Below are positions 1 to 64,000 of a DNA stretch of 64,000 nucleotides, piece after piece. A model generated the notes under the pieces. The model was not told the DNA's origin and made no database searches. It saw only the letters and a program-made list of their open reading frames with translations. The stretch comes from Bacteroidales bacterium (lineage in GTDB: Bacteria > Bacteroidota > Bacteroidia > Bacteroidales > UBA12077): contig JAZBOG010000034.1 in NCBI GenBank assembly GCA_036351015.1, forward strand, positions 21,665 to 85,664. The letters run 5' to 3'. Within the stretch, counting starts at the first letter, position 1. The number at the start of each line of letters is the position of its first letter. Both the position numbers and the translations under genes were made by a program.

Positions 1-559
1 TAAAAATGTATCATGGAATTTTAGAAATCTTACAAACTATTCGACCGGCAGACACTCCGGTTGCCCTTTTACAACAAACCTGACAGAGTTGATGAAAAAT
101 AAAACAATATAATATACTCATCACTTATCATCCAAATATTTCAACTTTTTTTATCGAAACCAAGTTACTCAAAAAACCACCACAGGAGTAAACCCATCCA
201 AAAAATTTGCCTTCCCCAACGCAAGGCTGACAGGAACGAAGGAGCAAGTTGAAAAAATATCCAAAAAACAAAACCCCCCTGGAGGTAATCGAACAGGCTG
301 CCCCGCCGAATATAACCGGCACAATAAAACCGGAATCGTTGGCACAAATCGAATCGTGTTATCTAATCCGGGCAAAATTGAACTCCCATAGCAACAAAGG
401 CATTGTTCAACTCTATTCTATCAACAACTTCCTGCCTTTAGAATATAATTAACCTTTTAATTTTCTTACAAACTATGTGCTTTCATTTATTTGTTATAGT
501 TTTAGGGTAACTGTTGAAAGAATACTAAATAGTTAGCACCAATTATAAACAACCTAATT

Positions 560-2230
560 ATGAAAATACAACTTCCCTTATTATTGCTACTCTGCCTGGC
601 ATTGAGTTCATATGGTCAAATTGGAGAGAGTGAAGCAATAGACAGTCTATTCTTAGAATGGAATAAGCCTGAAACACCAGGTTGTGCAGTTGGAATAGTT
701 AAAGATGGAAAGCTAATCTACTCGAAAGGATATGGAATTGCTGACCTGGAACACGACATAGAAATTACCCCATCATCTGTTTTCTACATTGGTTCTGTTT
801 CAAAACAGTTCGTAACATTTAGCCTTTTACTTCTCGAGGAGCAGGAAAAAATAAACCTTGATGATAAAATTCAAAAATACCTTCCTGATTTTCCAGAATA
901 CAATTCTACTTTAACCATAAGAAACTTTATTCATCACACAAGTGGTGTTAGAGATTATCTAACCTTAATGTATTTAAAAGGGAGAAGCTATCTAGACAAT
1001 ATTGATGAAGATGAAGTCTATGAGCTTATTAAAAAACAAAAAGAACTGAATTTTAAACCTGGCGAGAAGTATTTATATAGTAATTCTTGTTACTTCATGC
1101 TTGCAATGATAATTGAAAAAGCCGCAGGTCAATCCTTAAAAGATTTTGCTCATGAAAATATTTTTCAGCCTTTAGGAATGAAAAATTCACTTTTTTATGA
1201 TGACAATACGGACTTAATTAAAAATCGAGTTTTTAGTTATGAAAAGAAAAGTAATGAAGATGGATTTAATAATTTGATTATGAGATTTGACCTGGTTGGT
1301 TCTGGTGGAGTTTATTCCAGCATAGAGGATTTATATCTATGGGACCAGAATTTTTATAATAATAAATTAGGAAAAGGAGGGCAAAATATTATTGATAAAA
1401 TGCACGAAGAAGGCCTCTTAAATAATGGTAAAAGTTGTGGTTATGCTTTTGCATTAAATAAAGGAACTTACAAAGGTTTAAAAACAGTAAGTCATGGAGG
1501 ATCGCTCGCAGGATATCGAGCACAGTTAATGCGATTTCCAAATGAGAATTTTTCCGTTATTATTTTGGCCAACCGGGGAGACGCAAATCCAACACGTAAG
1601 TCATTTCAAATCGCGGACATCCTACTCAAAGATAAATTAGTTAACGAATCCCAAAAGAAAGAAATTAAAACAGTTGAAACTGCAAATACGACTATTCCAG
1701 AACAGTATTCCCTTAATCAAATAACTGGTAATTATGAACTACAAGCTGGAGTTATTTTAGAATTAACTGTAAAAAATGATTCTCTTCATGTTCTACAGAA
1801 TTGGAATAAATCTTCTTACAACATTATAAACACAACTGGAAATACATATGAAATACCAAATGACCCATCTATTCAATTCGTATTCTCAGAATTGAAAGAT
1901 GATTTTACCCAGATACTTACAGTTTTTCAAAATGGAAATGAAACTATTTGTAAAAGAAAAGAAAAATCTGAGATTTCTAATATAAACTTAGAAAACTATA
2001 CTGGAGAGTTTTATAGTGAAGAATTAGATGCCAAGTATTTGCTCTTTCTTGAAGATGGAAAATTAAAAATCCAAATTGCAAATTACGATTCACAAGAGCT
2101 GGACATATATGGAATGGATACTTTTACCTCTGATGATTACCTGGTTCGTTTTAACAGGTCAAATGGATTAATATCAGGTTTTGAACTTGATGCCGGAAGA
2201 GTAACTAATTTGAAATTCGAAAAAAAATAA
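560..2230 (+). CDS. Serine hydrolase of the beta-lactamase/transpeptidase-like superfamily, with a ~190-aa C-terminal extension
   Basis: 556-aa ORF with a signal peptide (MKIQLPLLLLLCLALSSYG). It has an SxxK motif in GSVSKQF, a YxN motif in YLYSNSCY and an HGG box in VSHGGSLAGY, in the canonical order. Confidence 0.85.
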   Translation: MKIQLPLLLLLCLALSSYGQIGESEAIDSLFLEWNKPETPGCAVGIVKDGKLIYSKGYGIADLEHDIEITPSSVFYIGSVSKQFVTFSLLLLEEQEKINLDDKIQKYLPDFPEYNSTLTIRNFIHHTSGVRDYLTLMYLKGRSYLDNIDEDEVYELIKKQKELNFKPGEKYLYSNSCYFMLAMIIEKAAGQSLKDFAHENIFQPLGMKNSLFYDDNTDLIKNRVFSYEKKSNEDGFNNLIMRFDLVGSGGVYSSIEDLYLWDQNFYNNKLGKGGQNIIDKMHEEGLLNNGKSCGYAFALNKGTYKGLKTVSHGGSLAGYRAQLMRFPNENFSVIILANRGDANPTRKSFQIADILLKDKLVNESQKKEIKTVETANTTIPEQYSLNQITGNYELQAGVILELTVKNDSLHVLQNWNKSSYNIINTTGNTYEIPNDPSIQFVFSELKDDFTQILTVFQNGNETICKRKEKSEISNINLENYTGEFYSEELDAKYLLFLEDGKLKIQIANYDSQELDIYGMDTFTSDDYLVRFNRSNGLISGFELDAGRVTNLKFEKK

Positions 2231-2237
2231 AAGGTAC

Positions 2238-2396
2238 TAATCGGGCAGGCAGCCCCGGCAGTTAAAATCTGCCGGTAAGAACCTCTCACACCACCCAGCG
2301 TAGGTTCTCCTACCGGGCCACCATTTACGTCGTTTTGAAAGTACGCTGTAAAAAGGAGTTCATCCTTTTCTTAGCCTTCCGGGAGTGTAAGCCACC
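2238..2396. repeat. Copy A of a GC-rich intergenic element, partner at 3713-3932
   Basis: Shares ordered blocks with copy B: AATCGGGCAGG, CTGCCGG, ACCTCTC, CTACCGGGC, CATTTA, GTTTT..AAGTAC, GTAAAAA, a hairpin, GCCTTCCGGGAGT, GTAAGC. It starts 8 nt after the stop codon at 2230. Confidence 0.6.
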
Positions 2397-2537
2397 TTTC
2401 ATTCACCGAAATTTATCTATCGTTGAGTAACTATTAATAATAAAAATAGATTTTAAACAAACTGCTGTTGCCTGCAAGCATTGTTCCGTCCTTTAAAAAA
2501 ATACCGCAACAAAAAAACGTTTATTTGTTGCAAGAAA

Positions 2538-2586
2538 TGCGACGAATAATTTTGAAGTGCGACGAATAAACAGTACATTTGTCGCA
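2538..2586 (+). promoter_or_regulatory. Candidate fic promoter with three TGCGAC boxes (putative operator)
   Basis: TGCGACGAATAA occurs at 2538-2549 and again at 2558-2569, a 20-bp period. An inverted TTGTCGCA lies at 2579-2586. TTTG at 2551-2554 and TACATTTG at 2574-2581 are spaced 19 bp apart, matching the Bacteroides -33 TTTG / -7 TAnnTTTG consensus. Confidence 0.4.
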
Positions 2587-2599
2587 AAACATGCCACGA

Positions 2600-3700
2600 A
2601 TGAAAGTTTATATATATCAACAAAACCATTGGCCCGATTTCAAATGGAATAGTGATGAATTGGTAGGTTTATTAAGTGAAGCCAGACATTTACAAGGAAG
2701 ATTATTGGGAAAAATGGAGTCATTAGGTTTCGACCTCAGAAATGAAGCTTTTCTTGACACCTTGACCCTTGAGGTTTTAAAATCTTCTGAAATTGAAGGT
2801 GAGTTTCTAAATCCCGCCCAGGTACGTTCATCTGTTGCCAGAAAATTAGGAATGGAAATAGCAGGTTCCGTTGAATCTGACCGGGATGTTGATGGTGTTG
2901 TTGAGATGATGCTCGATGCCACACAGAATTGTTTTAAACCTTTAACCAATGAAAGGCTTTTTAACTGGCATGCAGCATTGTTCCCGACGGGCAGAAGCGG
3001 AATGTCCAAGATCACCGTGGCGGATTGGAGAAAAGACACCACCGGACCAATGCAAGTTGTATCGGGAGCCATGGGAAAAGAAAAAGTGCATTTTCAGGCC
3101 CCTGATTCATCAAGAGTTGATAATGAAATGAATATGTTTTTAGATTGGTTCAACAATAGCATTGAAAATGATTTAGTACTCAAAGCAGCTATAGCACACT
3201 TGTGGTTTGTTACAATTCATCCATTTGATGATGGAAATGGTAGAATTGCCAGAGCGTTAACAGATATGATATTAGCACAATCAGATAAAAGCACGCAACG
3301 ATTCTATAGCATGTCAGCTCAAATTAGACATGAAAGGAAACAGTATTATCAAATACTTGAAAAAACACAAAAGGGTAACCTTGATATTACTGAATGGATA
3401 AAATGGTTTTTAAATTGTTTGATAAATTCACTTCAATCTACCGATATTGTCTTAAGCCGGGTTTTATTCAAAGCGGAATTTTGGAGAAAGCATTCAAACA
3501 CAAAAATTAACGAAAGACAGAAAAAATTATTGAACAAAATACTGGACGGATTTGAAGGGAAGTTGACATCCTCAAAATGGGCCAGAATTGCAAAATGTTC
3601 AAAGGATACGGCAATTAGGGATATAAACGATTTAATAAGCAATGGCATATTGAAAAAAGAAGACGGAGGAGGAAGAAGTACAAGTTATGAGTTGAAATAA
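2600..3700 (+). CDS. Fic family protein (class II, N-terminal inhibitory helix, C-terminal winged-HTH-like tail)
   Basis: The Fic active-site motif HPFDDGNGRIAR matches HxFx(D/E)GNGRxxR. An N-terminal SSEIEG matches the inhibitory (S/T)xxxE(G/N) motif. The track ORF starts at a TTG at 2579; the ATG at 2600 (MKVYIYQQNHWPDFKW) fits the family N-terminus better. Confidence 0.9.
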   Translation: MKVYIYQQNHWPDFKWNSDELVGLLSEARHLQGRLLGKMESLGFDLRNEAFLDTLTLEVLKSSEIEGEFLNPAQVRSSVARKLGMEIAGSVESDRDVDGVVEMMLDATQNCFKPLTNERLFNWHAALFPTGRSGMSKITVADWRKDTTGPMQVVSGAMGKEKVHFQAPDSSRVDNEMNMFLDWFNNSIENDLVLKAAIAHLWFVTIHPFDDGNGRIARALTDMILAQSDKSTQRFYSMSAQIRHERKQYYQILEKTQKGNLDITEWIKWFLNCLINSLQSTDIVLSRVLFKAEFWRKHSNTKINERQKKLLNKILDGFEGKLTSSKWARIAKCSKDTAIRDINDLISNGILKKEDGGGRSTSYELK

Positions 3701-3712
3701 ATGCCATTCGGA

Positions 3713-3932
3713 AATCGGGCAGGTTGCCGAAAGACTAATCACCTGCCGGAGTACCTCTCCCATTTATCTGCCGGAATGAAATAAAGGCATGCCCACTATA
3801 TCCCGGCGAAATAACATGAACAGGCTCTACCGGGCGGTTAGCAGACATCATTTATAAAGTTTTATAAGTACACGGTAAAAAAAGAATCCCCCTCTTTTTT
3901 TTGCCTTCCGGGAGTAATTGTGTTGTAAGCTT
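3713..3932. repeat. Copy B of the GC-rich intergenic element, partner at 2238-2396
   Basis: Has the same ordered blocks as copy A plus a ~55-nt insertion that has its own GCCGG/CCGGC stem. It starts 13 nt after the fic stop at 3700. Confidence 0.6.
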
Positions 3933-3960
3933 CCCCAAAAACCGGACAGTTTAAAAGTAA

Positions 3961-5541
3961 TTAATAGTGTAATGTAAAATAAAATACAGCACCTTTACCA
4001 GGTTCACTTTCTAACCATATTCTTTCATTATGTTTATCTATAAATTCTTTACAAAGTATTAAACCCAAACCAGTACCCTGTTCTTTTAAGGTTCCAGGAG
4101 AAGAAATATTTTCATCAAGTCGAAATAACTTATCGATCGCTGATTCAGAAAGACCAACTCCTGAATCTTTTACTGAAATCTCTACTTTATTTTGATTTAC
4201 CTTAGTTTGAACTTTAATTAAACCTCCATTTCGGGTAAACTTTATCGCATTGGAAATTAAATTTCTTAACACTGTTCTTATCATTTCCTTATCAGCATAA
4301 ACAACTTTTCCTGCAATTAAATTTTTCTCTATTTTTATTGATTTTTGTTCTGCTACCTCCCAAAATAATGATAGTGTTTTACTAATCGCTTCATCTATTT
4401 CAAAATATTCTGGATTGTATTCCAATCTGCCCGTTTGAGAAAGTGACCACTCCATTAAATTGGTAAGTAAATCCATTGCTTTTTTCGATGCATTCATAAT
4501 AACTTTCGAATACTTTAAAACATTCTCCATATCATCTTCTTCTACCTGATTTACAAGCAATTCTCCAAAACCAATAATAGAGTTAAAAGGGTTTCTTAAA
4601 TCATGTGCGATGATAGATAAAAACCGGTCTTTTTCAGCATTTAATTTTTGTAATTTCTGATTTTTAAGCTTAATATTTTCTGTTTTGATCTTAATCTGTT
4701 TGCGAAGCAACCACACCCACATAAATACTAATGCGAACAATATTGTTGCTACCAATAAAACAATTCCAATGTTCCTTGCAATTCGTTCATATTTGAAATC
4801 ATTTCTTTCATAAACTTTCCATTTAGCGTGTATTTCTTCAAGTTCCCCATTGGCTCGCAGGTCTGAAATACTTTTATTTAAGATGGCCAACAAATGCGTA
4901 TTTCCTTTTTTTACGGCCATACAATAAATACTGGGAATTATTGGTGGCCCCTTAACCTGCACATTTTTATAATTATTTTTACTAATCTCATTCATTCCCA
5001 ATGAATGCGGTGCTATTACGAAATCTGCCCTACCCCATTCAATACCTGCAATTGCCTCAGGTAAGGATTTTGCAACAATATAGTTATGGTAAAGGCCCAT
5101 CGGAATAAGAAATTTATCAATAGATATATCCTCTTTTAAAACCATTAACTTATAATTGTACAAATCAGATATTTCTTTTAATTGCAAATTCTTCCGAATA
5201 AAAATTGAATAATACTCAGTATGCAATGGATTTGTAAAATCCAGAATCGCTTCTCTTTCTTCTGAAAAAATTATTCCTGTTATAATATCAGTTTTCCCTG
5301 TTTGAATGTATGTTAATGCACTATCCCATTCACTTAATTCATATTCAAACGCTATACCTGTATCCTCAGAAATTGCATTCAATATATCAATATCTAACCC
5401 AGAAGCCTTCCCTGTTTTATCAATATAGGAGAACGGTGGATAATCAAAATCTCCACCCACAATATAAGTTTGGGAGAATAAAGCATTAAACTGAATGAGG
5501 TTTAAAAAAAGTATGAGAAGAGGGCAAAGAATTCTAATCAT
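3961..5541 (-). CDS. Sensor histidine kinase with an extracytoplasmic solute-binding (SBP_bac_3-like) sensor domain
   Basis: 526 aa. It has a signal/TM segment, a ~230-aa periplasmic binding-protein-like region, a TM segment (IGIVLLVATILFALVFMWVWLL), an H-box in SIIAHDLRNPFNSI, and ATPase G-boxes in DSGVGL and GTGLGL. Confidence 0.85.
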   Translation of the reverse strand: MIRILCPLLILFLNLIQFNALFSQTYIVGGDFDYPPFSYIDKTGKASGLDIDILNAISEDTGIAFEYELSEWDSALTYIQTGKTDIITGIIFSEEREAILDFTNPLHTEYYSIFIRKNLQLKEISDLYNYKLMVLKEDISIDKFLIPMGLYHNYIVAKSLPEAIAGIEWGRADFVIAPHSLGMNEISKNNYKNVQVKGPPIIPSIYCMAVKKGNTHLLAILNKSISDLRANGELEEIHAKWKVYERNDFKYERIARNIGIVLLVATILFALVFMWVWLLRKQIKIKTENIKLKNQKLQKLNAEKDRFLSIIAHDLRNPFNSIIGFGELLVNQVEEDDMENVLKYSKVIMNASKKAMDLLTNLMEWSLSQTGRLEYNPEYFEIDEAISKTLSLFWEVAEQKSIKIEKNLIAGKVVYADKEMIRTVLRNLISNAIKFTRNGGLIKVQTKVNQNKVEISVKDSGVGLSESAIDKLFRLDENISSPGTLKEQGTGLGLILCKEFIDKHNERIWLESEPGKGAVFYFTLHY

Positions 5542-5747
5542 TTTATTGTTGACTTAAATGTATTGCATCTTTAGATCTTAAAAAGAGATCGATTAGCTTA
5601 AAATATTATATTACGAATATATTATTATTAAGTTATTCAACAAAAAATATTTTTTGCCCTCTGTTAAAAGGAATTAATAAAAGTTCTTAGCTTATGTTTA
5701 CCCCCTTTAGCTCATGCTCTCGACAACCCCAGCATCTGCATATATTC

Positions 5748-6581
5748 TTACATAAAAACCGGTTTACTCCGCTCCACATAGTCTTTGAGCGGGGTGGGCT
5801 TTCGGCCCAAGATCTTCTCTATGCCATCGGATGGTTGGGCTACCTGTCCCTTTTTGATCTTGCCAAATACGGCGATCATGGCATCGATATATTCTTTGGA
5901 AAAGCCCCGCTTTTCCATCTCTGTTCTGTACGTTTCATCGTCCGGCTCTTTGAAGGTAATCTTCCTGCCCAAAACCTCTGAAAAAATTTCCGCCGCCTGA
6001 TGAAGATCCATTGCTTCGGGCCCGGTAAGGTACAGGGTTTCTTTCGTAAAATCTGATGGATGCTCAATCACTTCAGCAGCCACCTGACCAATATCGTGGG
6101 TATCTATATATGGTGCCTTGCCTTTGCCTGTGGGCAGAAAGAGTTGATGCTGATCCTGGATATCCCCGGTTTGATACAACTCAAAATTCTGCATGAAAAA
6201 ATTCGCCCGTAAAAAGGTATAATCCCTGCCGCTGTTTTCAATCAGCTCCATAATATTGGGGTACGAGGCGATAAACACAAATTGCTGCACCCCGGATTCT
6301 ATGGCCTGCTCTACCAGGGGAACCAACAGTTTCTCTGCTCCCGGCGTAGCTGATGGGCCACATAAGAAAAGAGTCTCCACGCCTTTCAGGGCTTCGGGAA
6401 ATCGTGCCGGGTCTTTGAAATCCAGATACGCCGTATCGGTTTCGAAACCAAATTTTTCAAAGGCTTTTCCGGCATCCCTTGTTGCCGCGGTAAAAGGAAT
6501 CCCCTTCCCGTGTAAGGCTTTGGACAGGGGTAAACCAATATTTCCTGTAGATGCTGTTACCAAAATTTCTGATCTGTTCAT
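5748..6581 (-). CDS. NmrA-like / atypical SDR NAD(P)-binding protein
   Basis: 277 aa with an N-terminal Rossmann glycine motif in ILVTASTGNIGLPL. Length and layout are typical of the NmrA family. Confidence 0.8.
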   Translation of the reverse strand: MNRSEILVTASTGNIGLPLSKALHGKGIPFTAATRDAGKAFEKFGFETDTAYLDFKDPARFPEALKGVETLFLCGPSATPGAEKLLVPLVEQAIESGVQQFVFIASYPNIMELIENSGRDYTFLRANFFMQNFELYQTGDIQDQHQLFLPTGKGKAPYIDTHDIGQVAAEVIEHPSDFTKETLYLTGPEAMDLHQAAEIFSEVLGRKITFKEPDDETYRTEMEKRGFSKEYIDAMIAVFGKIKKGQVAQPSDGIEKILGRKPTPLKDYVERSKPVFM

Positions 6582-6716
6582 AGCTATGTTTTTTATTTTC
6601 AGGATTCAACAATTCTTTAACTGGTCAACAAGCGAGAAAACGGATAGTTCAAAAAAGGGGCCCTTCAGTTGAAAAGGGGCAGGATTTCATCGAAAAACCG
6701 CTAATTTGAAGCAAAA

Positions 6717-6744
6717 ATACCATAGAAGCGTACTTCTATGGTAT
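6717..6744 (-). terminator. Hairpin downstream of the 6794-7258 gene
   Basis: ATACCATAGAAG/CTTCTATGGTAT forms a perfect 12-bp stem with a 4-nt loop. On the minus strand it is followed by TTTTGCTTC. Confidence 0.5.
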
Positions 6745-6793
6745 TAATTTTTCTTTAAACAATCAACCGGGTAGCGGTTGGCTGGCTTTTCCC

Positions 6794-7258
6794 TTAACGG
6801 TCTGTTGCAGCTGCTTTTCTCTCAATCCATATTTTTGCCACAAACCAGAGCAGCAATGAGAACAGGTAAATAAGCATCCCGTAAATGGTTACAATCATCG
6901 TCACTTTTATTCCTCCATATACCAGTTTCGGAATAATTTCTTCTCCGTTGCTTAAGGCATGCTCTATTGCATCAAACATTCCATAGAGTCCAACCATCTG
7001 CCCTGTAATACCGACAATCAGCGTAAATAACCCGATCGATTTTCCAATATCAAACCGGCGTAGCAATTTTTCCCGGTTGATTTGCCCGGAACTATACGCA
7101 ACAATAAAATGATAAATAAACCATGCCGTACTACCAATGAGTAAAATTGTAAGGATGCCCATAAAACCAGGTCCACCCATAAAAAATAAATCTTTCATAA
7201 TACTTTTTTTTTTGATGAATACTTCTGCCAAATTACTTGAGTTTAAGAGATTCATCAA
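6794..7258 (-). CDS. Small MotA/TolQ/ExbB-like proton-channel family membrane protein (tentative)
   Basis: Three predicted TM segments. The second contains GITGQMVGLYGMFDAI, which resembles the GLLGTVxGM box of ExbB/TolQ. The likely true start is the internal MKDLFF at 7198. Confidence 0.5.
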   Translation of the reverse strand: MMNLLNSSNLAEVFIKKKSIMKDLFFMGGPGFMGILTILLIGSTAWFIYHFIVAYSSGQINREKLLRRFDIGKSIGLFTLIVGITGQMVGLYGMFDAIEHALSNGEEIIPKLVYGGIKVTMIVTIYGMLIYLFSLLLWFVAKIWIERKAAATDR

Positions 7259-7339
7259 GGTCGAATCCGGTTCTAAACCGGTTATTTATCGACACTACCT
7301 TGTAATTTTAATATCTTTACCGAAATTAGCCTAAAAAAA

Positions 7340-8113
7340 TTGGAAAAAATGCATAAAAAATCAAAAAATCCCTATTACCATATTGGCTATTGGATGCTGG
7401 TGGTACTTGTTTTGACCCTGGTTTTTGGACTTTCCTGGGGCAACAATACCGCAGCCTTTTTCTTTGTTTGCATGCTCCTTCCCATTGTTTTAGGAACATC
7501 CTATTTCTTTAATTATTTTCTTGTGCCGAAATATTATCTTAAGAAAAGGTACGCCAAATTTGCATTTTACACCTTTTGCACGGCTGTTATTTCGGTATAC
7601 CTTGAGATGATTGTCCTGGTTATTTCGTACGTATACCTTGTAAATCTCAGCTATCAGAGTTTGAGTCCGAATGCTACTCAAATTATTTTATTGGCAGTGG
7701 TTTTGTATTTATTGGTATTTATTGGCTCGTTCATTTTAATGATGCATCAGATTATAGAAAACAGGCAGGTGATCCAACACCTTTTAGCCGAAAAAGAAAA
7801 GATGAAGAAACCGTTTCTTGAAATAATGTCGAACAGGAAAATTGCCAAAATCCCTTACGGGGATATTGTCTACATTGAAAGTTTATCGGATTATATTCAG
7901 GTAATCACAGTCAACGGTCAACTCATGAGTAAGGAAAAAATCAGTAACCTGGCCAACAGGTTACCGGATATTTTTTTAAGAATTCATCGTTCCTTTATTA
8001 TAAATACCGAACGCTTAAAAAGCATCTCCTACGACGAAGTTATGGTGGATGATGTGCCTTTAACCATCGGGCGCAGTTACAGAAAAACGGTGAAAGAAGC
8101 CTTAAGAAGTTAA
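7340..8113 (+). CDS. Membrane-anchored LytTR-domain DNA-binding protein
   Basis: 257 aa with four N-terminal TM helices. The C-terminal LytTR signature reads IVYIESLSDYIQVITVNG...FLRIHRSFIIN. There is no receiver domain. Confidence 0.8.
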   Translation: MEKMHKKSKNPYYHIGYWMLVVLVLTLVFGLSWGNNTAAFFFVCMLLPIVLGTSYFFNYFLVPKYYLKKRYAKFAFYTFCTAVISVYLEMIVLVISYVYLVNLSYQSLSPNATQIILLAVVLYLLVFIGSFILMMHQIIENRQVIQHLLAEKEKMKKPFLEIMSNRKIAKIPYGDIVYIESLSDYIQVITVNGQLMSKEKISNLANRLPDIFLRIHRSFIINTERLKSISYDEVMVDDVPLTIGRSYRKTVKEALRS

Positions 8114-8633
8114 TACAAACATGTTTTCGGGTTGGAGAGATTTAATCTTTTCCGGCGAATTTACAATTCCTCTTATACTTTTTGAAATATTTATTATTCT
8201 CCGGCTGGCATGGATTGTTCCCGGGTTTTTCAACTACCGGTTGCAATAGATAAGGCTAGCATAATTCCGGATTACACATCTTGTCGACAAAAAGAATGCA
8301 ATTAAAAATAGTTCTTCAGATTTTCAGCAATCTTTGCCCTAACCCCTGAAGGGGTAGTTGCTGAATACGAATACAATCCAAACAAAATATCTGTTTTATT
8401 TCTTTCAGGTAAATTCTGCTTAACCGGACTCTTGATTGACAGTCAATGGGTATCCACAAGTAAAAATATGGCAGTTTTCCGACAGGTTATCCCAAAAAAT
8501 GCTATCTTTAGTGTTTCACCGGGTAACAGACCCGTTTTTACCGGTACTTCCGGCCAATGCTATGCTGTTGCCCGGGTCCCCGGGCAGGGTAATTCAACCT
8601 TGTGGTCCACATTAACCAGCAAAAATATTTTAT

Positions 8634-8984
8634 ATGCGTAAACCCAAAATATTTAACATGCCTTTTGCCAGAATATATCCGTTGTATCTCCAAAAGGCAG
8701 AAAAGAAAGGACGTACCCGCCAGGAAGTAGATGCCATTATCTTCTGGTTAACGGGATACAACCAGGAAATGCTGCAACAACACCTGGCTAAAGAAAGTGA
8801 CCTGGAGACTTTTTTCGAACAGGCCCCGGCGATCAACCCCAATGTTTCAAAAATTACAGGCGTAATCTGCGGATACCGCGTAGAGGAAATTGAAGATGAG
8901 CTGATGCAGAAGATACGTTATTTGGATAAGCTGATTGATGAACTGGCCAGGGGGAAAGCCCTGGAAAAAATTTTAAGAAAGTAA
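8634..8984 (+). CDS. DUF2200 family protein
   Basis: 116 aa. The N-terminus [32 protein letters not shown] matches my recollection of the conserved DUF2200 core. This is recognised from memory, not searched. Confidence 0.7.
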
Positions 8985-9038
8985 GTCTGTGGTTGCTGAC
9001 CAGGAAGATGACCCTCAACAATTAAAGCTTTTAAAAAA

Positions 9039-9425
9039 ATGACAACAAATCAAAAAAAACGGTGGATTTTTCTGTATAGCAGCATAATCTCAGGAGTAGC
9101 CGGACTCCTCATCAAGCTTTTTTACCGTCCCTGGGTAAATCATCATCCGGTGAATGATTTTGGGTGGAGCGGGGTGGCACCCAACTTCCTGTTCTCTTTA
9201 GGGATCTGCCTGTTTATTGCCTTTGTTACCACCAAACGAACCCTTGAAAAGATGATCTTTGCCACCTGTGGCATCTTACTCTATGAAACAGAACAACTAT
9301 GGACCTACAGAACGTTTGACTTCGGAGATATTGCCGCCACGCTGTCCGGTCTTGGCCTGGCCATTCTCATCTACAAAAGAGCAGGGATCAAGGACAAGCC
9401 CCTGACCGAAAACGAAAAGGAATAA
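9039..9425 (+). CDS. Hypothetical 4-TM membrane protein
   Basis: 128-aa ORF with four hydrophobic segments. No family recognised. Confidence 0.55.
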   Translation: MTTNQKKRWIFLYSSIISGVAGLLIKLFYRPWVNHHPVNDFGWSGVAPNFLFSLGICLFIAFVTTKRTLEKMIFATCGILLYETEQLWTYRTFDFGDIAATLSGLGLAILIYKRAGIKDKPLTENEKE

Positions 9426-9581
9426 ATTAACGGTAAACCGGGAAGTACAACCGTACACATACCGGTGCATCGAGGGATGCCTTGCTGCATGGAAATCAAT
9501 GAGTTCGGTGCCCGATCCATTGTTATTCTCCCTGATTTTTTATACATTACCGGAAATTAACCCTAAAAAAATCCGGAAGTT

Positions 9582-9782
9582 ATGAAAAAAATTATTCTTG
9601 TATTGGCAGTGGCAACCCTGTTTATGGTGGGTTGTACCAGCGGAACCTCCAAAAAAGAGCCTGTCGGGCAACAAAAGACCGAAGCTGCTGAAGCAGACTC
9701 CATCACCCAAAAGATCGATCAAACCAAAAAAGATATTGAAGAATCGACCGAAGAGCTGGATGAACTTGTTAAAAACCTATAA
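9582..9782 (+). CDS. Small lipoprotein, hypothetical
   Basis: 66 aa. The lipobox LFMVGC follows a signal peptide, and the mature part is charged and helical. Confidence 0.5.
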   Translation: MKKIILVLAVATLFMVGCTSGTSKKEPVGQQKTEAAEADSITQKIDQTKKDIEESTEELDELVKNL

Positions 9783-9793
9783 AACCGAAAACG

Positions 9794-10423
9794 ATGAAAA
9801 CAAAAAAAATCTTAATTTGTGTATTTTCTCTTGCCTTCTTTATGACTAGCGGAATATCTGTAATCGAGGCACAGGAAGGCAAAGGAAAGAAAAAGGAAAA
9901 AACCGAACAAGCCGAGCAGGTTAAAGAAAAGAAAAAACAGGAAGCCAGAGAAATGGCCCGTGAAAAAGAGCAGGTTCAGGATGAAAAAAAAGGCAAACAG
10001 GACCAGGAAAAAGATAAACAAGACAAGGAAGGTAAAGCTTACGGTAAAGATAAAGGCGAAATGTCCGGCAAAGAATTTGGACAGCAGCGTGCCGGGGAAG
10101 CCCGAATGAACCGTGAACAAAAAAAACAGGAACTGCAGCAAACGGTTACTGAAAGTGAACAAAAACTGGAGAATGCCAAAACCAAAATTCAAACCGCCAA
10201 AGAAGATCTTGAAAAAGAAAAGCAGGAAGGAACAATAACCGAAGAGGTGTATCAGGAAAAAAATAAAAAAATTAAGGAAGCCGAAGAGAAGGTAAAAGAG
10301 CTGGAAACACAGATCCAGGAGGCTAAAAATGAGATCGAAATAGAAGAAATTGAAGAAAATGAGATCGAAGAAAAAACCCTGGAAGAAGAAAAATCAAAAA
10401 ATGTGGAACAAAAAAGACGTTAA
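9794..10423 (+). CDS. Secreted Lys/Glu-rich coiled-coil protein, hypothetical
   Basis: 209 aa with a signal peptide (MKTKKILICVFSLAFFMTSGISVIEAQE). The remaining ~180 aa is dominated by K, E and Q. Confidence 0.6.
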   Translation: MKTKKILICVFSLAFFMTSGISVIEAQEGKGKKKEKTEQAEQVKEKKKQEAREMAREKEQVQDEKKGKQDQEKDKQDKEGKAYGKDKGEMSGKEFGQQRAGEARMNREQKKQELQQTVTESEQKLENAKTKIQTAKEDLEKEKQEGTITEEVYQEKNKKIKEAEEKVKELETQIQEAKNEIEIEEIEENEIEEKTLEEEKSKNVEQKRR

Positions 10424-10451
10424 CAACCTGTTCGTTTAATATAGATTAAGA

Positions 10452-10487
10452 GGCAGTCGTAAAATTCTTTAAAGACTGCTTTTTTTA
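10452..10487 (+). terminator. Rho-independent terminator after 9794-10423
   Basis: GGCAGTC ... GACTGCT stem followed by TTTTTTT. Confidence 0.5.
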
Positions 10488-10849
10488 ATGAATAAACTAT
10501 AATTAAAACTTAATCCTCAGCATAGGAAGCCATAAAGTTTAAAGAGAAGAACCGGAGATGAGCATCCAGGAGACTAACCAGGTAATCAGGAAAATAACAA
10601 AAAAACATTACACTGTTTTTTAAAGCTGTTTTATCCTGGTACATATGATATTAACCATGGTGTATAAGAGTAAATCGTAACTCCACAAGGCATAACCGAA
10701 AAGAATGATGTCATTAATTAATAAATCAAAAAACACATAATCAAATAATTATACAGCATGGCGGGAAAGTGACGGGTGAAGTTCCTGCTCATTTTTTGGA
10801 TAATCTAACACCTATCCTTAAAATTGTCTAACCATTAAAAATTAAACCG

Positions 10850-11704
10850 ATGAAACAACCAGCATTAGGAAAAAAAATCTCCGAGTTAAGGATAGCAAGA
10901 GGCTTCACGCAGGAAGATCTTGTTGAGAGATGCAACATTAGTGTAAGAACTATTCAACGAATTGAAGCCGGAGAAGTAACCCCGAGAAGCTATACCATTA
11001 AAACAATTTTAGCTGCATTGGATTATGACTTTAGTATAATTTCTGATGACAAAAACAACATCATGGATAAATTCATTGAATGGATAAAACGGTTGATGCT
11101 AATCGATATGGATATGGATAAACCTTCTGGTTTTCTGATCAAGCAACTTAACATAGCCTGGATCCTTGGAATCTTTTATTTTATGATTGGTTTTTTTGAA
11201 GGAGCAGCAGACCATTTCCTATATACAGAAGGTAGAATGATATTCAACAGTGGTTTATATATCGCTATTAAATTGATCTCAATAATCACCTTCGTTTTTT
11301 TCCAGCGTGGATTTGTTATGATCGGAGGCTTGTTTAAAAATTACCTGCTAAAAATCATGTCTTCGATCCTGATTATTGCAATAATACTGCTAAATACCTA
11401 TGATATCATTTCCATATTTTATGACTCGGTAGAGGCAGAATTTATAGCAGGAGCATCAGCCATTACTTTTGGGATTATTGGAATTATTTATGGAGTTTCG
11501 TTATTCAGGTTAGCAAAATCAGCAGGCAGAGTATCGACATATGCTGGGCTATTAGAAATAATTGCCGGATGTTTTTTATTAACTTTAATACTGGCCTTTG
11601 TCGGACTCATCATCTATATTCCGGCAACACTTTTAGAAATCATTATTATTTTTAAGGTAATTGAAATCATAAAGGCCAAACAAACAGAAAATAATGTTTC
11701 ATAA
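10850..11704 (+). CDS. Membrane-tethered XRE-family helix-turn-helix protein
   Basis: 284 aa. The N-terminal HTH_3 reads LGKKISELRIARGFTQEDLVERCNISVRTIQRIEAGEVTP. It is followed by about five TM segments. Confidence 0.8.
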   Translation: MKQPALGKKISELRIARGFTQEDLVERCNISVRTIQRIEAGEVTPRSYTIKTILAALDYDFSIISDDKNNIMDKFIEWIKRLMLIDMDMDKPSGFLIKQLNIAWILGIFYFMIGFFEGAADHFLYTEGRMIFNSGLYIAIKLISIITFVFFQRGFVMIGGLFKNYLLKIMSSILIIAIILLNTYDIISIFYDSVEAEFIAGASAITFGIIGIIYGVSLFRLAKSAGRVSTYAGLLEIIAGCFLLTLILAFVGLIIYIPATLLEIIIIFKVIEIIKAKQTENNVS

Positions 11705-11825
11705 TACCATTCCAATAAGTTTTTTAGTTTATGGTTAATTTTATATAAATTCGTATTGATTTTGCTACAGAACGTACAGTCAATCCTTACTAAGTTATTA
11801 GCAAGTCTGTGACAGCTTAAAAAAC

Positions 11826-12710
11826 ATGAAACAGATATTAGTAACCGGAGCAACCGGAAATATTGGATTTGCGACCATAAAATATTTTATCGAACAGGAT
11901 TCCCCCGGCAAGATCATTGCCGGGGTTCGCGACATCCGTAAAGCCAGAAAAATATTTAAAGATTTCCCATCCCTCGAATATGTACCTTTTGACTTTAATG
12001 ACACAGAAACCTTTGAGCCTGCAATAGAACGTATTGATACAATGTTTCTATTAAGACCACCCCATCTTTCTGAGGTAGAAAAGTATTTCAAGCCCTTAAT
12101 CAGCAGGCTAAAAGAAAAAAAAGTGAAAGAAATTATCTTTCTTTCAGTACAGGGAGCCGAAAAAAGCAGGATCATCCCACATCACAAAATCGAAAAACTG
12201 ATCCGGGAGCATGCGCTGGATTATATTTTTCTAAGGCCGGGATACTTTATGCAAAACCTTACCACTACCCTGCTGGAGGATATTCAAACGAACAGAAAAA
12301 TTACTTTGCCTGCAGGCAGGGCAAAATTTAACTGGATAGATATTGAAAATATCGGTGAAACCTGTGCCATCCTGCTCCATCGTTTTTCGGATTTTAAAAA
12401 CCAGGCCATTGAAATTACCGGATATGAAAATAAAAATTTCTATCAGGTTGTCCGGATAATCAATAGTATCATTAACAATCCAATACAGTACCAAAATGTT
12501 AATCCCTTAAAATTTTACCGGATGAAAAAAAGGTCAGGAATGCCTCAGGGGATGATTATTGTAATGTTTTTACTTCACTTTATTCCTGGATTTCAGAAAG
12601 AACCAGAAATTTCTTACTTTTACGAACAATTAACCGGCAAAAAACCTACCGGATTAAAGCAATTTATCGAACGAGAGAGAGAAAAATTTGAAACTAAAAC
12701 TCCAACCTAA
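11826..12710 (+). CDS. NmrA-like / NAD(P)H-binding atypical SDR protein
   Basis: 294 aa with the glycine motif ILVTGATGNIGFA. It is a second NmrA-like protein alongside 5748-6581. Confidence 0.8.
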   Translation: MKQILVTGATGNIGFATIKYFIEQDSPGKIIAGVRDIRKARKIFKDFPSLEYVPFDFNDTETFEPAIERIDTMFLLRPPHLSEVEKYFKPLISRLKEKKVKEIIFLSVQGAEKSRIIPHHKIEKLIREHALDYIFLRPGYFMQNLTTTLLEDIQTNRKITLPAGRAKFNWIDIENIGETCAILLHRFSDFKNQAIEITGYENKNFYQVVRIINSIINNPIQYQNVNPLKFYRMKKRSGMPQGMIIVMFLLHFIPGFQKEPEISYFYEQLTGKKPTGLKQFIEREREKFETKTPT

Positions 12711-12729
12711 ACCAACAAATGCAGGGCTT

Positions 12730-13191
12730 ATGATCATCAAAAATAAACTGGACCACTCATTTGGTCCTGCAGGAACTTCGGCAGGCATAGTGCTGTTTGT
12801 TGCCGGCACAGGCATCACTCTTTTCTATTCCCCTTTCGGAATAATTCTACTGGTGATTGGAGCTTTTGTGGGATTTAGCCACTCATGCACATGGGTAGAC
12901 CTTACCCGGCGAAGGGTAAAATTCTCCAACCATCTGTTCGGATTTGTACCCACCGGCAAGTGGCTCCCCCTCGAAGACGGGATGAAACTGGGCATCAAAA
13001 GATCGAACCGGTCGTGGCGGGCATACAGCAGGAGTAACCGTGCGCTGGATACCACAGAAAATGATTACCGGATGATGCTTTTCGATAAAAACGGCAAGGA
13101 GATAGTGCCCATTAAAAAATATCCGACCCTTAAAGCTGCTAAAGCAGATTTGGAAGAGTTGAGCAATGAATTGGAATTAAAAACCATGTAA
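12730..13191 (+). CDS. Hypothetical 2-TM membrane protein
   Basis: The track ORF starts at a TTG at 12688, which overlaps the upstream gene. The ATG at 12730 (MIIKNKL) is more plausible. It has two TM helices followed by a basic soluble tail. Confidence 0.5.
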   Translation: MIIKNKLDHSFGPAGTSAGIVLFVAGTGITLFYSPFGIILLVIGAFVGFSHSCTWVDLTRRRVKFSNHLFGFVPTGKWLPLEDGMKLGIKRSNRSWRAYSRSNRALDTTENDYRMMLFDKNGKEIVPIKKYPTLKAAKADLEELSNELELKTM

Positions 13192-13203
13192 AAACTCAAA
13201 AGA

Positions 13204-14019
13204 CTACTCTTGTTCTTCGATCCCGACTTCGGTTAATTTTACTTTTTGGTAATCGGCAGGGGGAATAAATTCTGAGGGTTCCAGGCTTTTTCTTTCAAGG
13301 TTTGTTACCTCGCTTATGGATTCGTAGCCACCATGGTAGCTGACCGATTTCAGGGGAAATCCCAAGAGGGCAAATTCCAGGTACTGTTCATCGTTCTGAT
13401 AATAAGCACCGGTTCCGGCCTGGCTGACAAAATCGCCGAAGAGGGCATAAAACTTCCGGATATCAAATTCCTTATGGGCACGATTGGACTCGGATAACCA
13501 GGCTTCTTCCTTTATTTGCCGGTTCACCGTCACCTCATATTTAACGGCCTGGTATCCTGCAACCCGTTCTTTTTCTTCTGTTCTGGTAATCAGAAGCTGG
13601 TAGTCATCGGGTACTTCGCCGGCAAACTTAGAGGGATCATCTACCCCCTCCATCATGCCCTGGTACATATTCCGGATCATCTGTTTCTGGCCTTCGGGAG
13701 CATTTTTCAGCTGTTCTTCCATGGCCGACTGCATTGCTTTCTTAATGTCGGTTTTATAATCTTCAAGGGTCCCCTTCCAGTACACCTTTTTTACAGGATT
13801 CATCAGGGTAATCGTTTCATCGTTCAGGTTAAAAACCGTAACCATATCCTCGCGGACAATTTTCATCCTGTTTTCCTGAAGGTAAACCTTTTCCTTCAGG
13901 GCAGATTCTTTGCCCTGGTCAGAATCGTAGCTCTCCTGGGTAATTACCCAGCCTGCAAAGGTCGAAATATTCAGCAATGAAAAAAAAGAGAGTGTAATAA
14001 AAATTTTTAAGCTTTTCAT
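13204..14019 (-). CDS. Secreted hypothetical protein (possibly DUF4412-like)
   Basis: The track ORF begins at a GTG at 14148. The internal MKSLKIFITLSFFSLLNISTFA, about 14019, is a clear signal peptide. The family assignment is tentative. Confidence 0.5.
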   Translation of the reverse strand: MKSLKIFITLSFFSLLNISTFAGWVITQESYDSDQGKESALKEKVYLQENRMKIVREDMVTVFNLNDETITLMNPVKKVYWKGTLEDYKTDIKKAMQSAMEEQLKNAPEGQKQMIRNMYQGMMEGVDDPSKFAGEVPDDYQLLITRTEEKERVAGYQAVKYEVTVNRQIKEEAWLSESNRAHKEFDIRKFYALFGDFVSQAGTGAYYQNDEQYLEFALLGFPLKSVSYHGGYESISEVTNLERKSLEPSEFIPPADYQKVKLTEVGIEEQE

Positions 14020-14160
14020 AGAATTTATTTTTCCATTATCCTTCCAAAAACATACCAAACTATTGGTCCATGTTCCAAAAGAATCAAAAATACGAATAAA
14101 CGTCAATTTGTAGTCAGAATAACCACTTTTTTTAACAGAAACTTCCACAAAGCCACAGGG

Positions 14161-14201
14161 TTCAATAATAAAACCCTTTGCAGCAGCAGCTGCAAAGGGT
14201 T
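14161..14201 (-). terminator. Terminator downstream of groEL
   Basis: AACCCTTTGCAGC/GCTGCAAAGGGTT forms a 13-bp stem. On the minus strand it is followed by TTTATTATT. Confidence 0.55.
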
Positions 14202-14255
14202 GACGTTATTGTTAAGATTCCTGCAAATGGATTGCAGGTTGACGATTGATGCTTT

Positions 14256-15905
<1,650 letters not shown>

Positions 15906-15928
15906 TTAATGAATTACTTAATTTAATT

Positions 15929-16207
15929 TTACTCTTTTAATAAAATGTCATCTTCGCGCATAATCAAATAATCCGTTCCATCAATGGTGATTTCTGTTCC
16001 GGAATATTTACCATAAATTACCACATCGCCTGCTTTTAAGGACATCGGTTCATCCTTTTTTCCTTCGCCAACGGCGATAACAGTACCTTTTTGTGGTTTT
16101 TCTTTTGCTGAATCGGGAATGATGATTCCACTTGCAGTCTTCTCTTCAGCCTCATGAGGCTCAACCAAAACTCTGTCTTTTAATGGTTTATACTTAAATT
16201 CTGACAT
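15929..16207 (-). CDS. groES: Co-chaperonin GroES
   Basis: 92 aa, sequence [11 protein letters not shown]...[21 protein letters not shown], immediately upstream of groEL. Confidence 0.97.
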
Positions 16208-16400
16208 CTTTTTTAATTATTTAATGGTTTAACTTATTTTTATTTTCACGATATGCATTCATTCATATTTTATGCCAAATGCGGTTTATGGCTTTAGGCT
16301 GTCATTTTGGGAGTCCCCTGAAAGATATGAGCCCTTAAAAAAAAATCTTAAATCCCTGGTTTTCTATTCATTAAAAAACACCAACGTTTTCGGCAGGGAA

Positions 16401-16438
16401 TAAAAAAGGTGTCAGCCTTTCTGACAGACTGACACCTT
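16401..16438 (-). terminator. Rho-independent terminator after secG
   Basis: On the minus strand AAGGTGTCAG ... CTGACACCTT is followed by TTTTTT. Confidence 0.6.
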
Positions 16439-16460
16439 ACCATATATTTTAAGAAAATTT

Positions 16461-16808
16461 TTATTCTTCTTCTCCGTTTCCGGGAGCCTCTTCTTCAGGT
16501 ACAGATGTTGGAAATTGCGGCATCTGTGTCGGATCAACGGCATTATCTACCTGTTGTTCAATTCTGGACCGTTGTTCAGTAGTACCCCGGGGAATCGTCA
16601 TGCTGGCCAAAACACTTAATATTAAAAGGCTAACCGCAAGTGTCCAGGTGGCTTTTTCCAGAAAATCGGCTGTTTTCTTTACCCCCATCACCTGGTTTGA
16701 TGATGAAAAGTTTGATGCCAGACCTCCTCCTTTCGAGTTCTGAACCAATACAATTAAGATTAGTAATATACTCGCAATAATGATTAAAACTGAAATCAAG
16801 GTATACAT
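16461..16808 (-). CDS. secG: Preprotein translocase subunit SecG
   Basis: 115 aa with the typical SecG N-terminus LILIVLVQNSKGGGLASNF and a second TM segment. Confidence 0.85.
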   Translation of the reverse strand: MYTLISVLIIIASILLILIVLVQNSKGGGLASNFSSSNQVMGVKKTADFLEKATWTLAVSLLILSVLASMTIPRGTTEQRSRIEQQVDNAVDPTQMPQFPTSVPEEEAPGNGEEE

Positions 16809-16821
16809 ATTCTTTAGGTAT

Positions 16822-17874
16822 TTATGAATTTAATTTTTCTTTTAATTTTTTAATTTGATCTGCAAAGTAACTACTTTTTTCCGGATATTTCAAACTTAAT
16901 TTGTGATAAGATTCAATTGCCTTCTCCAGATAACCTTGTGCAATATACACTTTTATTAACGTTTCGGTTAATAAATCATCATTTTCTCTGGTGCTGTCCT
17001 CAGAAATATCTTGCTGATCATCAGGAACCTCCCTGGGTTCGATGCGGGGCTTTTCGGAGATAAACCGGGCAATCAGGTCATGATCCCCCGAATTTTCAAT
17101 CACATCCTCGTCTGCATACTGATTGATATCAAAATATTCGGGGCTCTCCTTGTTCTTTTTTTCTGCGGGCGACTGGTTTTCCTTGTTGTCAACATTCTTT
17201 TTCCCGGGCGGTTGCTGATCTTCTGCCTCTGAAATATCTTCTGATTCGTCAATCTGGAAAATATCGTTCTTTAAGGATTCGGAAATCCTGCCCGGGCGGG
17301 CATCAATGGTGATAATATTATTTTTCCCGGTTCGTTCATCGTCAATAAAATAAATTTCGGGAGGATAACGTAACTGATCGTCTTCCTTAACCTGTGAAAA
17401 TTCTATCTGGCTAAGGATGGTCTCTGAAATATTTTCTCCCATTCCCTCGATACTATCCTTTATTTTTCGACGTACATTTTTATTTTTTAATAATTTTTCA
17501 TCAGACGGGTCCGGGGTGGTTTCCTTTTGGGGGGATGGAGTTGTGCTATGATCCTGACCACCAGGCTGCTGAGTATCCTCCTCGGCATTTGTAACGGATT
17601 CCTTTAAATCTTCAGCAGCGGTTTGAGTGTCAGCACCGGAGGATTCCCGGTTCAGCAGATAATATAAGAATTCCCTGTGAGGTACATGAATGGAGGAAAA
17701 CGATAGCTGCTGGTCGTACCCGGAATTCTTCTGAAGCTTCATGGCCCTCAGGATCAACACATGTGCCGCCTGAAAATAGGGATACTCCTTCAGGATTTTT
17801 TGCAGGTCACTTATTTCGACCTCTTCAAGTTTTTCCGGATGATCAATTGCTGTAAAAAAATCTAAATGCTCCAT
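16822..17874 (-). CDS. Hypothetical acidic protein with a short TPR-like C-terminus
   Basis: 350 aa. The central region is long, disordered and rich in D, E, S and P. The C-terminus reads YIAQGYLEKAIESYHKLSLKYPEKSSYF. Confidence 0.6.
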   Translation of the reverse strand: MEHLDFFTAIDHPEKLEEVEISDLQKILKEYPYFQAAHVLILRAMKLQKNSGYDQQLSFSSIHVPHREFLYYLLNRESSGADTQTAAEDLKESVTNAEEDTQQPGGQDHSTTPSPQKETTPDPSDEKLLKNKNVRRKIKDSIEGMGENISETILSQIEFSQVKEDDQLRYPPEIYFIDDERTGKNNIITIDARPGRISESLKNDIFQIDESEDISEAEDQQPPGKKNVDNKENQSPAEKKNKESPEYFDINQYADEDVIENSGDHDLIARFISEKPRIEPREVPDDQQDISEDSTRENDDLLTETLIKVYIAQGYLEKAIESYHKLSLKYPEKSSYFADQIKKLKEKLNS

Positions 17875-17885
17875 TCATTCCTCCC

Positions 17886-18401
17886 TTACCAGTTTACAAC
17901 CGATTTGTTGAATATATCATCAATAAGCTGTTCCACAATTTCTTCCACCAACTCCTGCTCAACTTGTGCAAGGTCCAGGTTACTGTCATAATCGGCATAG
18001 CGGGTAAAATCCGTATCAAAATTATATTCAGGTTCTATCTCGTTGGTAAATTTCACATGTACGGTAACCGAAAGCCGGTTTTGAGCTGCAGTTTCGTCAC
18101 CCACAATAGCCATTGGCCGGGTATCATAGGATGTAATTTCACCCTCAAAATTTAAATGCCCCATCCCATTGATCAGTGTTAATGAGGTTTGCGATTTGAA
18201 CTTATCCTTTAATTCGTCGGTAATATACTGGCCAATGTTTGCCATGGCAAGAGGTGCCCGGTTGGAAAAGTACTGTACCGATACGGTTTTCACCTCAGGA
18301 GCAATAGATGCTCCCGACAATGAATAATTCACCGTGCAGGATGGCATGATGGTCATATAAAGTGCCAGGATAAAAAATATAATTTTAATTCTTGTACTCA
18401 T
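17886..18401 (-). CDS. lptE: LptE-like LPS-assembly lipoprotein
   Basis: 171 aa with a lipobox-like MPSC after the signal peptide. Its size and position between a sigma-54 activator and secG match the Bacteroidota lptE locus. This is a synteny-based call. Confidence 0.55.
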   Translation of the reverse strand: MSTRIKIIFFILALYMTIMPSCTVNYSLSGASIAPEVKTVSVQYFSNRAPLAMANIGQYITDELKDKFKSQTSLTLINGMGHLNFEGEITSYDTRPMAIVGDETAAQNRLSVTVHVKFTNEIEPEYNFDTDFTRYADYDSNLDLAQVEQELVEEIVEQLIDDIFNKSVVNW

Positions 18402-18412
18402 TCACCTCGTTT

Positions 18413-19642
18413 TTAAATATTATGTTCTTTAATTTTCCGGTAAAGGGTTCGTTCAGAAATTCCCAACTCCTGGGCAGCATATTTCCGTTTGCCATGATGC
18501 TTTTCCAGGGCCTTCCTGATCAACTCAATCTCCTTATCTTCAAGAGACAGCGACTCCTCGACAAACTCCTCGGTATCTTCAATGTGGGAATCATCATTTT
18601 TACCATATTCATTCGTTTGCTGATCCATGGTATTAATTATTGACGAGGTTTCCTGGTTATAATTCCGGATCAGCTGATCAGCATGCTTCAGTTCCCCCAT
18701 ATCATTCCCTTTATCAATAATCTCATGAACCAACTTTTTCAGATTATTCAGGTCCGACTTCATGTCAAACAGGATCTTGTAAAGAATTTCCCTTTCGGAG
18801 GCAAATGTTTTTTCATCAATCAAATCACTTTTATTATAAAGCGCAGGTAATTTATTGGGATAGTAATCGGGCAGGTATCTTTTCAGCACTTCGGCCGGAA
18901 TGATCCGTTCCTGTTCGATCACCGACAACTGTTCAGTAATATTTTTTAACTGCCTGACATTGCCGGGCCATTCATAATTTTCGAGTATTGCTTTGGCTTC
19001 TGCATCGAGGCTTATTTGGGGCATTCGGTAACGTTCGGCAAAATCAGTAGCAAATTTCCGGAATAACAAATAGATATCATCGCCTCGTTCGCGCAAAGGG
19101 GGAATAATGATCGGAACGGTATTTAACCGGTAATAAAGATCCTCGCGGAATTTATTTTCTTCGATGGCATGCACCAGATCCACATTCGTGGCCGCAATCA
19201 CGCGGACATTTGTTTTTTGCACTTTCGATGAACCAACGCGGAGAAACTCTCCACTTTCAAGGACCCTCAGCAATCTTACCTGGGTAGCCAGGGGCAATTC
19301 AGCGACTTCGTCAAGGAAAATGGTTCCATTGTTGGCCACTTCAAAATATCCTTTACGGGTATCGTGTGCCCCGGTAAAGGAACCCTTTTCATGTCCAAAA
19401 AGCTCCGAGTCGATTGTTCCTTCAGGGATAGCACCACAGTTTACCGGAATATATTTTCCATGTTTCCGTGCACTGAAATGATGAATGATCTGAGGAAAAG
19501 CCTCTTTTCCCGTACCGCTTTCCCCGGTGATCAATACCGAAAGATCGGTAGGTGCAACCTGGGCAGCAATATCAATAGCCCGGTTCAGATTCACCGAGTT
19601 TCCTATGATCCCAAATCGTTGCTTGATTTTCTGAATATCCAT
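18413..19642 (-). CDS. Sigma-54-dependent transcriptional activator lacking an N-terminal sensory or receiver domain
   Basis: 409 aa. It has Walker A GESGTGKE, Walker B TIFLDEV, a GSFTGA variant of the GAFTGA loop, and a C-terminal Fis-type HTH (AAQELGISERTLYRKIKEH). Confidence 0.9.
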   Translation of the reverse strand: MDIQKIKQRFGIIGNSVNLNRAIDIAAQVAPTDLSVLITGESGTGKEAFPQIIHHFSARKHGKYIPVNCGAIPEGTIDSELFGHEKGSFTGAHDTRKGYFEVANNGTIFLDEVAELPLATQVRLLRVLESGEFLRVGSSKVQKTNVRVIAATNVDLVHAIEENKFREDLYYRLNTVPIIIPPLRERGDDIYLLFRKFATDFAERYRMPQISLDAEAKAILENYEWPGNVRQLKNITEQLSVIEQERIIPAEVLKRYLPDYYPNKLPALYNKSDLIDEKTFASEREILYKILFDMKSDLNNLKKLVHEIIDKGNDMGELKHADQLIRNYNQETSSIINTMDQQTNEYGKNDDSHIEDTEEFVEESLSLEDKEIELIRKALEKHHGKRKYAAQELGISERTLYRKIKEHNI

Positions 19643-19798
19643 TCCGATAAAAATTTTACCTTACATTTTACTATGACAAAATTACAATTTTATCTCTGTT
19701 TTTATTTATTTTTAATCAATAATTCACGAAAATTTGCTGTCATTACGTCATAATATATACATTTGTAGTTAAAAGTGAAAACGAATACGGTATCCCTG

Positions 19799-20572
19799 AT
19801 GAGATTTATTGGAATTATTCCTTCACGATACGAGTCGAGCCGGTTTCCGGGAAAACCCCTTGCCGTGATCGGCGGCAAGAGCATGATCCAAAGAGTTTAT
19901 GAACAGGCCTGCAAGGCCCTCGACATTGTTTATGTTGCTACCGACGATCAGCGCATAGCAGAGGAGATTAAACGATTTGGCGGACACTTTGTACTCACAT
20001 CCCCCCACCACAAAAGTGGAACCGACCGGCTTGCCGAAGCAATGCAGTTAATCCGGAAAGAATTAAATATCCGATTTGAAGGGGTGGTAAATATCCAGGG
20101 CGATGAACCATTTATCGAACCCCGGCAAATTGAGGAAATAATGGAATGTTTTACCCACCGCGAAACAGAAATTGCCACCTTAATCAAAAAGATTACTGAT
20201 TCCGACGATATCTTCAACCCCAATAAACCCAAAGTGATCTTTGATCATCAAATGAAGGCCATCTATTTTAGCCGCTCTCCCATACCGTATATTCGTCATG
20301 CGGAAAAAGAGCAATGGATAAAATCCTTTGCTTTTTATCGCCACATTGGCATGTATGCATACAGAACAGATGTTTTGTCAAAAATTACCCGCCTGAAACA
20401 ATCGCCCCTTGAACTGGCCGAATCGCTGGAACAAAACCGGTGGATCGAAAACGGGTATACCATCAGGGTCTCCAAAACAGCATTCGATTCGATAGGCATC
20501 GATACTCCTGAAGATCTGGAAAAGGCATCAGCATTGTTAAAAAAAAATAAACCCCACCCTGATGGAGATTAG
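19799..20572 (+). CDS. kdsB: 3-deoxy-manno-octulosonate cytidylyltransferase (CMP-KDO synthetase)
   Basis: MRFIGIIPSRYESSRFPGKPL is the canonical KdsB N-terminus. The track ORF starts 24 nt earlier, at 19775. Confidence 0.92.
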   Translation: MRFIGIIPSRYESSRFPGKPLAVIGGKSMIQRVYEQACKALDIVYVATDDQRIAEEIKRFGGHFVLTSPHHKSGTDRLAEAMQLIRKELNIRFEGVVNIQGDEPFIEPRQIEEIMECFTHRETEIATLIKKITDSDDIFNPNKPKVIFDHQMKAIYFSRSPIPYIRHAEKEQWIKSFAFYRHIGMYAYRTDVLSKITRLKQSPLELAESLEQNRWIENGYTIRVSKTAFDSIGIDTPEDLEKASALLKKNKPHPDGD

Positions 20573-20990
20573 AAAATTCACATCCCGGGATATTCAGCCG
20601 ATTGTAGAACTCTGGTACCATGCATCTGTAATCGCTCATCCTTTTATTTCACCGGCAATATGGGAATCACACAGGCAGGAGATGGCAGAAAAATATTTAC
20701 CACAATCAGAGACTTACGTGGCTCTTCGGGATCAGGAAATCGTTGGTTTCATTTCCATGGTTGATAATTACATGGCAGCACTTTTTGTAAAAACAGAGTT
20801 GCAGGGACAAGGGATAGGAACCATGCTGCTGGACTTTATCAAGAAAAAACAACACCCCATTGAGCTACGGGTTTTTCAAAAGAACAGGAAAAGTGTAGGT
20901 TATTACAAACATTCAGGGTTTTCCATCATTGGCGGGGAGCTGGAAGAAAACACCAATGAACCGGAATACCTCATGCGATGGGAACCATAG
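20562..20990 (+). CDS. GNAT family N-acetyltransferase
   Basis: 142 aa with the acetyl-CoA binding motif QGQGIGTMLL. It overlaps the kdsB stop by 11 nt. Confidence 0.8.
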   Translation: MEIRKFTSRDIQPIVELWYHASVIAHPFISPAIWESHRQEMAEKYLPQSETYVALRDQEIVGFISMVDNYMAALFVKTELQGQGIGTMLLDFIKKKQHPIELRVFQKNRKSVGYYKHSGFSIIGGELEENTNEPEYLMRWEP

Positions 20991-20993
20991 CTC

Positions 20994-21740
20994 CTATCTA
21001 CGGATGCTGACCAGGATCCTGTCAGCAATCTGCAGGGCGGTAGACAAAGTGCTTATATTGGGATACAAAGCCCCATCTTTACCTGAATAGTGACTGTGTC
21101 CCACAGGTTTCATTTCAAACAGTGTTTTATCCTTCGTAAGATCGATGGTGACAGCATAAACCACTGCCGGCTGGGCGGATGTTTTATAATGTTCATCGCC
21201 GGGAAATTTGCTGTTTGTCCAGTATTCATTCCAGTCCCACGACTGATTAATTTCCAGGAGAATGGTAAACTGATCGGGCAACATTGAATCTGCCCTGGTT
21301 TTCAGAATAAATCCGGAGGTGGGTGTAGCACCGGTATATGCATCAGGCACCGGATCTTCCGGGGTAGGGATATACCATCCATCGGGGGCCTGAATTCCCC
21401 GTTGATGCCCCCAGTAAGGTAAGGCTGCCGGTCTCCGTTTGGCCCCATTGACCCAACGGTTATCTCTCACCTCCCCGAAATTAAAAACTCCTTTGGCTAT
21501 AGACTCCGCCACATAAAGGGTCTGTATATAGTTTCCCTTCGTATCTTCAATCCAGATTGCCAGCAAAGGGTAATAAATTTCAGGTCCCTCAAAAAACTGA
21601 ATTTCAATTTCCGGTCCCTGACCTTCCACATTGGTTTCAAAAACAACCTCCTGTAAACACGCATCTTGCGATTGCTGGGCTTTAATTTCTAAAACCACGA
21701 AAACCAAAACAATAACCATTACATATTTAGCCATAACCAT
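20994..21740 (-). CDS. Secreted hypothetical protein with a DUF2271-like motif
   Basis: 248 aa with a signal peptide. LLAIWIEDTKGNYIQTLYV resembles the DUF2271 core. It lies 5 nt downstream of the TonB-dependent receptor gene. Confidence 0.5.
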   Translation of the reverse strand: MVMAKYVMVIVLVFVVLEIKAQQSQDACLQEVVFETNVEGQGPEIEIQFFEGPEIYYPLLAIWIEDTKGNYIQTLYVAESIAKGVFNFGEVRDNRWVNGAKRRPAALPYWGHQRGIQAPDGWYIPTPEDPVPDAYTGATPTSGFILKTRADSMLPDQFTILLEINQSWDWNEYWTNSKFPGDEHYKTSAQPAVVYAVTIDLTKDKTLFEMKPVGHSHYSGKDGALYPNISTLSTALQIADRILVSIRR

Positions 21741-21745
21741 GAGGA

Positions 21746-24163
21746 TTAAAATTGAACAATAATACCCAGCGATGGTAAAACAGTTCCTGAACCATCGCTT
21801 TCAATCCGTTTCAGATCATACCGGGTTGGATCGTCGGGATCGATGAACAGATTTCCTTCCGCATCAGTTTGTGTAATCAGCTTATCAGGTTCATCCGATT
21901 TAAAGTTATACACATTCTGAACATCAATATAAAACATTAACGACCATTTATCAAAAAAATATTGTTTATCGACACGAAGATCCAGTTGGTGAAAAGGATC
22001 CAGGCGCAAAGCATTGAGTTGGCTAAAATCCAGGTATTCCCGCCCCCGGGCATTCCAGGCAGTGATCAGGCTCGATTTATTTTCATCAAAAGGGGTGTAA
22101 GGAGAACCTCCGACAAAGCGCCACTTAAAGCCAATCTGCCAGTTTCTTTTCAGATCTCTTGTAGCCGTTAAATTTAACAAATGAATATTATCCCACGACG
22201 TGGATATAAAGGAGGAGGTAAGATTCAGGTTTTCATCAAACTTTCTAAACTCACTCCTTACCAGGGTATAGGAGAGCACCAAATTAAAGCCCAGCAGGTC
22301 CCTGTGGCGGGCCAGAAGTTCCATACCATAAGCCTGACCTTCGGCAACAGACAAAACCTCCTCATCCCCGAAAGTACCATAATCAGCTCCTTTATTGGCC
22401 AGGGCAATCGAATCGTTGATGGAAAAAGGATAATCCCGGTAATATTTATAAAACCCTTCCAGGGAAATCAGGCTTTGCTCATCGGGTAAATATTCAAATC
22501 CTGCGACCAGATGATCCACGGAAATATATTTCAATCCATTGTTTTTATTTACCAGGTTTCCTGAAGCATCGCTAAAACCAAGGGTAGTATAGGCCGGGCG
22601 CTGATAGTAACGTCCGGTATTAAAATTAACCGACCAATCAGGTTGCAATTGATAGGAAGCAGAAAAGCGCGGAGAAATTTGGGACAGCATGTCCGACATT
22701 TCCGATGAATAATTATTCGCATCTGTTCTCATGCCCAGGGAAAGGGACAATCTCCCGGAAAAATATTCCTTACTTACCTGTCCAAAGAGAGACCACGACC
22801 ACAGGTCCAGGTTGGTGTTGTAACTAATGGTTTGTGCTGCATTTCCCACAAACTGTTTTCTGAATGTGCTGTTGGAATATTGTGCATATTCTACTCCGGC
22901 TCCATAGTTTATCTTATATCCCTGATCGGTACGGGTAGTATTTTCATACCTGAATTTTGTTTCCGTCTCTTCCGACTGATAGTCAAAGGTTAATAAAGAA
23001 TCTACCTCAACATTGTTTTGGTATTTATAGGATTGATTATTGAGGGTGTTTCTGCTGAGCACCCAGGTATCGTAGCTTTTTTCGCGGTAATGCTTAAATA
23101 CCGCACCCAGGGTATAGCTCCACTGCTCATTTACCGGGATATAATTTAAGATATAACGCTGTTCTTCAGTATCGTTGGCTTCCAGGTTGAGATCAAACTG
23201 GTCGATGGCTCCCAGCCCCAGGAGTGTAAGTTCATTCTTCTCATCAAAACGGGTTTTAACTTTAAACTGAGCATCATTGTAGGTAGGCAAAAACGGAAGT
23301 TGTAATGCAGCAAACAACAGTTGCAGGTAAGACCTTCGGGCCGAAAAGATAAAGGTTGTGTTATCGGTTAGGGGTCCGTCAAAAGTTAATGCCACTTCTG
23401 AAGCTCCAAGGGTTCCCTGGGTTTCCAGTTTTTCCTTGTTGCCATCTTTTTGTTTAAATTCCAGGATCGAGCTCAATGCGTTTCCGCGGTTTGCCGGGAA
23501 TGCCCCGGAATAAAAATCCACTTCGCGGATAAAATCCACATTGATAATTCCTACCGGACCGCCGGAAGCACCCTGTGTGGCAAAATGGTTTATATTGGGA
23601 ATCTCAACACCATCGAGGTAAAAGGAATTCTCGCTGGGACCACCTCCCCGTACAATAACATCATTCCGTTGAACCGGGGTGGAAGCCACCCCGGGAAAAG
23701 ATTGAATAACCTTCGAAATATCACGGTTGGCTCCCGGGCTCTTCTCGATATCCTGAATTCCTATCCTGCGTAACGACACAGGACTTTCTTCCGTTTTTCT
23801 GAAAGGGGATGGTTTTACCACGACCTCATCCAGCGCGATAGATGTTTCTTCCAGCGGGATATTGAGAAAAACGGTTTTTGCATTGGTTACCATCACTTCT
23901 TCGGAAATATAAGTCTTGAATCCAACCGCAGAAACCTGCAACTTAACAAACCCAGGTTCAATGCCGGTAAATAAAAATTCCCCGTCAAAATTCGATGCTG
24001 AACCAATATTGGTCTGATAGATCACTACATTGGCAAAAGGTACCGGTTCATTATTTTTACTGTTAAAAACCCTTCCCTGTATTTCGCCGCTATTTTTTTG
24101 CTGACCCTCCACCCATCCGGACAACAGGGAAAAAAATAACGTTAATAGTAAAAAATGCCTCAT
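21746..24163 (-). CDS. TonB-dependent receptor with a carboxypeptidase-regulatory-like N-terminal domain
   Basis: 805 aa with a signal peptide, a CarboxypepD_reg-like segment (GRVFNSKNNEPVPFANVVIYQT) and a plug (VIVRGGGPSENSFYLDGVEIPN). The barrel ends in an aromatic residue (IIVQF). Confidence 0.85.
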   Translation of the reverse strand: MRHFLLLTLFFSLLSGWVEGQQKNSGEIQGRVFNSKNNEPVPFANVVIYQTNIGSASNFDGEFLFTGIEPGFVKLQVSAVGFKTYISEEVMVTNAKTVFLNIPLEETSIALDEVVVKPSPFRKTEESPVSLRRIGIQDIEKSPGANRDISKVIQSFPGVASTPVQRNDVIVRGGGPSENSFYLDGVEIPNINHFATQGASGGPVGIINVDFIREVDFYSGAFPANRGNALSSILEFKQKDGNKEKLETQGTLGASEVALTFDGPLTDNTTFIFSARRSYLQLLFAALQLPFLPTYNDAQFKVKTRFDEKNELTLLGLGAIDQFDLNLEANDTEEQRYILNYIPVNEQWSYTLGAVFKHYREKSYDTWVLSRNTLNNQSYKYQNNVEVDSLLTFDYQSEETETKFRYENTTRTDQGYKINYGAGVEYAQYSNSTFRKQFVGNAAQTISYNTNLDLWSWSLFGQVSKEYFSGRLSLSLGMRTDANNYSSEMSDMLSQISPRFSASYQLQPDWSVNFNTGRYYQRPAYTTLGFSDASGNLVNKNNGLKYISVDHLVAGFEYLPDEQSLISLEGFYKYYRDYPFSINDSIALANKGADYGTFGDEEVLSVAEGQAYGMELLARHRDLLGFNLVLSYTLVRSEFRKFDENLNLTSSFISTSWDNIHLLNLTATRDLKRNWQIGFKWRFVGGSPYTPFDENKSSLITAWNARGREYLDFSQLNALRLDPFHQLDLRVDKQYFFDKWSLMFYIDVQNVYNFKSDEPDKLITQTDAEGNLFIDPDDPTRYDLKRIESDGSGTVLPSLGIIVQF

Positions 24164-24348
24164 TTTGTTTAATTGTTTTTACGCTAAAGTAAACATCGAA
24201 ATTTGAAAATTGTTCAGCAAACTTTATAGGAAAGATAAAAAGAATAAAGCCGATAAAGACAAAGGGAGAGTCGCATAAGAAGAATCATTTTAGAACCTGG
24301 CTATCTCCGGAACAATGTGGACGGGCTTTACCAGTACCTGGTGGATAT

Positions 24349-24379
24349 AAAAAAGAGAGGCACTCTCCCCAGAGTGCCT
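24349..24379 (-). terminator. Terminator after the S41 protease gene
   Basis: AGGCACTCT-CCCC-AGAGTGCCT hairpin, followed on the minus strand by CTCTTTTTTAT. Confidence 0.55.
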
Positions 24380-24478
24380 ACAACTAACCTAAAAACCCAA
24401 AATTATGAATTAAATCTACCATTTAATTCTAATTCATCAACTATGACTTTAGGAGATTAAAATGGTTTAAAAAAAAGT

Positions 24479-26080
24479 TTATTTTTTTTCAAAAAATTTA
24501 ACCGCAACATTGAGAGTTCTGTCAATCTCCCCTATAATAGGGTAATAACCATCGTTGTCGATAATATTTCTGGCAATAAGAGCCCGTACCTGGGTATCAA
24601 CAATTTTGGCCGATTTATCAAACCCCTTAACAGAAGTGGGCACTCCATGCTGTGAGGCATAGGCAATGAACTGGTCAAAAATCCTGACCGATTCCAGGTA
24701 ATCACTTATTTCTCTGGCCGTTTCATACTGGTTGAGATTTTTACGGTTTTCATCGGCATAATTAAAGGTAAAATCCTGCAAGATTCCTTTTTGCAGGATC
24801 TGTGAAAAATATTTTGAATATCCCGTGGTATCTATGGGGACAAAAATATCGGGCATAATTCCACCGCCTCCAAAAACAACTTTTCCTTCGGGGGTGGTAT
24901 ACTTTAACGAATCAGCGAAGTGAATACTGTCTGCCACTTCAAATTCACCATTTTGAAAACGGTTATAGATATCATTATAATAGTCCATTTTATCATCGCC
25001 ATAGGGTTTTTGTATACTTCGGCCGGTAGGCGTGTAATAGCGGGCAATCGTAAGCCGTATGACCGAGCCATCGGACAGGGGATAAGCCTCCTGAACAAGT
25101 CCTTTGCCAAAGGACCGGCGTCCGATGATTGTTCCACGGTCGTTATCCTGGATAGCACCCGACAGGATTTCGCTGGCAGATGCCGCCCATTCATCCTGCA
25201 GAACAACCACTTCAATATCCTTACACATTCCTCTTGAAGTAGAATAAATTTCCTGGCGAGGACTGGCTTTCCCCTCGGTATAAACGATCAGCTTATCCTC
25301 ATCGAGAAACTGGTCGACAATATTGGTGGCTGCAACCATATATCCTCCGTTATTACCTCGCAGATCAATGATTAATTTGCTAAAATTCTTCTTTTGTAAT
25401 TTTTCAATACCTTCCAGGAATTCCTTGAATGTTGTTTCGGCAAAACGGTTAATTTTAATATATCCAATTTCATCGTTAATCATATAAGCAACATCCACGC
25501 TATAAATAGGAATTTTATCGCGGATAATTTCCACGTCGATCAATTCGGGAACGCCTTTACGTTCGAGGCTGATCTTTACTTTCGTTCCCATTTCTCCCTT
25601 GAGCATCCCCACCAGGTCGTTGCTGGGGATATTCTGTCCGGCAACCAGCGAATCGTTCACCCTGATAATCCGGTCGCCAGCAAGCACTCCGGCCCGGTCA
25701 GAAGGACCTCCGGAGATAACATTGATAATTATTGCAGTATCGGTTTGATGATTAAAGACTACGCCAATTCCTTCGAAGTTTCCCCGCAGATCTTCGCTTA
25801 CCCGCTTCATTTCACTGGCGGGAATATAAACCGAATGGGGATCCAACTCCTCCAGCAAAGCGGGTATTGCTGCATTTTCCAGGGCTTCTCTTGAAACCGT
25901 GTCCACATAACGCTGTTCGATATAGTCGATAATCCGCAGCAGCTTATCCTCGCCCCGATAGGAGGAAGAGGAATGATTGCTGTTATTTTTACTTAAAGTC
26001 CCGCCCAGTATAAACCCTGCGATCAATACAACCGCAAACAACAGGGGTAAATATATTTTATTTATCTTCTTTTCGCTCAT
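24479..26080 (-). CDS. S41 family carboxy-terminal processing peptidase with a PDZ domain
   Basis: 533 aa with a PDZ region (GGPSDRAGVLAGDRIIRVND), LRGNNGGY, a catalytic-serine box WAASASEILSGAIQD, and GKGLVQ. Confidence 0.9.
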   Translation of the reverse strand: MSEKKINKIYLPLLFAVVLIAGFILGGTLSKNNSNHSSSSYRGEDKLLRIIDYIEQRYVDTVSREALENAAIPALLEELDPHSVYIPASEMKRVSEDLRGNFEGIGVVFNHQTDTAIIINVISGGPSDRAGVLAGDRIIRVNDSLVAGQNIPSNDLVGMLKGEMGTKVKISLERKGVPELIDVEIIRDKIPIYSVDVAYMINDEIGYIKINRFAETTFKEFLEGIEKLQKKNFSKLIIDLRGNNGGYMVAATNIVDQFLDEDKLIVYTEGKASPRQEIYSTSRGMCKDIEVVVLQDEWAASASEILSGAIQDNDRGTIIGRRSFGKGLVQEAYPLSDGSVIRLTIARYYTPTGRSIQKPYGDDKMDYYNDIYNRFQNGEFEVADSIHFADSLKYTTPEGKVVFGGGGIMPDIFVPIDTTGYSKYFSQILQKGILQDFTFNYADENRKNLNQYETAREISDYLESVRIFDQFIAYASQHGVPTSVKGFDKSAKIVDTQVRALIARNIIDNDGYYPIIGEIDRTLNVAVKFFEKK

Positions 26081-26087
26081 GATTCCT

Positions 26088-26534
26088 TTAAATTTCTAGG
26101 TGTACAATCTCAATTTTAGCTCTTTCGAGCAGTTGTAATCCTTCGGTATTATGATATTTGTCGCAGAACACCACTCTTTTTATGCCTGCCTGGATAATTA
26201 ATTTTGAACACTCCATGCATGGTGAAGTAGTAACATATAACGTAGCATCTTCAGAGCTATTGTTCGACTTCGCAACTTTTGTTATGGCATTTGCTTCGGC
26301 ATGGAGTACATAGGGTTTGGTGACATTATTCTCATCTTCGCAGATATTTTCAAATCCCGAAGGTGTGCCATTGTATCCATCGGAGATGATCATTTTCCCT
26401 TTCACGATTAATGCGCCCACCTGCCTGCGGATACAATAGGAATTTTTCGCCCAGATTTTAGCCATCTCCAGGTAGCGTTTATCATATTCCAACTGTTTTT
26501 CTTTGTACGGATGAATTGAATCGGAGTTATCCAT
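26088..26534 (-). CDS. Deoxycytidylate (dCMP) deaminase, ComEB family
   Basis: 148 aa with the zinc motifs HAEANAI and PCMECSKLI. Confidence 0.88.
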   Translation of the reverse strand: MDNSDSIHPYKEKQLEYDKRYLEMAKIWAKNSYCIRRQVGALIVKGKMIISDGYNGTPSGFENICEDENNVTKPYVLHAEANAITKVAKSNNSSEDATLYVTTSPCMECSKLIIQAGIKRVVFCDKYHNTEGLQLLERAKIEIVHLEI

Positions 26535-26594
26535 AGCGCAGCAAGTTTAAGGAAATACAAAAAAACCCTCTAAAAAGAGGGTTCTGTTCTTTCG

Positions 26595-26678
26595 TACCTG
26601 GAGTCGGGCTCGAACCGACACGGACTAATGTCCACTGGTGTTTGAGACCAGCGCGTCTACCAATTCCGCCATCCAGGC
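26595..26678 (-). tRNA. tRNA-Leu (anticodon CAA), class II with a long variable arm
   Basis: Minus strand reads GCCTGGATGGCGGAATTGGTAGACGCGCTGGTCTCAAACACCAGTGGACATTAGTCCGTGTCGGTTCGAGCCCGACTCCAGGTA. The anticodon arm is CTGGT-CTCAAAC-ACCAG and the T arm is GTCGG-TTCGAGC-CCGAC. CCA is not encoded. The first acceptor pair appears to be G1-U72; this needs checking. Confidence 0.85.
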
Positions 26679-26766
26679 ATAATAAACAATGAACCTTTGC
26701 GTGTGCAAAAATAGACAATACTTTTTTTACAGCAAAATTTATTTTCAATGATTCTGAAAAAAATGA

Positions 26767-28686
26767 TTAACCCACATTAGATAAGATGTTGGGTTGGGCA
26801 AGATTTTTAACCTCCCGGATAATTCCCTGTACATCAAATCCACATTCATGATGTAATTCCTGGGGGGTTCCCTGCTCAACAAACCGGTCAGGAACTCCCA
26901 GGCGTTTCATGACGGGAGTATAACCATGGTCGGCCATAAATTCGATTACTGCACTTCCAAAACCTCCAACCACCGTACCATCTTCAATGGTAATCACGGC
27001 TTTATATTTTTTCCCTACGGCATGTAAAATTTCCTCATCGAGTGGTTTTACAAAGCGCATATCGTAATGGGCTATATTGATCTGATCGTTTTTCGCCAGG
27101 ATCCTGGAGGCTTCAATAACATAATTCCCCACATGCCCAACAGACAGGATGGCAATATCTTCTCCTTTCCGTATCTGCCGGCCTTTACCAATCTCAATCT
27201 TCTGAAACGGAGTTTGCCACTGAGGCATCACCCCTCTCCCCCTGGGATAACGAATGGTAAACGGTCCATGGCGACCCGATTGAGCAGTATACATTAAATT
27301 ACGTAACTCCTCTTCGTTGATGGGGGCAGATACAATCATATTAGGGATACAGCGCATATAAGCCAGGTCGTATACTCCATGATGGGTAGCCCCGTCTTCG
27401 CCCACCAAACCTCCGCGATCGAGGCAAAAAATCACATCCAGATTCTGAATACATACATCATGAATCACCTGATCATATGCCCGTTGCATGAACGAAGAAT
27501 AGATATTACAAAAGGGCACCATTCCGTCCATGGCTAACCCGGCAGAAAAAGTTACTGCGTGCTGTTCTGCAATGCCCACATCAAAGATCCGTTCGGGGAT
27601 TTCTTTCATCATAATATTTAACGATGAGCCGGTAGGCATGGCAGGAGTAATTCCTACAATTTTATCATTTGACTTCGCCAGTTCCAGGAGGGTGTGTCCG
27701 AAAACATCCTGGTACTTGGGAGCCAGAGGTTTATCGGACTTTATCTTTAAAATCTCGCCGGTAACCTTATCAAATTTCCCGGGAGCATGCCAGGCGGTCT
27801 GGTTCTGTTCCGCCTGTTTAAATCCTTTCCCCTTCTGGGTTACAATATGAAGTAGTTTGGGGCCTGGAATATGTTTTAGATCCGCCAGGATTTTGGTTAA
27901 AAAGATTACATCATGCCCATCTACCGGGCCAAAATATCTAAAATTCAGGGACTCGAAAAGGTTACTTTGCCGTAGAAGAAATGTTTTAATGGAGTTTTCA
28001 ATTTGCTGGGCAATCTTTCGATAGTTATGTCCCAGCTTATTGAGATGACCTAAAAGGTTCCAGACATCATTTTTAATTTTATTGTAGGTTTTGGAGGTCG
28101 TAATATCCAGCAGATATTCCTTTAGGGCGCCCACGTTGGGGTCTATGGCCATATTGTTATCGTTCAGGATAACCAGCATATTGTCTTTTGCCGAGCCAGC
28201 ATTATTTAACCCTTCAAAGGCCAGGCCTGCAGTCATCGAACCATCCCCGATCACGGCTACCACCTGTCGGTCTTTTTCCTTTTTAAGGTTTGCAGCCCTG
28301 GCCATTCCAAGAGCAGCTGATATGGAAGTGGAAGAGTGCCCCACCCCAAAAGCATCGTATACACTTTCCGAGGGTTTGGGGAATCCGCTGATCCCTTTAT
28401 ACTTTCGGTTGGTATGAAAATTTTCGCGTCTTCCGGTAAGAATTTTATGACCATACGCCTGATGCCCCACATCCCAAACAATTTTATCATAGGGTGCATT
28501 AAACACATAATGCAATGCAACCGTAAGCTCTACAACCCCAAGGCTTGCCCCAAAATGACCTGGATTTGAAGATACCACATCAATAATAAACTGCCTGAGC
28601 TCCTGGCTTAGTTTAGGAAGTTCCTCAATGGATAACTTTTTAAGATCTTCCGGGAAAAGAATATTTTTTAATAATTCACCTGACAT
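26767..28686 (-). CDS. dxs: 1-deoxy-D-xylulose-5-phosphate synthase
   Basis: 639 aa with GHFGASLGVVELTVALH, GHQAYGHKILTGR, the TPP motif GDGSMTAGLAFEGLNN, and a transketolase-like C-terminus. Confidence 0.97.
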   Translation of the reverse strand: MSGELLKNILFPEDLKKLSIEELPKLSQELRQFIIDVVSSNPGHFGASLGVVELTVALHYVFNAPYDKIVWDVGHQAYGHKILTGRRENFHTNRKYKGISGFPKPSESVYDAFGVGHSSTSISAALGMARAANLKKEKDRQVVAVIGDGSMTAGLAFEGLNNAGSAKDNMLVILNDNNMAIDPNVGALKEYLLDITTSKTYNKIKNDVWNLLGHLNKLGHNYRKIAQQIENSIKTFLLRQSNLFESLNFRYFGPVDGHDVIFLTKILADLKHIPGPKLLHIVTQKGKGFKQAEQNQTAWHAPGKFDKVTGEILKIKSDKPLAPKYQDVFGHTLLELAKSNDKIVGITPAMPTGSSLNIMMKEIPERIFDVGIAEQHAVTFSAGLAMDGMVPFCNIYSSFMQRAYDQVIHDVCIQNLDVIFCLDRGGLVGEDGATHHGVYDLAYMRCIPNMIVSAPINEEELRNLMYTAQSGRHGPFTIRYPRGRGVMPQWQTPFQKIEIGKGRQIRKGEDIAILSVGHVGNYVIEASRILAKNDQINIAHYDMRFVKPLDEEILHAVGKKYKAVITIEDGTVVGGFGSAVIEFMADHGYTPVMKRLGVPDRFVEQGTPQELHHECGFDVQGIIREVKNLAQPNILSNVG

Positions 28687-28817
28687 AACCCTAAAAATTC
28701 ACTACAAAGATAGGAATAATTTTTACTTTGTTTTAACGGTTTCGTAATGGAACATATTTTATATATTTGCTTGAACAAATTTATTATCTTTAACTCATCG
28801 AAACCAAAATTATTGCT

Positions 28818-29828
28818 ATGCATTCTAAATTCACGATCTACCATTTATTGTTTATACTTTTGCTTTTTTTCACGGGGTGTGTACCGGCAAAGCAATTTGA
28901 AGAATTACAGCAAAGTGCCAGGAAGTGTGAGGAAGAAAGGGAGTTATTAAACAATGAAAATAAACATCTTACCATCACCAATACCGAGCTGGAAGCAAAA
29001 ACAGCGCAATTACAAAAAAGAATAGAAAACCTGCAGGAAGATAGTGTGGAAAAAACCACCAGGCTTCGTACAATAGAAATTAAGTATGATAAGATCAACA
29101 AACAATATCATCAGCTTCAGGAATCACAGGATCAGCTTCTTTCGGGCAACATTGACGAAACCAGGAAATTACTCAGGGAACTCCAGAATACGCAGTCACA
29201 AATTATAGAAAAAGAGGATGAATTACGTAAACTGGAAGATAACTTACGCGCAGAAAGAAGCAAGTTAAATGCTTACGAGCAGGAGCTGGAGTCGAAAAAT
29301 GCCCGCCTGGTTGAGTTGGAAACAATTCTTCACCGGAAGGATTCTGTGGTTAATGTTTTAAAAGACAAGGTCTCCAAAGCATTGGTTGGCTTTACAGATG
29401 AAGGACTAGCGGTGGATATTCGCAATGGGAAGGTATATGTTTCACTCGAAGAGCAGTTACTTTTCAAATCCGGAAGCACCGAGGTGGATCCTAAAGGCGT
29501 TAGTGCCCTGAAAAAACTGGCAGGTGTACTTAGTAAAAATCCGGATATCAATATTATGGTAGAAGGACATACCGACGATGTGCCCTATATTCCCAGCGAA
29601 GCTATTCAGGACAACTGGGACTTAAGTGTTAAAAGGGCTACAGCCATTATCCGGATTTTAATGGAAGACTCTAATATCAAAGGGGACAGAATAATTGCCG
29701 CCGGCAGAAGCAAATATGTTCCTATTGAAGCAGGAAAGTCAGCTGAAGCACGTAAAAAGAACCGACGAACAGAAATAATCCTTACCCCAAAACTGGACGA
29801 GCTGTTCAAGATTCTGGAAGCAAACTAA
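28818..29828 (+). CDS. OmpA-family lipoprotein with a long N-terminal coiled coil
   Basis: 336 aa with the lipobox LFFTGC and ~170 aa of heptad-rich sequence. The C-terminal OmpA/MotB peptidoglycan-binding domain reads GHTDDVP...NWDLSVKRA...NRRTEIIL. Confidence 0.85.
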   Translation: MHSKFTIYHLLFILLLFFTGCVPAKQFEELQQSARKCEEERELLNNENKHLTITNTELEAKTAQLQKRIENLQEDSVEKTTRLRTIEIKYDKINKQYHQLQESQDQLLSGNIDETRKLLRELQNTQSQIIEKEDELRKLEDNLRAERSKLNAYEQELESKNARLVELETILHRKDSVVNVLKDKVSKALVGFTDEGLAVDIRNGKVYVSLEEQLLFKSGSTEVDPKGVSALKKLAGVLSKNPDINIMVEGHTDDVPYIPSEAIQDNWDLSVKRATAIIRILMEDSNIKGDRIIAAGRSKYVPIEAGKSAEARKKNRRTEIILTPKLDELFKILEAN

Positions 29829-29833
29829 TTAAG

Positions 29834-30823
29834 GTGGTGTGGTTCAGGTATTTTTCATTTATTAAGTGCTTTAATGCTATAAAGGTATTATTAAGCTATT
29901 TCCTTTCCATAGGATCAAAAAAGGTTTTTCTTTGGGGAAAACCATTCAGCCTTACCGTTGAACCAACAAATTTTTGTAACCTTCATTGTCCCGAGTGCCC
30001 TACAGGAAACAACACTTCAACAAGAACAAAAGGATACCTGCCGGTGTCGGACTATACCCGTATGATTGACCAGCTTTCTCCCTGGCTGTGGTATCATATG
30101 ATCTATTTCCAGGGAGAACCTTTCCTGCATCCCGATATTTTTTCAATCCTCGGGTATGCCCATAGCAAAAAAATTTATACCTGCACTTCAACCAATGGTC
30201 ATTTTATAACGGCCGAAAATGCCAGAAAAATTATTGAATCGGGACTCGACAAACTAATTATTTCGGTCGACGGAGTTACCCAGGAAGTCTATGAACAATA
30301 CCGAAAGGGGGGAAATCTGGGAAAAGTGGTCTCCGGAATCAAAACTCTGGCCGGAGAAAAAAGAAAATACCCAAGCAAAACCCCGCAAATTGTCCTTCAG
30401 TTTCTTGTTTTCCGGTTTAACGAACACCAGATTAAGGATATTCAATCCCTGGGCAGATCTGTTGGAGCAGATAGGGTTGAAATAAAAACAGCACAAATAG
30501 AGCGGGTCAATGATAAACAACACCTGGTACCCCGAGACAAAAAACATTCAAGATACCTTATTGCTAATGAAAAAGTTGTACAAAAAAACAACTTGAAGAA
30601 CAGGTGTTTGAGAATCTGGAGCACCCTGGTTACCACCTGGGACGGGAAGGTAATCCCCTGTTGTTTTGATAAAGATGCCAGCTATGGGATGGGTAATATT
30701 GGAAAATCCAATATTTTGGACCTTTGGAAATCAGATAAATTTCAAAATTTTAGGAACCAGCTCCTGAGAAACCGGAAAAGTATTAAAATGTGCAACAATT
30801 GTACGACAGGTCTGCATAAATAA
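29834..30823 (+). CDS. Radical SAM protein with a C-terminal SPASM-like Cys cluster
   Basis: 329 aa with a GTG start. It has the CxxxCxxC motif in FCNLHCPECP, and the C-terminal cysteines in VIPCCFDKD...KMCNNCT. It starts 5 nt after the OmpA-family gene. Confidence 0.8.
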   Translation: MVWFRYFSFIKCFNAIKVLLSYFLSIGSKKVFLWGKPFSLTVEPTNFCNLHCPECPTGNNTSTRTKGYLPVSDYTRMIDQLSPWLWYHMIYFQGEPFLHPDIFSILGYAHSKKIYTCTSTNGHFITAENARKIIESGLDKLIISVDGVTQEVYEQYRKGGNLGKVVSGIKTLAGEKRKYPSKTPQIVLQFLVFRFNEHQIKDIQSLGRSVGADRVEIKTAQIERVNDKQHLVPRDKKHSRYLIANEKVVQKNNLKNRCLRIWSTLVTTWDGKVIPCCFDKDASYGMGNIGKSNILDLWKSDKFQNFRNQLLRNRKSIKMCNNCTTGLHK

Positions 30824-30897
30824 GATATAATTTTTATATATTTAGGATTGATTCATATTTTTATCTATATTTCACCTATCGGATTAATTTTTACAAG

Positions 30898-33036
30898 ATG
30901 AAGACTATCAGCAATAAGTTATTCATACTTTTTATCATTGCCCTTGGATGGAGCATGGATGCATTAGCCCAGGAGCCTGATACTCTTTCAGCCAGCCGCC
31001 TTTTCGAACTTTCTCTGGAAGACCTGATGAATGTTGAGATTGTTTCGGCAGTCCGTCAAAATCAAAACATTATTGATGCTCCTTCCATTGTATCTGTAAT
31101 TACGTCAAACCAGATCAAGGAACGTGGATATTCCAGCCTGGAGGAAGCCATTAATAACATTGCAGGACTGGATATTATTACCGACCATTTTCAACCGAAC
31201 CTGGGAATACGAGGGATTAACGGAGGAGTAAGAAGTTATTCGAGGCTGATAAAAGTAATGATTGATGGGCAAAATATTTCATTCCGCTCCAATGCTGATA
31301 ATTACCTGGGATTATCCCTTATCCCCATAGAGGCGATTGAAAAGATAGAGATCATCCGTGGCCCAAATTCTGCCATCTATGGCAAAAATGCATTTTTAGG
31401 GGTAATCAATATTATTACCAGGAAAGGGAAAGATATTCGTACCAACAGGGTATCCCATTTTTTAGGAACTACAAACAATAACTCTTCCTTTGGATTAAGC
31501 ACCCTGATTGGGGGAGCTAAAAACAACTTTGACTTTCTGTTTGCCAGCACTTATGCCCAGTTAGATTATGCAGGATTAAAACCTCACGCTATTCCGGAAC
31601 AAAATACTTACATTACAAATGATGTAAGTCAGCGAAACGAATCGGTACCGATGGGTGTTTACGTTAAAATGAATTACGAAACCGAAAACTGGGGAAAATT
31701 CACCTTCGACATGGTGAATCAGAAAATAGACTCAGATGCAGAGTTTGCCGACTGGGGAGCAATAAACCAAAATAACAGGATAAGTCTTTTCAACTCTTTT
31801 GAAAGGCTTCAATACTCAAAAGAGCTATGGGAGAAGCTTTCTGCGGATTTTAGTTTTACCCACAGTGTTGGTAAACCTATCAGTAACGAAACATTCGATG
31901 ATGACACTGATCCTACCGACTGGATTGAAAGAGAATTAAAATATAACAGTTACGATGTGAGTGGTAATTTTACCTATTTCTTTGATGACATCAACCTGGT
32001 ATCATTAGGGATTGATTTTACGTCGGATATCCATGATCATCAAAAGTTTTATACACGGAATACTTCGGGGTTAAAGAGTTTAAACCCGGGAGGTACAGAA
32101 GGTGAAAAAATATTCACCAACCTGGGAATATTTATCCAAATGATCGTTAATCCTGCAAAGTTTTTCAACCTCTCCTTCCTGGAGGAGTTAACATTCACCG
32201 GCGGGTATCGATACGATATGCACAACATCTATGGAAATGTGTTAACCTATCGGTTTGCGGCGGTGTATCACCTAAACAAAGATCTGAGCACCAAGTTAAT
32301 GTATGGAACCTCATTTAATGCCCCTTCGTCTACCCAGCTATATACCAACTATATCAGCCCGGGGGGATTTGTAGGAAATCCTGAACTGAAGCCGGAAAGA
32401 GCAAGAACCTTAGATTGGGCACTGATGGGAAAAATAACGGAAAACATAAATTTCAGTACAAATTTATTTTATACCGAAATTGAAGACAAAATCGAATACC
32501 TCCTGCCTTACGGACAAATCTCAAACATCACTGCAGGAAATATTTCCAACATTTATTCCGGAGGATTTGAGGCAGAGGTAAATGTTAATCATAAAAACAA
32601 TAAGAGTTACTTAAATTATTCCTATCAAAAGAGCATCCTGGAAAAAAGTGATCCGATCCGTTCAACCATAAAGGTAAATACTGCTTTATATCCGTCGCAT
32701 ATGATAAAACTTGGAAACACTTTACAGATTCCTGATTATTATTTAAATATAAACCTGGAGGCAAGATTTATCAGTTCCAGAATCGCCAGTGACCAGAATA
32801 ATTTCATCTACGATCCAATTGATTATACGACCAATCGTTATACTTTGGACCCCTATTATATTGTTGATCTTTCAATTTCATCCACTGATCTGGAAATTAT
32901 CAAAAACAGTAAGTCAAGATTTATCTTAAAATTCGAAAATTTATTAGATTATAAGTACTATTTTCCCGGATTTAATCATTATGATATTCCTGCATTAGGA
33001 AGATCTGTGTGTTTTCGCTTTACTCATTACATTTAA
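30898..33036 (+). CDS. TonB-dependent receptor (plug plus beta-barrel)
   Basis: 712 aa with a signal peptide, an LEDLMNVEIVSA box, and plug motifs IVSVITSNQIKERGYSSLEEAINNIAGL and IEIIRGPNSAIYGKNAFLGVINIITRKG. Confidence 0.85.
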   Translation: MKTISNKLFILFIIALGWSMDALAQEPDTLSASRLFELSLEDLMNVEIVSAVRQNQNIIDAPSIVSVITSNQIKERGYSSLEEAINNIAGLDIITDHFQPNLGIRGINGGVRSYSRLIKVMIDGQNISFRSNADNYLGLSLIPIEAIEKIEIIRGPNSAIYGKNAFLGVINIITRKGKDIRTNRVSHFLGTTNNNSSFGLSTLIGGAKNNFDFLFASTYAQLDYAGLKPHAIPEQNTYITNDVSQRNESVPMGVYVKMNYETENWGKFTFDMVNQKIDSDAEFADWGAINQNNRISLFNSFERLQYSKELWEKLSADFSFTHSVGKPISNETFDDDTDPTDWIERELKYNSYDVSGNFTYFFDDINLVSLGIDFTSDIHDHQKFYTRNTSGLKSLNPGGTEGEKIFTNLGIFIQMIVNPAKFFNLSFLEELTFTGGYRYDMHNIYGNVLTYRFAAVYHLNKDLSTKLMYGTSFNAPSSTQLYTNYISPGGFVGNPELKPERARTLDWALMGKITENINFSTNLFYTEIEDKIEYLLPYGQISNITAGNISNIYSGGFEAEVNVNHKNNKSYLNYSYQKSILEKSDPIRSTIKVNTALYPSHMIKLGNTLQIPDYYLNINLEARFISSRIASDQNNFIYDPIDYTTNRYTLDPYYIVDLSISSTDLEIIKNSKSRFILKFENLLDYKYYFPGFNHYDIPALGRSVCFRFTHYI

Positions 33037-33048
33037 TCCTATGGTAAA

Positions 33049-34350
33049 ATGAACATGGTGAATAAATATAAAATATTAATTTTCTGTATTGGTTTTCTTC
33101 TCACCATTCCCCCGGGATGCGAAAAATTAACAGAAGATTATAACCAAAAGCAATATGAGAACCCAGTAAAGATTGCCGTAGTTGGAGATGTTTCTGTACT
33201 ACGGGAGCAGGTGGAGAATATGTTTTTTGGAGCCCAGCTGGCCATGGAAGAGATCAACCAAAAGGGAGGACTGGAAATCGATGGAGAGAAAAGAGAGATT
33301 CAGTTAATTTTTAAAAATTCCGGCGGGAATCCCGACCAGGGCACAGAAATAGTTTATGAATTGTATGAAGAAAATATCGACCTGATCATAGGCCCCACCT
33401 TTTCGTCGGTAGCGGTTGAAATGGCAGAAGCCTGTGTTAACAACAATATGTTAATGATCAGTTATTCGGCCACAACTCCTGAACTCACCATGCTGGAGGA
33501 TAAAGACCTGGTTTGGAGAACCTGCCCCTCCGATCATACGTTCGGAACCTTATCGGCCCAGTATTGTGTGGATTCATTGCAACTTAAGAATGCTGCGATT
33601 CTCTACCGGGACGACCGTTTTGGAACCGGTCTTGCACAGATTCTCGAAGAAATGTTTACCGAATTTGGCGGGTCGGTTTTAGCCAGTGTCAGTTTCCCCG
33701 GCGACGAAATTAATTTAAGCTCTTATGACTTCAGCTATGAGATGAATACTGTTTTTCGGAATGAAATCGATGTGCTTTTTATTGTAGCTTTCAACTCAGA
33801 AATTGCAGTCCTCACGAACAGAATTTATAACAACTCAAGCTATCAGTCGCTGAATAAAAAACCTTTTATCTTTGTAAATGACGGGATCCTCCCCGAAGAG
33901 ATCTTAACCAACGGAAGTCCAGAATTACTGGATGATATTTTGGGGATATCCAGCACAAATGAGGGAAACCCAAATTATGCCCTATATAAAGAAAATTACA
34001 TCTCAAGATTTGGATTTCTGCCGGCTACCTATTCAGAACACGCCTACGACGCTGTTTATTGCCTGGCTTATGCGATGCAAAGGGGCAATACAACCAACCC
34101 TTTACAGATAAAAGAATATTTACGCGAAATATCCGGCGAAGATTACTATAACCCTGTGAATGATGTATTAAAAATTAATGTAAATGAATTTGATATAGGT
34201 AAGAATATTTTACTTAAAGGAAATGCTATCGACTATGAAGGGGCAACAGGGCCGATAAATTTTGATATCAACGGAGACCCTGTGCCAAAAATTATCATTT
34301 GGGGGTTTGAAAATGAACAATATGTGGAACTAAGTTATTATGAGAAATAA
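33049..34350 (+). CDS. Type I periplasmic binding protein (Leu/Ile/Val-binding / ANF-receptor-like), probable lipoprotein
   Basis: 433 aa with the lipobox-like TIPPGC. VKIAVVGDVS...GAQLAMEEINQKGGL...LIIGPTFSSVA is typical of the family. Confidence 0.8.
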   Translation: MNMVNKYKILIFCIGFLLTIPPGCEKLTEDYNQKQYENPVKIAVVGDVSVLREQVENMFFGAQLAMEEINQKGGLEIDGEKREIQLIFKNSGGNPDQGTEIVYELYEENIDLIIGPTFSSVAVEMAEACVNNNMLMISYSATTPELTMLEDKDLVWRTCPSDHTFGTLSAQYCVDSLQLKNAAILYRDDRFGTGLAQILEEMFTEFGGSVLASVSFPGDEINLSSYDFSYEMNTVFRNEIDVLFIVAFNSEIAVLTNRIYNNSSYQSLNKKPFIFVNDGILPEEILTNGSPELLDDILGISSTNEGNPNYALYKENYISRFGFLPATYSEHAYDAVYCLAYAMQRGNTTNPLQIKEYLREISGEDYYNPVNDVLKINVNEFDIGKNILLKGNAIDYEGATGPINFDINGDPVPKIIIWGFENEQYVELSYYEK

Positions 34351-34947
34351 TTGGTGAAATTTTTCAATCATAAACATATAAACATACCCGAAATTTTTTC
34401 CTGGTCAGTTTTAAAAAAAACCGGAGTGATATTCCTTTTATTATTATTATCATTGCAGGGTTTTTCACAAGCCAGCATTTATGTATTAAAAGCTGTTTAT
34501 CTGGAAAAATTTTCCCGATTTATTACCTGGCCGGAAGAAAGTATCCAGGATGATCCCAGCCAGCCCTTTATCATTTCGGTTATTGGTGAAACCCCACTAA
34601 CCAGAAACCTGGAACAAATCTATGCTGTACAAAAAATTAAGAATAAACGGGTAATTATCAAAAGCATTAAAAATCTTAATGAAATTAAAGGTTCTCACAT
34701 ATTATTTATTGCTGAATCTGAGAAAAAGAACCTGGAGAAGATCATTGAAATAACAAAAAAAGAGCCTATCCTGACCATAAGTGAAACCAAGGGATTTGCA
34801 CAAGAAGGTGTTTTAATCAACTTTTTTGAAAGTGACAATAAATTAAGATTTGAAATAAATGAAACGGCAGTACTAAAATCACCCTTACAAATGAGCTTTT
34901 ACTTATTAAGTTCGGCGAAAATAGTACATCCGGTAGCAGAAGAATAA
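34351..34947 (+). CDS. YfiR-like periplasmic protein (DUF4154 family)
   Basis: 198 aa with a signal peptide. LKAVYLEKFSRFITWPEE, the central ILFIAESEKK and ILTISETKGFAQEGVLINF...LRFEINETA follow the YfiR/DUF4154 pattern as I recall it. There is zero gap to the upstream stop. Confidence 0.7.
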   Translation: MVKFFNHKHINIPEIFSWSVLKKTGVIFLLLLLSLQGFSQASIYVLKAVYLEKFSRFITWPEESIQDDPSQPFIISVIGETPLTRNLEQIYAVQKIKNKRVIIKSIKNLNEIKGSHILFIAESEKKNLEKIIEITKKEPILTISETKGFAQEGVLINFFESDNKLRFEINETAVLKSPLQMSFYLLSSAKIVHPVAEE

Positions 34948-34952
34948 GAACG

Positions 34953-36860
34953 ATGAATTTCTTTCAGAACATATCCATAAAAAACAAGATTATTGGTATA
35001 ATTCTACTTACCAGTAGTGTAACGTTAATTATTGGTTTCACTATTATAGGGATCAACGATATTAACAGTCTGAAAAAGAATCTTCTTGCCAATGCAATTT
35101 TAAATACACAACTTGTTGGAGATTATTCTGTAGCTTCCTTAACTTTTGATGATAATGAAGGAGCCGAAGAGATCCTGGCAAAGCTCGAATCGCTGCCTGA
35201 TTTTATCAGTGGTGCTATATACGACCGTAATGGAATCCTGTTTGCATCCTATAAAAGAACCAATGATATTTTTATCCCTCCCCTTTATGATGACCCGGAT
35301 AATTTAACCCGTACAAAATATACTTTCGAATCGGGAACATTAACTATTGAGGATCCAATCAACTATCAAGAGTACAAATATGGAATTATTATTACCAAAG
35401 TAGACTCCTCCCTGTTAACGGAAAAGATTAAAGAATATATTATAGTGATCCTCGGTGTTTTTGCCGGGATGATTATCTTATCCTTTATTCTTGCCCGCCG
35501 TTTTCAGAAGCCGATTTCACAGCCAATTCTTGAATTAGCTCAACTTACGCGAAAAATTTCAAAAGAAGGGAATTACAATGTAAAAATTGAAAGAAAAAGC
35601 AATGATGAAATTGGGGTTCTATACGAAGATTTTAACAATATGCTCCAGCAAATCTTAAACCGGGAAGCAGCCCGTGACCAGGCAGAAAAGAACCTGCTTA
35701 AGGCTAAAATGAAAGCAGAAGAGAGTGACCAGCTGAAATCTGCATTCCTGGCAAATATGTCGCATGAAATCAGAACCCCGATGAATGCTATTCTTGGATT
35801 TACAGAACTGCTTACCATGCCTGACACGGCGATTTCACCCGCTGAAAAACAAAATTACATTAAATTAATACATCACAGTGGCAACAACCTTTTACAGCTT
35901 ATTGATGATATTATAGATATCTCGAAAATTGAAGCCGGACAACTAAAAATAATCCCAAAAGAATGTGATGTAAACCAAACGTTAATGGATATTTACGAAT
36001 CCTATCAGGAAATAAAAAAGCAAAAAGGGAAAGAACATATCGATCTGTCGGTAAACCTGGCCGAAAAAAATCAGCAGGTTATTACCCAAACCGACCCGCT
36101 TCGTTTAATTCAGATTATTTCTAATCTCATTGATAATGCCTTGAAATTTACCGAGGAAGGATTTATCACCTTTGGCTATGAAATTCAAAAACCGGACCTC
36201 CTGCTGTTCTATGTCAAAGATACGGGTATCGGGATGGATGAAAAGAAGAAAGAGTTTATATTTGAGCGGTTCCGGAAAATTGAAGACAGTAAAACAAAAT
36301 TATACCGTGGGGCAGGGTTAGGACTTGCCATATGTAAAAGCCTGGTCGAATTACTGGGGGGAAAAATATGGGTGGAATCTTATCGCGGCTCAGGGTCGGG
36401 ATTTTATTTTACCATCCCATATCATAAAGTAAAAAATCCCAGGAATAAAAAAGGTACTTCTCTCAAAGACACAAACTACCAATGGAAGGATAAAAAAATT
36501 CTTATTGCCGAAGATGAACCCAACAACTATTTCTATATCGAAGAAGTCCTCAAAAGAACCCATACAAAAATCATCAGAGCGAATAACGGAAAAGAAGCCA
36601 TCCGGATCTTCAAGGAAAATCCACAAATAGATTTAATCATCATGGATATTAAAATGCCGGAAATGGATGGTTACGAAGCCACTACACAAATCAAAAAAAT
36701 CAATAAACATATTCCTATTATAGCCCAATCAGCCTATGCAATGCCCGGGGACATCGAAAAAGGGTACCTGATGGGAATCAATGAATATATCACAAAACCG
36801 GTTAATCCCAAAAAACTACTTACCATCCTGAATAAATATCTTAATTCCAGGGTATCCTAA
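34953..36860 (+). CDS. Hybrid sensor histidine kinase/response regulator with a YfiN-type (CHASE8-like) periplasmic sensor and HAMP
   Basis: 635 aa arranged TM, ~130-aa periplasmic domain (SLTFDDNEGAEEILAKLESLPDFISGAIYDRNGILFASY), TM, HAMP. It has the H-box MSHEIRTPMN, the ATPase boxes DTGIGM and GAGLGLAI, and a receiver domain with DLIIMDIKMPEMDG. Confidence 0.9.
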   Translation: MNFFQNISIKNKIIGIILLTSSVTLIIGFTIIGINDINSLKKNLLANAILNTQLVGDYSVASLTFDDNEGAEEILAKLESLPDFISGAIYDRNGILFASYKRTNDIFIPPLYDDPDNLTRTKYTFESGTLTIEDPINYQEYKYGIIITKVDSSLLTEKIKEYIIVILGVFAGMIILSFILARRFQKPISQPILELAQLTRKISKEGNYNVKIERKSNDEIGVLYEDFNNMLQQILNREAARDQAEKNLLKAKMKAEESDQLKSAFLANMSHEIRTPMNAILGFTELLTMPDTAISPAEKQNYIKLIHHSGNNLLQLIDDIIDISKIEAGQLKIIPKECDVNQTLMDIYESYQEIKKQKGKEHIDLSVNLAEKNQQVITQTDPLRLIQIISNLIDNALKFTEEGFITFGYEIQKPDLLLFYVKDTGIGMDEKKKEFIFERFRKIEDSKTKLYRGAGLGLAICKSLVELLGGKIWVESYRGSGSGFYFTIPYHKVKNPRNKKGTSLKDTNYQWKDKKILIAEDEPNNYFYIEEVLKRTHTKIIRANNGKEAIRIFKENPQIDLIIMDIKMPEMDGYEATTQIKKINKHIPIIAQSAYAMPGDIEKGYLMGINEYITKPVNPKKLLTILNKYLNSRVS

Positions 36861-36964
36861 GAATAAACCCCGGATCATATTCATCTCTCCCAGGCGGGTG
36901 TCACCAATCGTCCGATTTTACATTTCTGCCTCGAAAAAACTGCTTACCCTTGATTCGAAAACAC

Positions 36965-37957
36965 TTAATCCCCTGACAACTGCCCCTGAAAAAAGCTTAA
37001 TTCTTCGTTGAAATCAATAAAGGGGTAATCTTTTGACAATTGGTTAATCCGTTTGATCTGAGACTGGATAAACTTTTTATGCTGTTCTGTACCTGAATGG
37101 AGAGGCCGGTGATTTTTTGCCTGTAGAACTTTATGAATATCCATTAGAATCTGTTGGGTTGTATCATCAAAATACTTCCCGGAGAAAAAATCCCAAATAT
37201 ATTCAATAGCAACATCCGAAGGATGTAACAGGTCACTTGCATAAAAACGGTAATCACGCAAATCGTCCATCATAATTTCATAGGAAGGAAAATATTCTAC
37301 ATTTTTAAAAATTTTTATCAACTGATGAATGGCCAGGATAAGGGTGGATTTGCTGAGTTGATTTTGTACCGCTCCATCTTTCCAGTGTCTCACCGGGCTC
37401 ACGGTAAAAATAATTTTAAGATTATTGTTCAGCTGGTTTAAACGGTTAATAAGCTTTGCCCATTCCACAAAAATATCTTCAACACCGAGTTTAAAACGTT
37501 CAAACTCCCTGGATGGAATTTTATGGCAGTTCGAAACAATTTCTTCGGTTTTTTTATATTTATATACCCAGGATGTGCCGAAAGATACCACGAGGTATTT
37601 TGTTTTTCTCAGATGACAGGCCGCCCGGTAAACGGATTCATTGACATTTTCCAGACATTTTTGCTGTACGGGGTGTGAGAATTCGGTATCGTGATAAAAA
37701 CTAAACCACTTTTCATTAAAAAAATGAAGATCCCCGGAAATAAATTGATATTGATCAATCAGTATTTCCAGACCCTTTTGAACAGAAACCGGGTTATATA
37801 AAACACCAAAAGGATTCACCAGGGCCGGAAATTTTAATTCCTGCATCCTGTTCCCAATATTCTCGGTAAAGCAGGATCCCATAAATAATACCGGGGTTTG
37901 ATAAGAAATTTTATGTTTGGATTGTTCGGGGGATATGGTTGTTCTGAAAGTTTTCAT
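36965..37957 (-). CDS. GSCFA family protein
   Basis: 330 aa with the eponymous motif in VLFMGSCFTENIG. Confidence 0.8.
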   Translation of the reverse strand: MKTFRTTISPEQSKHKISYQTPVLFMGSCFTENIGNRMQELKFPALVNPFGVLYNPVSVQKGLEILIDQYQFISGDLHFFNEKWFSFYHDTEFSHPVQQKCLENVNESVYRAACHLRKTKYLVVSFGTSWVYKYKKTEEIVSNCHKIPSREFERFKLGVEDIFVEWAKLINRLNQLNNNLKIIFTVSPVRHWKDGAVQNQLSKSTLILAIHQLIKIFKNVEYFPSYEIMMDDLRDYRFYASDLLHPSDVAIEYIWDFFSGKYFDDTTQQILMDIHKVLQAKNHRPLHSGTEQHKKFIQSQIKRINQLSKDYPFIDFNEELSFFQGQLSGD

Positions 37958-37961
37958 CGTT

Positions 37962-38801
37962 TTAAAGCTTATTTTCTAACCACTCAACAACAAATTTAAA
38001 AACTTCTTCATATTTTAATTCATTGTGTAGCTCATGGTACATTCCCTTCCACTCTTTGAAGGCAATATCTTTGGTTAATGTTTTCCCATGGTCAGCAAAT
38101 TCCTTGCTGGCATGAAATGAAGTAATTTTGTCGGCATTGCCATGTTGAATTAATACCGGTATATTTAACCGTTGTGGGTTTTCCAACGCCCAGTTGCCTG
38201 CCCTGTAGATTTCAAAAAACATCCTGACCGATATTTTTTCATGAACCAGGGGATCTTTGATATAGTTATCAACCACCCGTTGATCATGCGAAATTCCTTG
38301 TACATCCAGGTTAGCTTTTTGAGTAAATTTGGGGAAAATATTTTTAACCGTTTTCGCCAACCACAAGGTTATTGCAGAGGGGTCAAAAGCAAGCTTGAAC
38401 CAGGGTGAAGAGATAACAGCTCCTCTCAGACGGTTTTCCCGTTTTAAAATATAGTTCGTAACAATATTTCCTCCCAGGCTGTGCCCATAAATAAAGGGAG
38501 GGGTTTCAGGAAAAAGTTTCGCTGACTCACGAACCAATACATCAATATCATTCAGGTAATCCTCAAAAGAATGAATATATCCGCGTTTTCCGTCTGACAT
38601 CCCATGGCCCCGGTAATCTATCGCGTGTACTGCATAGCCGTTTTTTACAAATAATTTTGCCCAGTGATTATACCGCTCACTGTATTCTCCAAAACCGTGT
38701 ACCAGGTTAATTACAGCACTGGGTTTTGTTTCCGGTTTCCACAGATATCCTGAAAGTTTTATTCCATCAAAAGATGCATAGGTGGTTGATTGATAGTCCA
38801 T
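37962..38801 (-). CDS. Alpha/beta hydrolase (lysophospholipase / monoacylglycerol lipase-like)
   Basis: 279 aa with the oxyanion HGFGE, the nucleophile elbow GHSLGG, and a C-terminal HGNAD...H arrangement. Confidence 0.85.
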   Translation of the reverse strand: MDYQSTTYASFDGIKLSGYLWKPETKPSAVINLVHGFGEYSERYNHWAKLFVKNGYAVHAIDYRGHGMSDGKRGYIHSFEDYLNDIDVLVRESAKLFPETPPFIYGHSLGGNIVTNYILKRENRLRGAVISSPWFKLAFDPSAITLWLAKTVKNIFPKFTQKANLDVQGISHDQRVVDNYIKDPLVHEKISVRMFFEIYRAGNWALENPQRLNIPVLIQHGNADKITSFHASKEFADHGKTLTKDIAFKEWKGMYHELHNELKYEEVFKFVVEWLENKL

Positions 38802-38846
38802 TTTTAGTTAGCTTCGTAAATTAAACCTATCAAATTTAACGATATT

Positions 38847-39251
38847 ATGCAACAAATCATACAAATATCGACCGATAAACACAACGGATTATACGATATA
38901 ACCAACCAGGTAGAGAAAGTAGTTCGTATGAGTAAAGTTAAAAATGGTTTGGTTAATGTTTATGTTCAGGGAGCTACAGCCGGGATTATGATCCAGGAGA
39001 ACTGGGACGATTCGGTACAAAACGATGTGGTTAGCCTGCTCATAAAACTTATCCCTCCGGGGATCTGGCAACATGATGCCCAGGACAATAACGGTGATGC
39101 CCACCTAAAAGCAGGAATTGTGGGGCCAGGCGAAACGATCCCGATCATTAACGGAAAAATGGGATTATCCACCTGGCAAAATATTTTTGTTTGCGAATTT
39201 GATGGTCCCAGAAATCAACGAAATGTTGTTATTTCAATTATTTCTGAGTAA
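38847..39251 (+). CDS. yjbQ: YjbQ family (UPF0047) secondary thiamine-phosphate synthase-like protein
   Basis: 134 aa with TAGIMIQENWD, GDAHLKAGIVGPGETIPI and LGLSTWQNIFVCEFDGPR, typical of YjbQ. Confidence 0.85.
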   Translation: MQQIIQISTDKHNGLYDITNQVEKVVRMSKVKNGLVNVYVQGATAGIMIQENWDDSVQNDVVSLLIKLIPPGIWQHDAQDNNGDAHLKAGIVGPGETIPIINGKMGLSTWQNIFVCEFDGPRNQRNVVISIISE

Positions 39252-39281
39252 TTTCGGTTAAAATCTAAAAACCCCAAAGAC

Positions 39282-40163
39282 ATGAAAAAGATACTATTTA
39301 CCGTTCCACTAATCCTCTTCTGCGCCGGAATATTAAATGCGCAAGAAACAACAGACACCTTAAAAAACTGGAAGTTCAGCGGGGTCAGTTCGATTAATTT
39401 CTCCCAGGTATCCTTAACCAACTGGGCTGCCGGGGGTGATAATTCCTATGCATTTAATGGACTTCTCAATCTTGTATTGGATTACTCCAAAGATAAGAAC
39501 GACTGGTCCAATACCCTGGATCTTGGGTATGGAATTCAAAAACAAGGGGAACAGGAAATCCGTAAAACAGACGACAATATTGATTTTACCTCAAAATATG
39601 GTCGTAAAATTTCCGAATCCTTCTTTATCAGTGCCTTATTAAATTTTAAAACCCAGATGGACGAAGGAAAGAAATATGATCAGGATACCAGCTGGGTTAT
39701 TTCACGATTTTTTGCCCCGGCTTACCTGCAAGGTGCTCTGGGTATGGAATACAAACCCGGAGATGCCTTTTATTTTGTTCTCTCCCCGGCAACAGGAAAG
39801 CTAACCATGGTTTTTGACGACACCCTGTCGGCCAAAGGATCATTCGGTGTTGATGCCGGCGAAAACACCCGTTTAGAGTTAGGTGGATCTGCAACGGTAG
39901 GAGTAAAAAAAGAGATCATGAAAAATGTAACCTTTAAATCTACGTTGGGTTTATTTTCCAACTACCTGGAAAATGCACAAAATATTGATGTAGACTGGAA
40001 GGTAGCCATAAATATGAAAATCAACGATTATCTCTCGGCCAACCTCAACACCCATCTCATCTACGATGATGATATTGCATACATTGACGACCAGGGGAAT
40101 GAGCGTGGTGCACGGGTACAGTTTAAAGAAGTATTTGGAGTAGGATTGACCTATAAATTTTAA
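39282..40163 (+). CDS. DUF3078-like outer-membrane beta-barrel protein
   Basis: 293 aa with a signal peptide. SINFSQVSLTNWAAGG is the characteristic DUF3078 opening. The sequence has an alternating beta pattern and ends in YKF. Confidence 0.65.
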   Translation: MKKILFTVPLILFCAGILNAQETTDTLKNWKFSGVSSINFSQVSLTNWAAGGDNSYAFNGLLNLVLDYSKDKNDWSNTLDLGYGIQKQGEQEIRKTDDNIDFTSKYGRKISESFFISALLNFKTQMDEGKKYDQDTSWVISRFFAPAYLQGALGMEYKPGDAFYFVLSPATGKLTMVFDDTLSAKGSFGVDAGENTRLELGGSATVGVKKEIMKNVTFKSTLGLFSNYLENAQNIDVDWKVAINMKINDYLSANLNTHLIYDDDIAYIDDQGNERGARVQFKEVFGVGLTYKF

Positions 40164-40174
40164 ACCGAATTTAT

Positions 40175-41122
40175 TCAGGAATCTAAGCCTTTACTTTTTG
40201 TTAAAGGCTTTTTTTGTTGAAATTCAATATTTCTTTTTAATCCCTTAAATTTTGTTCTTTCTACAGCTGTTCCTTTGAATAGCTTTGTAAAGCTCTCTTT
40301 GTCCAGGGACTTCCATTCTTCTTTTTCTAAATTCTTTAAAACTTCAGATAGTTTAAACCGGGGTTCGGCATGGGGTTTTGCTTTACGGTTCCAGGGACAA
40401 ACATCCTGGCAAATATCACAACCAAAAATCCAGGCGTCCCATTTTTCTTTAAATACAGAGGGTATTTCTCCTTTATTTTCAATCGTAAGGTAAGATATAC
40501 ATTTTCTAGCATCCAGCCGGTAAGGACGTAATGCCTGGGTTGGACAGGCATCGATACACCTGGTACAATGGCCACAATAATCTTTACCTGGTGTTGAAGC
40601 CACCTCCAGTTCAAGGTCAAGAATTAATTCACCAATAAATACAAATGAACCCAGTTCCTTTGAGATAAAGTTCGTGTTTTTCCCGATCCACCCCAATCCT
40701 GACCTGGCAGCCCACACCTTATCCATCACCGGGGCCGAATCAACAAATACCCTTCCATCCACCTTGCCAAAGGTGGTCCGGATAAATTCAAACAGCAAAA
40801 ATAATTTCTCTTTTACAACATCATGATAATCCCTGCCATAAGCATATTTTGATATTTGATAAGTATCTTCCCGTTGCCGGTGATTAGGGTAATAATTATA
40901 TAAAACCGAAATCACGGATTTTGCTCCTTCTACCAGTTTCGTGGGATCAACACGCTTTTCAAAATGATTTTCCATGTATTGCATATTGCCATGAAAACCA
41001 TTATCCAACCATCTTTTCAGTTGCCGAGATTCCTTTTCAAGGAATTCTGCCCGGGAAAAACCAATGGCCGAAAAACCTAATTCCAAAGCTTTCTTTTCTA
41101 TTTTTGCGGATTTTGAGATCAT
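40175..41122 (-). CDS. queG: tRNA epoxyqueuosine(34) reductase
   Basis: 315 aa with two ferredoxin-type clusters, CGHCTRCIDACPT and CDICQDVCPWN, and the typical QueG N-terminal region. Confidence 0.9.
   Translation of the reverse strand: MISKSAKIEKKALELGFSAIGFSRAEFLEKESRQLKRWLDNGFHGNMQYMENHFEKRVDPTKLVEGAKSVISVLYNYYPNHRQREDTYQISKYAYGRDYHDVVKEKLFLLFEFIRTTFGKVDGRVFVDSAPVMDKVWAARSGLGWIGKNTNFISKELGSFVFIGELILDLELEVASTPGKDYCGHCTRCIDACPTQALRPYRLDARKCISYLTIENKGEIPSVFKEKWDAWIFGCDICQDVCPWNRKAKPHAEPRFKLSEVLKNLEKEEWKSLDKESFTKLFKGTAVERTKFKGLKRNIEFQQKKPLTKSKGLDS
40184..40217 (+). terminator. Terminator of the DUF3078 gene, embedded in the 3-prime coding end of convergent queG
   Basis: TAAGCCTTTA-loop-TAAAGGCTT stem followed by TTTTTTT. 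Confidence 0.5.
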
Positions 41123-41232
41123 GGGTAAATTACATTAGCCAGAAAACACTAAACACGAAGATACACAAAAAAACAAACCTTACATTTCAGGTGTAAGGTC
41201 TTGCATCATCCTTGAAGGAATTTATCTAATTC

Positions 41233-41556
41233 TTACAATAATCCTAGTTCCAGCATCGCTTCCTCGCTCATCATGGTCTTATCCCACGGAGGATCGAAAA
41301 CCAGTTTTATTTTGGCTTCCTGAACATCCTGTATCGCATTGGTTTTTTGATGTACTTCGTTCAGCAGCTGATCAGCCATCGGGCAGTTCGGTGCTGTTAA
41401 GGTCATTTTGACCTCTACCCTGTTTTCCTCATCCACATCAATGGCATAGATTAATCCCAGGTCGTAAATATTAACAGGAATTTCAGGGTCGTATATTGTT
41501 TTTAAGGTTTTAACAATTTCGGCTTCCAGGGCCATTAAATTATTATCGTCCATCAT
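41233..41556 (-). CDS. DUF59/MIP18-family Fe-S assembly protein (SufT-like)
   Basis: 107 aa with IYDPEIPVNIYDLGLIY and TLTAPNCPMA. It is the last gene of the suf cluster. Confidence 0.8.
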   Translation of the reverse strand: MMDDNNLMALEAEIVKTLKTIYDPEIPVNIYDLGLIYAIDVDEENRVEVKMTLTAPNCPMADQLLNEVHQKTNAIQDVQEAKIKLVFDPPWDKTMMSEEAMLELGLL

Positions 41557-41565
41557 AAACCTCCT

Positions 41566-41994
41566 TTACTCATTCATTTTAGCATTAAAGGCCATGGCAT
41601 AAAGCTTCATCTGCTTAACCATCGCCAATAGTCCATTGGATCGTGTAGGTGAAAGATTTTGCTGCAACCCGATTTTATCAATAAAGTACAAATCGGCATG
41701 CATAATCTCCGACGGCTTTAACCCACTCAATACTCTCACTAAAAGAGCTGCAATACCTTTTGTTATAATTGCATCGCTGTCTGCTGAAAATTTAACTTTA
41801 TCCCCATCCATTTCGGCATGGAGCCAGACTTTCGACTGGCAACCTTCAATCAGATATTCCTGGGTTTTATACCTGGGGTCAATCACCGGAAGATCTTTAC
41901 TCATTTCGATTAAATAATTATACTTATCCATCCAGTCATCGAAAATTAAAAACTCTTCAATAATTTCTTCCTGTCTTTCTTCAATATTCATCAT
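41566..41994 (-). CDS. sufE: SufE-like cysteine desulfuration protein
   Basis: 142 aa containing IEGCQSKVWL with the sulfur-acceptor Cys. Confidence 0.85.
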   Translation of the reverse strand: MMNIEERQEEIIEEFLIFDDWMDKYNYLIEMSKDLPVIDPRYKTQEYLIEGCQSKVWLHAEMDGDKVKFSADSDAIITKGIAALLVRVLSGLKPSEIMHADLYFIDKIGLQQNLSPTRSNGLLAMVKQMKLYAMAFNAKMNE

Positions 41995-42008
41995 AGTTAT
42001 AATACAAT

Positions 42009-43229
42009 TTAACCAAACATTTGTTTAACAGTGATTAATGCATCGTATAAACGGTCCACTTCTTCTTTGGTATTATAAAAAGCAAAAGAAGCCCGAATGG
42101 TTCCTTCAATATTAAAACAATGCATGAGCGGTTCGGCACAATGATGTCCCGTACGAACGGCCACCCCCATTTTATCGATAACCATGCCGGCATCATAATG
42201 GTGAATATTTTCAAGGATAAAGGAGATTACACTCACCTTTTGCTCCGAGGTTCCAATAATTCTTAATCCTTCAATGGTGGTTAATTTGCGGGTAGCATAG
42301 TCAAGCAACTCCTGTTCGTAAGCGGCAATATTTTCTAATCCAATCTCCCGGATATACTCAATGGCTTTGGCTAACCCAATCGCTCCGACATAATTAGGAG
42401 TACCCGCCTCGAACTTAAAAGGCAAGGTATTAAATGTCGTTTTTTCAAACGTGACTTTTTTTATCATTTCGCCCCCGGTCATAAATGGAGGCAACTGGTT
42501 TAACCATTTTTCCTTACCATACAAAACTCCGATTCCATTGGGGCCATAGATTTTATGACCCGAGAAAACAAAGAAATCACAATCCAGCGTCTGTACATCG
42601 ACCTTCCCATGCTGTACGCTTTGAGCACCATCCACAAGAACGGGAACATCCTTCTGGTGAGCCAGGTCAATGATTCTTTTTACGTCATTTACCGTTCCTA
42701 AAGCATTTGACACATGGTTTACAGCCACCAGTCTGGTTTTGTGCGAAAGGAGCTTTTCATACTCTTCAAGCAATAATTCTCCTTTATCATTGATGGGAAT
42801 AATCTTTAAAACAGCATTTTTCCGTTCGCACAACATCTGCCACGGAACAATATTCGCATGATGTTCCAGGGAAGATATTATGATTTCATCTCCCTCATGA
42901 ATAAACTTTTCTCCAAAAGAAAAGGCAATGGCATTGATCGATTCTGTAGTTCCACTGGTAAAGATCACTTCGTGATCGTGTGGTGCATGAATAAATTCCT
43001 GAACAGTTTTACGGGCATCCTCAAACCGTTGGGTTAACTGTTCGCTCAAATAATGCACCCCACGATGGATATTACTGTTTTCCTGTGAGTAAATTCGGGA
43101 AACTTCTTCGATAACAACGTTTGGCTTCTGGGTAGTTGCGCCGTTATCGAAATAAACCAGGGGTTTATTATATACCTGCTGACTTAAAACCGGGAAGTCA
43201 TTTCTAATTTTATGAATATCAATACTCAC
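42009..43229 (-). CDS. sufS: Cysteine desulfurase, SufS family
   Basis: 406 aa with YFDNGATTQKP, the PLP lysine in FSGHKIYGPNGIG, and the catalytic Cys in RTGHHCAEP. Confidence 0.95.
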   Translation of the reverse strand: MSIDIHKIRNDFPVLSQQVYNKPLVYFDNGATTQKPNVVIEEVSRIYSQENSNIHRGVHYLSEQLTQRFEDARKTVQEFIHAPHDHEVIFTSGTTESINAIAFSFGEKFIHEGDEIIISSLEHHANIVPWQMLCERKNAVLKIIPINDKGELLLEEYEKLLSHKTRLVAVNHVSNALGTVNDVKRIIDLAHQKDVPVLVDGAQSVQHGKVDVQTLDCDFFVFSGHKIYGPNGIGVLYGKEKWLNQLPPFMTGGEMIKKVTFEKTTFNTLPFKFEAGTPNYVGAIGLAKAIEYIREIGLENIAAYEQELLDYATRKLTTIEGLRIIGTSEQKVSVISFILENIHHYDAGMVIDKMGVAVRTGHHCAEPLMHCFNIEGTIRASFAFYNTKEEVDRLYDALITVKQMFG

Positions 43230-43248
43230 AATACTTCGTATTTAAAAT

Positions 43249-44616
43249 TTATTTACAATTCATCTGGCAGAAATTACACCGCGACAATTCCCCACGAAGT
43301 CTTTTATCCACCAGTTCATGAATACGATCCTGCAATGCAGGGACTTTTATTTTCTGAATTACCTCGTGGGCAAAAGCGTACATTAGCAACAATTTAGCCT
43401 CTTTTTCATGTATCCCTCTCGAACGCAAATAGAACAGAGCATCCATATCCAGTTGTCCCACTGTAGCACCATGACTGCATTTAACATCATCGGCATAAAT
43501 GATCAGGGTTGGCTTGGTATTAATCGTAGCGTCGTCGGTAAGTAATATATTATTATTTGCCTGATAGGCCTGGGTTTTTTGAGCATCTTTACGCACCAGG
43601 ACTTTACCGTTGAATGCTCCTGTGGCAAAATCATCCAAAACCCCCTTAAACAACTGGTTACTGGTACAGCCCGGCTTTGCGTGATCAATAAACACATGAT
43701 TATCAATATGTTGCCCCTTATCTGTGAGGTATAAACCCAGGGTGTTGTTATCGCAACCTTCCCCGTTTAACAAAACCTTGATATTATTCCGGATTAACCC
43801 GCCATGCAATGAAATGGTATTGGCATTTACCCGGCTGTCCTTTTCCTGATGGAAAAACAGATGCGAAATCTGTCTGGACCCGTTATGTTCATTCTGTATC
43901 CTGGAATAGTCCAGGGAAGCATTCTGGTCAGTAAAAAATTCCGAAACGGAATTGGTTAAAAAGTTTGACGTGGATAAAGTATGATCACAAACCACTATGG
44001 ACGCCTGGCTATTTTCTTCAAGAATAAACAGGTTCCGATGCTGGGTCATGCCATCCTCTTCATCCATTAAAAGGTTAATGATTTGAATGGGCTTTTCAAT
44101 TACAACTCCTTTGGGAACATATAAAAAGATTCCATCTTTTACAAAAGCTGTATTTAAAGCTACGAGTCCTTCTTTTGAGCTATCGGCATACCGGGAAAAG
44201 TGTTTTTTTACCAGTTCAGGATATTCCTCACTTGCTTTCTGGAAGCTTCCAATAACAGCTCCTCCGGGCAACTCGGTCAATTGTTTCTCCCGGTTGTAGT
44301 ACCAGCCATTCAGTAAAATAATAACTTCCGTATTCAGGTCAGGGACATCACAATGAAAAATATCATCTACATTAAATTCAATATTTTTCGGGGAAAGAAA
44401 AGTCTTCAACCCATTGTTAAATAAGGATTTAATATCGGTATATTTATAATCTTCATTTTTCTTATCGGGGATGCCCAGGTTTTTAAAATCCTGGAATGCT
44501 TTCTCCCTGATCTGGTTGACATAACCGGGCGACCCGTTTTTCAGAATATCCTGGTTGTTGTTATAGATCTCAACAAACTTATCTTTAACTTCAATATCGG
44601 TTGTTTCTACACTCAT
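43249..44616 (-). CDS. sufD: Fe-S cluster assembly protein SufD
   Basis: 455 aa. The C-terminal beta-helix region (KPTLIIYADDVKCSHGATVGQLD) and the position between sufC and sufS support the call. Confidence 0.9.
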   Translation of the reverse strand: MSVETTDIEVKDKFVEIYNNNQDILKNGSPGYVNQIREKAFQDFKNLGIPDKKNEDYKYTDIKSLFNNGLKTFLSPKNIEFNVDDIFHCDVPDLNTEVIILLNGWYYNREKQLTELPGGAVIGSFQKASEEYPELVKKHFSRYADSSKEGLVALNTAFVKDGIFLYVPKGVVIEKPIQIINLLMDEEDGMTQHRNLFILEENSQASIVVCDHTLSTSNFLTNSVSEFFTDQNASLDYSRIQNEHNGSRQISHLFFHQEKDSRVNANTISLHGGLIRNNIKVLLNGEGCDNNTLGLYLTDKGQHIDNHVFIDHAKPGCTSNQLFKGVLDDFATGAFNGKVLVRKDAQKTQAYQANNNILLTDDATINTKPTLIIYADDVKCSHGATVGQLDMDALFYLRSRGIHEKEAKLLLMYAFAHEVIQKIKVPALQDRIHELVDKRLRGELSRCNFCQMNCK

Positions 44617-44652
44617 ACGTTTGTTTTTTAAAAGTAAAAAAATAAACCGGTT

Positions 44653-45408
44653 TTATTCAACCGCCACATTCTTTTTTAACCAGTCGTACCCTTTTTCTTC
44701 CAGCTCGAGGGCTAAATTTTTATCTCCCGATTTCACAATTTTACCATCATAGAGCACATGGACAAAATCGGGAACAATATAATCAAGCAATCGCTGGTAG
44801 TGTGTAATCACAATTGTAGCATTTTCAGAAGACTTTAATTTATTTACTCCATTGGCTACAATCCGTAATGCATCAATATCCAGTCCTGAGTCTGTTTCAT
44901 CAAGGATGGACAATTTAGGTTCGAGCATTGCCATTTGAAAAATTTCGTTTCGTTTCTTTTCTCCTCCGGAGAATCCTTCATTCACAGATCGGTTGGCCAG
45001 TCCGGTATCCAATTCTACCAGCTCCTTTTTTTCGCGCATCAGTTTTAAAAAGTCCGAGGAGGATAAGGGGTCCATTCCCCGATGTTTGCGTTGCTCATTA
45101 ACCGCTGTTTTCATAAAATTTACCATACTAACCCCCGGAATCTCTATGGGGTACTGGAATCCAAGAAAAATTCCCTCACTGGCACGTTCTTCGGGCGATA
45201 ATTCAAACAGGTCATTCCCCATATAAGAAACTTCTCCCCGGTTCACTTCAAACATTTCCCTTCCCGCCAAAACAGAGGCTAAAGTGCTTTTCCCCGAACC
45301 ATTAGGTCCCATGATCGCATGGATCTCTCCTTTTTTAACGTCAAGATTGATTCCTTTTAAAATCTCTTTCCCTTCGATGGATGCATGTAAATCTTTTATT
45401 TTTAACAT
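44653..45408 (-). CDS. sufC: Fe-S cluster assembly ATPase SufC
   Basis: 251 aa with Walker A GPNGSGKST, the signature FSGGEKKR and Walker B LSILDETDSGLD. Confidence 0.96.
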   Translation of the reverse strand: MLKIKDLHASIEGKEILKGINLDVKKGEIHAIMGPNGSGKSTLASVLAGREMFEVNRGEVSYMGNDLFELSPEERASEGIFLGFQYPIEIPGVSMVNFMKTAVNEQRKHRGMDPLSSSDFLKLMREKKELVELDTGLANRSVNEGFSGGEKKRNEIFQMAMLEPKLSILDETDSGLDIDALRIVANGVNKLKSSENATIVITHYQRLLDYIVPDFVHVLYDGKIVKSGDKNLALELEEKGYDWLKKNVAVE

Positions 45409-45518
45409 GATATATCTCTATTAATTTTGTTTTAATATTTTTTTCTGCTTTATTTATCTTCAATGATGTTTAATCCTTCTGCCGAAAGGCAGGTTTATAT
45501 TTTTGTATCCATTTACAA

Positions 45519-46970
45519 CTAACCAACACTTCCTTCCAGGCTGATCTGTAACAGCTTTTGGGCTTCAACAGCAAACTCCATGGGGAGCTTATTTAACACC
45601 TCCTTGGCATATCCATTAACAATAAGACCAATGGCATCTTCGGTTTTTATTCCCCGCTGATTGCAATAAAAAATCTGGTCTTCGCCAATCTTGGAAGTTG
45701 TTGCCTCATGTTCAATAATCGAATCTTTATTATCCACTTCGAGGTAAGGGAAAGTATGTGCACCACATTTATCTCCCAACAATAAGCTATCGCACTGGGA
45801 GAAGTTACGGGCTTTTTCAGCGTTTTTTACCACTTTCACCAGGCCCCGGTAGCTGTTGTTACTATATCCTGCAGAAATACCTTTTGAAACGATAGTACTT
45901 TTAGTATTTTTCCCGATATGAATCATTTTTGTTCCGGTATCGGCTTGTTGATGATTATTGGTTACAGCTACCGAATAAAAATCGCCCACCGAATGATCTC
46001 CAAGCAACAGGCAACTGGGATACTTCCAGGTTATTGCCGAACCGGTTTCCACCTGGGTCCAGGAGATTTTTGAGTGATCCCCTGCACACTTGCCCCGTTT
46101 GGTTACAAAATTATAAATTCCTCCTTTGCCTTCTTTATCCCCGGGGTACCAGTTTTGAACCGTTGAGTACTTCACCTCAGCATTTTTATTGGCAACAATC
46201 TCAACAATAGCGGCATGTAACTGATTTTCATCACGCATAGGAGCTGTACATCCTTCCAGGTAACTTACATACGAATCGTCTTCGGCAACAATTAGTGTCC
46301 GTTCAAATTGTCCTGTGTTGGCTGCATTGATCCTGAAATAGGTGGAGAGTTCCATGGGACATCTTACCCCCTTGGGGATATAACAGAATGATCCGTCACT
46401 GAAGACCGCTGAATTAAGGGCTGCAAAATAATTATCCGTGTAGGGAACCACTGAACCCATATATTTTTTAACCAAATCAGGATGCTCCTGTACTGCTTCG
46501 CTGAAAGAACAAAAAATGATACCCAGCTCAGCCAGTGTTTCCTTAAAAGTAGTTTTCACCGAAACACTATCCATTACGGCATCTACAGCAACTCCTGCCA
46601 GACGTTTCTGCTCGTCGAGCGGGATCCCCAGCTTATCGAAAGTAGACTTTAATTCCGGATCAATATCATCAAGACTTTTGGGACCATCAGCTTTTCTCTT
46701 TGGTGCTGAATAGTAAATAATATCCTGATAATTAATCTCCGGAATATTTAAATGTGCCCAATCGGGCATTTTCATCTTTTGCCAATGCCTGAAAGCTTTT
46801 AACCTAAACTCAAGCATAAATTCAGGTTCATTCTTTTTTTGGGAAATTAAACGAACCACATCCTCGTTTAATCCCTTCGGAATCGATTCTGCTTCGACAT
46901 TGGTAACAAATCCGTACTTATATTCACCCTGTGTTACTTCATTTAATATTTTATCTTGATCTTTTTCCAT
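45519..46970 (-). CDS. sufB: Fe-S cluster assembly scaffold SufB
   Basis: 483 aa with conserved SufB blocks [18 protein letters not shown] and [16 protein letters not shown]. Confidence 0.96.
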
Positions 46971-47115
46971 AACTTTGCAAAATGTATTACCAGAAAAGTA
47001 ATTCTAACTTTAAATAGATTAATTCTAAATTGGGTACAAAGATATTTAAAATCTAACAACTAATAAAACAACATTGTTTAATCTTTTTTTTTAATGATAA
47101 ATATCAATTTCAGGC

Positions 47116-48165
47116 ATGAAGGAAAATGAAAAGAAGTTAACAGAGATAGCAGAACTAGGAGAATTTGGATTAATTGATCGTCTCACAAAAGATATAAAAA
47201 TTAAGCATAAGAATACATTAAAAGGAGTTGGTGATGATGCGGCAGTGATTGACTACGGAAACATATGCTCTGTAGTTACTACAGACCTTTTAATTGAGGG
47301 GATTCATTTCAATCTGATGTATACTCCTCTAAAACATTTGGGGTATAAGGCGGTAGTGGTGAATTTATCGGATGTTTATGCCATGAATGCCACCCCAAAG
47401 CAAATTACGGTATCCCTGGCTATTTCAAAGAAATTTGCCACCGAACATATTGAAGAGATCTACGAAGGGATCCAGCTTGCCTGTGAAACTTATGATGTGG
47501 ATTTGGTAGGAGGCGATACATCCTCCTCATTAACCGGTCTGGCAATCAGTATAACAGCTATAGGAGAAGTAAAAAAGGAAGAAATTACTTATCGGAGCAC
47601 AGCTCAAAATACAGACATTATTTGTGTTTCGGGAAACCTGGGGGCTGCTTACATGGGTTTACAGTTACTGGAGAGAGAGAAAGAAATTTTTAACGCCAAC
47701 CCGGGCACTCAACCCCAACTGGAAGGGTATGATTATATTCTGCAAAGACAGTTAAAACCTGAAGCTCGGAAGGATGTCGTCGCGTTATTCAAAAAGCAGG
47801 GGATAAAACCAACTTCGATGATTGACATCTCGGACGGATTATCCTCGGAATTATTACATATTTGCAAGAATTCCGGGGTTGGGTGCAAAATATTCCAGGA
47901 TAAAATTCCCATAGACTTAAATACGGAAAGAATGACTCAGGAATTTAAAATGGAACCCTTAATTGCTGCACTTAATGGTGGCGAAGATTATGAACTATTA
48001 TTTACCGTAAATATTTCAGATTTTGAAAAAATCAAGGATCAGCCACTGATCCATCCTATTGGACATATTACGGATAAAAAGCAGGGGGCCATGTTGCTTA
48101 CCGAATCCGGACAGGCCATTCCTTTACAGGCTCAGGGATGGAATCCGCTGAAAGAAGATAAATAA
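47116..48165 (+). CDS. thiL: Thiamine-monophosphate kinase
   Basis: 349 aa with GVGDDAAVI, TTDLLIEGIHF and GGDTSSS, the AIR-synthase-like fold motifs. Confidence 0.9.
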   Translation: MKENEKKLTEIAELGEFGLIDRLTKDIKIKHKNTLKGVGDDAAVIDYGNICSVVTTDLLIEGIHFNLMYTPLKHLGYKAVVVNLSDVYAMNATPKQITVSLAISKKFATEHIEEIYEGIQLACETYDVDLVGGDTSSSLTGLAISITAIGEVKKEEITYRSTAQNTDIICVSGNLGAAYMGLQLLEREKEIFNANPGTQPQLEGYDYILQRQLKPEARKDVVALFKKQGIKPTSMIDISDGLSSELLHICKNSGVGCKIFQDKIPIDLNTERMTQEFKMEPLIAALNGGEDYELLFTVNISDFEKIKDQPLIHPIGHITDKKQGAMLLTESGQAIPLQAQGWNPLKEDK

Positions 48166-48180
48166 CAATTCCAGAAAAAA

Positions 48181-48311
48181 GAGGCTGTCCAAAAAGGATT
48201 GAAAACGTCCTTCCGAACGAAGTGAAGGTATCTTTTTGAATTGATAATCAACAGATTACTTCGTCGTTCCTCCTCGGAATGACAACGATTTTTGACTTTT
48301 TGGGCACCCTC
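48181..48311. repeat. ~130-bp inverted pair of a Bacteroidota-type intergenic repeat unit; likely a bidirectional terminator
   Basis: The left unit is GAGGCTGTCCAAAAAG...CCTTCCGAACGAAGTGAAGGTATC. The right unit, on the other strand, is GAGGGTGCCCAAAAAG...GTCATTCCGAGGAGGAACGACGAAGTAATC. The outer arms, 48181-48196 and 48296-48311, are near-complementary. It sits between convergent thiL and lpxA. Confidence 0.6.
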
Positions 48312-48328
48312 TCTCTTTTACGGATATT

Positions 48329-49111
48329 TTATTGGCCATTGTACCCCCGGACAATTCCCCGCTGTGAGTTTTTAATAAACTCAAGCACATAATTCCTTTC
48401 TTCTGAATCGTCCATCTGTTCCTCAATATTTTTAAGGGCCTGGGTAACATTTTGTTCTTTGATATAGATCTCACGATAAATATCCTGGATTTGGGTAATT
48501 GTTTCGTTGGAGAACCCCCTGCGGCGCAGTCCTACCGAATTTAACCCCACATAGGATAAGGGTTCACGGGCAACGGTAATATAGGGAGGGACATCTTTAC
48601 GGACCAATGAGCCTCCGGATATCATCACGTGACCGCCAATATGCACAAACTGGTGAATCTGGACATCTCCACTAATTACCGCAAAATCATCAATAACAAT
48701 CTCGCCGGCGACATTGGTACTGTTCGAAATGATAATATTATTTCCCAGGGCACAATCGTGCCCGATGTGTACATAGGCCATCAAAAGACAGTTGTCTCCA
48801 ACAACTGTTTTGCCCTTGGAAGCTGTTCCCCGGTTTACCGTTACACATTCGCGGAGGGTGGTATTATCTCCGATTTCAGTAGTCGTATTTTCGCCCTTAA
48901 ATTTTAAATCCTGGGGAATGGCAGAAACCACTGCCCCGGGAAAAATCCTGCAGTTTTTACCGATCCGTGCACCCTCCATAATGGTTGCATTGGGGCCAAC
49001 CCATGTTCCATCACCAATTTCAACATTTTTATCAATCCAGGCAAAGGCTTCAATGTTTACATTCTTCCCGATCTTTGCTTCGGGATGTATATATGCTAAC
49101 TCTCGATTCAT
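48329..49111 (-). CDS. lpxA: Acyl-ACP--UDP-N-acetylglucosamine O-acyltransferase
   Basis: 260 aa with left-handed beta-helix hexapeptide repeats and an LpxA-type C-terminal helical domain. It lies downstream of lpxC/fabZ. Confidence 0.95.
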   Translation of the reverse strand: MNRELAYIHPEAKIGKNVNIEAFAWIDKNVEIGDGTWVGPNATIMEGARIGKNCRIFPGAVVSAIPQDLKFKGENTTTEIGDNTTLRECVTVNRGTASKGKTVVGDNCLLMAYVHIGHDCALGNNIIISNSTNVAGEIVIDDFAVISGDVQIHQFVHIGGHVMISGGSLVRKDVPPYITVAREPLSYVGLNSVGLRRRGFSNETITQIQDIYREIYIKEQNVTQALKNIEEQMDDSEERNYVLEFIKNSQRGIVRGYNGQ

Positions 49112-49114
49112 TAT

Positions 49115-50506
49115 TTAATTAATTTTAGATACTTGTGCCATTAATTCACCCTCCATTACCAGGTCGTTCCCTACAAAAGCCTGTCCAAACATATGCACCA
49201 ACCCTCTTCGGATAGGAGTAAGGAGTTCCAGCCTAAAAATTATGGTATCTCCCGGAATAACTTTCCGTTTAAATTTAACTTTATCAATCTTCAAAAACAG
49301 GGTCTGATAATTTTCCGGGTCTTTCACCTGGCTTAATGCTAAAATCCCTCCAACCTGGGCCATGGCTTCAACCTGCAAAACTCCAGGCATAATCGGTTCA
49401 TTCGGGAAGTGCCCCATAAAAAAATTCTCGTTCAGGGTAACATTCTTGATCCCGATTACCGACTTTTCGTCCAGTTCGGTTATCTTATCAATCAACAGAA
49501 ACGGGTACCGGTGGGGTAATAATTGTTTGATCTGGTTAATATCATATAAAGGTTCTTTGGCAGGATCGTACCTGGGAATAGCTACCCGGGACAGTTCTTT
49601 TTTGATCGTCTCCTTAATAATCTTTGCAAACTGGGTATTGGCATAATGTCCGGGCCGTGAGGCTACAATTTTTCCCATCACGGGTTGTCCGATAAGTGAC
49701 AAGTCACCCAACACATCAAGTAGTTTATGCCTTGCCGGTTCATTACTAAACCGCAAATCAACATTGTTTAAAATTCCTTCTTTAACCTTTACATGAGGCT
49801 TATTAAATAGATCGGCCATCCGGTCTAACTCATCCTGGGAAACTTCATTTTCCATAATCACAATGGCGTTTTGCAGATCCCCTCCTTTGATCAGGTTATG
49901 TTTTAATAACATTTCCAGTTCATGAAAAAACACAAAAGTCCTGGAAGGAGCAATCTCCTTCTCAAAATCATGCGTAGGATGGTACGATGCATATTGATGA
50001 CCTAACACTCTTGAATTATAATCAACCATTACATCAACCGAGAAATGATCATCGGGGTAGGCTACTATTTCAATATCATTTTTTTCGTCACGAAAAACGA
50101 TCCGTTCTTTAATGACATAATAATTTTTCTCTGCCTCCTGCTCTTCGAAGCCGGCTTTCTTCAGGGCTTCGACATACAATCTTGCACTGCCATCCAGGAT
50201 GGGAGCCTCAGGGCCGCTAAACTCCATGATCACATTATCCAGTTCCAGCCCTACCAATGAAGCCAATACATGCTCGATGGTATGGATCTCTACACCATTT
50301 TCAACCAACGTTGTTCCCCGCGAAGTATCCGTAACATTATCGACAGAGGCCGAGATCGTTGGATGGCCTTCCAGGTCAACCCTTTTAAATTTGTACCCAT
50401 GATTTACTGGTGCTGGACGGAAAGTGATCTCCACGTCATAGCCGGTATGTAATCCTTTCCCTTTTAGTGATACAGGCTTACGGATTGTTTTTTGTTTTTG
50501 CGACAT
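49115..50506 (-). CDS. lpxC/fabZ: Bifunctional UDP-3-O-acyl-GlcNAc deacetylase / 3-hydroxyacyl-ACP dehydratase
   Basis: 463 aa. The N-terminal LpxC part contains GKGLHTG and HTIEHVLA. The C-terminal FabZ hot-dog part contains LPHRYPFLLID and FMGHFPNEPIMPGVL. This fusion is characteristic of Bacteroidota. Confidence 0.95.
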   Translation of the reverse strand: MSQKQKTIRKPVSLKGKGLHTGYDVEITFRPAPVNHGYKFKRVDLEGHPTISASVDNVTDTSRGTTLVENGVEIHTIEHVLASLVGLELDNVIMEFSGPEAPILDGSARLYVEALKKAGFEEQEAEKNYYVIKERIVFRDEKNDIEIVAYPDDHFSVDVMVDYNSRVLGHQYASYHPTHDFEKEIAPSRTFVFFHELEMLLKHNLIKGGDLQNAIVIMENEVSQDELDRMADLFNKPHVKVKEGILNNVDLRFSNEPARHKLLDVLGDLSLIGQPVMGKIVASRPGHYANTQFAKIIKETIKKELSRVAIPRYDPAKEPLYDINQIKQLLPHRYPFLLIDKITELDEKSVIGIKNVTLNENFFMGHFPNEPIMPGVLQVEAMAQVGGILALSQVKDPENYQTLFLKIDKVKFKRKVIPGDTIIFRLELLTPIRRGLVHMFGQAFVGNDLVMEGELMAQVSKIN

Positions 50507-50626
50507 ATCTGTAAAATATTTATTTTCAAGATCAATAATAAAAAAATCGCCGCAAGTTACAAAAAACTGAGTAAATTATAGTACCCTTTTTATGAATAAT
50601 TCCGCTACCACAAGACTCAAAGCCGG

Positions 50627-51667
50627 TTATTGCGCGTCTTTCAGCTTCTTTAATTCATTTTCCAGTTCCTGTACCCGTTTCCACAAATCGGGCAATTGTT
50701 TATAAACAATAAACGATTTTTGGAAGTCGCGGATATTATAGGCTGGTGTACCCATAACAATTGAGCCGGGTGTTTTGATGGTATTGGGGATTCCTGATTG
50801 AGGTGCAGCACGAACCCCGTCGGCAATCTGAATATGAGGTGCTACCCCGGATTGTCCGCCAAACTGACAGTCTCTTCCAATTTTTGTTGATCCTGCAACA
50901 CCACTCTGTGCAGCCATTACCGTATTTTCTCCCACCACTACATTGTGGCCTATCTGATTTAAATTATCCAGCTTGGCCCCGTTTTTAATGATGGTTGATC
51001 CCATGGTCGCCCTGTCGATGGTCGTATTGGAACCTATTTCAACATCATCCTCCACGATAACATTTCCTAATTGGGGAATTTTACGATATACGTTATTCTC
51101 ATCCGGGGCAAACCCGAAACCATCGGAACCAATAACTGCACCGGCATGAAGGATACAATTAGCCCCCACTACACATTCATGGTAAACCTTTACGCCCGTA
51201 TTCAGTATTGAATTCTTTTTTACCGTTACATGGTCCCCTAAAAACACATGAGGATAAAGTTTTACCTCATCTTCAACCACCACATTTTCGCCAATATAAA
51301 CAAACGGTGCTATGTAAACATCTTTACCAATCCGGGCTGACTCCTCAATAAAAGCCAGTGAACTGACTCCCTTTTTCTGTGGTTTAGCCTGTTCGGCCAA
51401 CTGCAGAAGCCGGGCAAAACTCTCGTAGGCATTTTCTACTTTTATTAAGGTAGCATGAACATCTTTTTCAACGATAAAATCTTTATTGATTAATACAATG
51501 GATGCATTGGTTGTATAGAGATATTTATTATACTTTGGGTTGGCTAAAAAGGCCAACGTCCCGGGCTGAGCCTCTTCAATTTTAGCTACATTATTTACGG
51601 TAACCTCAGGATTACCAACAACTTCTCCTTGTAAAAAATCTGCAATCGTTTGAGCTGTAAATTCCAT
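50627..51667 (-). CDS. lpxD: UDP-3-O-(3-hydroxyacyl)glucosamine N-acyltransferase
   Basis: 346 aa with the N-terminal LpxD domain ([19 protein letters not shown]), hexapeptide repeats and a C-terminal coiled helix. Confidence 0.95.
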
Positions 51668-51715
51668 TGTATATCGTTTTTTAAATCGTTCAAAAATAGT
51701 ATATAATTATCAGAT

Positions 51716-52945
51716 CTAAGAAATTTCTTTGGGATAACATAAGAAATATTTACGTACGGTTTTCGAAAGTACTGATACATTCAACATATCAGAAGCTTCG
51801 GCAACATCAACCAATTTCCCGTCCTTATAAAGAATTTGAATTTTCTCGTCCAGAACACTATAAGCATGCTTGCTGATATAATCTGTAAAAACAAAATAAC
51901 CGGTATCCGCTGAGGACAGATTTAAGAGCGTTGAGGCTTTTTGGGTTAATCCGGCAATCTTCTCCGGATCAAAAGGATGATTCTGTATTTCCACACGGTA
52001 TAAATTCCGATGGATTAAACGCTCCGAAAGCATATTTAATACAGGATCTTTCTCCCCGGCCCATTGTTTAATACAGCTGATAATATCTGTATCATCCAAC
52101 CTTGCAAAATGTTTGAGTATTTCAGCTATCTCCTTTTTATCCTTGTTGAGGTAAAAATAGTGTAAACTCTCAGGCAGGTATAAAGGGGTTCCCTGAGCAA
52201 TCAGGAATCTGACTCTTTTAAAGATTTGAAGCAGCAATTGCTCGGACGAAACCACCGTTTTATGCAAATAAACCTGCCAGTACATCAGCCACCGGGCAAT
52301 CAGGAACTTTTCAATAGAATAAATCCCCTTGGCTTCTACTACCAGTTCATCATCAACCACATTCAACATTTTAATGATCCTGTCGGACCCGATCACCCCT
52401 TCTGAAACCCCGGTATAAAAACTGTCCCTTCGCAAATAGTCCATCCGGTCAACATCCAGCTGGCTGGATACCAGTTGGTGTAAAAATTTTTTATGGTAGT
52501 TGTTCTGGAATATTTTAATTGCCAGATCCAGTGCTCCTCCAAAAACCTGGTTGAGTTCATGCATATAAAAAACAGATAACTCCTCGTGTCCATATTCCGG
52601 AAGGATAACCCGTTCAAGGGTATGCGAGAAGGGTCCATGCCCAATATCATGCAACAGGATTGCCAGCGTAACCGCGGTCTCCTCCTTAGGGGAGATGTTG
52701 TGGCCTTTCGACCGGATAATATCAATCGCTGATTCCAAAAGGTGAACCGCTCCCAGGGTATGCTGAAAACGGGTGTGTACGGCTCCCGGATAAACAAGAT
52801 CGGTTAAACCAAGCTGTTTAATCCTTCGTAAACGTTGAAAATAGGGATGCTCAATAATTTCGAATGCAATCCCCGAAGGAATATTGATAAAACCATATAC
52901 CGGGTCGTTTAGGATCTTACGTTTATTTAAAAGATGGTATGCCAC
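51716..52945 (-). CDS. HD-domain phosphohydrolase (dNTP triphosphohydrolase-like)
   Basis: 409 aa with RFQHTLGV-type (RFQHTLGAVH) and LLHDIGHGPFSH HD motifs. Confidence 0.85.
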   Translation of the reverse strand: MAYHLLNKRKILNDPVYGFINIPSGIAFEIIEHPYFQRLRRIKQLGLTDLVYPGAVHTRFQHTLGAVHLLESAIDIIRSKGHNISPKEETAVTLAILLHDIGHGPFSHTLERVILPEYGHEELSVFYMHELNQVFGGALDLAIKIFQNNYHKKFLHQLVSSQLDVDRMDYLRRDSFYTGVSEGVIGSDRIIKMLNVVDDELVVEAKGIYSIEKFLIARWLMYWQVYLHKTVVSSEQLLLQIFKRVRFLIAQGTPLYLPESLHYFYLNKDKKEIAEILKHFARLDDTDIISCIKQWAGEKDPVLNMLSERLIHRNLYRVEIQNHPFDPEKIAGLTQKASTLLNLSSADTGYFVFTDYISKHAYSVLDEKIQILYKDGKLVDVAEASDMLNVSVLSKTVRKYFLCYPKEIS

Positions 52946-53121
52946 AGAATAAAATTTAAAACAAAAATAAACGATTTTAAATCAAAAACATGAATATTTA
53001 ATGGTATAAATGCTAAGAACATATTTTTTTATTGGATTCGGAAAATCAAAACCTAAAAAAAAGGGAGATTAAAATAGACTAATTTTCAGGCAAATAATTT
53101 TGACAATTGCAAGAATATTTT

Positions 53122-53129
53122 TACTTTTG
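53122..53129 (+). promoter_or_regulatory. Candidate -7 box (TAnnTTTG) of the rimP-nusA-infB promoter
   Basis: TACTTTTG lies 68 nt upstream of the rimP ATG and matches the Bacteroides primary-sigma -7 consensus. The -33 element is weak. Confidence 0.35.
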
Positions 53130-53160
53130 CGCCTGAAAGTAATTGCTTTGGAATTGAATA

Positions 53161-53185
53161 AGGGGACGTGGTCCCCTATTTTGTT
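53161..53185 (+). promoter_or_regulatory. Leader hairpin plus U-tract immediately upstream of rimP (candidate attenuator)
   Basis: AGGGGAC-GTG-GTCCCCT is followed by ATTTTGTT and ends 12 nt before the rimP start codon. Confidence 0.35.
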
Positions 53186-53196
53186 ATCAAGTACAA

Positions 53197-53664
53197 ATGA
53201 TTAGCAAACAAAAAATAGAAAATATCATTGAAGGCATTGTCCGGGAAAAAAATGCCTATATCGTTGATTTAACTGTAAATTCATCGAATAAGATCCTGCT
53301 TGAGCTGGATAGTTTCGAGGGAGTTACTATTGACGATTGTGTGGAGGTAAGCAGGATAATTGAAAAAAATCTGGACCGGGACCAGGAAGATTTTTCCCTG
53401 GAGGTTTCTTCACCCGGACTCTCGAGTCCGTTTAAAGTCTGGCAGCAATACCAAAAAAATACCGGAAAAGAAGTGGAAACCATTCTATCCGATGGACAAA
53501 AGTTAAAAGGGAATTTAATTGAGGTTGATCAGGAAGGAATCATAATTGAGGAGACCAGGAAAATAAAGGTTGAAGGCAAGAAAAAGAAACAAACGATCAC
53601 CGAAAAACTCCAATTATCCTTTGATAATATCAAGTCAACGAAAATTGTAATAAAGTTTAAGTAA
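53197..53664 (+). CDS. rimP: Ribosome maturation factor RimP
   Basis: 155 aa containing LEVSSPGLSSPFK. It is directly upstream of nusA. Confidence 0.9.
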   Translation: MISKQKIENIIEGIVREKNAYIVDLTVNSSNKILLELDSFEGVTIDDCVEVSRIIEKNLDRDQEDFSLEVSSPGLSSPFKVWQQYQKNTGKEVETILSDGQKLKGNLIEVDQEGIIIEETRKIKVEGKKKKQTITEKLQLSFDNIKSTKIVIKFK

Positions 53665-53686
53665 TAAGCTAAATAGATTAAATACA

Positions 53687-54925
53687 ATGGAAAATTTAAA
53701 TTTGATCGACACTTTTTCAGAATTCAAGGAGTTAAAGAATATCGATCGAGTAACCATGATGACTGTTCTGGAAGATGTATTCCGAAATTTATTACAGAAG
53801 AAATTCGGGACAGACGAAAATTTCGATATCATTATCAATATTGATAAGGGAGACTTTGAAATCTGGCGAAACCGTGAAGTAGTAGAAGATGATGAGCTTG
53901 AAGACGAGAATCTTCAGATTACCTTGTCGGAAGCAAAAAAAATCGACGAGGATTATGAGGTGGGAGAAGAAGTTACTGACGAGGTTAAATTGCTGGATTT
54001 TGGACGACGTGCAATATTAGCCTTACGACAAAATCTCACAAACAGGATTCTTGATTTGGAAAAGAACAATATTTTCAACAAATACAAAGATAAAATTGGG
54101 GATATTGTTACCGGCGAAGTATACCAGGTTTGGAAAAAAGAGATTCTTATTCTTGATGACGAAGGGAATGAACTTATCCTACCCAAAACCGAACAGATCC
54201 CTTCTGATTTTTTCAGAAAGGGAGATACTATTCGTGCCGTAGTTGTTCGTGTTGAAATGAAAAATAACAATCCCTTAATTGTATTATCACGTACCTCTCC
54301 TGTATTTTTAGAACGACTGTTTGAACTGGAAGTTCCGGAGATTTTCGACGGACTAATTACCATTAAAAAAATTGTTCGCATTCCCGGAGAAAGAGCCAAG
54401 GTTGCAGTAGAGTCCTATGACGAACGAATTGATCCGGTAGGAGCATGCGTTGGAATGAAAGGATCAAGGATACACGGGATTGTTCGTGAGCTAAGAAATG
54501 AAAACATTGATGTAATTAATTTTACAAACAATACTCAATTATATATCCAAAGAGCTCTTAGTCCTGCAAAAATTCTTTCGATAAAAATCAACGAAGAAGA
54601 CAAAAGAGCTGATGTTTACCTGGAGCCGGAAGAGGTATCTCTGGCCATAGGGAAAGGTGGTTTAAACATCAAGTTAGCCAGTCAGCTTACCGGTTATGAA
54701 ATTGATGTATATCGCGAGGCTGAAGAAGAAGATGAAGAAGATGTTAGCATTGATGAATTTGCAGATGAAATTGAAGACTGGATCTTAGATGCTTTAAAAG
54801 CAATAGGTTGTGATACAGCCAAGAGTGTTCTGGAGTTAACCCGGGATGATTTAATCAAAAGAACCGATCTGGAAGAAGAAACAATTGATGATATCATTCA
54901 AATTTTTAAAGCAGAATTTGAATAA
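53687..54925 (+). CDS. nusA: Transcription termination/antitermination factor NusA
   Basis: 412 aa with the S1 domain (GDIVTGEVYQV) and KH domains (RAKVAVES...DPVGACVGMKGSRI and AIGKGGLNIKLASQLTG). Confidence 0.97.
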   Translation: MENLNLIDTFSEFKELKNIDRVTMMTVLEDVFRNLLQKKFGTDENFDIIINIDKGDFEIWRNREVVEDDELEDENLQITLSEAKKIDEDYEVGEEVTDEVKLLDFGRRAILALRQNLTNRILDLEKNNIFNKYKDKIGDIVTGEVYQVWKKEILILDDEGNELILPKTEQIPSDFFRKGDTIRAVVVRVEMKNNNPLIVLSRTSPVFLERLFELEVPEIFDGLITIKKIVRIPGERAKVAVESYDERIDPVGACVGMKGSRIHGIVRELRNENIDVINFTNNTQLYIQRALSPAKILSIKINEEDKRADVYLEPEEVSLAIGKGGLNIKLASQLTGYEIDVYREAEEEDEEDVSIDEFADEIEDWILDALKAIGCDTAKSVLELTRDDLIKRTDLEEETIDDIIQIFKAEFE

Positions 54926-54995
54926 TTTAAATCTTTAATTATAAATTAGCAAATCTTTAAATTTTAGATATTTAAAATATAGGTTTTAAAATTTT

Positions 54996-57878
54996 ATGGG
55001 AACAGGTAAAGCAACAAGACTTAGTAAGGTGGCAAGAGAATTTAATGTAGGAATCGCTACTATCGTGGATTTTCTGCATAAAAAGGGGTTTGAAATTGAT
55101 TCCAATCCTAATACAAAAGTGTCACCAGATTTATATGATATTCTTGTAGAAGAATACAGCTCTGATATCAATACTAAAAAAGAGTCAGAAAAACTAAGTC
55201 TGAATCAACTTCGAAATAAAAAAGAAGCTGTTTCAATTAACGATATCGATGAAGATAAAACAGATGAAGAGGAAGAGGCAGAGGAAGACGATTCCTTTAC
55301 TCCCGATGAAGAAATTCTTATCAAGGATGTTAGCAGTCCAAAGAAACCTGTAGCCCCCAAAGAGGATAATGAACCGGCAAAAGATCAGAAGGACCAGGAG
55401 AAAGACCTGAAAAAGGATGACCAAAAGAAAGAAGAGTCCAAAGCGGAATCCACCCCGGAAGAAGAAAAGGCATCTCCAGAAAAAGAGGACGATCAAAAAG
55501 AATCGGTAAAAGTTGTTGGAAAGATTGATCTTGATTCGTTGAATCAAAAAACCCGACCCGATAAAAGAGTAAAGAAACAAAAAGAGGATGATCAACAATC
55601 CTCTGAACAGGAAACTACTGAAAAAGAGAAGCCGGAAACAGGAAAAACGGAAGAAGCCAAACAAGAAGAGAAGCACCCTGCTGAGGAGAAGAAAGGTACA
55701 GAGGAGCAGGAGACAAAAGTTTACAAATCAGAGGTTGAAAGACTTTCAGGGCCAACCGTTGTAGGAAAAATCAATCTGCCTACACCTGAAGAAAAGAAAA
55801 AGAAACCCGTGGCTTCATCCAATGATCAAAAAAGCAAGAAGAAAAAACGCAAACGGATTCACAAAGAGCGGGTTGACCTGGATGACAAAAAGGATTCCAA
55901 AGGAACCCCGGACAAGAAAAAGGACAAAGAACATTTTAAATCAAAAAAGAAGAAGAAAAAGCAATTACGTCCCGAGGTAAGTGAGGAGGATGTACAAAAG
56001 CAAATTAAAGATACCCTGGCCCGGTTAACTTCGAAAGGAAAATCAAAAGGTTCCAAACACAGAAGAGAAAAACGCGAGGCCATAAGCCAGAAACAACAGG
56101 AAGAACTTAAAAAACAGGAAGAAGATAAGAAAGTATTAAAGGTCACTGAGTTTGTATCCGTTAGTGAGCTGGCCAACATGATGAATGTTTCGCCTACCGA
56201 GGTCATTTCGGTATGTATGAACCTGGGACTTATGGTATCGATTAACCAGCGGCTTGATGCCGAAACAATGGCACTGGTAGCCGATGAATTTAATTATAAA
56301 GTTGAATTTATCAGTGTTGAGGTACAAGAAGCCATCAATGAAGAGGAAGATGCTGACGAGGATTTATTACCAAGACCTCCTATTGTAACGGTGATGGGAC
56401 ACGTTGATCATGGTAAAACCTCCTTGCTGGACCATATCCGTAAATCCAATGTGATTGCCGGTGAAGCCGGAGGAATTACCCAGCATATAGGAGCTTACAG
56501 TGTAGAGGTTGAGGAAAATAAAACCATTACTTTCCTGGACACCCCGGGACACGAAGCATTTACTGCGATGAGGGCCCGTGGAGCCCAGATTACCGATGTG
56601 GCGATCATTGTGGTAGCCGCTGACGATAATGTGATGCCCCAGACGGTGGAAGCCATTAATCACGCCAGTGCTGCCGGGGTACCCATTATCTTTGCCATCA
56701 ACAAGATTGATAAACCCGGGGCTAATCCTGAAAAGATTAAAGAGGAACTGGCCAACATGAACTACCTCGTAGAAGAATGGGGCGGAAAATACCAGTCGCA
56801 GGATATTTCAGCAAAACAGGGATTAAACATTGATTCGCTGTTAGAAAAAGTACTCCTTGAAGCTGAATTGCTCGAACTGAAAGCCAACCCCAACAAGAAA
56901 GCTTTAGGAACGGTTATTGAATCGGAGCTGGATAAAGGCCGTGGATATATTTCAACGATTCTTGTGGAAGCCGGGACATTGCGTATTAGCGATGTAATCC
57001 TGGCAGGCAGCTATTTTGGCCATGCCAAAGCGATGTTTAACGAACGGGGTAAACGGATTGAGGAGGCCGGACCTGCAACCCCGGTGCAAATCCTTGGACT
57101 CAATGGAGCCCCGCAGGCCGGTGATAAATTTCATGTGATGGATAATGATAAGGAAGCCCGTGAAATTGCCAATAAAAGAGAACAACTGCAGCGTGAGCAA
57201 AGCCTGCGTACCCAAAAACATATTACCCTCGACGAAATTGGCCGACGAATTGCTATTGGAAACTTCCAGGAAATCAACATTGTCGTTAAAGGAGATGTGG
57301 ACGGATCTATTGAAGCCTTATCCGACTCCTTAATCAAACTAAGTACCGAAGAAATCCAGGTTAACATTATCCATAAAGGAGTTGGACAAATTTCTGAAAC
57401 GGATGTTATGCTTGCAGTAGCATCCAATGCAATCATTGTAGGGTTCCAGGTAAGACCTTCCATGAATGCCCGTAAGCTGGCCGAAAAAGAAGAAATTGAC
57501 ATTCGCCTTTATTCTGTTATCTACGATGCGATCAACGAAGTTAAAGATGCCATGGAAGGTATGCTATCGCCTGAGATTAAAGAAGAAATTGTAGGTACTG
57601 CCGAAGTACGCGACACCTTTAAGATCAAAAAGGTTGGTACCGTAGCAGGATGTATCGTGAAGGATGGAAAGCTGAACCGAAATACAAAAGTACGCGTGAT
57701 CCGCGATGGAATTGTAATCTATACCGGCGACCTTGGTTCGCTGAAACGATTTAAGGATGATGTTAAAGAAGTTGTTTCAGGTTATGAATGCGGATTAAAC
57801 GTCGAAAATTTCAACGATATTAAAGTGGGTGATGTAATTGAAGGATTCCAGGAAGTAGAAGTCAAGAAAACCTTGTAA
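54996..57878 (+). CDS. infB: Translation initiation factor IF-2
   Basis: 960 aa. A ~330-aa K/E-rich low-complexity N-terminal region precedes the GTPase domain, which has G1 [17 protein letters not shown] and NKID, and conserved C-terminal domains. Confidence 0.97.
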
Positions 57879-57898
57879 AAATAACTTTATTCTATTCA

Positions 57899-57935
57899 AA
57901 AGAGGTGTTCTGCATGCAGAACACCTCTTTTTATT
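57899..57935 (+). terminator. Rho-independent terminator after infB
   Basis: AAGAGGTGTTCTGCATGCAGAACACCTCTT forms a perfect hairpin followed by TTTATTT. Confidence 0.7.
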
Positions 57936-57984
57936 TACAATTCATCTTTTTAGGGTATGGAAAATTTTAATCCCCGGTAAATTA

Positions 57985-59046
57985 TTATTCAATCTCTTTT
58001 ATAAGAAAAGCATATACCGGAAAGTGATCGCTATACCCTCCCATATAGATTCCGGCTGCATGGGTCCTGAAAGGATAACCTTTGTACCTGCCCGATTCTC
58101 GTTTTAAGAAATCTCTATCAAAAACCCGGGTTTGATATAATTTAAAGGTCGATTTATCTTCTCCTAACAGGGAATAGGAAACAATTATCTGATCAAATAA
58201 ATTCCACTGGTCACGATAAGCTAAAGTCCCATACCCCTTTTTAAACATATCATAAAAAGGGTTAAATAAATCTCCGGGGCGCGTCTTACGTTCAGACTTT
58301 TTGGCATCAAGATGCTCCATAATACTCTCATCAACAGGGTCGTCATTCAAATCTCCCATAATCATAATTTTAGCATCAGGCTGAATATTCATGATAGAAT
58401 CAACCAACGAACGGGTTAAATCTGCTGCAGCATTTCTGAGCGGCTTACTTCGTGCCTCTCCCCCATAGCGCGAAGGCCAGTGATTTACAATAAAATGTAT
58501 TTTCTCACCATCCAGTATGCCGGATACCACCAATTGATCGCGGGTATGGAAATCATCCTTTCCTTCAATAGTAAGCTCTGCCGAATGGGTATCCACAACT
58601 TCAAAAAGAGCCGACTGATAGATCAGGGCAACATCAATTCCCCTCCGGTCAGGCGATTCGTAATGAACAATCTGGTAATCATAGGATTTTAGCTGTGGCT
58701 GATTGACTAAATCTTCCAGAACCGCCCTGTTTTCCAGTTCAGAAACACCAACTATCGCAGGAGGTGCTCCGGTTAAATCACTCCCAATCTGAGAAATTAC
58801 TTCAGCTAAATTTTCCAGTTTGGTAAAATATTTTTTACTATCCCAGTTATTGGAACCTTCGGGAGTATATTCCAAATCGTTCTTATCTGGTGTATCAAGG
58901 GTATCAAATAAGTTTTCCAGATTATAAAATGCAACGGTAGCTACTTTATACTGCTTTTGTTGAGCATTGACGCCAACATGAATAAACAATAAAAAAGAAA
59001 AAAAAGCTACAAAAACCCCTTTTTGTAAAATAATTTTCTGCTTCAT
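57985..59046 (-). CDS. Secreted endonuclease/exonuclease/phosphatase (EEP) family protein
   Basis: 353 aa with a signal peptide (FFSFLLFIHVGVNAQQ). EEP blocks are VATVAFYNLENLFD, VGVSELEN, IMGDLNDDP and the C-terminal YSDHFPV. Confidence 0.85.
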   Translation of the reverse strand: MKQKIILQKGVFVAFFSFLLFIHVGVNAQQKQYKVATVAFYNLENLFDTLDTPDKNDLEYTPEGSNNWDSKKYFTKLENLAEVISQIGSDLTGAPPAIVGVSELENRAVLEDLVNQPQLKSYDYQIVHYESPDRRGIDVALIYQSALFEVVDTHSAELTIEGKDDFHTRDQLVVSGILDGEKIHFIVNHWPSRYGGEARSKPLRNAAADLTRSLVDSIMNIQPDAKIMIMGDLNDDPVDESIMEHLDAKKSERKTRPGDLFNPFYDMFKKGYGTLAYRDQWNLFDQIIVSYSLLGEDKSTFKLYQTRVFDRDFLKRESGRYKGYPFRTHAAGIYMGGYSDHFPVYAFLIKEIE

Positions 59047-59222
59047 ACGGTTATGTTTTAAAAGTGTGTAATTCTATAAAAAAATTTCGGAAATTAAAAA
59101 CATTGTATGTATTTTTATAGCCTTTATATCTACCATAGATATGTTATTCAAACAAATAAGCCATAAGATTACAAAGTATTCAGGAAAACCGAAATTAATT
59201 CAAAAAAACCAAAAATAATCAT

Positions 59223-61961
59223 ATGAAACAATTAACGCTATTTATTTCTCTTTTTCTGTTTTTCATCTCCTCAACATTTGCCCAAACCGGGTCAATTAAA
59301 GGAGTAATTATAGAAAGCAGGAATACTGAGCCTCTAAAGGAGGTAAATATTATAGTAAAAGGAACCAACCTAGAAGAATTTTCTAAATCAAACGGCGAAT
59401 TTTTAATCAATCATGTACCCGTTGGTGAAGGGAATCTGGTTTTCAGGTTAGAAAATTATGAGACCAAAGAGATTCCTTATGTTCTCAAAGAAAATGATCT
59501 GCTTGATATCGGGACCATAACTTTACAGTATGCCCCCACCAAGCAAAAAGACAAGGACGACCTTCCTATGGTGGTATTGGATGCCGGGGATTTAGAGGAC
59601 AACGAGGCCGATCAGGGGATTGGAGGATTGTTGCACTCCTCGGATGATATTTTTGCCTCCACAGCTGCCTATACTTTTGGTGCTGCCCGTTTCGATATAC
59701 GTGGCTTTGGATCGGAAAACTCCACGGTATTTTTTAATGGGATCAGGATGAATAACCTGGAAACGGGAAGGCCTTACTGGTCGGACTGGGGTGGATTAAA
59801 TGATGCTACCCGAAACGAGGAATTATTTTATGGAATGGATAACAACAAATATTCATTAACTACCATCGGAAGTGGTTCTAATATTATTACCAGGGCATCG
59901 GAATACAGTCCCGGAATAAAAGTGTCGTACATGAATACCAATAAATACTACAATAACCGTGTAATGGCAACAGCCTCGACCGGGTTAATGGATAACAACT
60001 GGGCATTTACCATTTCGGGTTCGCGCCGGTGGTCGCAGGAAGGTTATGTGGAAGGAACCTTTTACGATGCGAATGCAGTGCTTTTAGCCGCGGAAAAAAT
60101 TCTTAACGATCATCATACCATTTCTTTAACCGCATTTGTTACCCCCAACAAAAGAGGGAAACTGATCGGTTCAACCCAGGAAGCATACGACTATGTTGAT
60201 AACAACTATTACAATGCAAACTGGGGCTATCAGGACGGTGAAAAAAGAAATTCAAGAATATCCAATACCTTTAAACCCTTTATTGAGTTAAATCACTTTT
60301 GGGATTACAATGATAAATTAAAAATAAATACCGCGGTAGCATACTCGTTTGGCCGTGACGGTGACACCAGGCTAAACTGGTACGATGCTGCAGACCCACG
60401 TCCCAATTATTACAAATATTTACCATACTTTAACCGGGATGTGGAAGGTTATACCTGGGATAACCAGCAGGTTGACTGGGACTTTTTCTATTTCGCCAAC
60501 CGGAAAAACCTTTATACCCAGGAAGATGTTGATGGAATTGATGGGAACGATGTGGATTTTATCCGTGCAAAATATATGATCGAAGATCAGCGCATTGATC
60601 ATAATCAGATTATTGCAAATGCACATTTGATTTACGACCTGAACGATAACCTCCGGTTAACCGGTAGTATTGACTATAACTGGTACAAGGGAAAGCACTT
60701 CAAGCTGGTGGATGATTTATTGGGAGCTGAATACTGGGTGGATATTGATCATTTTGCCGAAAGAGATTTTGCCGATCCCGTAATTGCCCAAAGCGACCTG
60801 GACAACCCCAACCGGTTAGTTGAAGAGGGAGATGTTTTCGGATACGACTTTGATGCCAATATTCAGAAAATCGGTGGGTTTATAAAGGGTGACTATACCT
60901 TAGGAAAAGTAGATGCTTACCTGGGTGTTGACCTGTCGAATACCAGCTTTTACCGCACCGGGAATATGCGTAACGGAAAATTCCCGGAAAACTCCGCCGG
61001 GAACTCCGAAAAACAATCGTTCTTTAACTATGCTCTCTCGGGCGGAGCTACCTTTAAACTAACCGGGCGCCACATTTTCACCGGGAATGCCACCTATATG
61101 ACCCGGGCACCGTTTTTTGAGAATGCCTATGTTTCGCCCAGAACCAGGAATGTTGAAGTGGACGGGCTCACCAGCGAGAAGATTCTTTCGACCGATCTGA
61201 ATTATATTATCCGAATGCCTGGGTTGCGGGGAAGGATCACCGGATACTATTCAACCTTTAAGGACCAGATTGATGTGATGAGCTTCTATCACGACGATTA
61301 CAACAGCTTTGTTAATTACTCGATGACCGGAATTGACAAAAAACACTTTGGTACCGAAGTCGGTCTTGAATATGATATTACCACCACCTTAAGTGTACAG
61401 GGGGTTGCAGCCATAGGACAGTATACCTATGACTCCAGACCCAATGTTACCATTACACGGGATAACGATGCCGAAACATTAGGTGAGGCCAATCAAACAG
61501 TGTATGTAAAAAACTTTTATGTGGATGGAACTCCACAACAAGCCTATTCTGTAGGACTTAGTTACAACTCTCCACAATACTGGTGGCTGGAAGTAAATGC
61601 CAGCTATTTTGATGATATCTACTTAAGTTTCAATCCTGCCCGCCGGACATCTGATGCAATTGTGGGACTGGAACCAGACTCACCCTATGGTGCTGCAAAA
61701 ATTCAAGAGATTACGCAACAGGAAAAATTAGCCAGCCATTACACGGTTGATCTTTCCGGGGGTAAATCCTGGAAATTCGGAGATTATTACCTGAGCCTTT
61801 ATGCCAACATCTCTAACCTCCTTGACAATCAGGAGTTCATTACAGGCGGCTATGAACAATTAAGATTTGACTATCAAAACCAGGATGTAAATAAATTCTC
61901 CCCGGTATATTATTATATGTGGGGAAGAACCTACATGCTAATATTAACCTTTAGATTTTAA
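59223..61961 (+). CDS. TonB-dependent receptor with a carboxypeptidase-regulatory-like N-terminal domain
   Basis: 912 aa with a signal peptide, a CarboxypepD_reg-like segment (GSIKGVIIESRNTEPLKEVNIIVKGT) and a plug (FDIRGFGSENSTVFFNGIRMNN). The barrel ends in TFRF. Confidence 0.85.
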   Translation: MKQLTLFISLFLFFISSTFAQTGSIKGVIIESRNTEPLKEVNIIVKGTNLEEFSKSNGEFLINHVPVGEGNLVFRLENYETKEIPYVLKENDLLDIGTITLQYAPTKQKDKDDLPMVVLDAGDLEDNEADQGIGGLLHSSDDIFASTAAYTFGAARFDIRGFGSENSTVFFNGIRMNNLETGRPYWSDWGGLNDATRNEELFYGMDNNKYSLTTIGSGSNIITRASEYSPGIKVSYMNTNKYYNNRVMATASTGLMDNNWAFTISGSRRWSQEGYVEGTFYDANAVLLAAEKILNDHHTISLTAFVTPNKRGKLIGSTQEAYDYVDNNYYNANWGYQDGEKRNSRISNTFKPFIELNHFWDYNDKLKINTAVAYSFGRDGDTRLNWYDAADPRPNYYKYLPYFNRDVEGYTWDNQQVDWDFFYFANRKNLYTQEDVDGIDGNDVDFIRAKYMIEDQRIDHNQIIANAHLIYDLNDNLRLTGSIDYNWYKGKHFKLVDDLLGAEYWVDIDHFAERDFADPVIAQSDLDNPNRLVEEGDVFGYDFDANIQKIGGFIKGDYTLGKVDAYLGVDLSNTSFYRTGNMRNGKFPENSAGNSEKQSFFNYALSGGATFKLTGRHIFTGNATYMTRAPFFENAYVSPRTRNVEVDGLTSEKILSTDLNYIIRMPGLRGRITGYYSTFKDQIDVMSFYHDDYNSFVNYSMTGIDKKHFGTEVGLEYDITTTLSVQGVAAIGQYTYDSRPNVTITRDNDAETLGEANQTVYVKNFYVDGTPQQAYSVGLSYNSPQYWWLEVNASYFDDIYLSFNPARRTSDAIVGLEPDSPYGAAKIQEITQQEKLASHYTVDLSGGKSWKFGDYYLSLYANISNLLDNQEFITGGYEQLRFDYQNQDVNKFSPVYYYMWGRTYMLILTFRF

Positions 61962-61994
61962 TGATCAATAAAAACAATAAAAAAACAACATATC

Positions 61995-63263
61995 ATGAAA
62001 AAAATGAATAAAAAATCAGTAATCTATACATTAATCTTTGCTTTGTCAATGACAATGTTTTCGTGTGTGGATGACGAATTTGACACACCCCCCGAGCGAA
62101 CCATCCCCGAAGGAGACCCCATTACCATTCAGGAAGTAAAAAACCTGTTTAATGATGAAGGAGATTATCAGTTTACTACGGATCAATCCATTTATGCTGT
62201 AGTAACCATGGATGACAAGAGTGGAAACATATACAAAACTGCTTATATCCAGGATCATACCGGAGCAATCGCCTTACACATGGACGCCTCGGGAGGATTG
62301 TACGAAGGGGATTCAATCCGTATTCAACTAAACGGATTAAAAGTAGGTCAGTACGAAAACTTATTCCAGATTGATGCACCGGACGGAAATGGTTTTACCA
62401 TGGACGAATATATCACCAAACTGGATACCCGGGTTGACGTAGCCCCGGAACAGGTTACTATTCTTGATATCGTTTCAGGAATGGACTACTACCAGTGTAG
62501 AATTGTTAAGTTAGACAACGTTCAGTTTATTCCCTCGGATACTTCAAAAACCTATGCCAACGGAGATGATCTGATAACAGAAAACAGAACGATTGAAGAC
62601 CAGGATGGAAATACCCTCATTATCAGAACCAGCGGGTATGCATCTTTTGCAAATGATGCAGTTCCTAACGGCAGTGGATCATTAGTGGCTATCGTTGGTC
62701 AGTACAGGGACGATGTTCAGCTATACATCCGTTCGGCCGAAGAAGTTAATATGAATAATGAACGTTTTGATGTGATTGAATCGGTAATTTCATTTGATAA
62801 TTTTGGTACACAGGGACAATTCTATCAATACAGCGTTACCGGCGATCAGGTATGGACCCTGGCCACCTATGGATACGCAAAAATGACCGGTTATGACGGA
62901 TCCCAGTTTGCCAATGAGGACTGGCTGATCTCATCGGCGCTTGACCTTACCGACAAATCGAATGTTATTCTCAACTTCAGGCATACTGCCGGATATGTTT
63001 ATACCGGGGTATGGGATGATCTGCAACTCCTTGTATCCGATGATTATTCAGGTAGCGGCGATCCCAACGAAGCCACCTGGACTTCCTATACCTTTACCAC
63101 CCCTCCGGCAGAACCTTTCTGGACATGGGTTGACTCGGGAGACATAGATCTTTCGGCTCATGATGGTAACAACAATGTGTATGTGGCATTTAAATACGTA
63201 AGTACCACATCAAATTGTGCCACCTGGGAAATTGAAGATATTGTCCTGAGTGAAGGGATATAA
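61995..63263 (+). CDS. Surface lipoprotein with an OB-fold-like (DUF5689-type) N-terminal region and a choice-of-anchor-J-like C-terminal domain
   Basis: 422 aa with the lipobox MTMFSC. YAVVTMDDKSGNIYKTAYIQDHTGAIALHM...GDSIRIQLNGLKVGQYENLFQI resembles the OB-fold module of extracellular nucleases. The C-terminal NEDWLISSALDL is typical of choice-of-anchor J. All recognised by eye only. Confidence 0.65.
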   Translation: MKKMNKKSVIYTLIFALSMTMFSCVDDEFDTPPERTIPEGDPITIQEVKNLFNDEGDYQFTTDQSIYAVVTMDDKSGNIYKTAYIQDHTGAIALHMDASGGLYEGDSIRIQLNGLKVGQYENLFQIDAPDGNGFTMDEYITKLDTRVDVAPEQVTILDIVSGMDYYQCRIVKLDNVQFIPSDTSKTYANGDDLITENRTIEDQDGNTLIIRTSGYASFANDAVPNGSGSLVAIVGQYRDDVQLYIRSAEEVNMNNERFDVIESVISFDNFGTQGQFYQYSVTGDQVWTLATYGYAKMTGYDGSQFANEDWLISSALDLTDKSNVILNFRHTAGYVYTGVWDDLQLLVSDDYSGSGDPNEATWTSYTFTTPPAEPFWTWVDSGDIDLSAHDGNNNVYVAFKYVSTTSNCATWEIEDIVLSEGI

Positions 63264-63272
63264 AAAACAACA

Positions 63273-63303
63273 AAATCCGGTGATTATCTCACCGGATTTT
63301 TTA
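63273..63303 (+). terminator. Rho-independent terminator after 61995-63263
   Basis: AAATCCGGTGA-TTATC-TCACCGGATTT followed by TTTT. Confidence 0.65.
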
Positions 63304-63310
63304 ATACCCA

Positions 63311-63345
63311 AAAAAACCGGGCTGATTTTCCAGTCCGGTTTTTAT
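63311..63345 (-). terminator. Terminator after gcvH
   Basis: ACCGGGCTG-ATTTTC-CAGTCCGGT stem. It is flanked by A-runs on the plus strand, which read as U-tracts on the minus strand. Confidence 0.55.
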
Positions 63346-63367
63346 TTTCTGGTATTTACAAGCTTCT

Positions 63368-63754
63368 TTAAGCTTCCAATAATTCCTTATAAGCGGCAGC
63401 ATCCAATAAATCATTGAGCTCTGCTTCGTCTTTAATACTGATTTTAATTAACCAACCCTCACCATAAGGATCTTTATTAACGATTTCGGGAGTTTCTTCC
63501 AGTTTTCCGTTTACTTCTAATACTTCGCCGGAAACAGGCATAAACATATCCGAAACAGTTTTTACGGCTTCGATGGTTCCAAATACTTCTTCTTTGTCCA
63601 GCTCTTCGCCTTCGGTTTCAATTTCTACAAACACCACGTCGCCTAATTCGCCTTGAGCATACTCTGTAATACCAACATAAGCTTCTTTACCTTCAACACG
63701 AATCCATTCGTGATCTTTTGTAAACTTTAGATTTTCCGGAATATTCATAATCAA
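63368..63754 (-). CDS. gcvH: Glycine cleavage system protein H
   Basis: 128 aa with [30 protein letters not shown], and the lipoyl-lysine context IEAVKTVSD. Confidence 0.93.
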
Positions 63755-63828
63755 ATTATTTTAAAAAGATTAATTATACAAACACATAAATTTCAATCCA
63801 AAATTAAACAATTTTTCTGAAAATAAAG

Positions 63829-64000
63829 TTATTCTGTTAAAGTAAATCGAAGACTAAAGCCGATATCGGTATTTGAGGTCCGGTAAGCATTACCAATCAG
63901 CGGATCGGAAATATTCTGATCATAAAAAAGACGAAGTGTCAAACGGTTGCTAAGCATATAATCGGCCGAAATACCAATGATGGTATTTTTTTGCCCTGCC
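63829..64000 (-). CDS. 3-prime end of a gene truncated by the window edge; beta-strand-rich C-terminus, probably an outer-membrane protein
   Basis: My own minus-strand translation gives ...IIGISADYMLSNRLTLRLFYDQNISDPLIGNAYRTSNTDIGFSLRFTLTE followed by a stop at 63829-63831. It is not in the ORF track because there is no start codon in the window. Identity unknown. Confidence 0.4.
   Translation of the reverse strand, partial: AGQKNTIIGISADYMLSNRLTLRLFYDQNISDPLIGNAYRTSNTDIGFSLRFTLTE

Follow-up and report, generated by a model that had tools for sequence, protein, structure and literature searches.

A Bacteroidales cassette of a TonB-dependent receptor, a YfiR-like protein and a CHASE8-HAMP hybrid kinase with an inserted LivK-like lipoprotein: a candidate envelope-spanning sensory system

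Introduction

Why should a TonB-dependent receptor gene stand at the head of a tightly packed row of genes that ends in a sensor kinase? The question is raised by a 64,000-nucleotide stretch of a Bacteroidales contig (the window), in which a receptor, a LivK-like binding protein, a YfiR-like protein and a hybrid histidine kinase are encoded one after another. The first-pass annotation of this DNA read the row as a retained YfiR/sensor pair with a phosphorelay output, in which the receptor and the binding protein together take the place of YfiB, and was not aware of any characterisation of this exact architecture.

Results

ORF prediction confirmed four same-strand genes separated, in order, by gaps of 12, 0 and 5 nt. 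They and two upstream features are listed here.

28818-29828, + strand: OmpA-domain lipoprotein gene, 336 aa with a long coiled coil, two genes upstream of the cassette
30824-30897, + strand: AT-rich spacer of 74 nt, 5' of the receptor gene (from the sequence)
30898-33036, + strand: TonB-dependent receptor gene, 712 aa (ORF prediction)
33049-34350, + strand: type I (LivK/ANF-receptor-like) binding protein gene, 433 aa (ORF prediction)
34351-34947, + strand: YfiR-like (DUF4154) periplasmic protein gene, 198 aa (ORF prediction)
34953-36860, + strand: hybrid sensor histidine kinase gene, 635 aa (ORF prediction)

The same-strand run reads OmpA-domain lipoprotein, radical-SAM protein, receptor, binding protein, YfiR-like protein and kinase. 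Since the 74-nt spacer is its sole sizeable gap, we regard the spacer as the candidate, and likely, promoter region of the four-gene unit. One sigma-70-like match lies at 30803-30831; such matches were not enriched relative to shuffles, and the scan excludes Bacteroidota promoters. The four-gene order is identical in every related Bacteroidales locus of sufficient length, so the arrangement is not chance. The OmpA-domain lipoprotein, whose gene was overlooked in the first-pass annotation, carries EE at +8 and +9 after its Cys. No ABC transporter genes are adjacent to the binding-protein gene.

All four of the earlier domain assignments hold in Pfam, and the quoted receptor and kinase strings are present. 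The receptor (Plug 72.9 bits, TonB_dep_Rec_b-barrel 91.5 bits) comprises a signal peptide, an acidic N-terminal segment with a TonB-box-like strand (LFELSLEDLMNVEIVSA, residues about 35-52, including LEDLMNVEIVSA at about 41-52), a plug (59-169) and a barrel; the Pfam scan found no STN or other N-terminal signalling domain. NF053590 (TOL_0244) matches residues 35-198 only, with 93.8 bits against a cutoff of 645, and the barrel has no match to this model. Cassette receptors from other phyla share the N-terminal motif. It was not found in any further ORF of the window, not even in the remaining two TonB receptors, which are the only receptors against which its specificity to YfiR-linked receptors was compared.

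The YfiR-like protein scores 117.9 bits against DUF4154 (gathering cutoff 24.9), with a signal peptide ending in ...GFSQA and a cysteine-free mature part. Its ORF starts with TTG at 34351, and the public JGI call of 173 aa corresponds to a GTG start at 34426; the longer form from TTG appears more likely, since the upstream basic region that it includes is shared by homologues of 191-196 aa. The best Foldseek PDB matches are P. aeruginosa YfiR structures (4yn9, 4yn7, 4xjy and 4zhu; E 5e-6 to 1e-4; 15-16% identity), and a broader family profile, A3, reaches YfiR with E 4e-4. A family-invariant F-E-x-N motif aligns with F162-E163-A164-N165 of YfiR, of which E163 contacts YfiB and YfiN alike (PMC4655355). 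Judged by profiles and the structural model, the protein is a remote homologue that shares the YfiR fold. The pair proposed earlier is thus kept insofar as a YfiR fold is encoded directly upstream of a CHASE8-HAMP protein, but equivalence ends with the fold: the protein reaches 24.4 bits against the YfiR equivalog model NF053586 (cutoff 85), and its family has no conserved cysteines, lacking both of the pairs that YfiR needs for folding and redox sensing. On these two grounds orthology with YfiR was rejected. Without the cysteines, the redox component of the YfiR mechanism, at a minimum, is ruled out. The score against NF053591 (TOL_0243) is 122.5 bits, with a cutoff of 125.

The kinase runs from TM1 through a periplasmic CHASE8-like domain (about 35-161), TM2, HAMP, HisKA and HATPase to a receiver (Pfam CHASE8, HAMP, HisKA, HATPase_c and Response_reg); the periplasmic loop, which carries SLTFDDNEGAEEILAKLESLP, lies between two hydrophobic stretches (about 14-34 and 163-181). 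The CHASE8 match is partial (39.7 bits against a cutoff of 27; profile positions 1-66 of 102), and NF053592, a model for sensor histidine kinases associated with YfiR-like proteins, matches residues 8-234, the sensor and HAMP, with 163 bits against a cutoff of 194. These matches show a predicted sensor of the YfiN type. The catalytic motifs are intact (H-box with H271, G1, G2, and the receiver Asp region DLIIMD at about 561-566, with the Asp at about 566), which bears out a phosphorelay output (HisKA-HATPase-REC) rather than GGDEF, and for the catalytic core the best full-length kinase matches include TorS and LuxQ. The kinase has no Hpt domain. In agreement with the first-pass annotation, phmmer detected no response regulator or other receiver-domain ORF in the window; a single-seed search, a weak test, found no Hpt ORF there.

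The binding protein (ANF_receptor 106 bits, 2e-30; Peripla_BP_6 88 bits, 1e-24; Pfam) is a lipoprotein with Cys24 directly ahead of a conserved acidic tether, EKLTEDYN. Its AlphaFold model has a pLDDT of 87, with residues 25-31 disordered, and its top PDB folds are the amino-acid-binding LivK/LivJ proteins (target TM 0.86). Of 34 orthologues, 30-34 retain the equivalents of the LivJ pocket residues (S119, A141, T142, F191 and F248). Among orthologues the lipobox Cys is invariant, and the net acidic tether, C-[ES]-x-L-x-E-D-[YFL]-N, is retained even at 36-38% identity. An outgroup at 27% identity is an ordinary ABC-transporter binding protein without lipobox or acidic tether.

How far does the association extend? 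Our census draws on genomes and metagenomes and comprises 99 unique YfiR-like genes, mostly from one Bacteroidales lineage, all found via one subfamily motif (LKAVYLEK), and its counts describe that subfamily only. The genes are co-conserved, as the earlier reading expected: a CHASE8-like sensor gene lies directly downstream of the YfiR-like gene in 82 of 88 informative cases (median gap -1 nt), and a TonB receptor lies upstream in 73 of 79, 24 directly and 49 via a binding protein. Where a second gene is visible upstream of the binding protein, it encodes a receptor (38/38). About 35 genome loci represent one lineage (dxs 71-89% identical) with syntenic flanking genes as well. The receptor/YfiR-like/sensor order also recurs at 28-50% identity amid unrelated flanking genes; at such identities, Cloacimonadota (L042) and numerous contigs from soil, peat and sediment carry the trio without binding protein, and L062, L075 and L080 hold tandem or divergent duplicate cassettes whose ORFs overlap or abut. 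The conserved core is therefore the receptor, the YfiR-like protein and the CHASE8-HAMP transducer, tightly linked across phyla.

This constant input module is joined to varied outputs. Besides the hybrid kinase, these are a non-hybrid kinase followed by receiver genes (L042, L069, L080 and L098), a CHASE8-HAMP-MCP chemoreceptor followed by CheA and CheB (L095), and a fusion in which a periplasmic DUF4154 domain is joined via a TM segment to a kinase, with a receptor and two binding proteins upstream (L127). In L045, YfiR-like genes are linked with three receptors and have no CHASE8 sensor adjacent. Occurrences of the binding protein fall within one Bacteroidales clade, plus a few relatives further afield (L127), and L128 has a receptor and binding-protein pair without YfiR-like gene or kinase. 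The binding protein is an insertion into the cassette and not a core member. The proposal that receptor and binding protein jointly replace YfiB does not survive this distribution, since the receptor alone is the cross-phylum partner, and the binding protein is clade-limited and also pairs without a kinase. Nor is the architecture unrecognised: three of the four window genes, like the L042 and L045 proteins, have their closest models in NF053590, NF053591 and NF053592. The core sensory module is already catalogued in NCBIfam, functionally uncharacterised, and the window is a variant with an inserted binding protein. We found no paper that describes a receptor/YfiR-like/CHASE8 sensory system.

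Discussion

We lean slightly towards an envelope-spanning sensory cassette built on the three-part input module, with a mechanism that we infer as follows. The secreted YfiR-like protein would bind the kinase periplasmic domain and set the kinase/phosphatase balance, as YfiR does with YfiN. The receptor would take the part of YfiB as the partner in the outer membrane that lifts or imposes this control, either by way of the conserved acidic N-terminal segment beside its TonB box or by way of the ligand that it lets in. Binding or passage of ligand at the outer membrane would thus lead to phosphorylation of H271 and then of the receiver Asp, from which the signal could pass to an Hpt protein or regulator encoded elsewhere, unless the receiver serves as an internal sink. 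The LivK-like lipoprotein, inserted in this Bacteroidales lineage, may primarily partner the receptor, given the kinase-free pair in L128 and the ABC-type outgroup without lipobox; it would capture an amino-acid-like small molecule, on the outside of the cell or within the periplasm, thereby defining or sharpening ligand specificity. Going by gene linkage, the YfiR-like protein could be in contact with the receptor, with the ligand, with the binding protein, or with the kinase alone. The missing STN domain of known TonB-dependent transducers and the partial CHASE8 match count against the model.

The receptor could instead be an entry gate only, making no contact with the YfiR-like protein. The imported compound would then be sensed by the YfiR-like protein (as a single-domain binding protein), the LivK-like protein or CHASE8, and the kinase would mainly autoregulate the uptake operon. 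Such sensing resembles TorT-TorS, LuxP-LuxQ, and PfeS/PirS sensing imported enterobactin. It would suit the conserved amino-acid-type pocket, the receptor without STN, the likeness of the YfiR fold to half of an ABC binding protein (PMC4655355), and the presence among the fold matches of a Rhodothermus marinus "single-domain substrate-binding protein", a type whose genes are reported to neighbour those for chemoreceptors (PMC10805632), a setting also seen in L095. We nevertheless consider it unlikely: many cassettes lack the LivK-like protein (24 receptor-direct versus 49 via binding protein), the ligand pocket of the YfiR-like protein is putative, a passive gate leaves the cross-phylum conservation of the receptor N-terminal segment unexplained, and L045 associates its YfiR-like genes with three receptors while having no CHASE8 sensor next to them. 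Compatible with either reading is a binding protein that acts as a surface lipoprotein capping or feeding the receptor, like SusD, BtuG or XusB, and not as a periplasmic signalling component, a possibility to which we give somewhat less than an even chance. We know of no type I binding protein demonstrated at a Bacteroidota surface. The invariant lipobox Cys and the acidic tether, disordered in the model and missing from the ABC-type outgroup, would fit such a place, as would the gene position directly 3' of the receptor gene, the L128 pair and the lack of ABC transporter genes nearby; acidic stretches just past the Cys are Bacteroidota export signals (PMC5080379). The spacing, however, is non-canonical (acidic at +2, +6 and +7, versus K-(D/E)2 at +3 to +5 or SDDDD), a lipoprotein after a SusC-like receptor in the same genome has a much clearer signal (C-VDDEFD), and an acidic EE pair also occurs in the OmpA-domain lipoprotein, whose presumed orientation is periplasmic.

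That OmpA-domain lipoprotein might be taken for the YfiB equivalent of a canonical YfiBNR-type system, with receptor and binding protein as unrelated neighbours. It is encoded on the same strand, two genes upstream, and is syntenic in all related Bacteroidales loci, yet this reading seems to us very improbable. The OmpA-domain gene occurs in none of the other-lineage cassettes without binding protein, so the lipoprotein is probably a mere synteny neighbour, whereas the receptor is co-conserved across phyla. Moreover, in the window it is separated from the receptor gene by the radical-SAM gene and the 74-nt spacer, L026 and L033 lack that radical-SAM gene and differ in spacing, and its 336 aa with a long coiled coil compare with roughly 168 aa in YfiB. 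Finally, uptake and signalling genes could be functionally uncoupled, their order being chance or inherited, as the single lineage behind about 35 genome loci, syntenic even in its flanks, might suggest. We find this hardly credible in view of the recurrence of the order in unrelated contexts, the duplicate cassettes, the DUF4154-kinase fusion and the existence of curated NCBIfam partner models.

Among known systems, the NCBIfam trio has the same three-component logic and gene adjacency as the window. Its seed is gammaproteobacterial (Thalassolituus), whereas the window host is a Bacteroidales bacterium; the window proteins score below all three equivalog cutoffs, and the trio lacks the LivK-like lipoprotein that the window has between the receptor and YfiR-like genes. 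No functional study of the TOL_0244/TOL_0243 trio was found; the sole paper found to mention TOL_0244 reports its sevenfold induction on n-C28 alkane (PMC6304351). The R. marinus protein (5z6v, 6k1x and 8wgl) matches the YfiR-like model in fold (E 4.5e-5 to 9e-5) and, in its chemoreceptor neighbourhood, resembles L095; no sequence-level match to the window family was obtained, and its authors draw no link to YfiR or TonB receptors (PMC10805632).

YfiBNR (TpbB, P. aeruginosa) and HmsCDE (Yersinia) share with the window a DUF4154-fold gene directly upstream of a CHASE8-HAMP protein gene and a co-encoded outer-membrane component, and the F-E-x-N motif aligns to the partner-binding E163 of YfiR. 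The YfiBNR output is GGDEF and its outer-membrane partner an OmpA/Pal-like lipoprotein, whereas the window has HisKA-HATPase-REC and a TonB receptor of the 22-strand class; its YfiR-like protein, without the YfiR cysteine pairs, fails the YfiR equivalog model. As in TorT-TorS and LuxP-LuxQ, an orphan periplasmic-type binding protein without ABC transporter lies beside a hybrid kinase; unlike theirs, that of the window is a lipoprotein next to a receptor, its type is also found with receptors without a kinase, and the sensor is CHASE8-like. As in SusC-SusD and BtuB-BtuG, directly after the receptor comes the gene of a lipoprotein whose Cys leads into an acidic tether, but the lipoproteins of these Bacteroidota pairs have a SusD or beta-propeller fold, whereas here a type I binding-protein fold accompanies a 712-aa receptor of non-SusC type. 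With FecA-FecR-FecI the cassette may share the concept of relaying the ligand state of a TonB receptor via a periplasm-exposed partner to a cytoplasmic regulator, and its receptor likewise has a conserved extra N-terminal segment before the plug. In place of STN, anti-sigma factor and ECF sigma factor, which the cassette lacks, the relay from a putatively signalling receptor would run through a soluble DUF4154 protein to a two-component kinase.

Gene block and domain content

The ORF listing gives four co-directional ORFs exactly where the first-pass annotation had placed a four-gene operon, with gaps of 12, 0 and 5 nt between them, and every domain that it had read in the four products was confirmed by Pfam. 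Two further genes on the same strand, 5 nt apart, lie upstream.

Cassette genes, upstream neighbours and a comparison pair in the window (coordinates, strand, product)
28818-29828, +, OmpA-domain lipoprotein, 336 aa, with a lipobox, a long coiled coil and, at the C-terminus, the OmpA domain
29834-30823, +, radical-SAM/SPASM protein, directly upstream of the cassette
30898-33036, +, TonB-dependent receptor, 712 aa (ORF list; Pfam Plug and barrel)
33049-34350, +, binding protein, 433 aa (Pfam ANF_receptor 2e-30, Peripla_BP_6 1e-24)
34351-34947, +, YfiR-like protein, 198 aa (Pfam DUF4154 'YfiR/HmsC-like' 5e-34, 118 bits)
34953-36860, +, hybrid kinase, 635 aa (Pfam CHASE8, HAMP, HisKA, HATPase_c, Response_reg)
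59223-61961, +, SusC-like receptor (CarboxypepD_reg and Plug)
61995-63263, +, DUF5689/DUF5017 lipoprotein; its acidic export signal, C-VDDEFD, is of textbook form

The public JGI call for the YfiR-like gene starts at GTG 34426, giving a protein of 173 aa, 25 codons shorter, and dropping the signal peptide's basic n-region. Because this upstream region is conserved in homologues of 191-196 aa, the longer ORF appears the more plausible; its start, TTG 34351 or GTG 34354, lies right at the stop codon of the binding-protein gene. A scan for regulatory sites, whose coverage does not extend to Bacteroidota promoters, was uninformative: promoter-like sites numbered 37 where 28 +/- 6 were expected, and terminator-like sites 6 where the expectation was 7.7.

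A trio already catalogued

NCBIfam holds three linked models: NF053590 (TOL_0244 family TonB-dependent receptor), NF053591 (TOL_0243 family YfiR-like periplasmic protein) and NF053592 (sensor histidine kinase, YfiR-like protein-associated). The receptor/YfiR-like/kinase trio had therefore already been recognised by curators, and since it is also common in metagenomes, the earlier impression that the architecture was unrecognised was too strong. NF053591 and NF053592 are the nearest specific models for the YfiR-like protein and the kinase sensor/HAMP region of the window. The former scored 122.5 bits, just under its cutoff of 125, and the latter 163 bits against a cutoff of 194, aligning residues 8-234 with profile positions 1-221 of 223. 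The receptor fell much further below its model (NF053590, 93.8 bits against a cutoff of 645), with only residues 35-198, the N-terminus and plug, aligned. By these profile scores the window cassette is a sub-threshold relative of the NCBIfam trio.

A literature search found no experimental paper on this arrangement, and as far as the searchable literature shows the system is experimentally uncharacterised. The sole mention of TOL_0244 that we found is a proteomics study reporting its sevenfold induction on the n-C28 alkane (PMC6304351); the same paper puts OmpS, an Alcanivorax receptor of TonB type that is said to trigger alkane chemotaxis, at 40% similarity to TOL_0244.

Conservation of the core genes

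The three core genes, those for the receptor, the YfiR-like protein and the CHASE8-like sensor, are tightly linked across phyla. With the YfiR-like alignment as seed, a scan of the genome collection yielded 40 loci, and a metagenome scan seeded from a Cloacimonadota relative added 80 more, with 28-50% identity to that seed; neighbouring genes were classified by locally built HMMs made from domain envelopes. Among the 99 unique YfiR-like genes so obtained, which represent the subfamily bearing the LKAVYLEK motif used for retrieval and not all DUF4154 proteins, a CHASE8-like sensor protein is encoded immediately downstream in 82 of 88 informative cases, at a median gap of -1 nt, and a receptor upstream in 73 of 79 classifiable cases, which bears out the expected co-conservation of the genes. 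The receptor gene is directly adjacent in 24 of these 73 and lies beyond a binding protein in 49; where a binding protein was present and the second upstream gene was visible, that gene encoded a receptor every time (38/38). The one partial upstream ORF that was checked, at L108, proved to be a receptor barrel. Two cassettes on one contig, arranged in tandem or divergently, also occur (L062, L075, L080), and a Melioribacteraceae locus (L045) has two tandem YfiR-like genes followed by three receptors.

The receptor/YfiR-like/sensor cassette is found again in Cloacimonadota and in a variety of metagenome loci, and the window has the same-strand arrangement of receptor, DUF4154 and CHASE8-HAMP genes with one gene inserted. 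About 35 loci from Bacteroidales MAGs keep the order dxs(-), OmpA lipoprotein, radical-SAM/SPASM, receptor, binding protein, YfiR-like protein, kinase; their dxs products are 71-89% identical, so they represent one lineage. Within this block the binding protein diverges fastest (40-81% identity). The OmpA and radical-SAM genes are syntenic in this clade, the latter missing from L026 and L033, and neither occurs in the distant cassettes; in other lineages they and the binding protein are all missing and the core trio stays. Because the OmpA lipoprotein is absent from all distant cassettes and confined to one clade, it is unlikely to be an equivalent of YfiB, the OmpA/Pal-like lipoprotein of the Pseudomonas aeruginosa YfiBNR system.

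A contig of a 'Thiohalospira sp.' MAG (L018, JBKHIH010000037.1) carries a seven-gene block 66-87% identical to the window proteins, with dxs at 87%; on this sequence similarity the contig was probably mis-binned into a gammaproteobacterial MAG.

The YfiR-like protein

The first-pass assignment of this gene to YfiR/DUF4154 was upheld by profile search, which gave 117.9 bits against a gathering cutoff of 24.9 (PF13689) and so places the product in the superfamily. In the AlphaFold model (pLDDT 71, core 77-89) it is predicted to have the fold of YfiR: the best PDB matches by Foldseek are P. aeruginosa YfiR chains (E 5e-6 to 1e-4), at a target TM of ~0.6 and 15-16% identity. A profile broadened to more distant relatives reached YfiR in the PDB at E 4e-4 over nearly its full length; the window sequence alone and a narrow alignment of its family found no YfiR there at E <= 1. 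The homology to YfiR is thus remote, with the fold in common.

An orthologue of YfiR is ruled out. The equivalog model for the regulatory sequestration protein YfiR (NF053586) gave the window protein 24.4 bits against a cutoff of 85, and relatives at L042 and L045 scored 29-36 bits; this low score, together with the failure of single-sequence and narrow searches to reach YfiR and the absence of its cysteine pairs, argues against orthology. In YfiR the pairs Cys71-Cys110 and Cys145-Cys152 are conserved and set stability and redox behaviour, and the second is essential for folding (PMC4655355). The mature window protein contains no Cys, no Cys pair is conserved across 45 relatives, and the alignment puts YfiR C145 and C152 opposite non-Cys positions. 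The window protein does retain a family-invariant F-E-x-N motif (F167, E168, N170) that aligns, by way of the relative at L095, with F162-E163-A164-N165 of YfiR, where E163 is reported to contact both YfiB and YfiN (PMC4655355).

The model also matches, at fold level, the 'single-domain substrate-binding protein' of R. marinus. Genes for proteins of this type are found close to chemoreceptor genes according to the authors (PMC10805632), a proximity that parallels the chemosensory locus L095, although no link was obtained at sequence level. The superfamily is large: cluster representatives matched by the DUF4154 profile number ~12,000 at E <= 1e-10, and still 421 when the threshold is tightened to E <= 1e-30, many of them annotated just as 'YfiR family protein' or 'hypothetical'. 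Many high-scoring relatives (for example P0252, P0254 and P0255, of 340-395 aa) are double-length with two matched stretches, apparently tandem DUF4154 domains.

The sensor kinase and its alternative outputs

The kinase gene lies directly downstream of the YfiR-like gene, at a 5-nt gap, and its product has a sensor of the YfiN type, as had been proposed. Hydrophobic segments at residues ~14-34 and 163-181 flank a periplasmic loop; CHASE8 was matched at 39.7 bits (cutoff 27) over the first two thirds of the profile only, and HAMP at 39.1 bits. The output also agrees with the first reading, being a phosphorelay and not GGDEF: Pfam finds HisKA-HATPase_c-Response_reg and no GGDEF match, and the H-box (H271), the G1 and G2 boxes and the receiver aspartate region are intact. 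No other receiver-containing ORF was found in the 64-kb window, in line with the earlier statement that it encodes no terminal response regulator, and a single-seed search, a weak test, found no Hpt-like ORF. Two loci (L003 and L004, 11906-14499, minus strand) carry, downstream of the cassette on the opposite strand, genes for a SiaC-family protein and for a receiver-bearing TPR-SpoIIE-phosphatase protein. These could be a candidate downstream partner module, and none is present in the window. In a second sensor kinase of the window (3961-5541, minus strand) HisKA-HATPase is fused to a solute-binding domain of family 3 (SBP_bac_3), and no response regulator for this kinase was detected in the window.

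A homologue query with residues 1-239 of the kinase, the sensor region, retrieved just 11 proteins, mostly fragments, and outputs were surveyed by locus-based classification rather than through sensor-region homologues. They proved variable. Many loci encode a non-hybrid kinase followed by REC and REC-kinase genes, as in the Cloacimonadota locus L042 (receptor, YfiR-like, CHASE8-HAMP-PAS-kinase, REC, REC-PAS), and these non-hybrid relatives thus have their phosphorelay partners encoded next door. At L095 (5835-13494) the order is receptor, YfiR-like protein, CHASE8-HAMP-MCP, CheA (Hpt-HATPase-CheW-REC) and CheB, with a CHASE3-MCP upstream; judged by gene content, the input module common to the cassettes here appears to feed a chemosensory pathway. 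One fusion variant was found: L127 (5297-7219; JGI 3300033508, Ga0371430_1017319) encodes a 640-aa protein consisting of a signal peptide, DUF4154 (56 bits), a coiled coil of ~150 residues, one TM segment and HisKA/HATPase. The gene is preceded by those for a TonB receptor of the CarboxypepD_reg type and for two LivK-like lipoproteins in tandem. In this predicted protein the YfiR-like domain would serve a histidine kinase as its periplasmic sensor, and the fusion is independent evidence that DUF4154 works in a kinase input pathway. Kinases, chemoreceptors and one fused kinase together provide evidence that the input module is portable.

The receptor

The receptor is of a non-SusC type in which Pfam detects only Plug and barrel at E <= 0.1, with no STN domain at that threshold, and the block contains no sigma or anti-sigma genes. 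Between signal peptide and plug lies the segment LFELSLEDLMNVEIVSA. Such an acidic segment with a TonB-box-like strand occurs in essentially all cassette receptors, other phyla included, as judged by reading the sequences (a strict regular expression under-counts), and the alignment to the TOL_0244 profile begins at the acidic segment. The N-terminal motif reads (M/L)SLE(E/D)LMxVEV(T/S)S. When all window ORFs of at least 100 aa were scanned for the motif, this receptor was the sole match; the other two TonB receptors of the window, at 21746-24163 (minus strand) and 59223-61961 (plus strand), have N-terminal CarboxypepD_reg domains instead.

The binding protein

The inserted gene encodes a type I binding protein of the LivK/ANF-receptor clan by Pfam and by its two-lobed fold (AlphaFold pLDDT 87, pTM 0.85). 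The best solved matches to the model are amino-acid binders of the LivK/LivJ/Atu2422 type, among them LivK 3td9 (target TM 0.86, E 5e-26). In LivJ, Ser79, Ala101, Thr102, Tyr150 and Tyr202 are residues that contact the alpha-amino and alpha-carboxylate groups of the ligand. They align with S119, A141, T142, F191 and F248 of the window protein. Each of these positions is retained by 30-34 of the 34 orthologues, against a background of just 11% invariant columns in the family. This points to a conserved small-molecule pocket, whose ligand is possibly amino-acid-like.

All orthologues are lipoproteins in which an invariant Cys is followed by an acidic tether (CEKLTEDYN in the window), disordered in the model and kept at 36-38% identity (CSDLKEDLN, CSSLKEDFN, CSKLEVDLN). 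Neither the window's cassette nor that of any related locus includes an ABC permease or ATPase gene; the nearest ABC-type relative, P0227 (27% identical), adjoins LivHMGF genes and has an ordinary signal peptide. At L128 (3128-6743, GCA_030633385.1) a TonB receptor gene precedes one for a LivK-like lipoprotein that shares 36% identity with the window protein, and neither an ABC transporter nor a YfiR-like gene or a kinase adjoins the pair. The binding protein would therefore be primarily the partner of the receptor, and L128 suggests a stand-alone class of pairs of a receptor and a type I binding lipoprotein. Public records name lipoproteins of this type 'ABC transporter substrate-binding protein', an annotation that should be corrected for these loci, where no ABC transporter adjoins.

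The tether resembles the acidic stretch of the lipoprotein export signal of Bacteroidota (PMC5080379), with a spacing that is non-canonical relative to that signal. A much clearer one, CVDDEFD, is found in the same genome on the lipoprotein encoded after the SusC-like receptor. Surface exposure of the binding protein is thus possible.

Discussion

By analogy with the action of YfiR on YfiN, the YfiR-like protein may bind the CHASE8-like domain of the kinase and set its activity. The receptor would then take over the role of YfiB at the outer membrane, controlling availability of the YfiR-like protein through either its N-terminal segment or the ligand that it admits, and the LivK-like lipoprotein would supply ligand specificity. 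The main rival has the receptor as a mere gate, with sensing of the imported ligand taking place in the periplasm, whether through the YfiR-like protein, the CHASE8 domain or the binding protein.

Taken further, control by the receptor leads to a reading that we offer tentatively and rate as rather improbable in full: that DUF4154 proteins are general periplasmic adaptors in a second kind of TonB-dependent cell-surface signalling, LivK-type surface capture included. A receptor lacking STN would report ligand occupancy through its acidic N-terminal segment to the soluble YfiR-like protein, which would gate interchangeable transducers (histidine kinases, chemoreceptors and diguanylate cyclases); the Bacteroidales clade would have recruited a LivK-type lipoprotein as a surface ligand-capture partner, of a new class, for TonB receptors.

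New here are a sub-threshold Bacteroidales variant of the catalogued trio, with a LivK-like lipoprotein inserted; evidence for one input module serving kinases, chemoreceptors and a fused kinase; and a family of 'ABC substrate-binding proteins' that, by gene context, appear to be receptor-associated lipoproteins. The results suggest that the pairing of a YfiR-type repressor with its sensor is a portable unit of signal input, which can be connected outward to a transporter of the outer membrane and inward to kinases, chemoreceptors or cyclases. If the receptor gates the YfiR-like protein, the cassette would be a defined and genetically tractable model for envelope signalling linked to nutrients, in Bacteroidota, Cloacimonadota and lineages from soil, and if the LivK-like lipoprotein is surface-exposed, its fold would be new to the accessory proteins of TonB receptors. 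The cassette offers a clear and testable hypothesis of a second mode of TonB-dependent signalling.

The best-known envelope signalling through a TonB receptor is of the FecA type, with an STN domain, an anti-sigma factor and an ECF sigma factor; the cassette differs in that all three are missing. YfiBNR is, to our knowledge, the sole studied DUF4154 system. There, an OmpA/Pal-like YfiB is part of the system, whereas the cassettes have no co-conserved counterpart, the OmpA lipoprotein of the window being absent beyond its Bacteroidales clade. The output of YfiBNR is a GGDEF diguanylate cyclase, and that of the window HisKA-HATPase_c-Response_reg. What the two systems have in common is a CHASE8-HAMP sensor partner, encoded in the window directly 3' of the YfiR-like gene.
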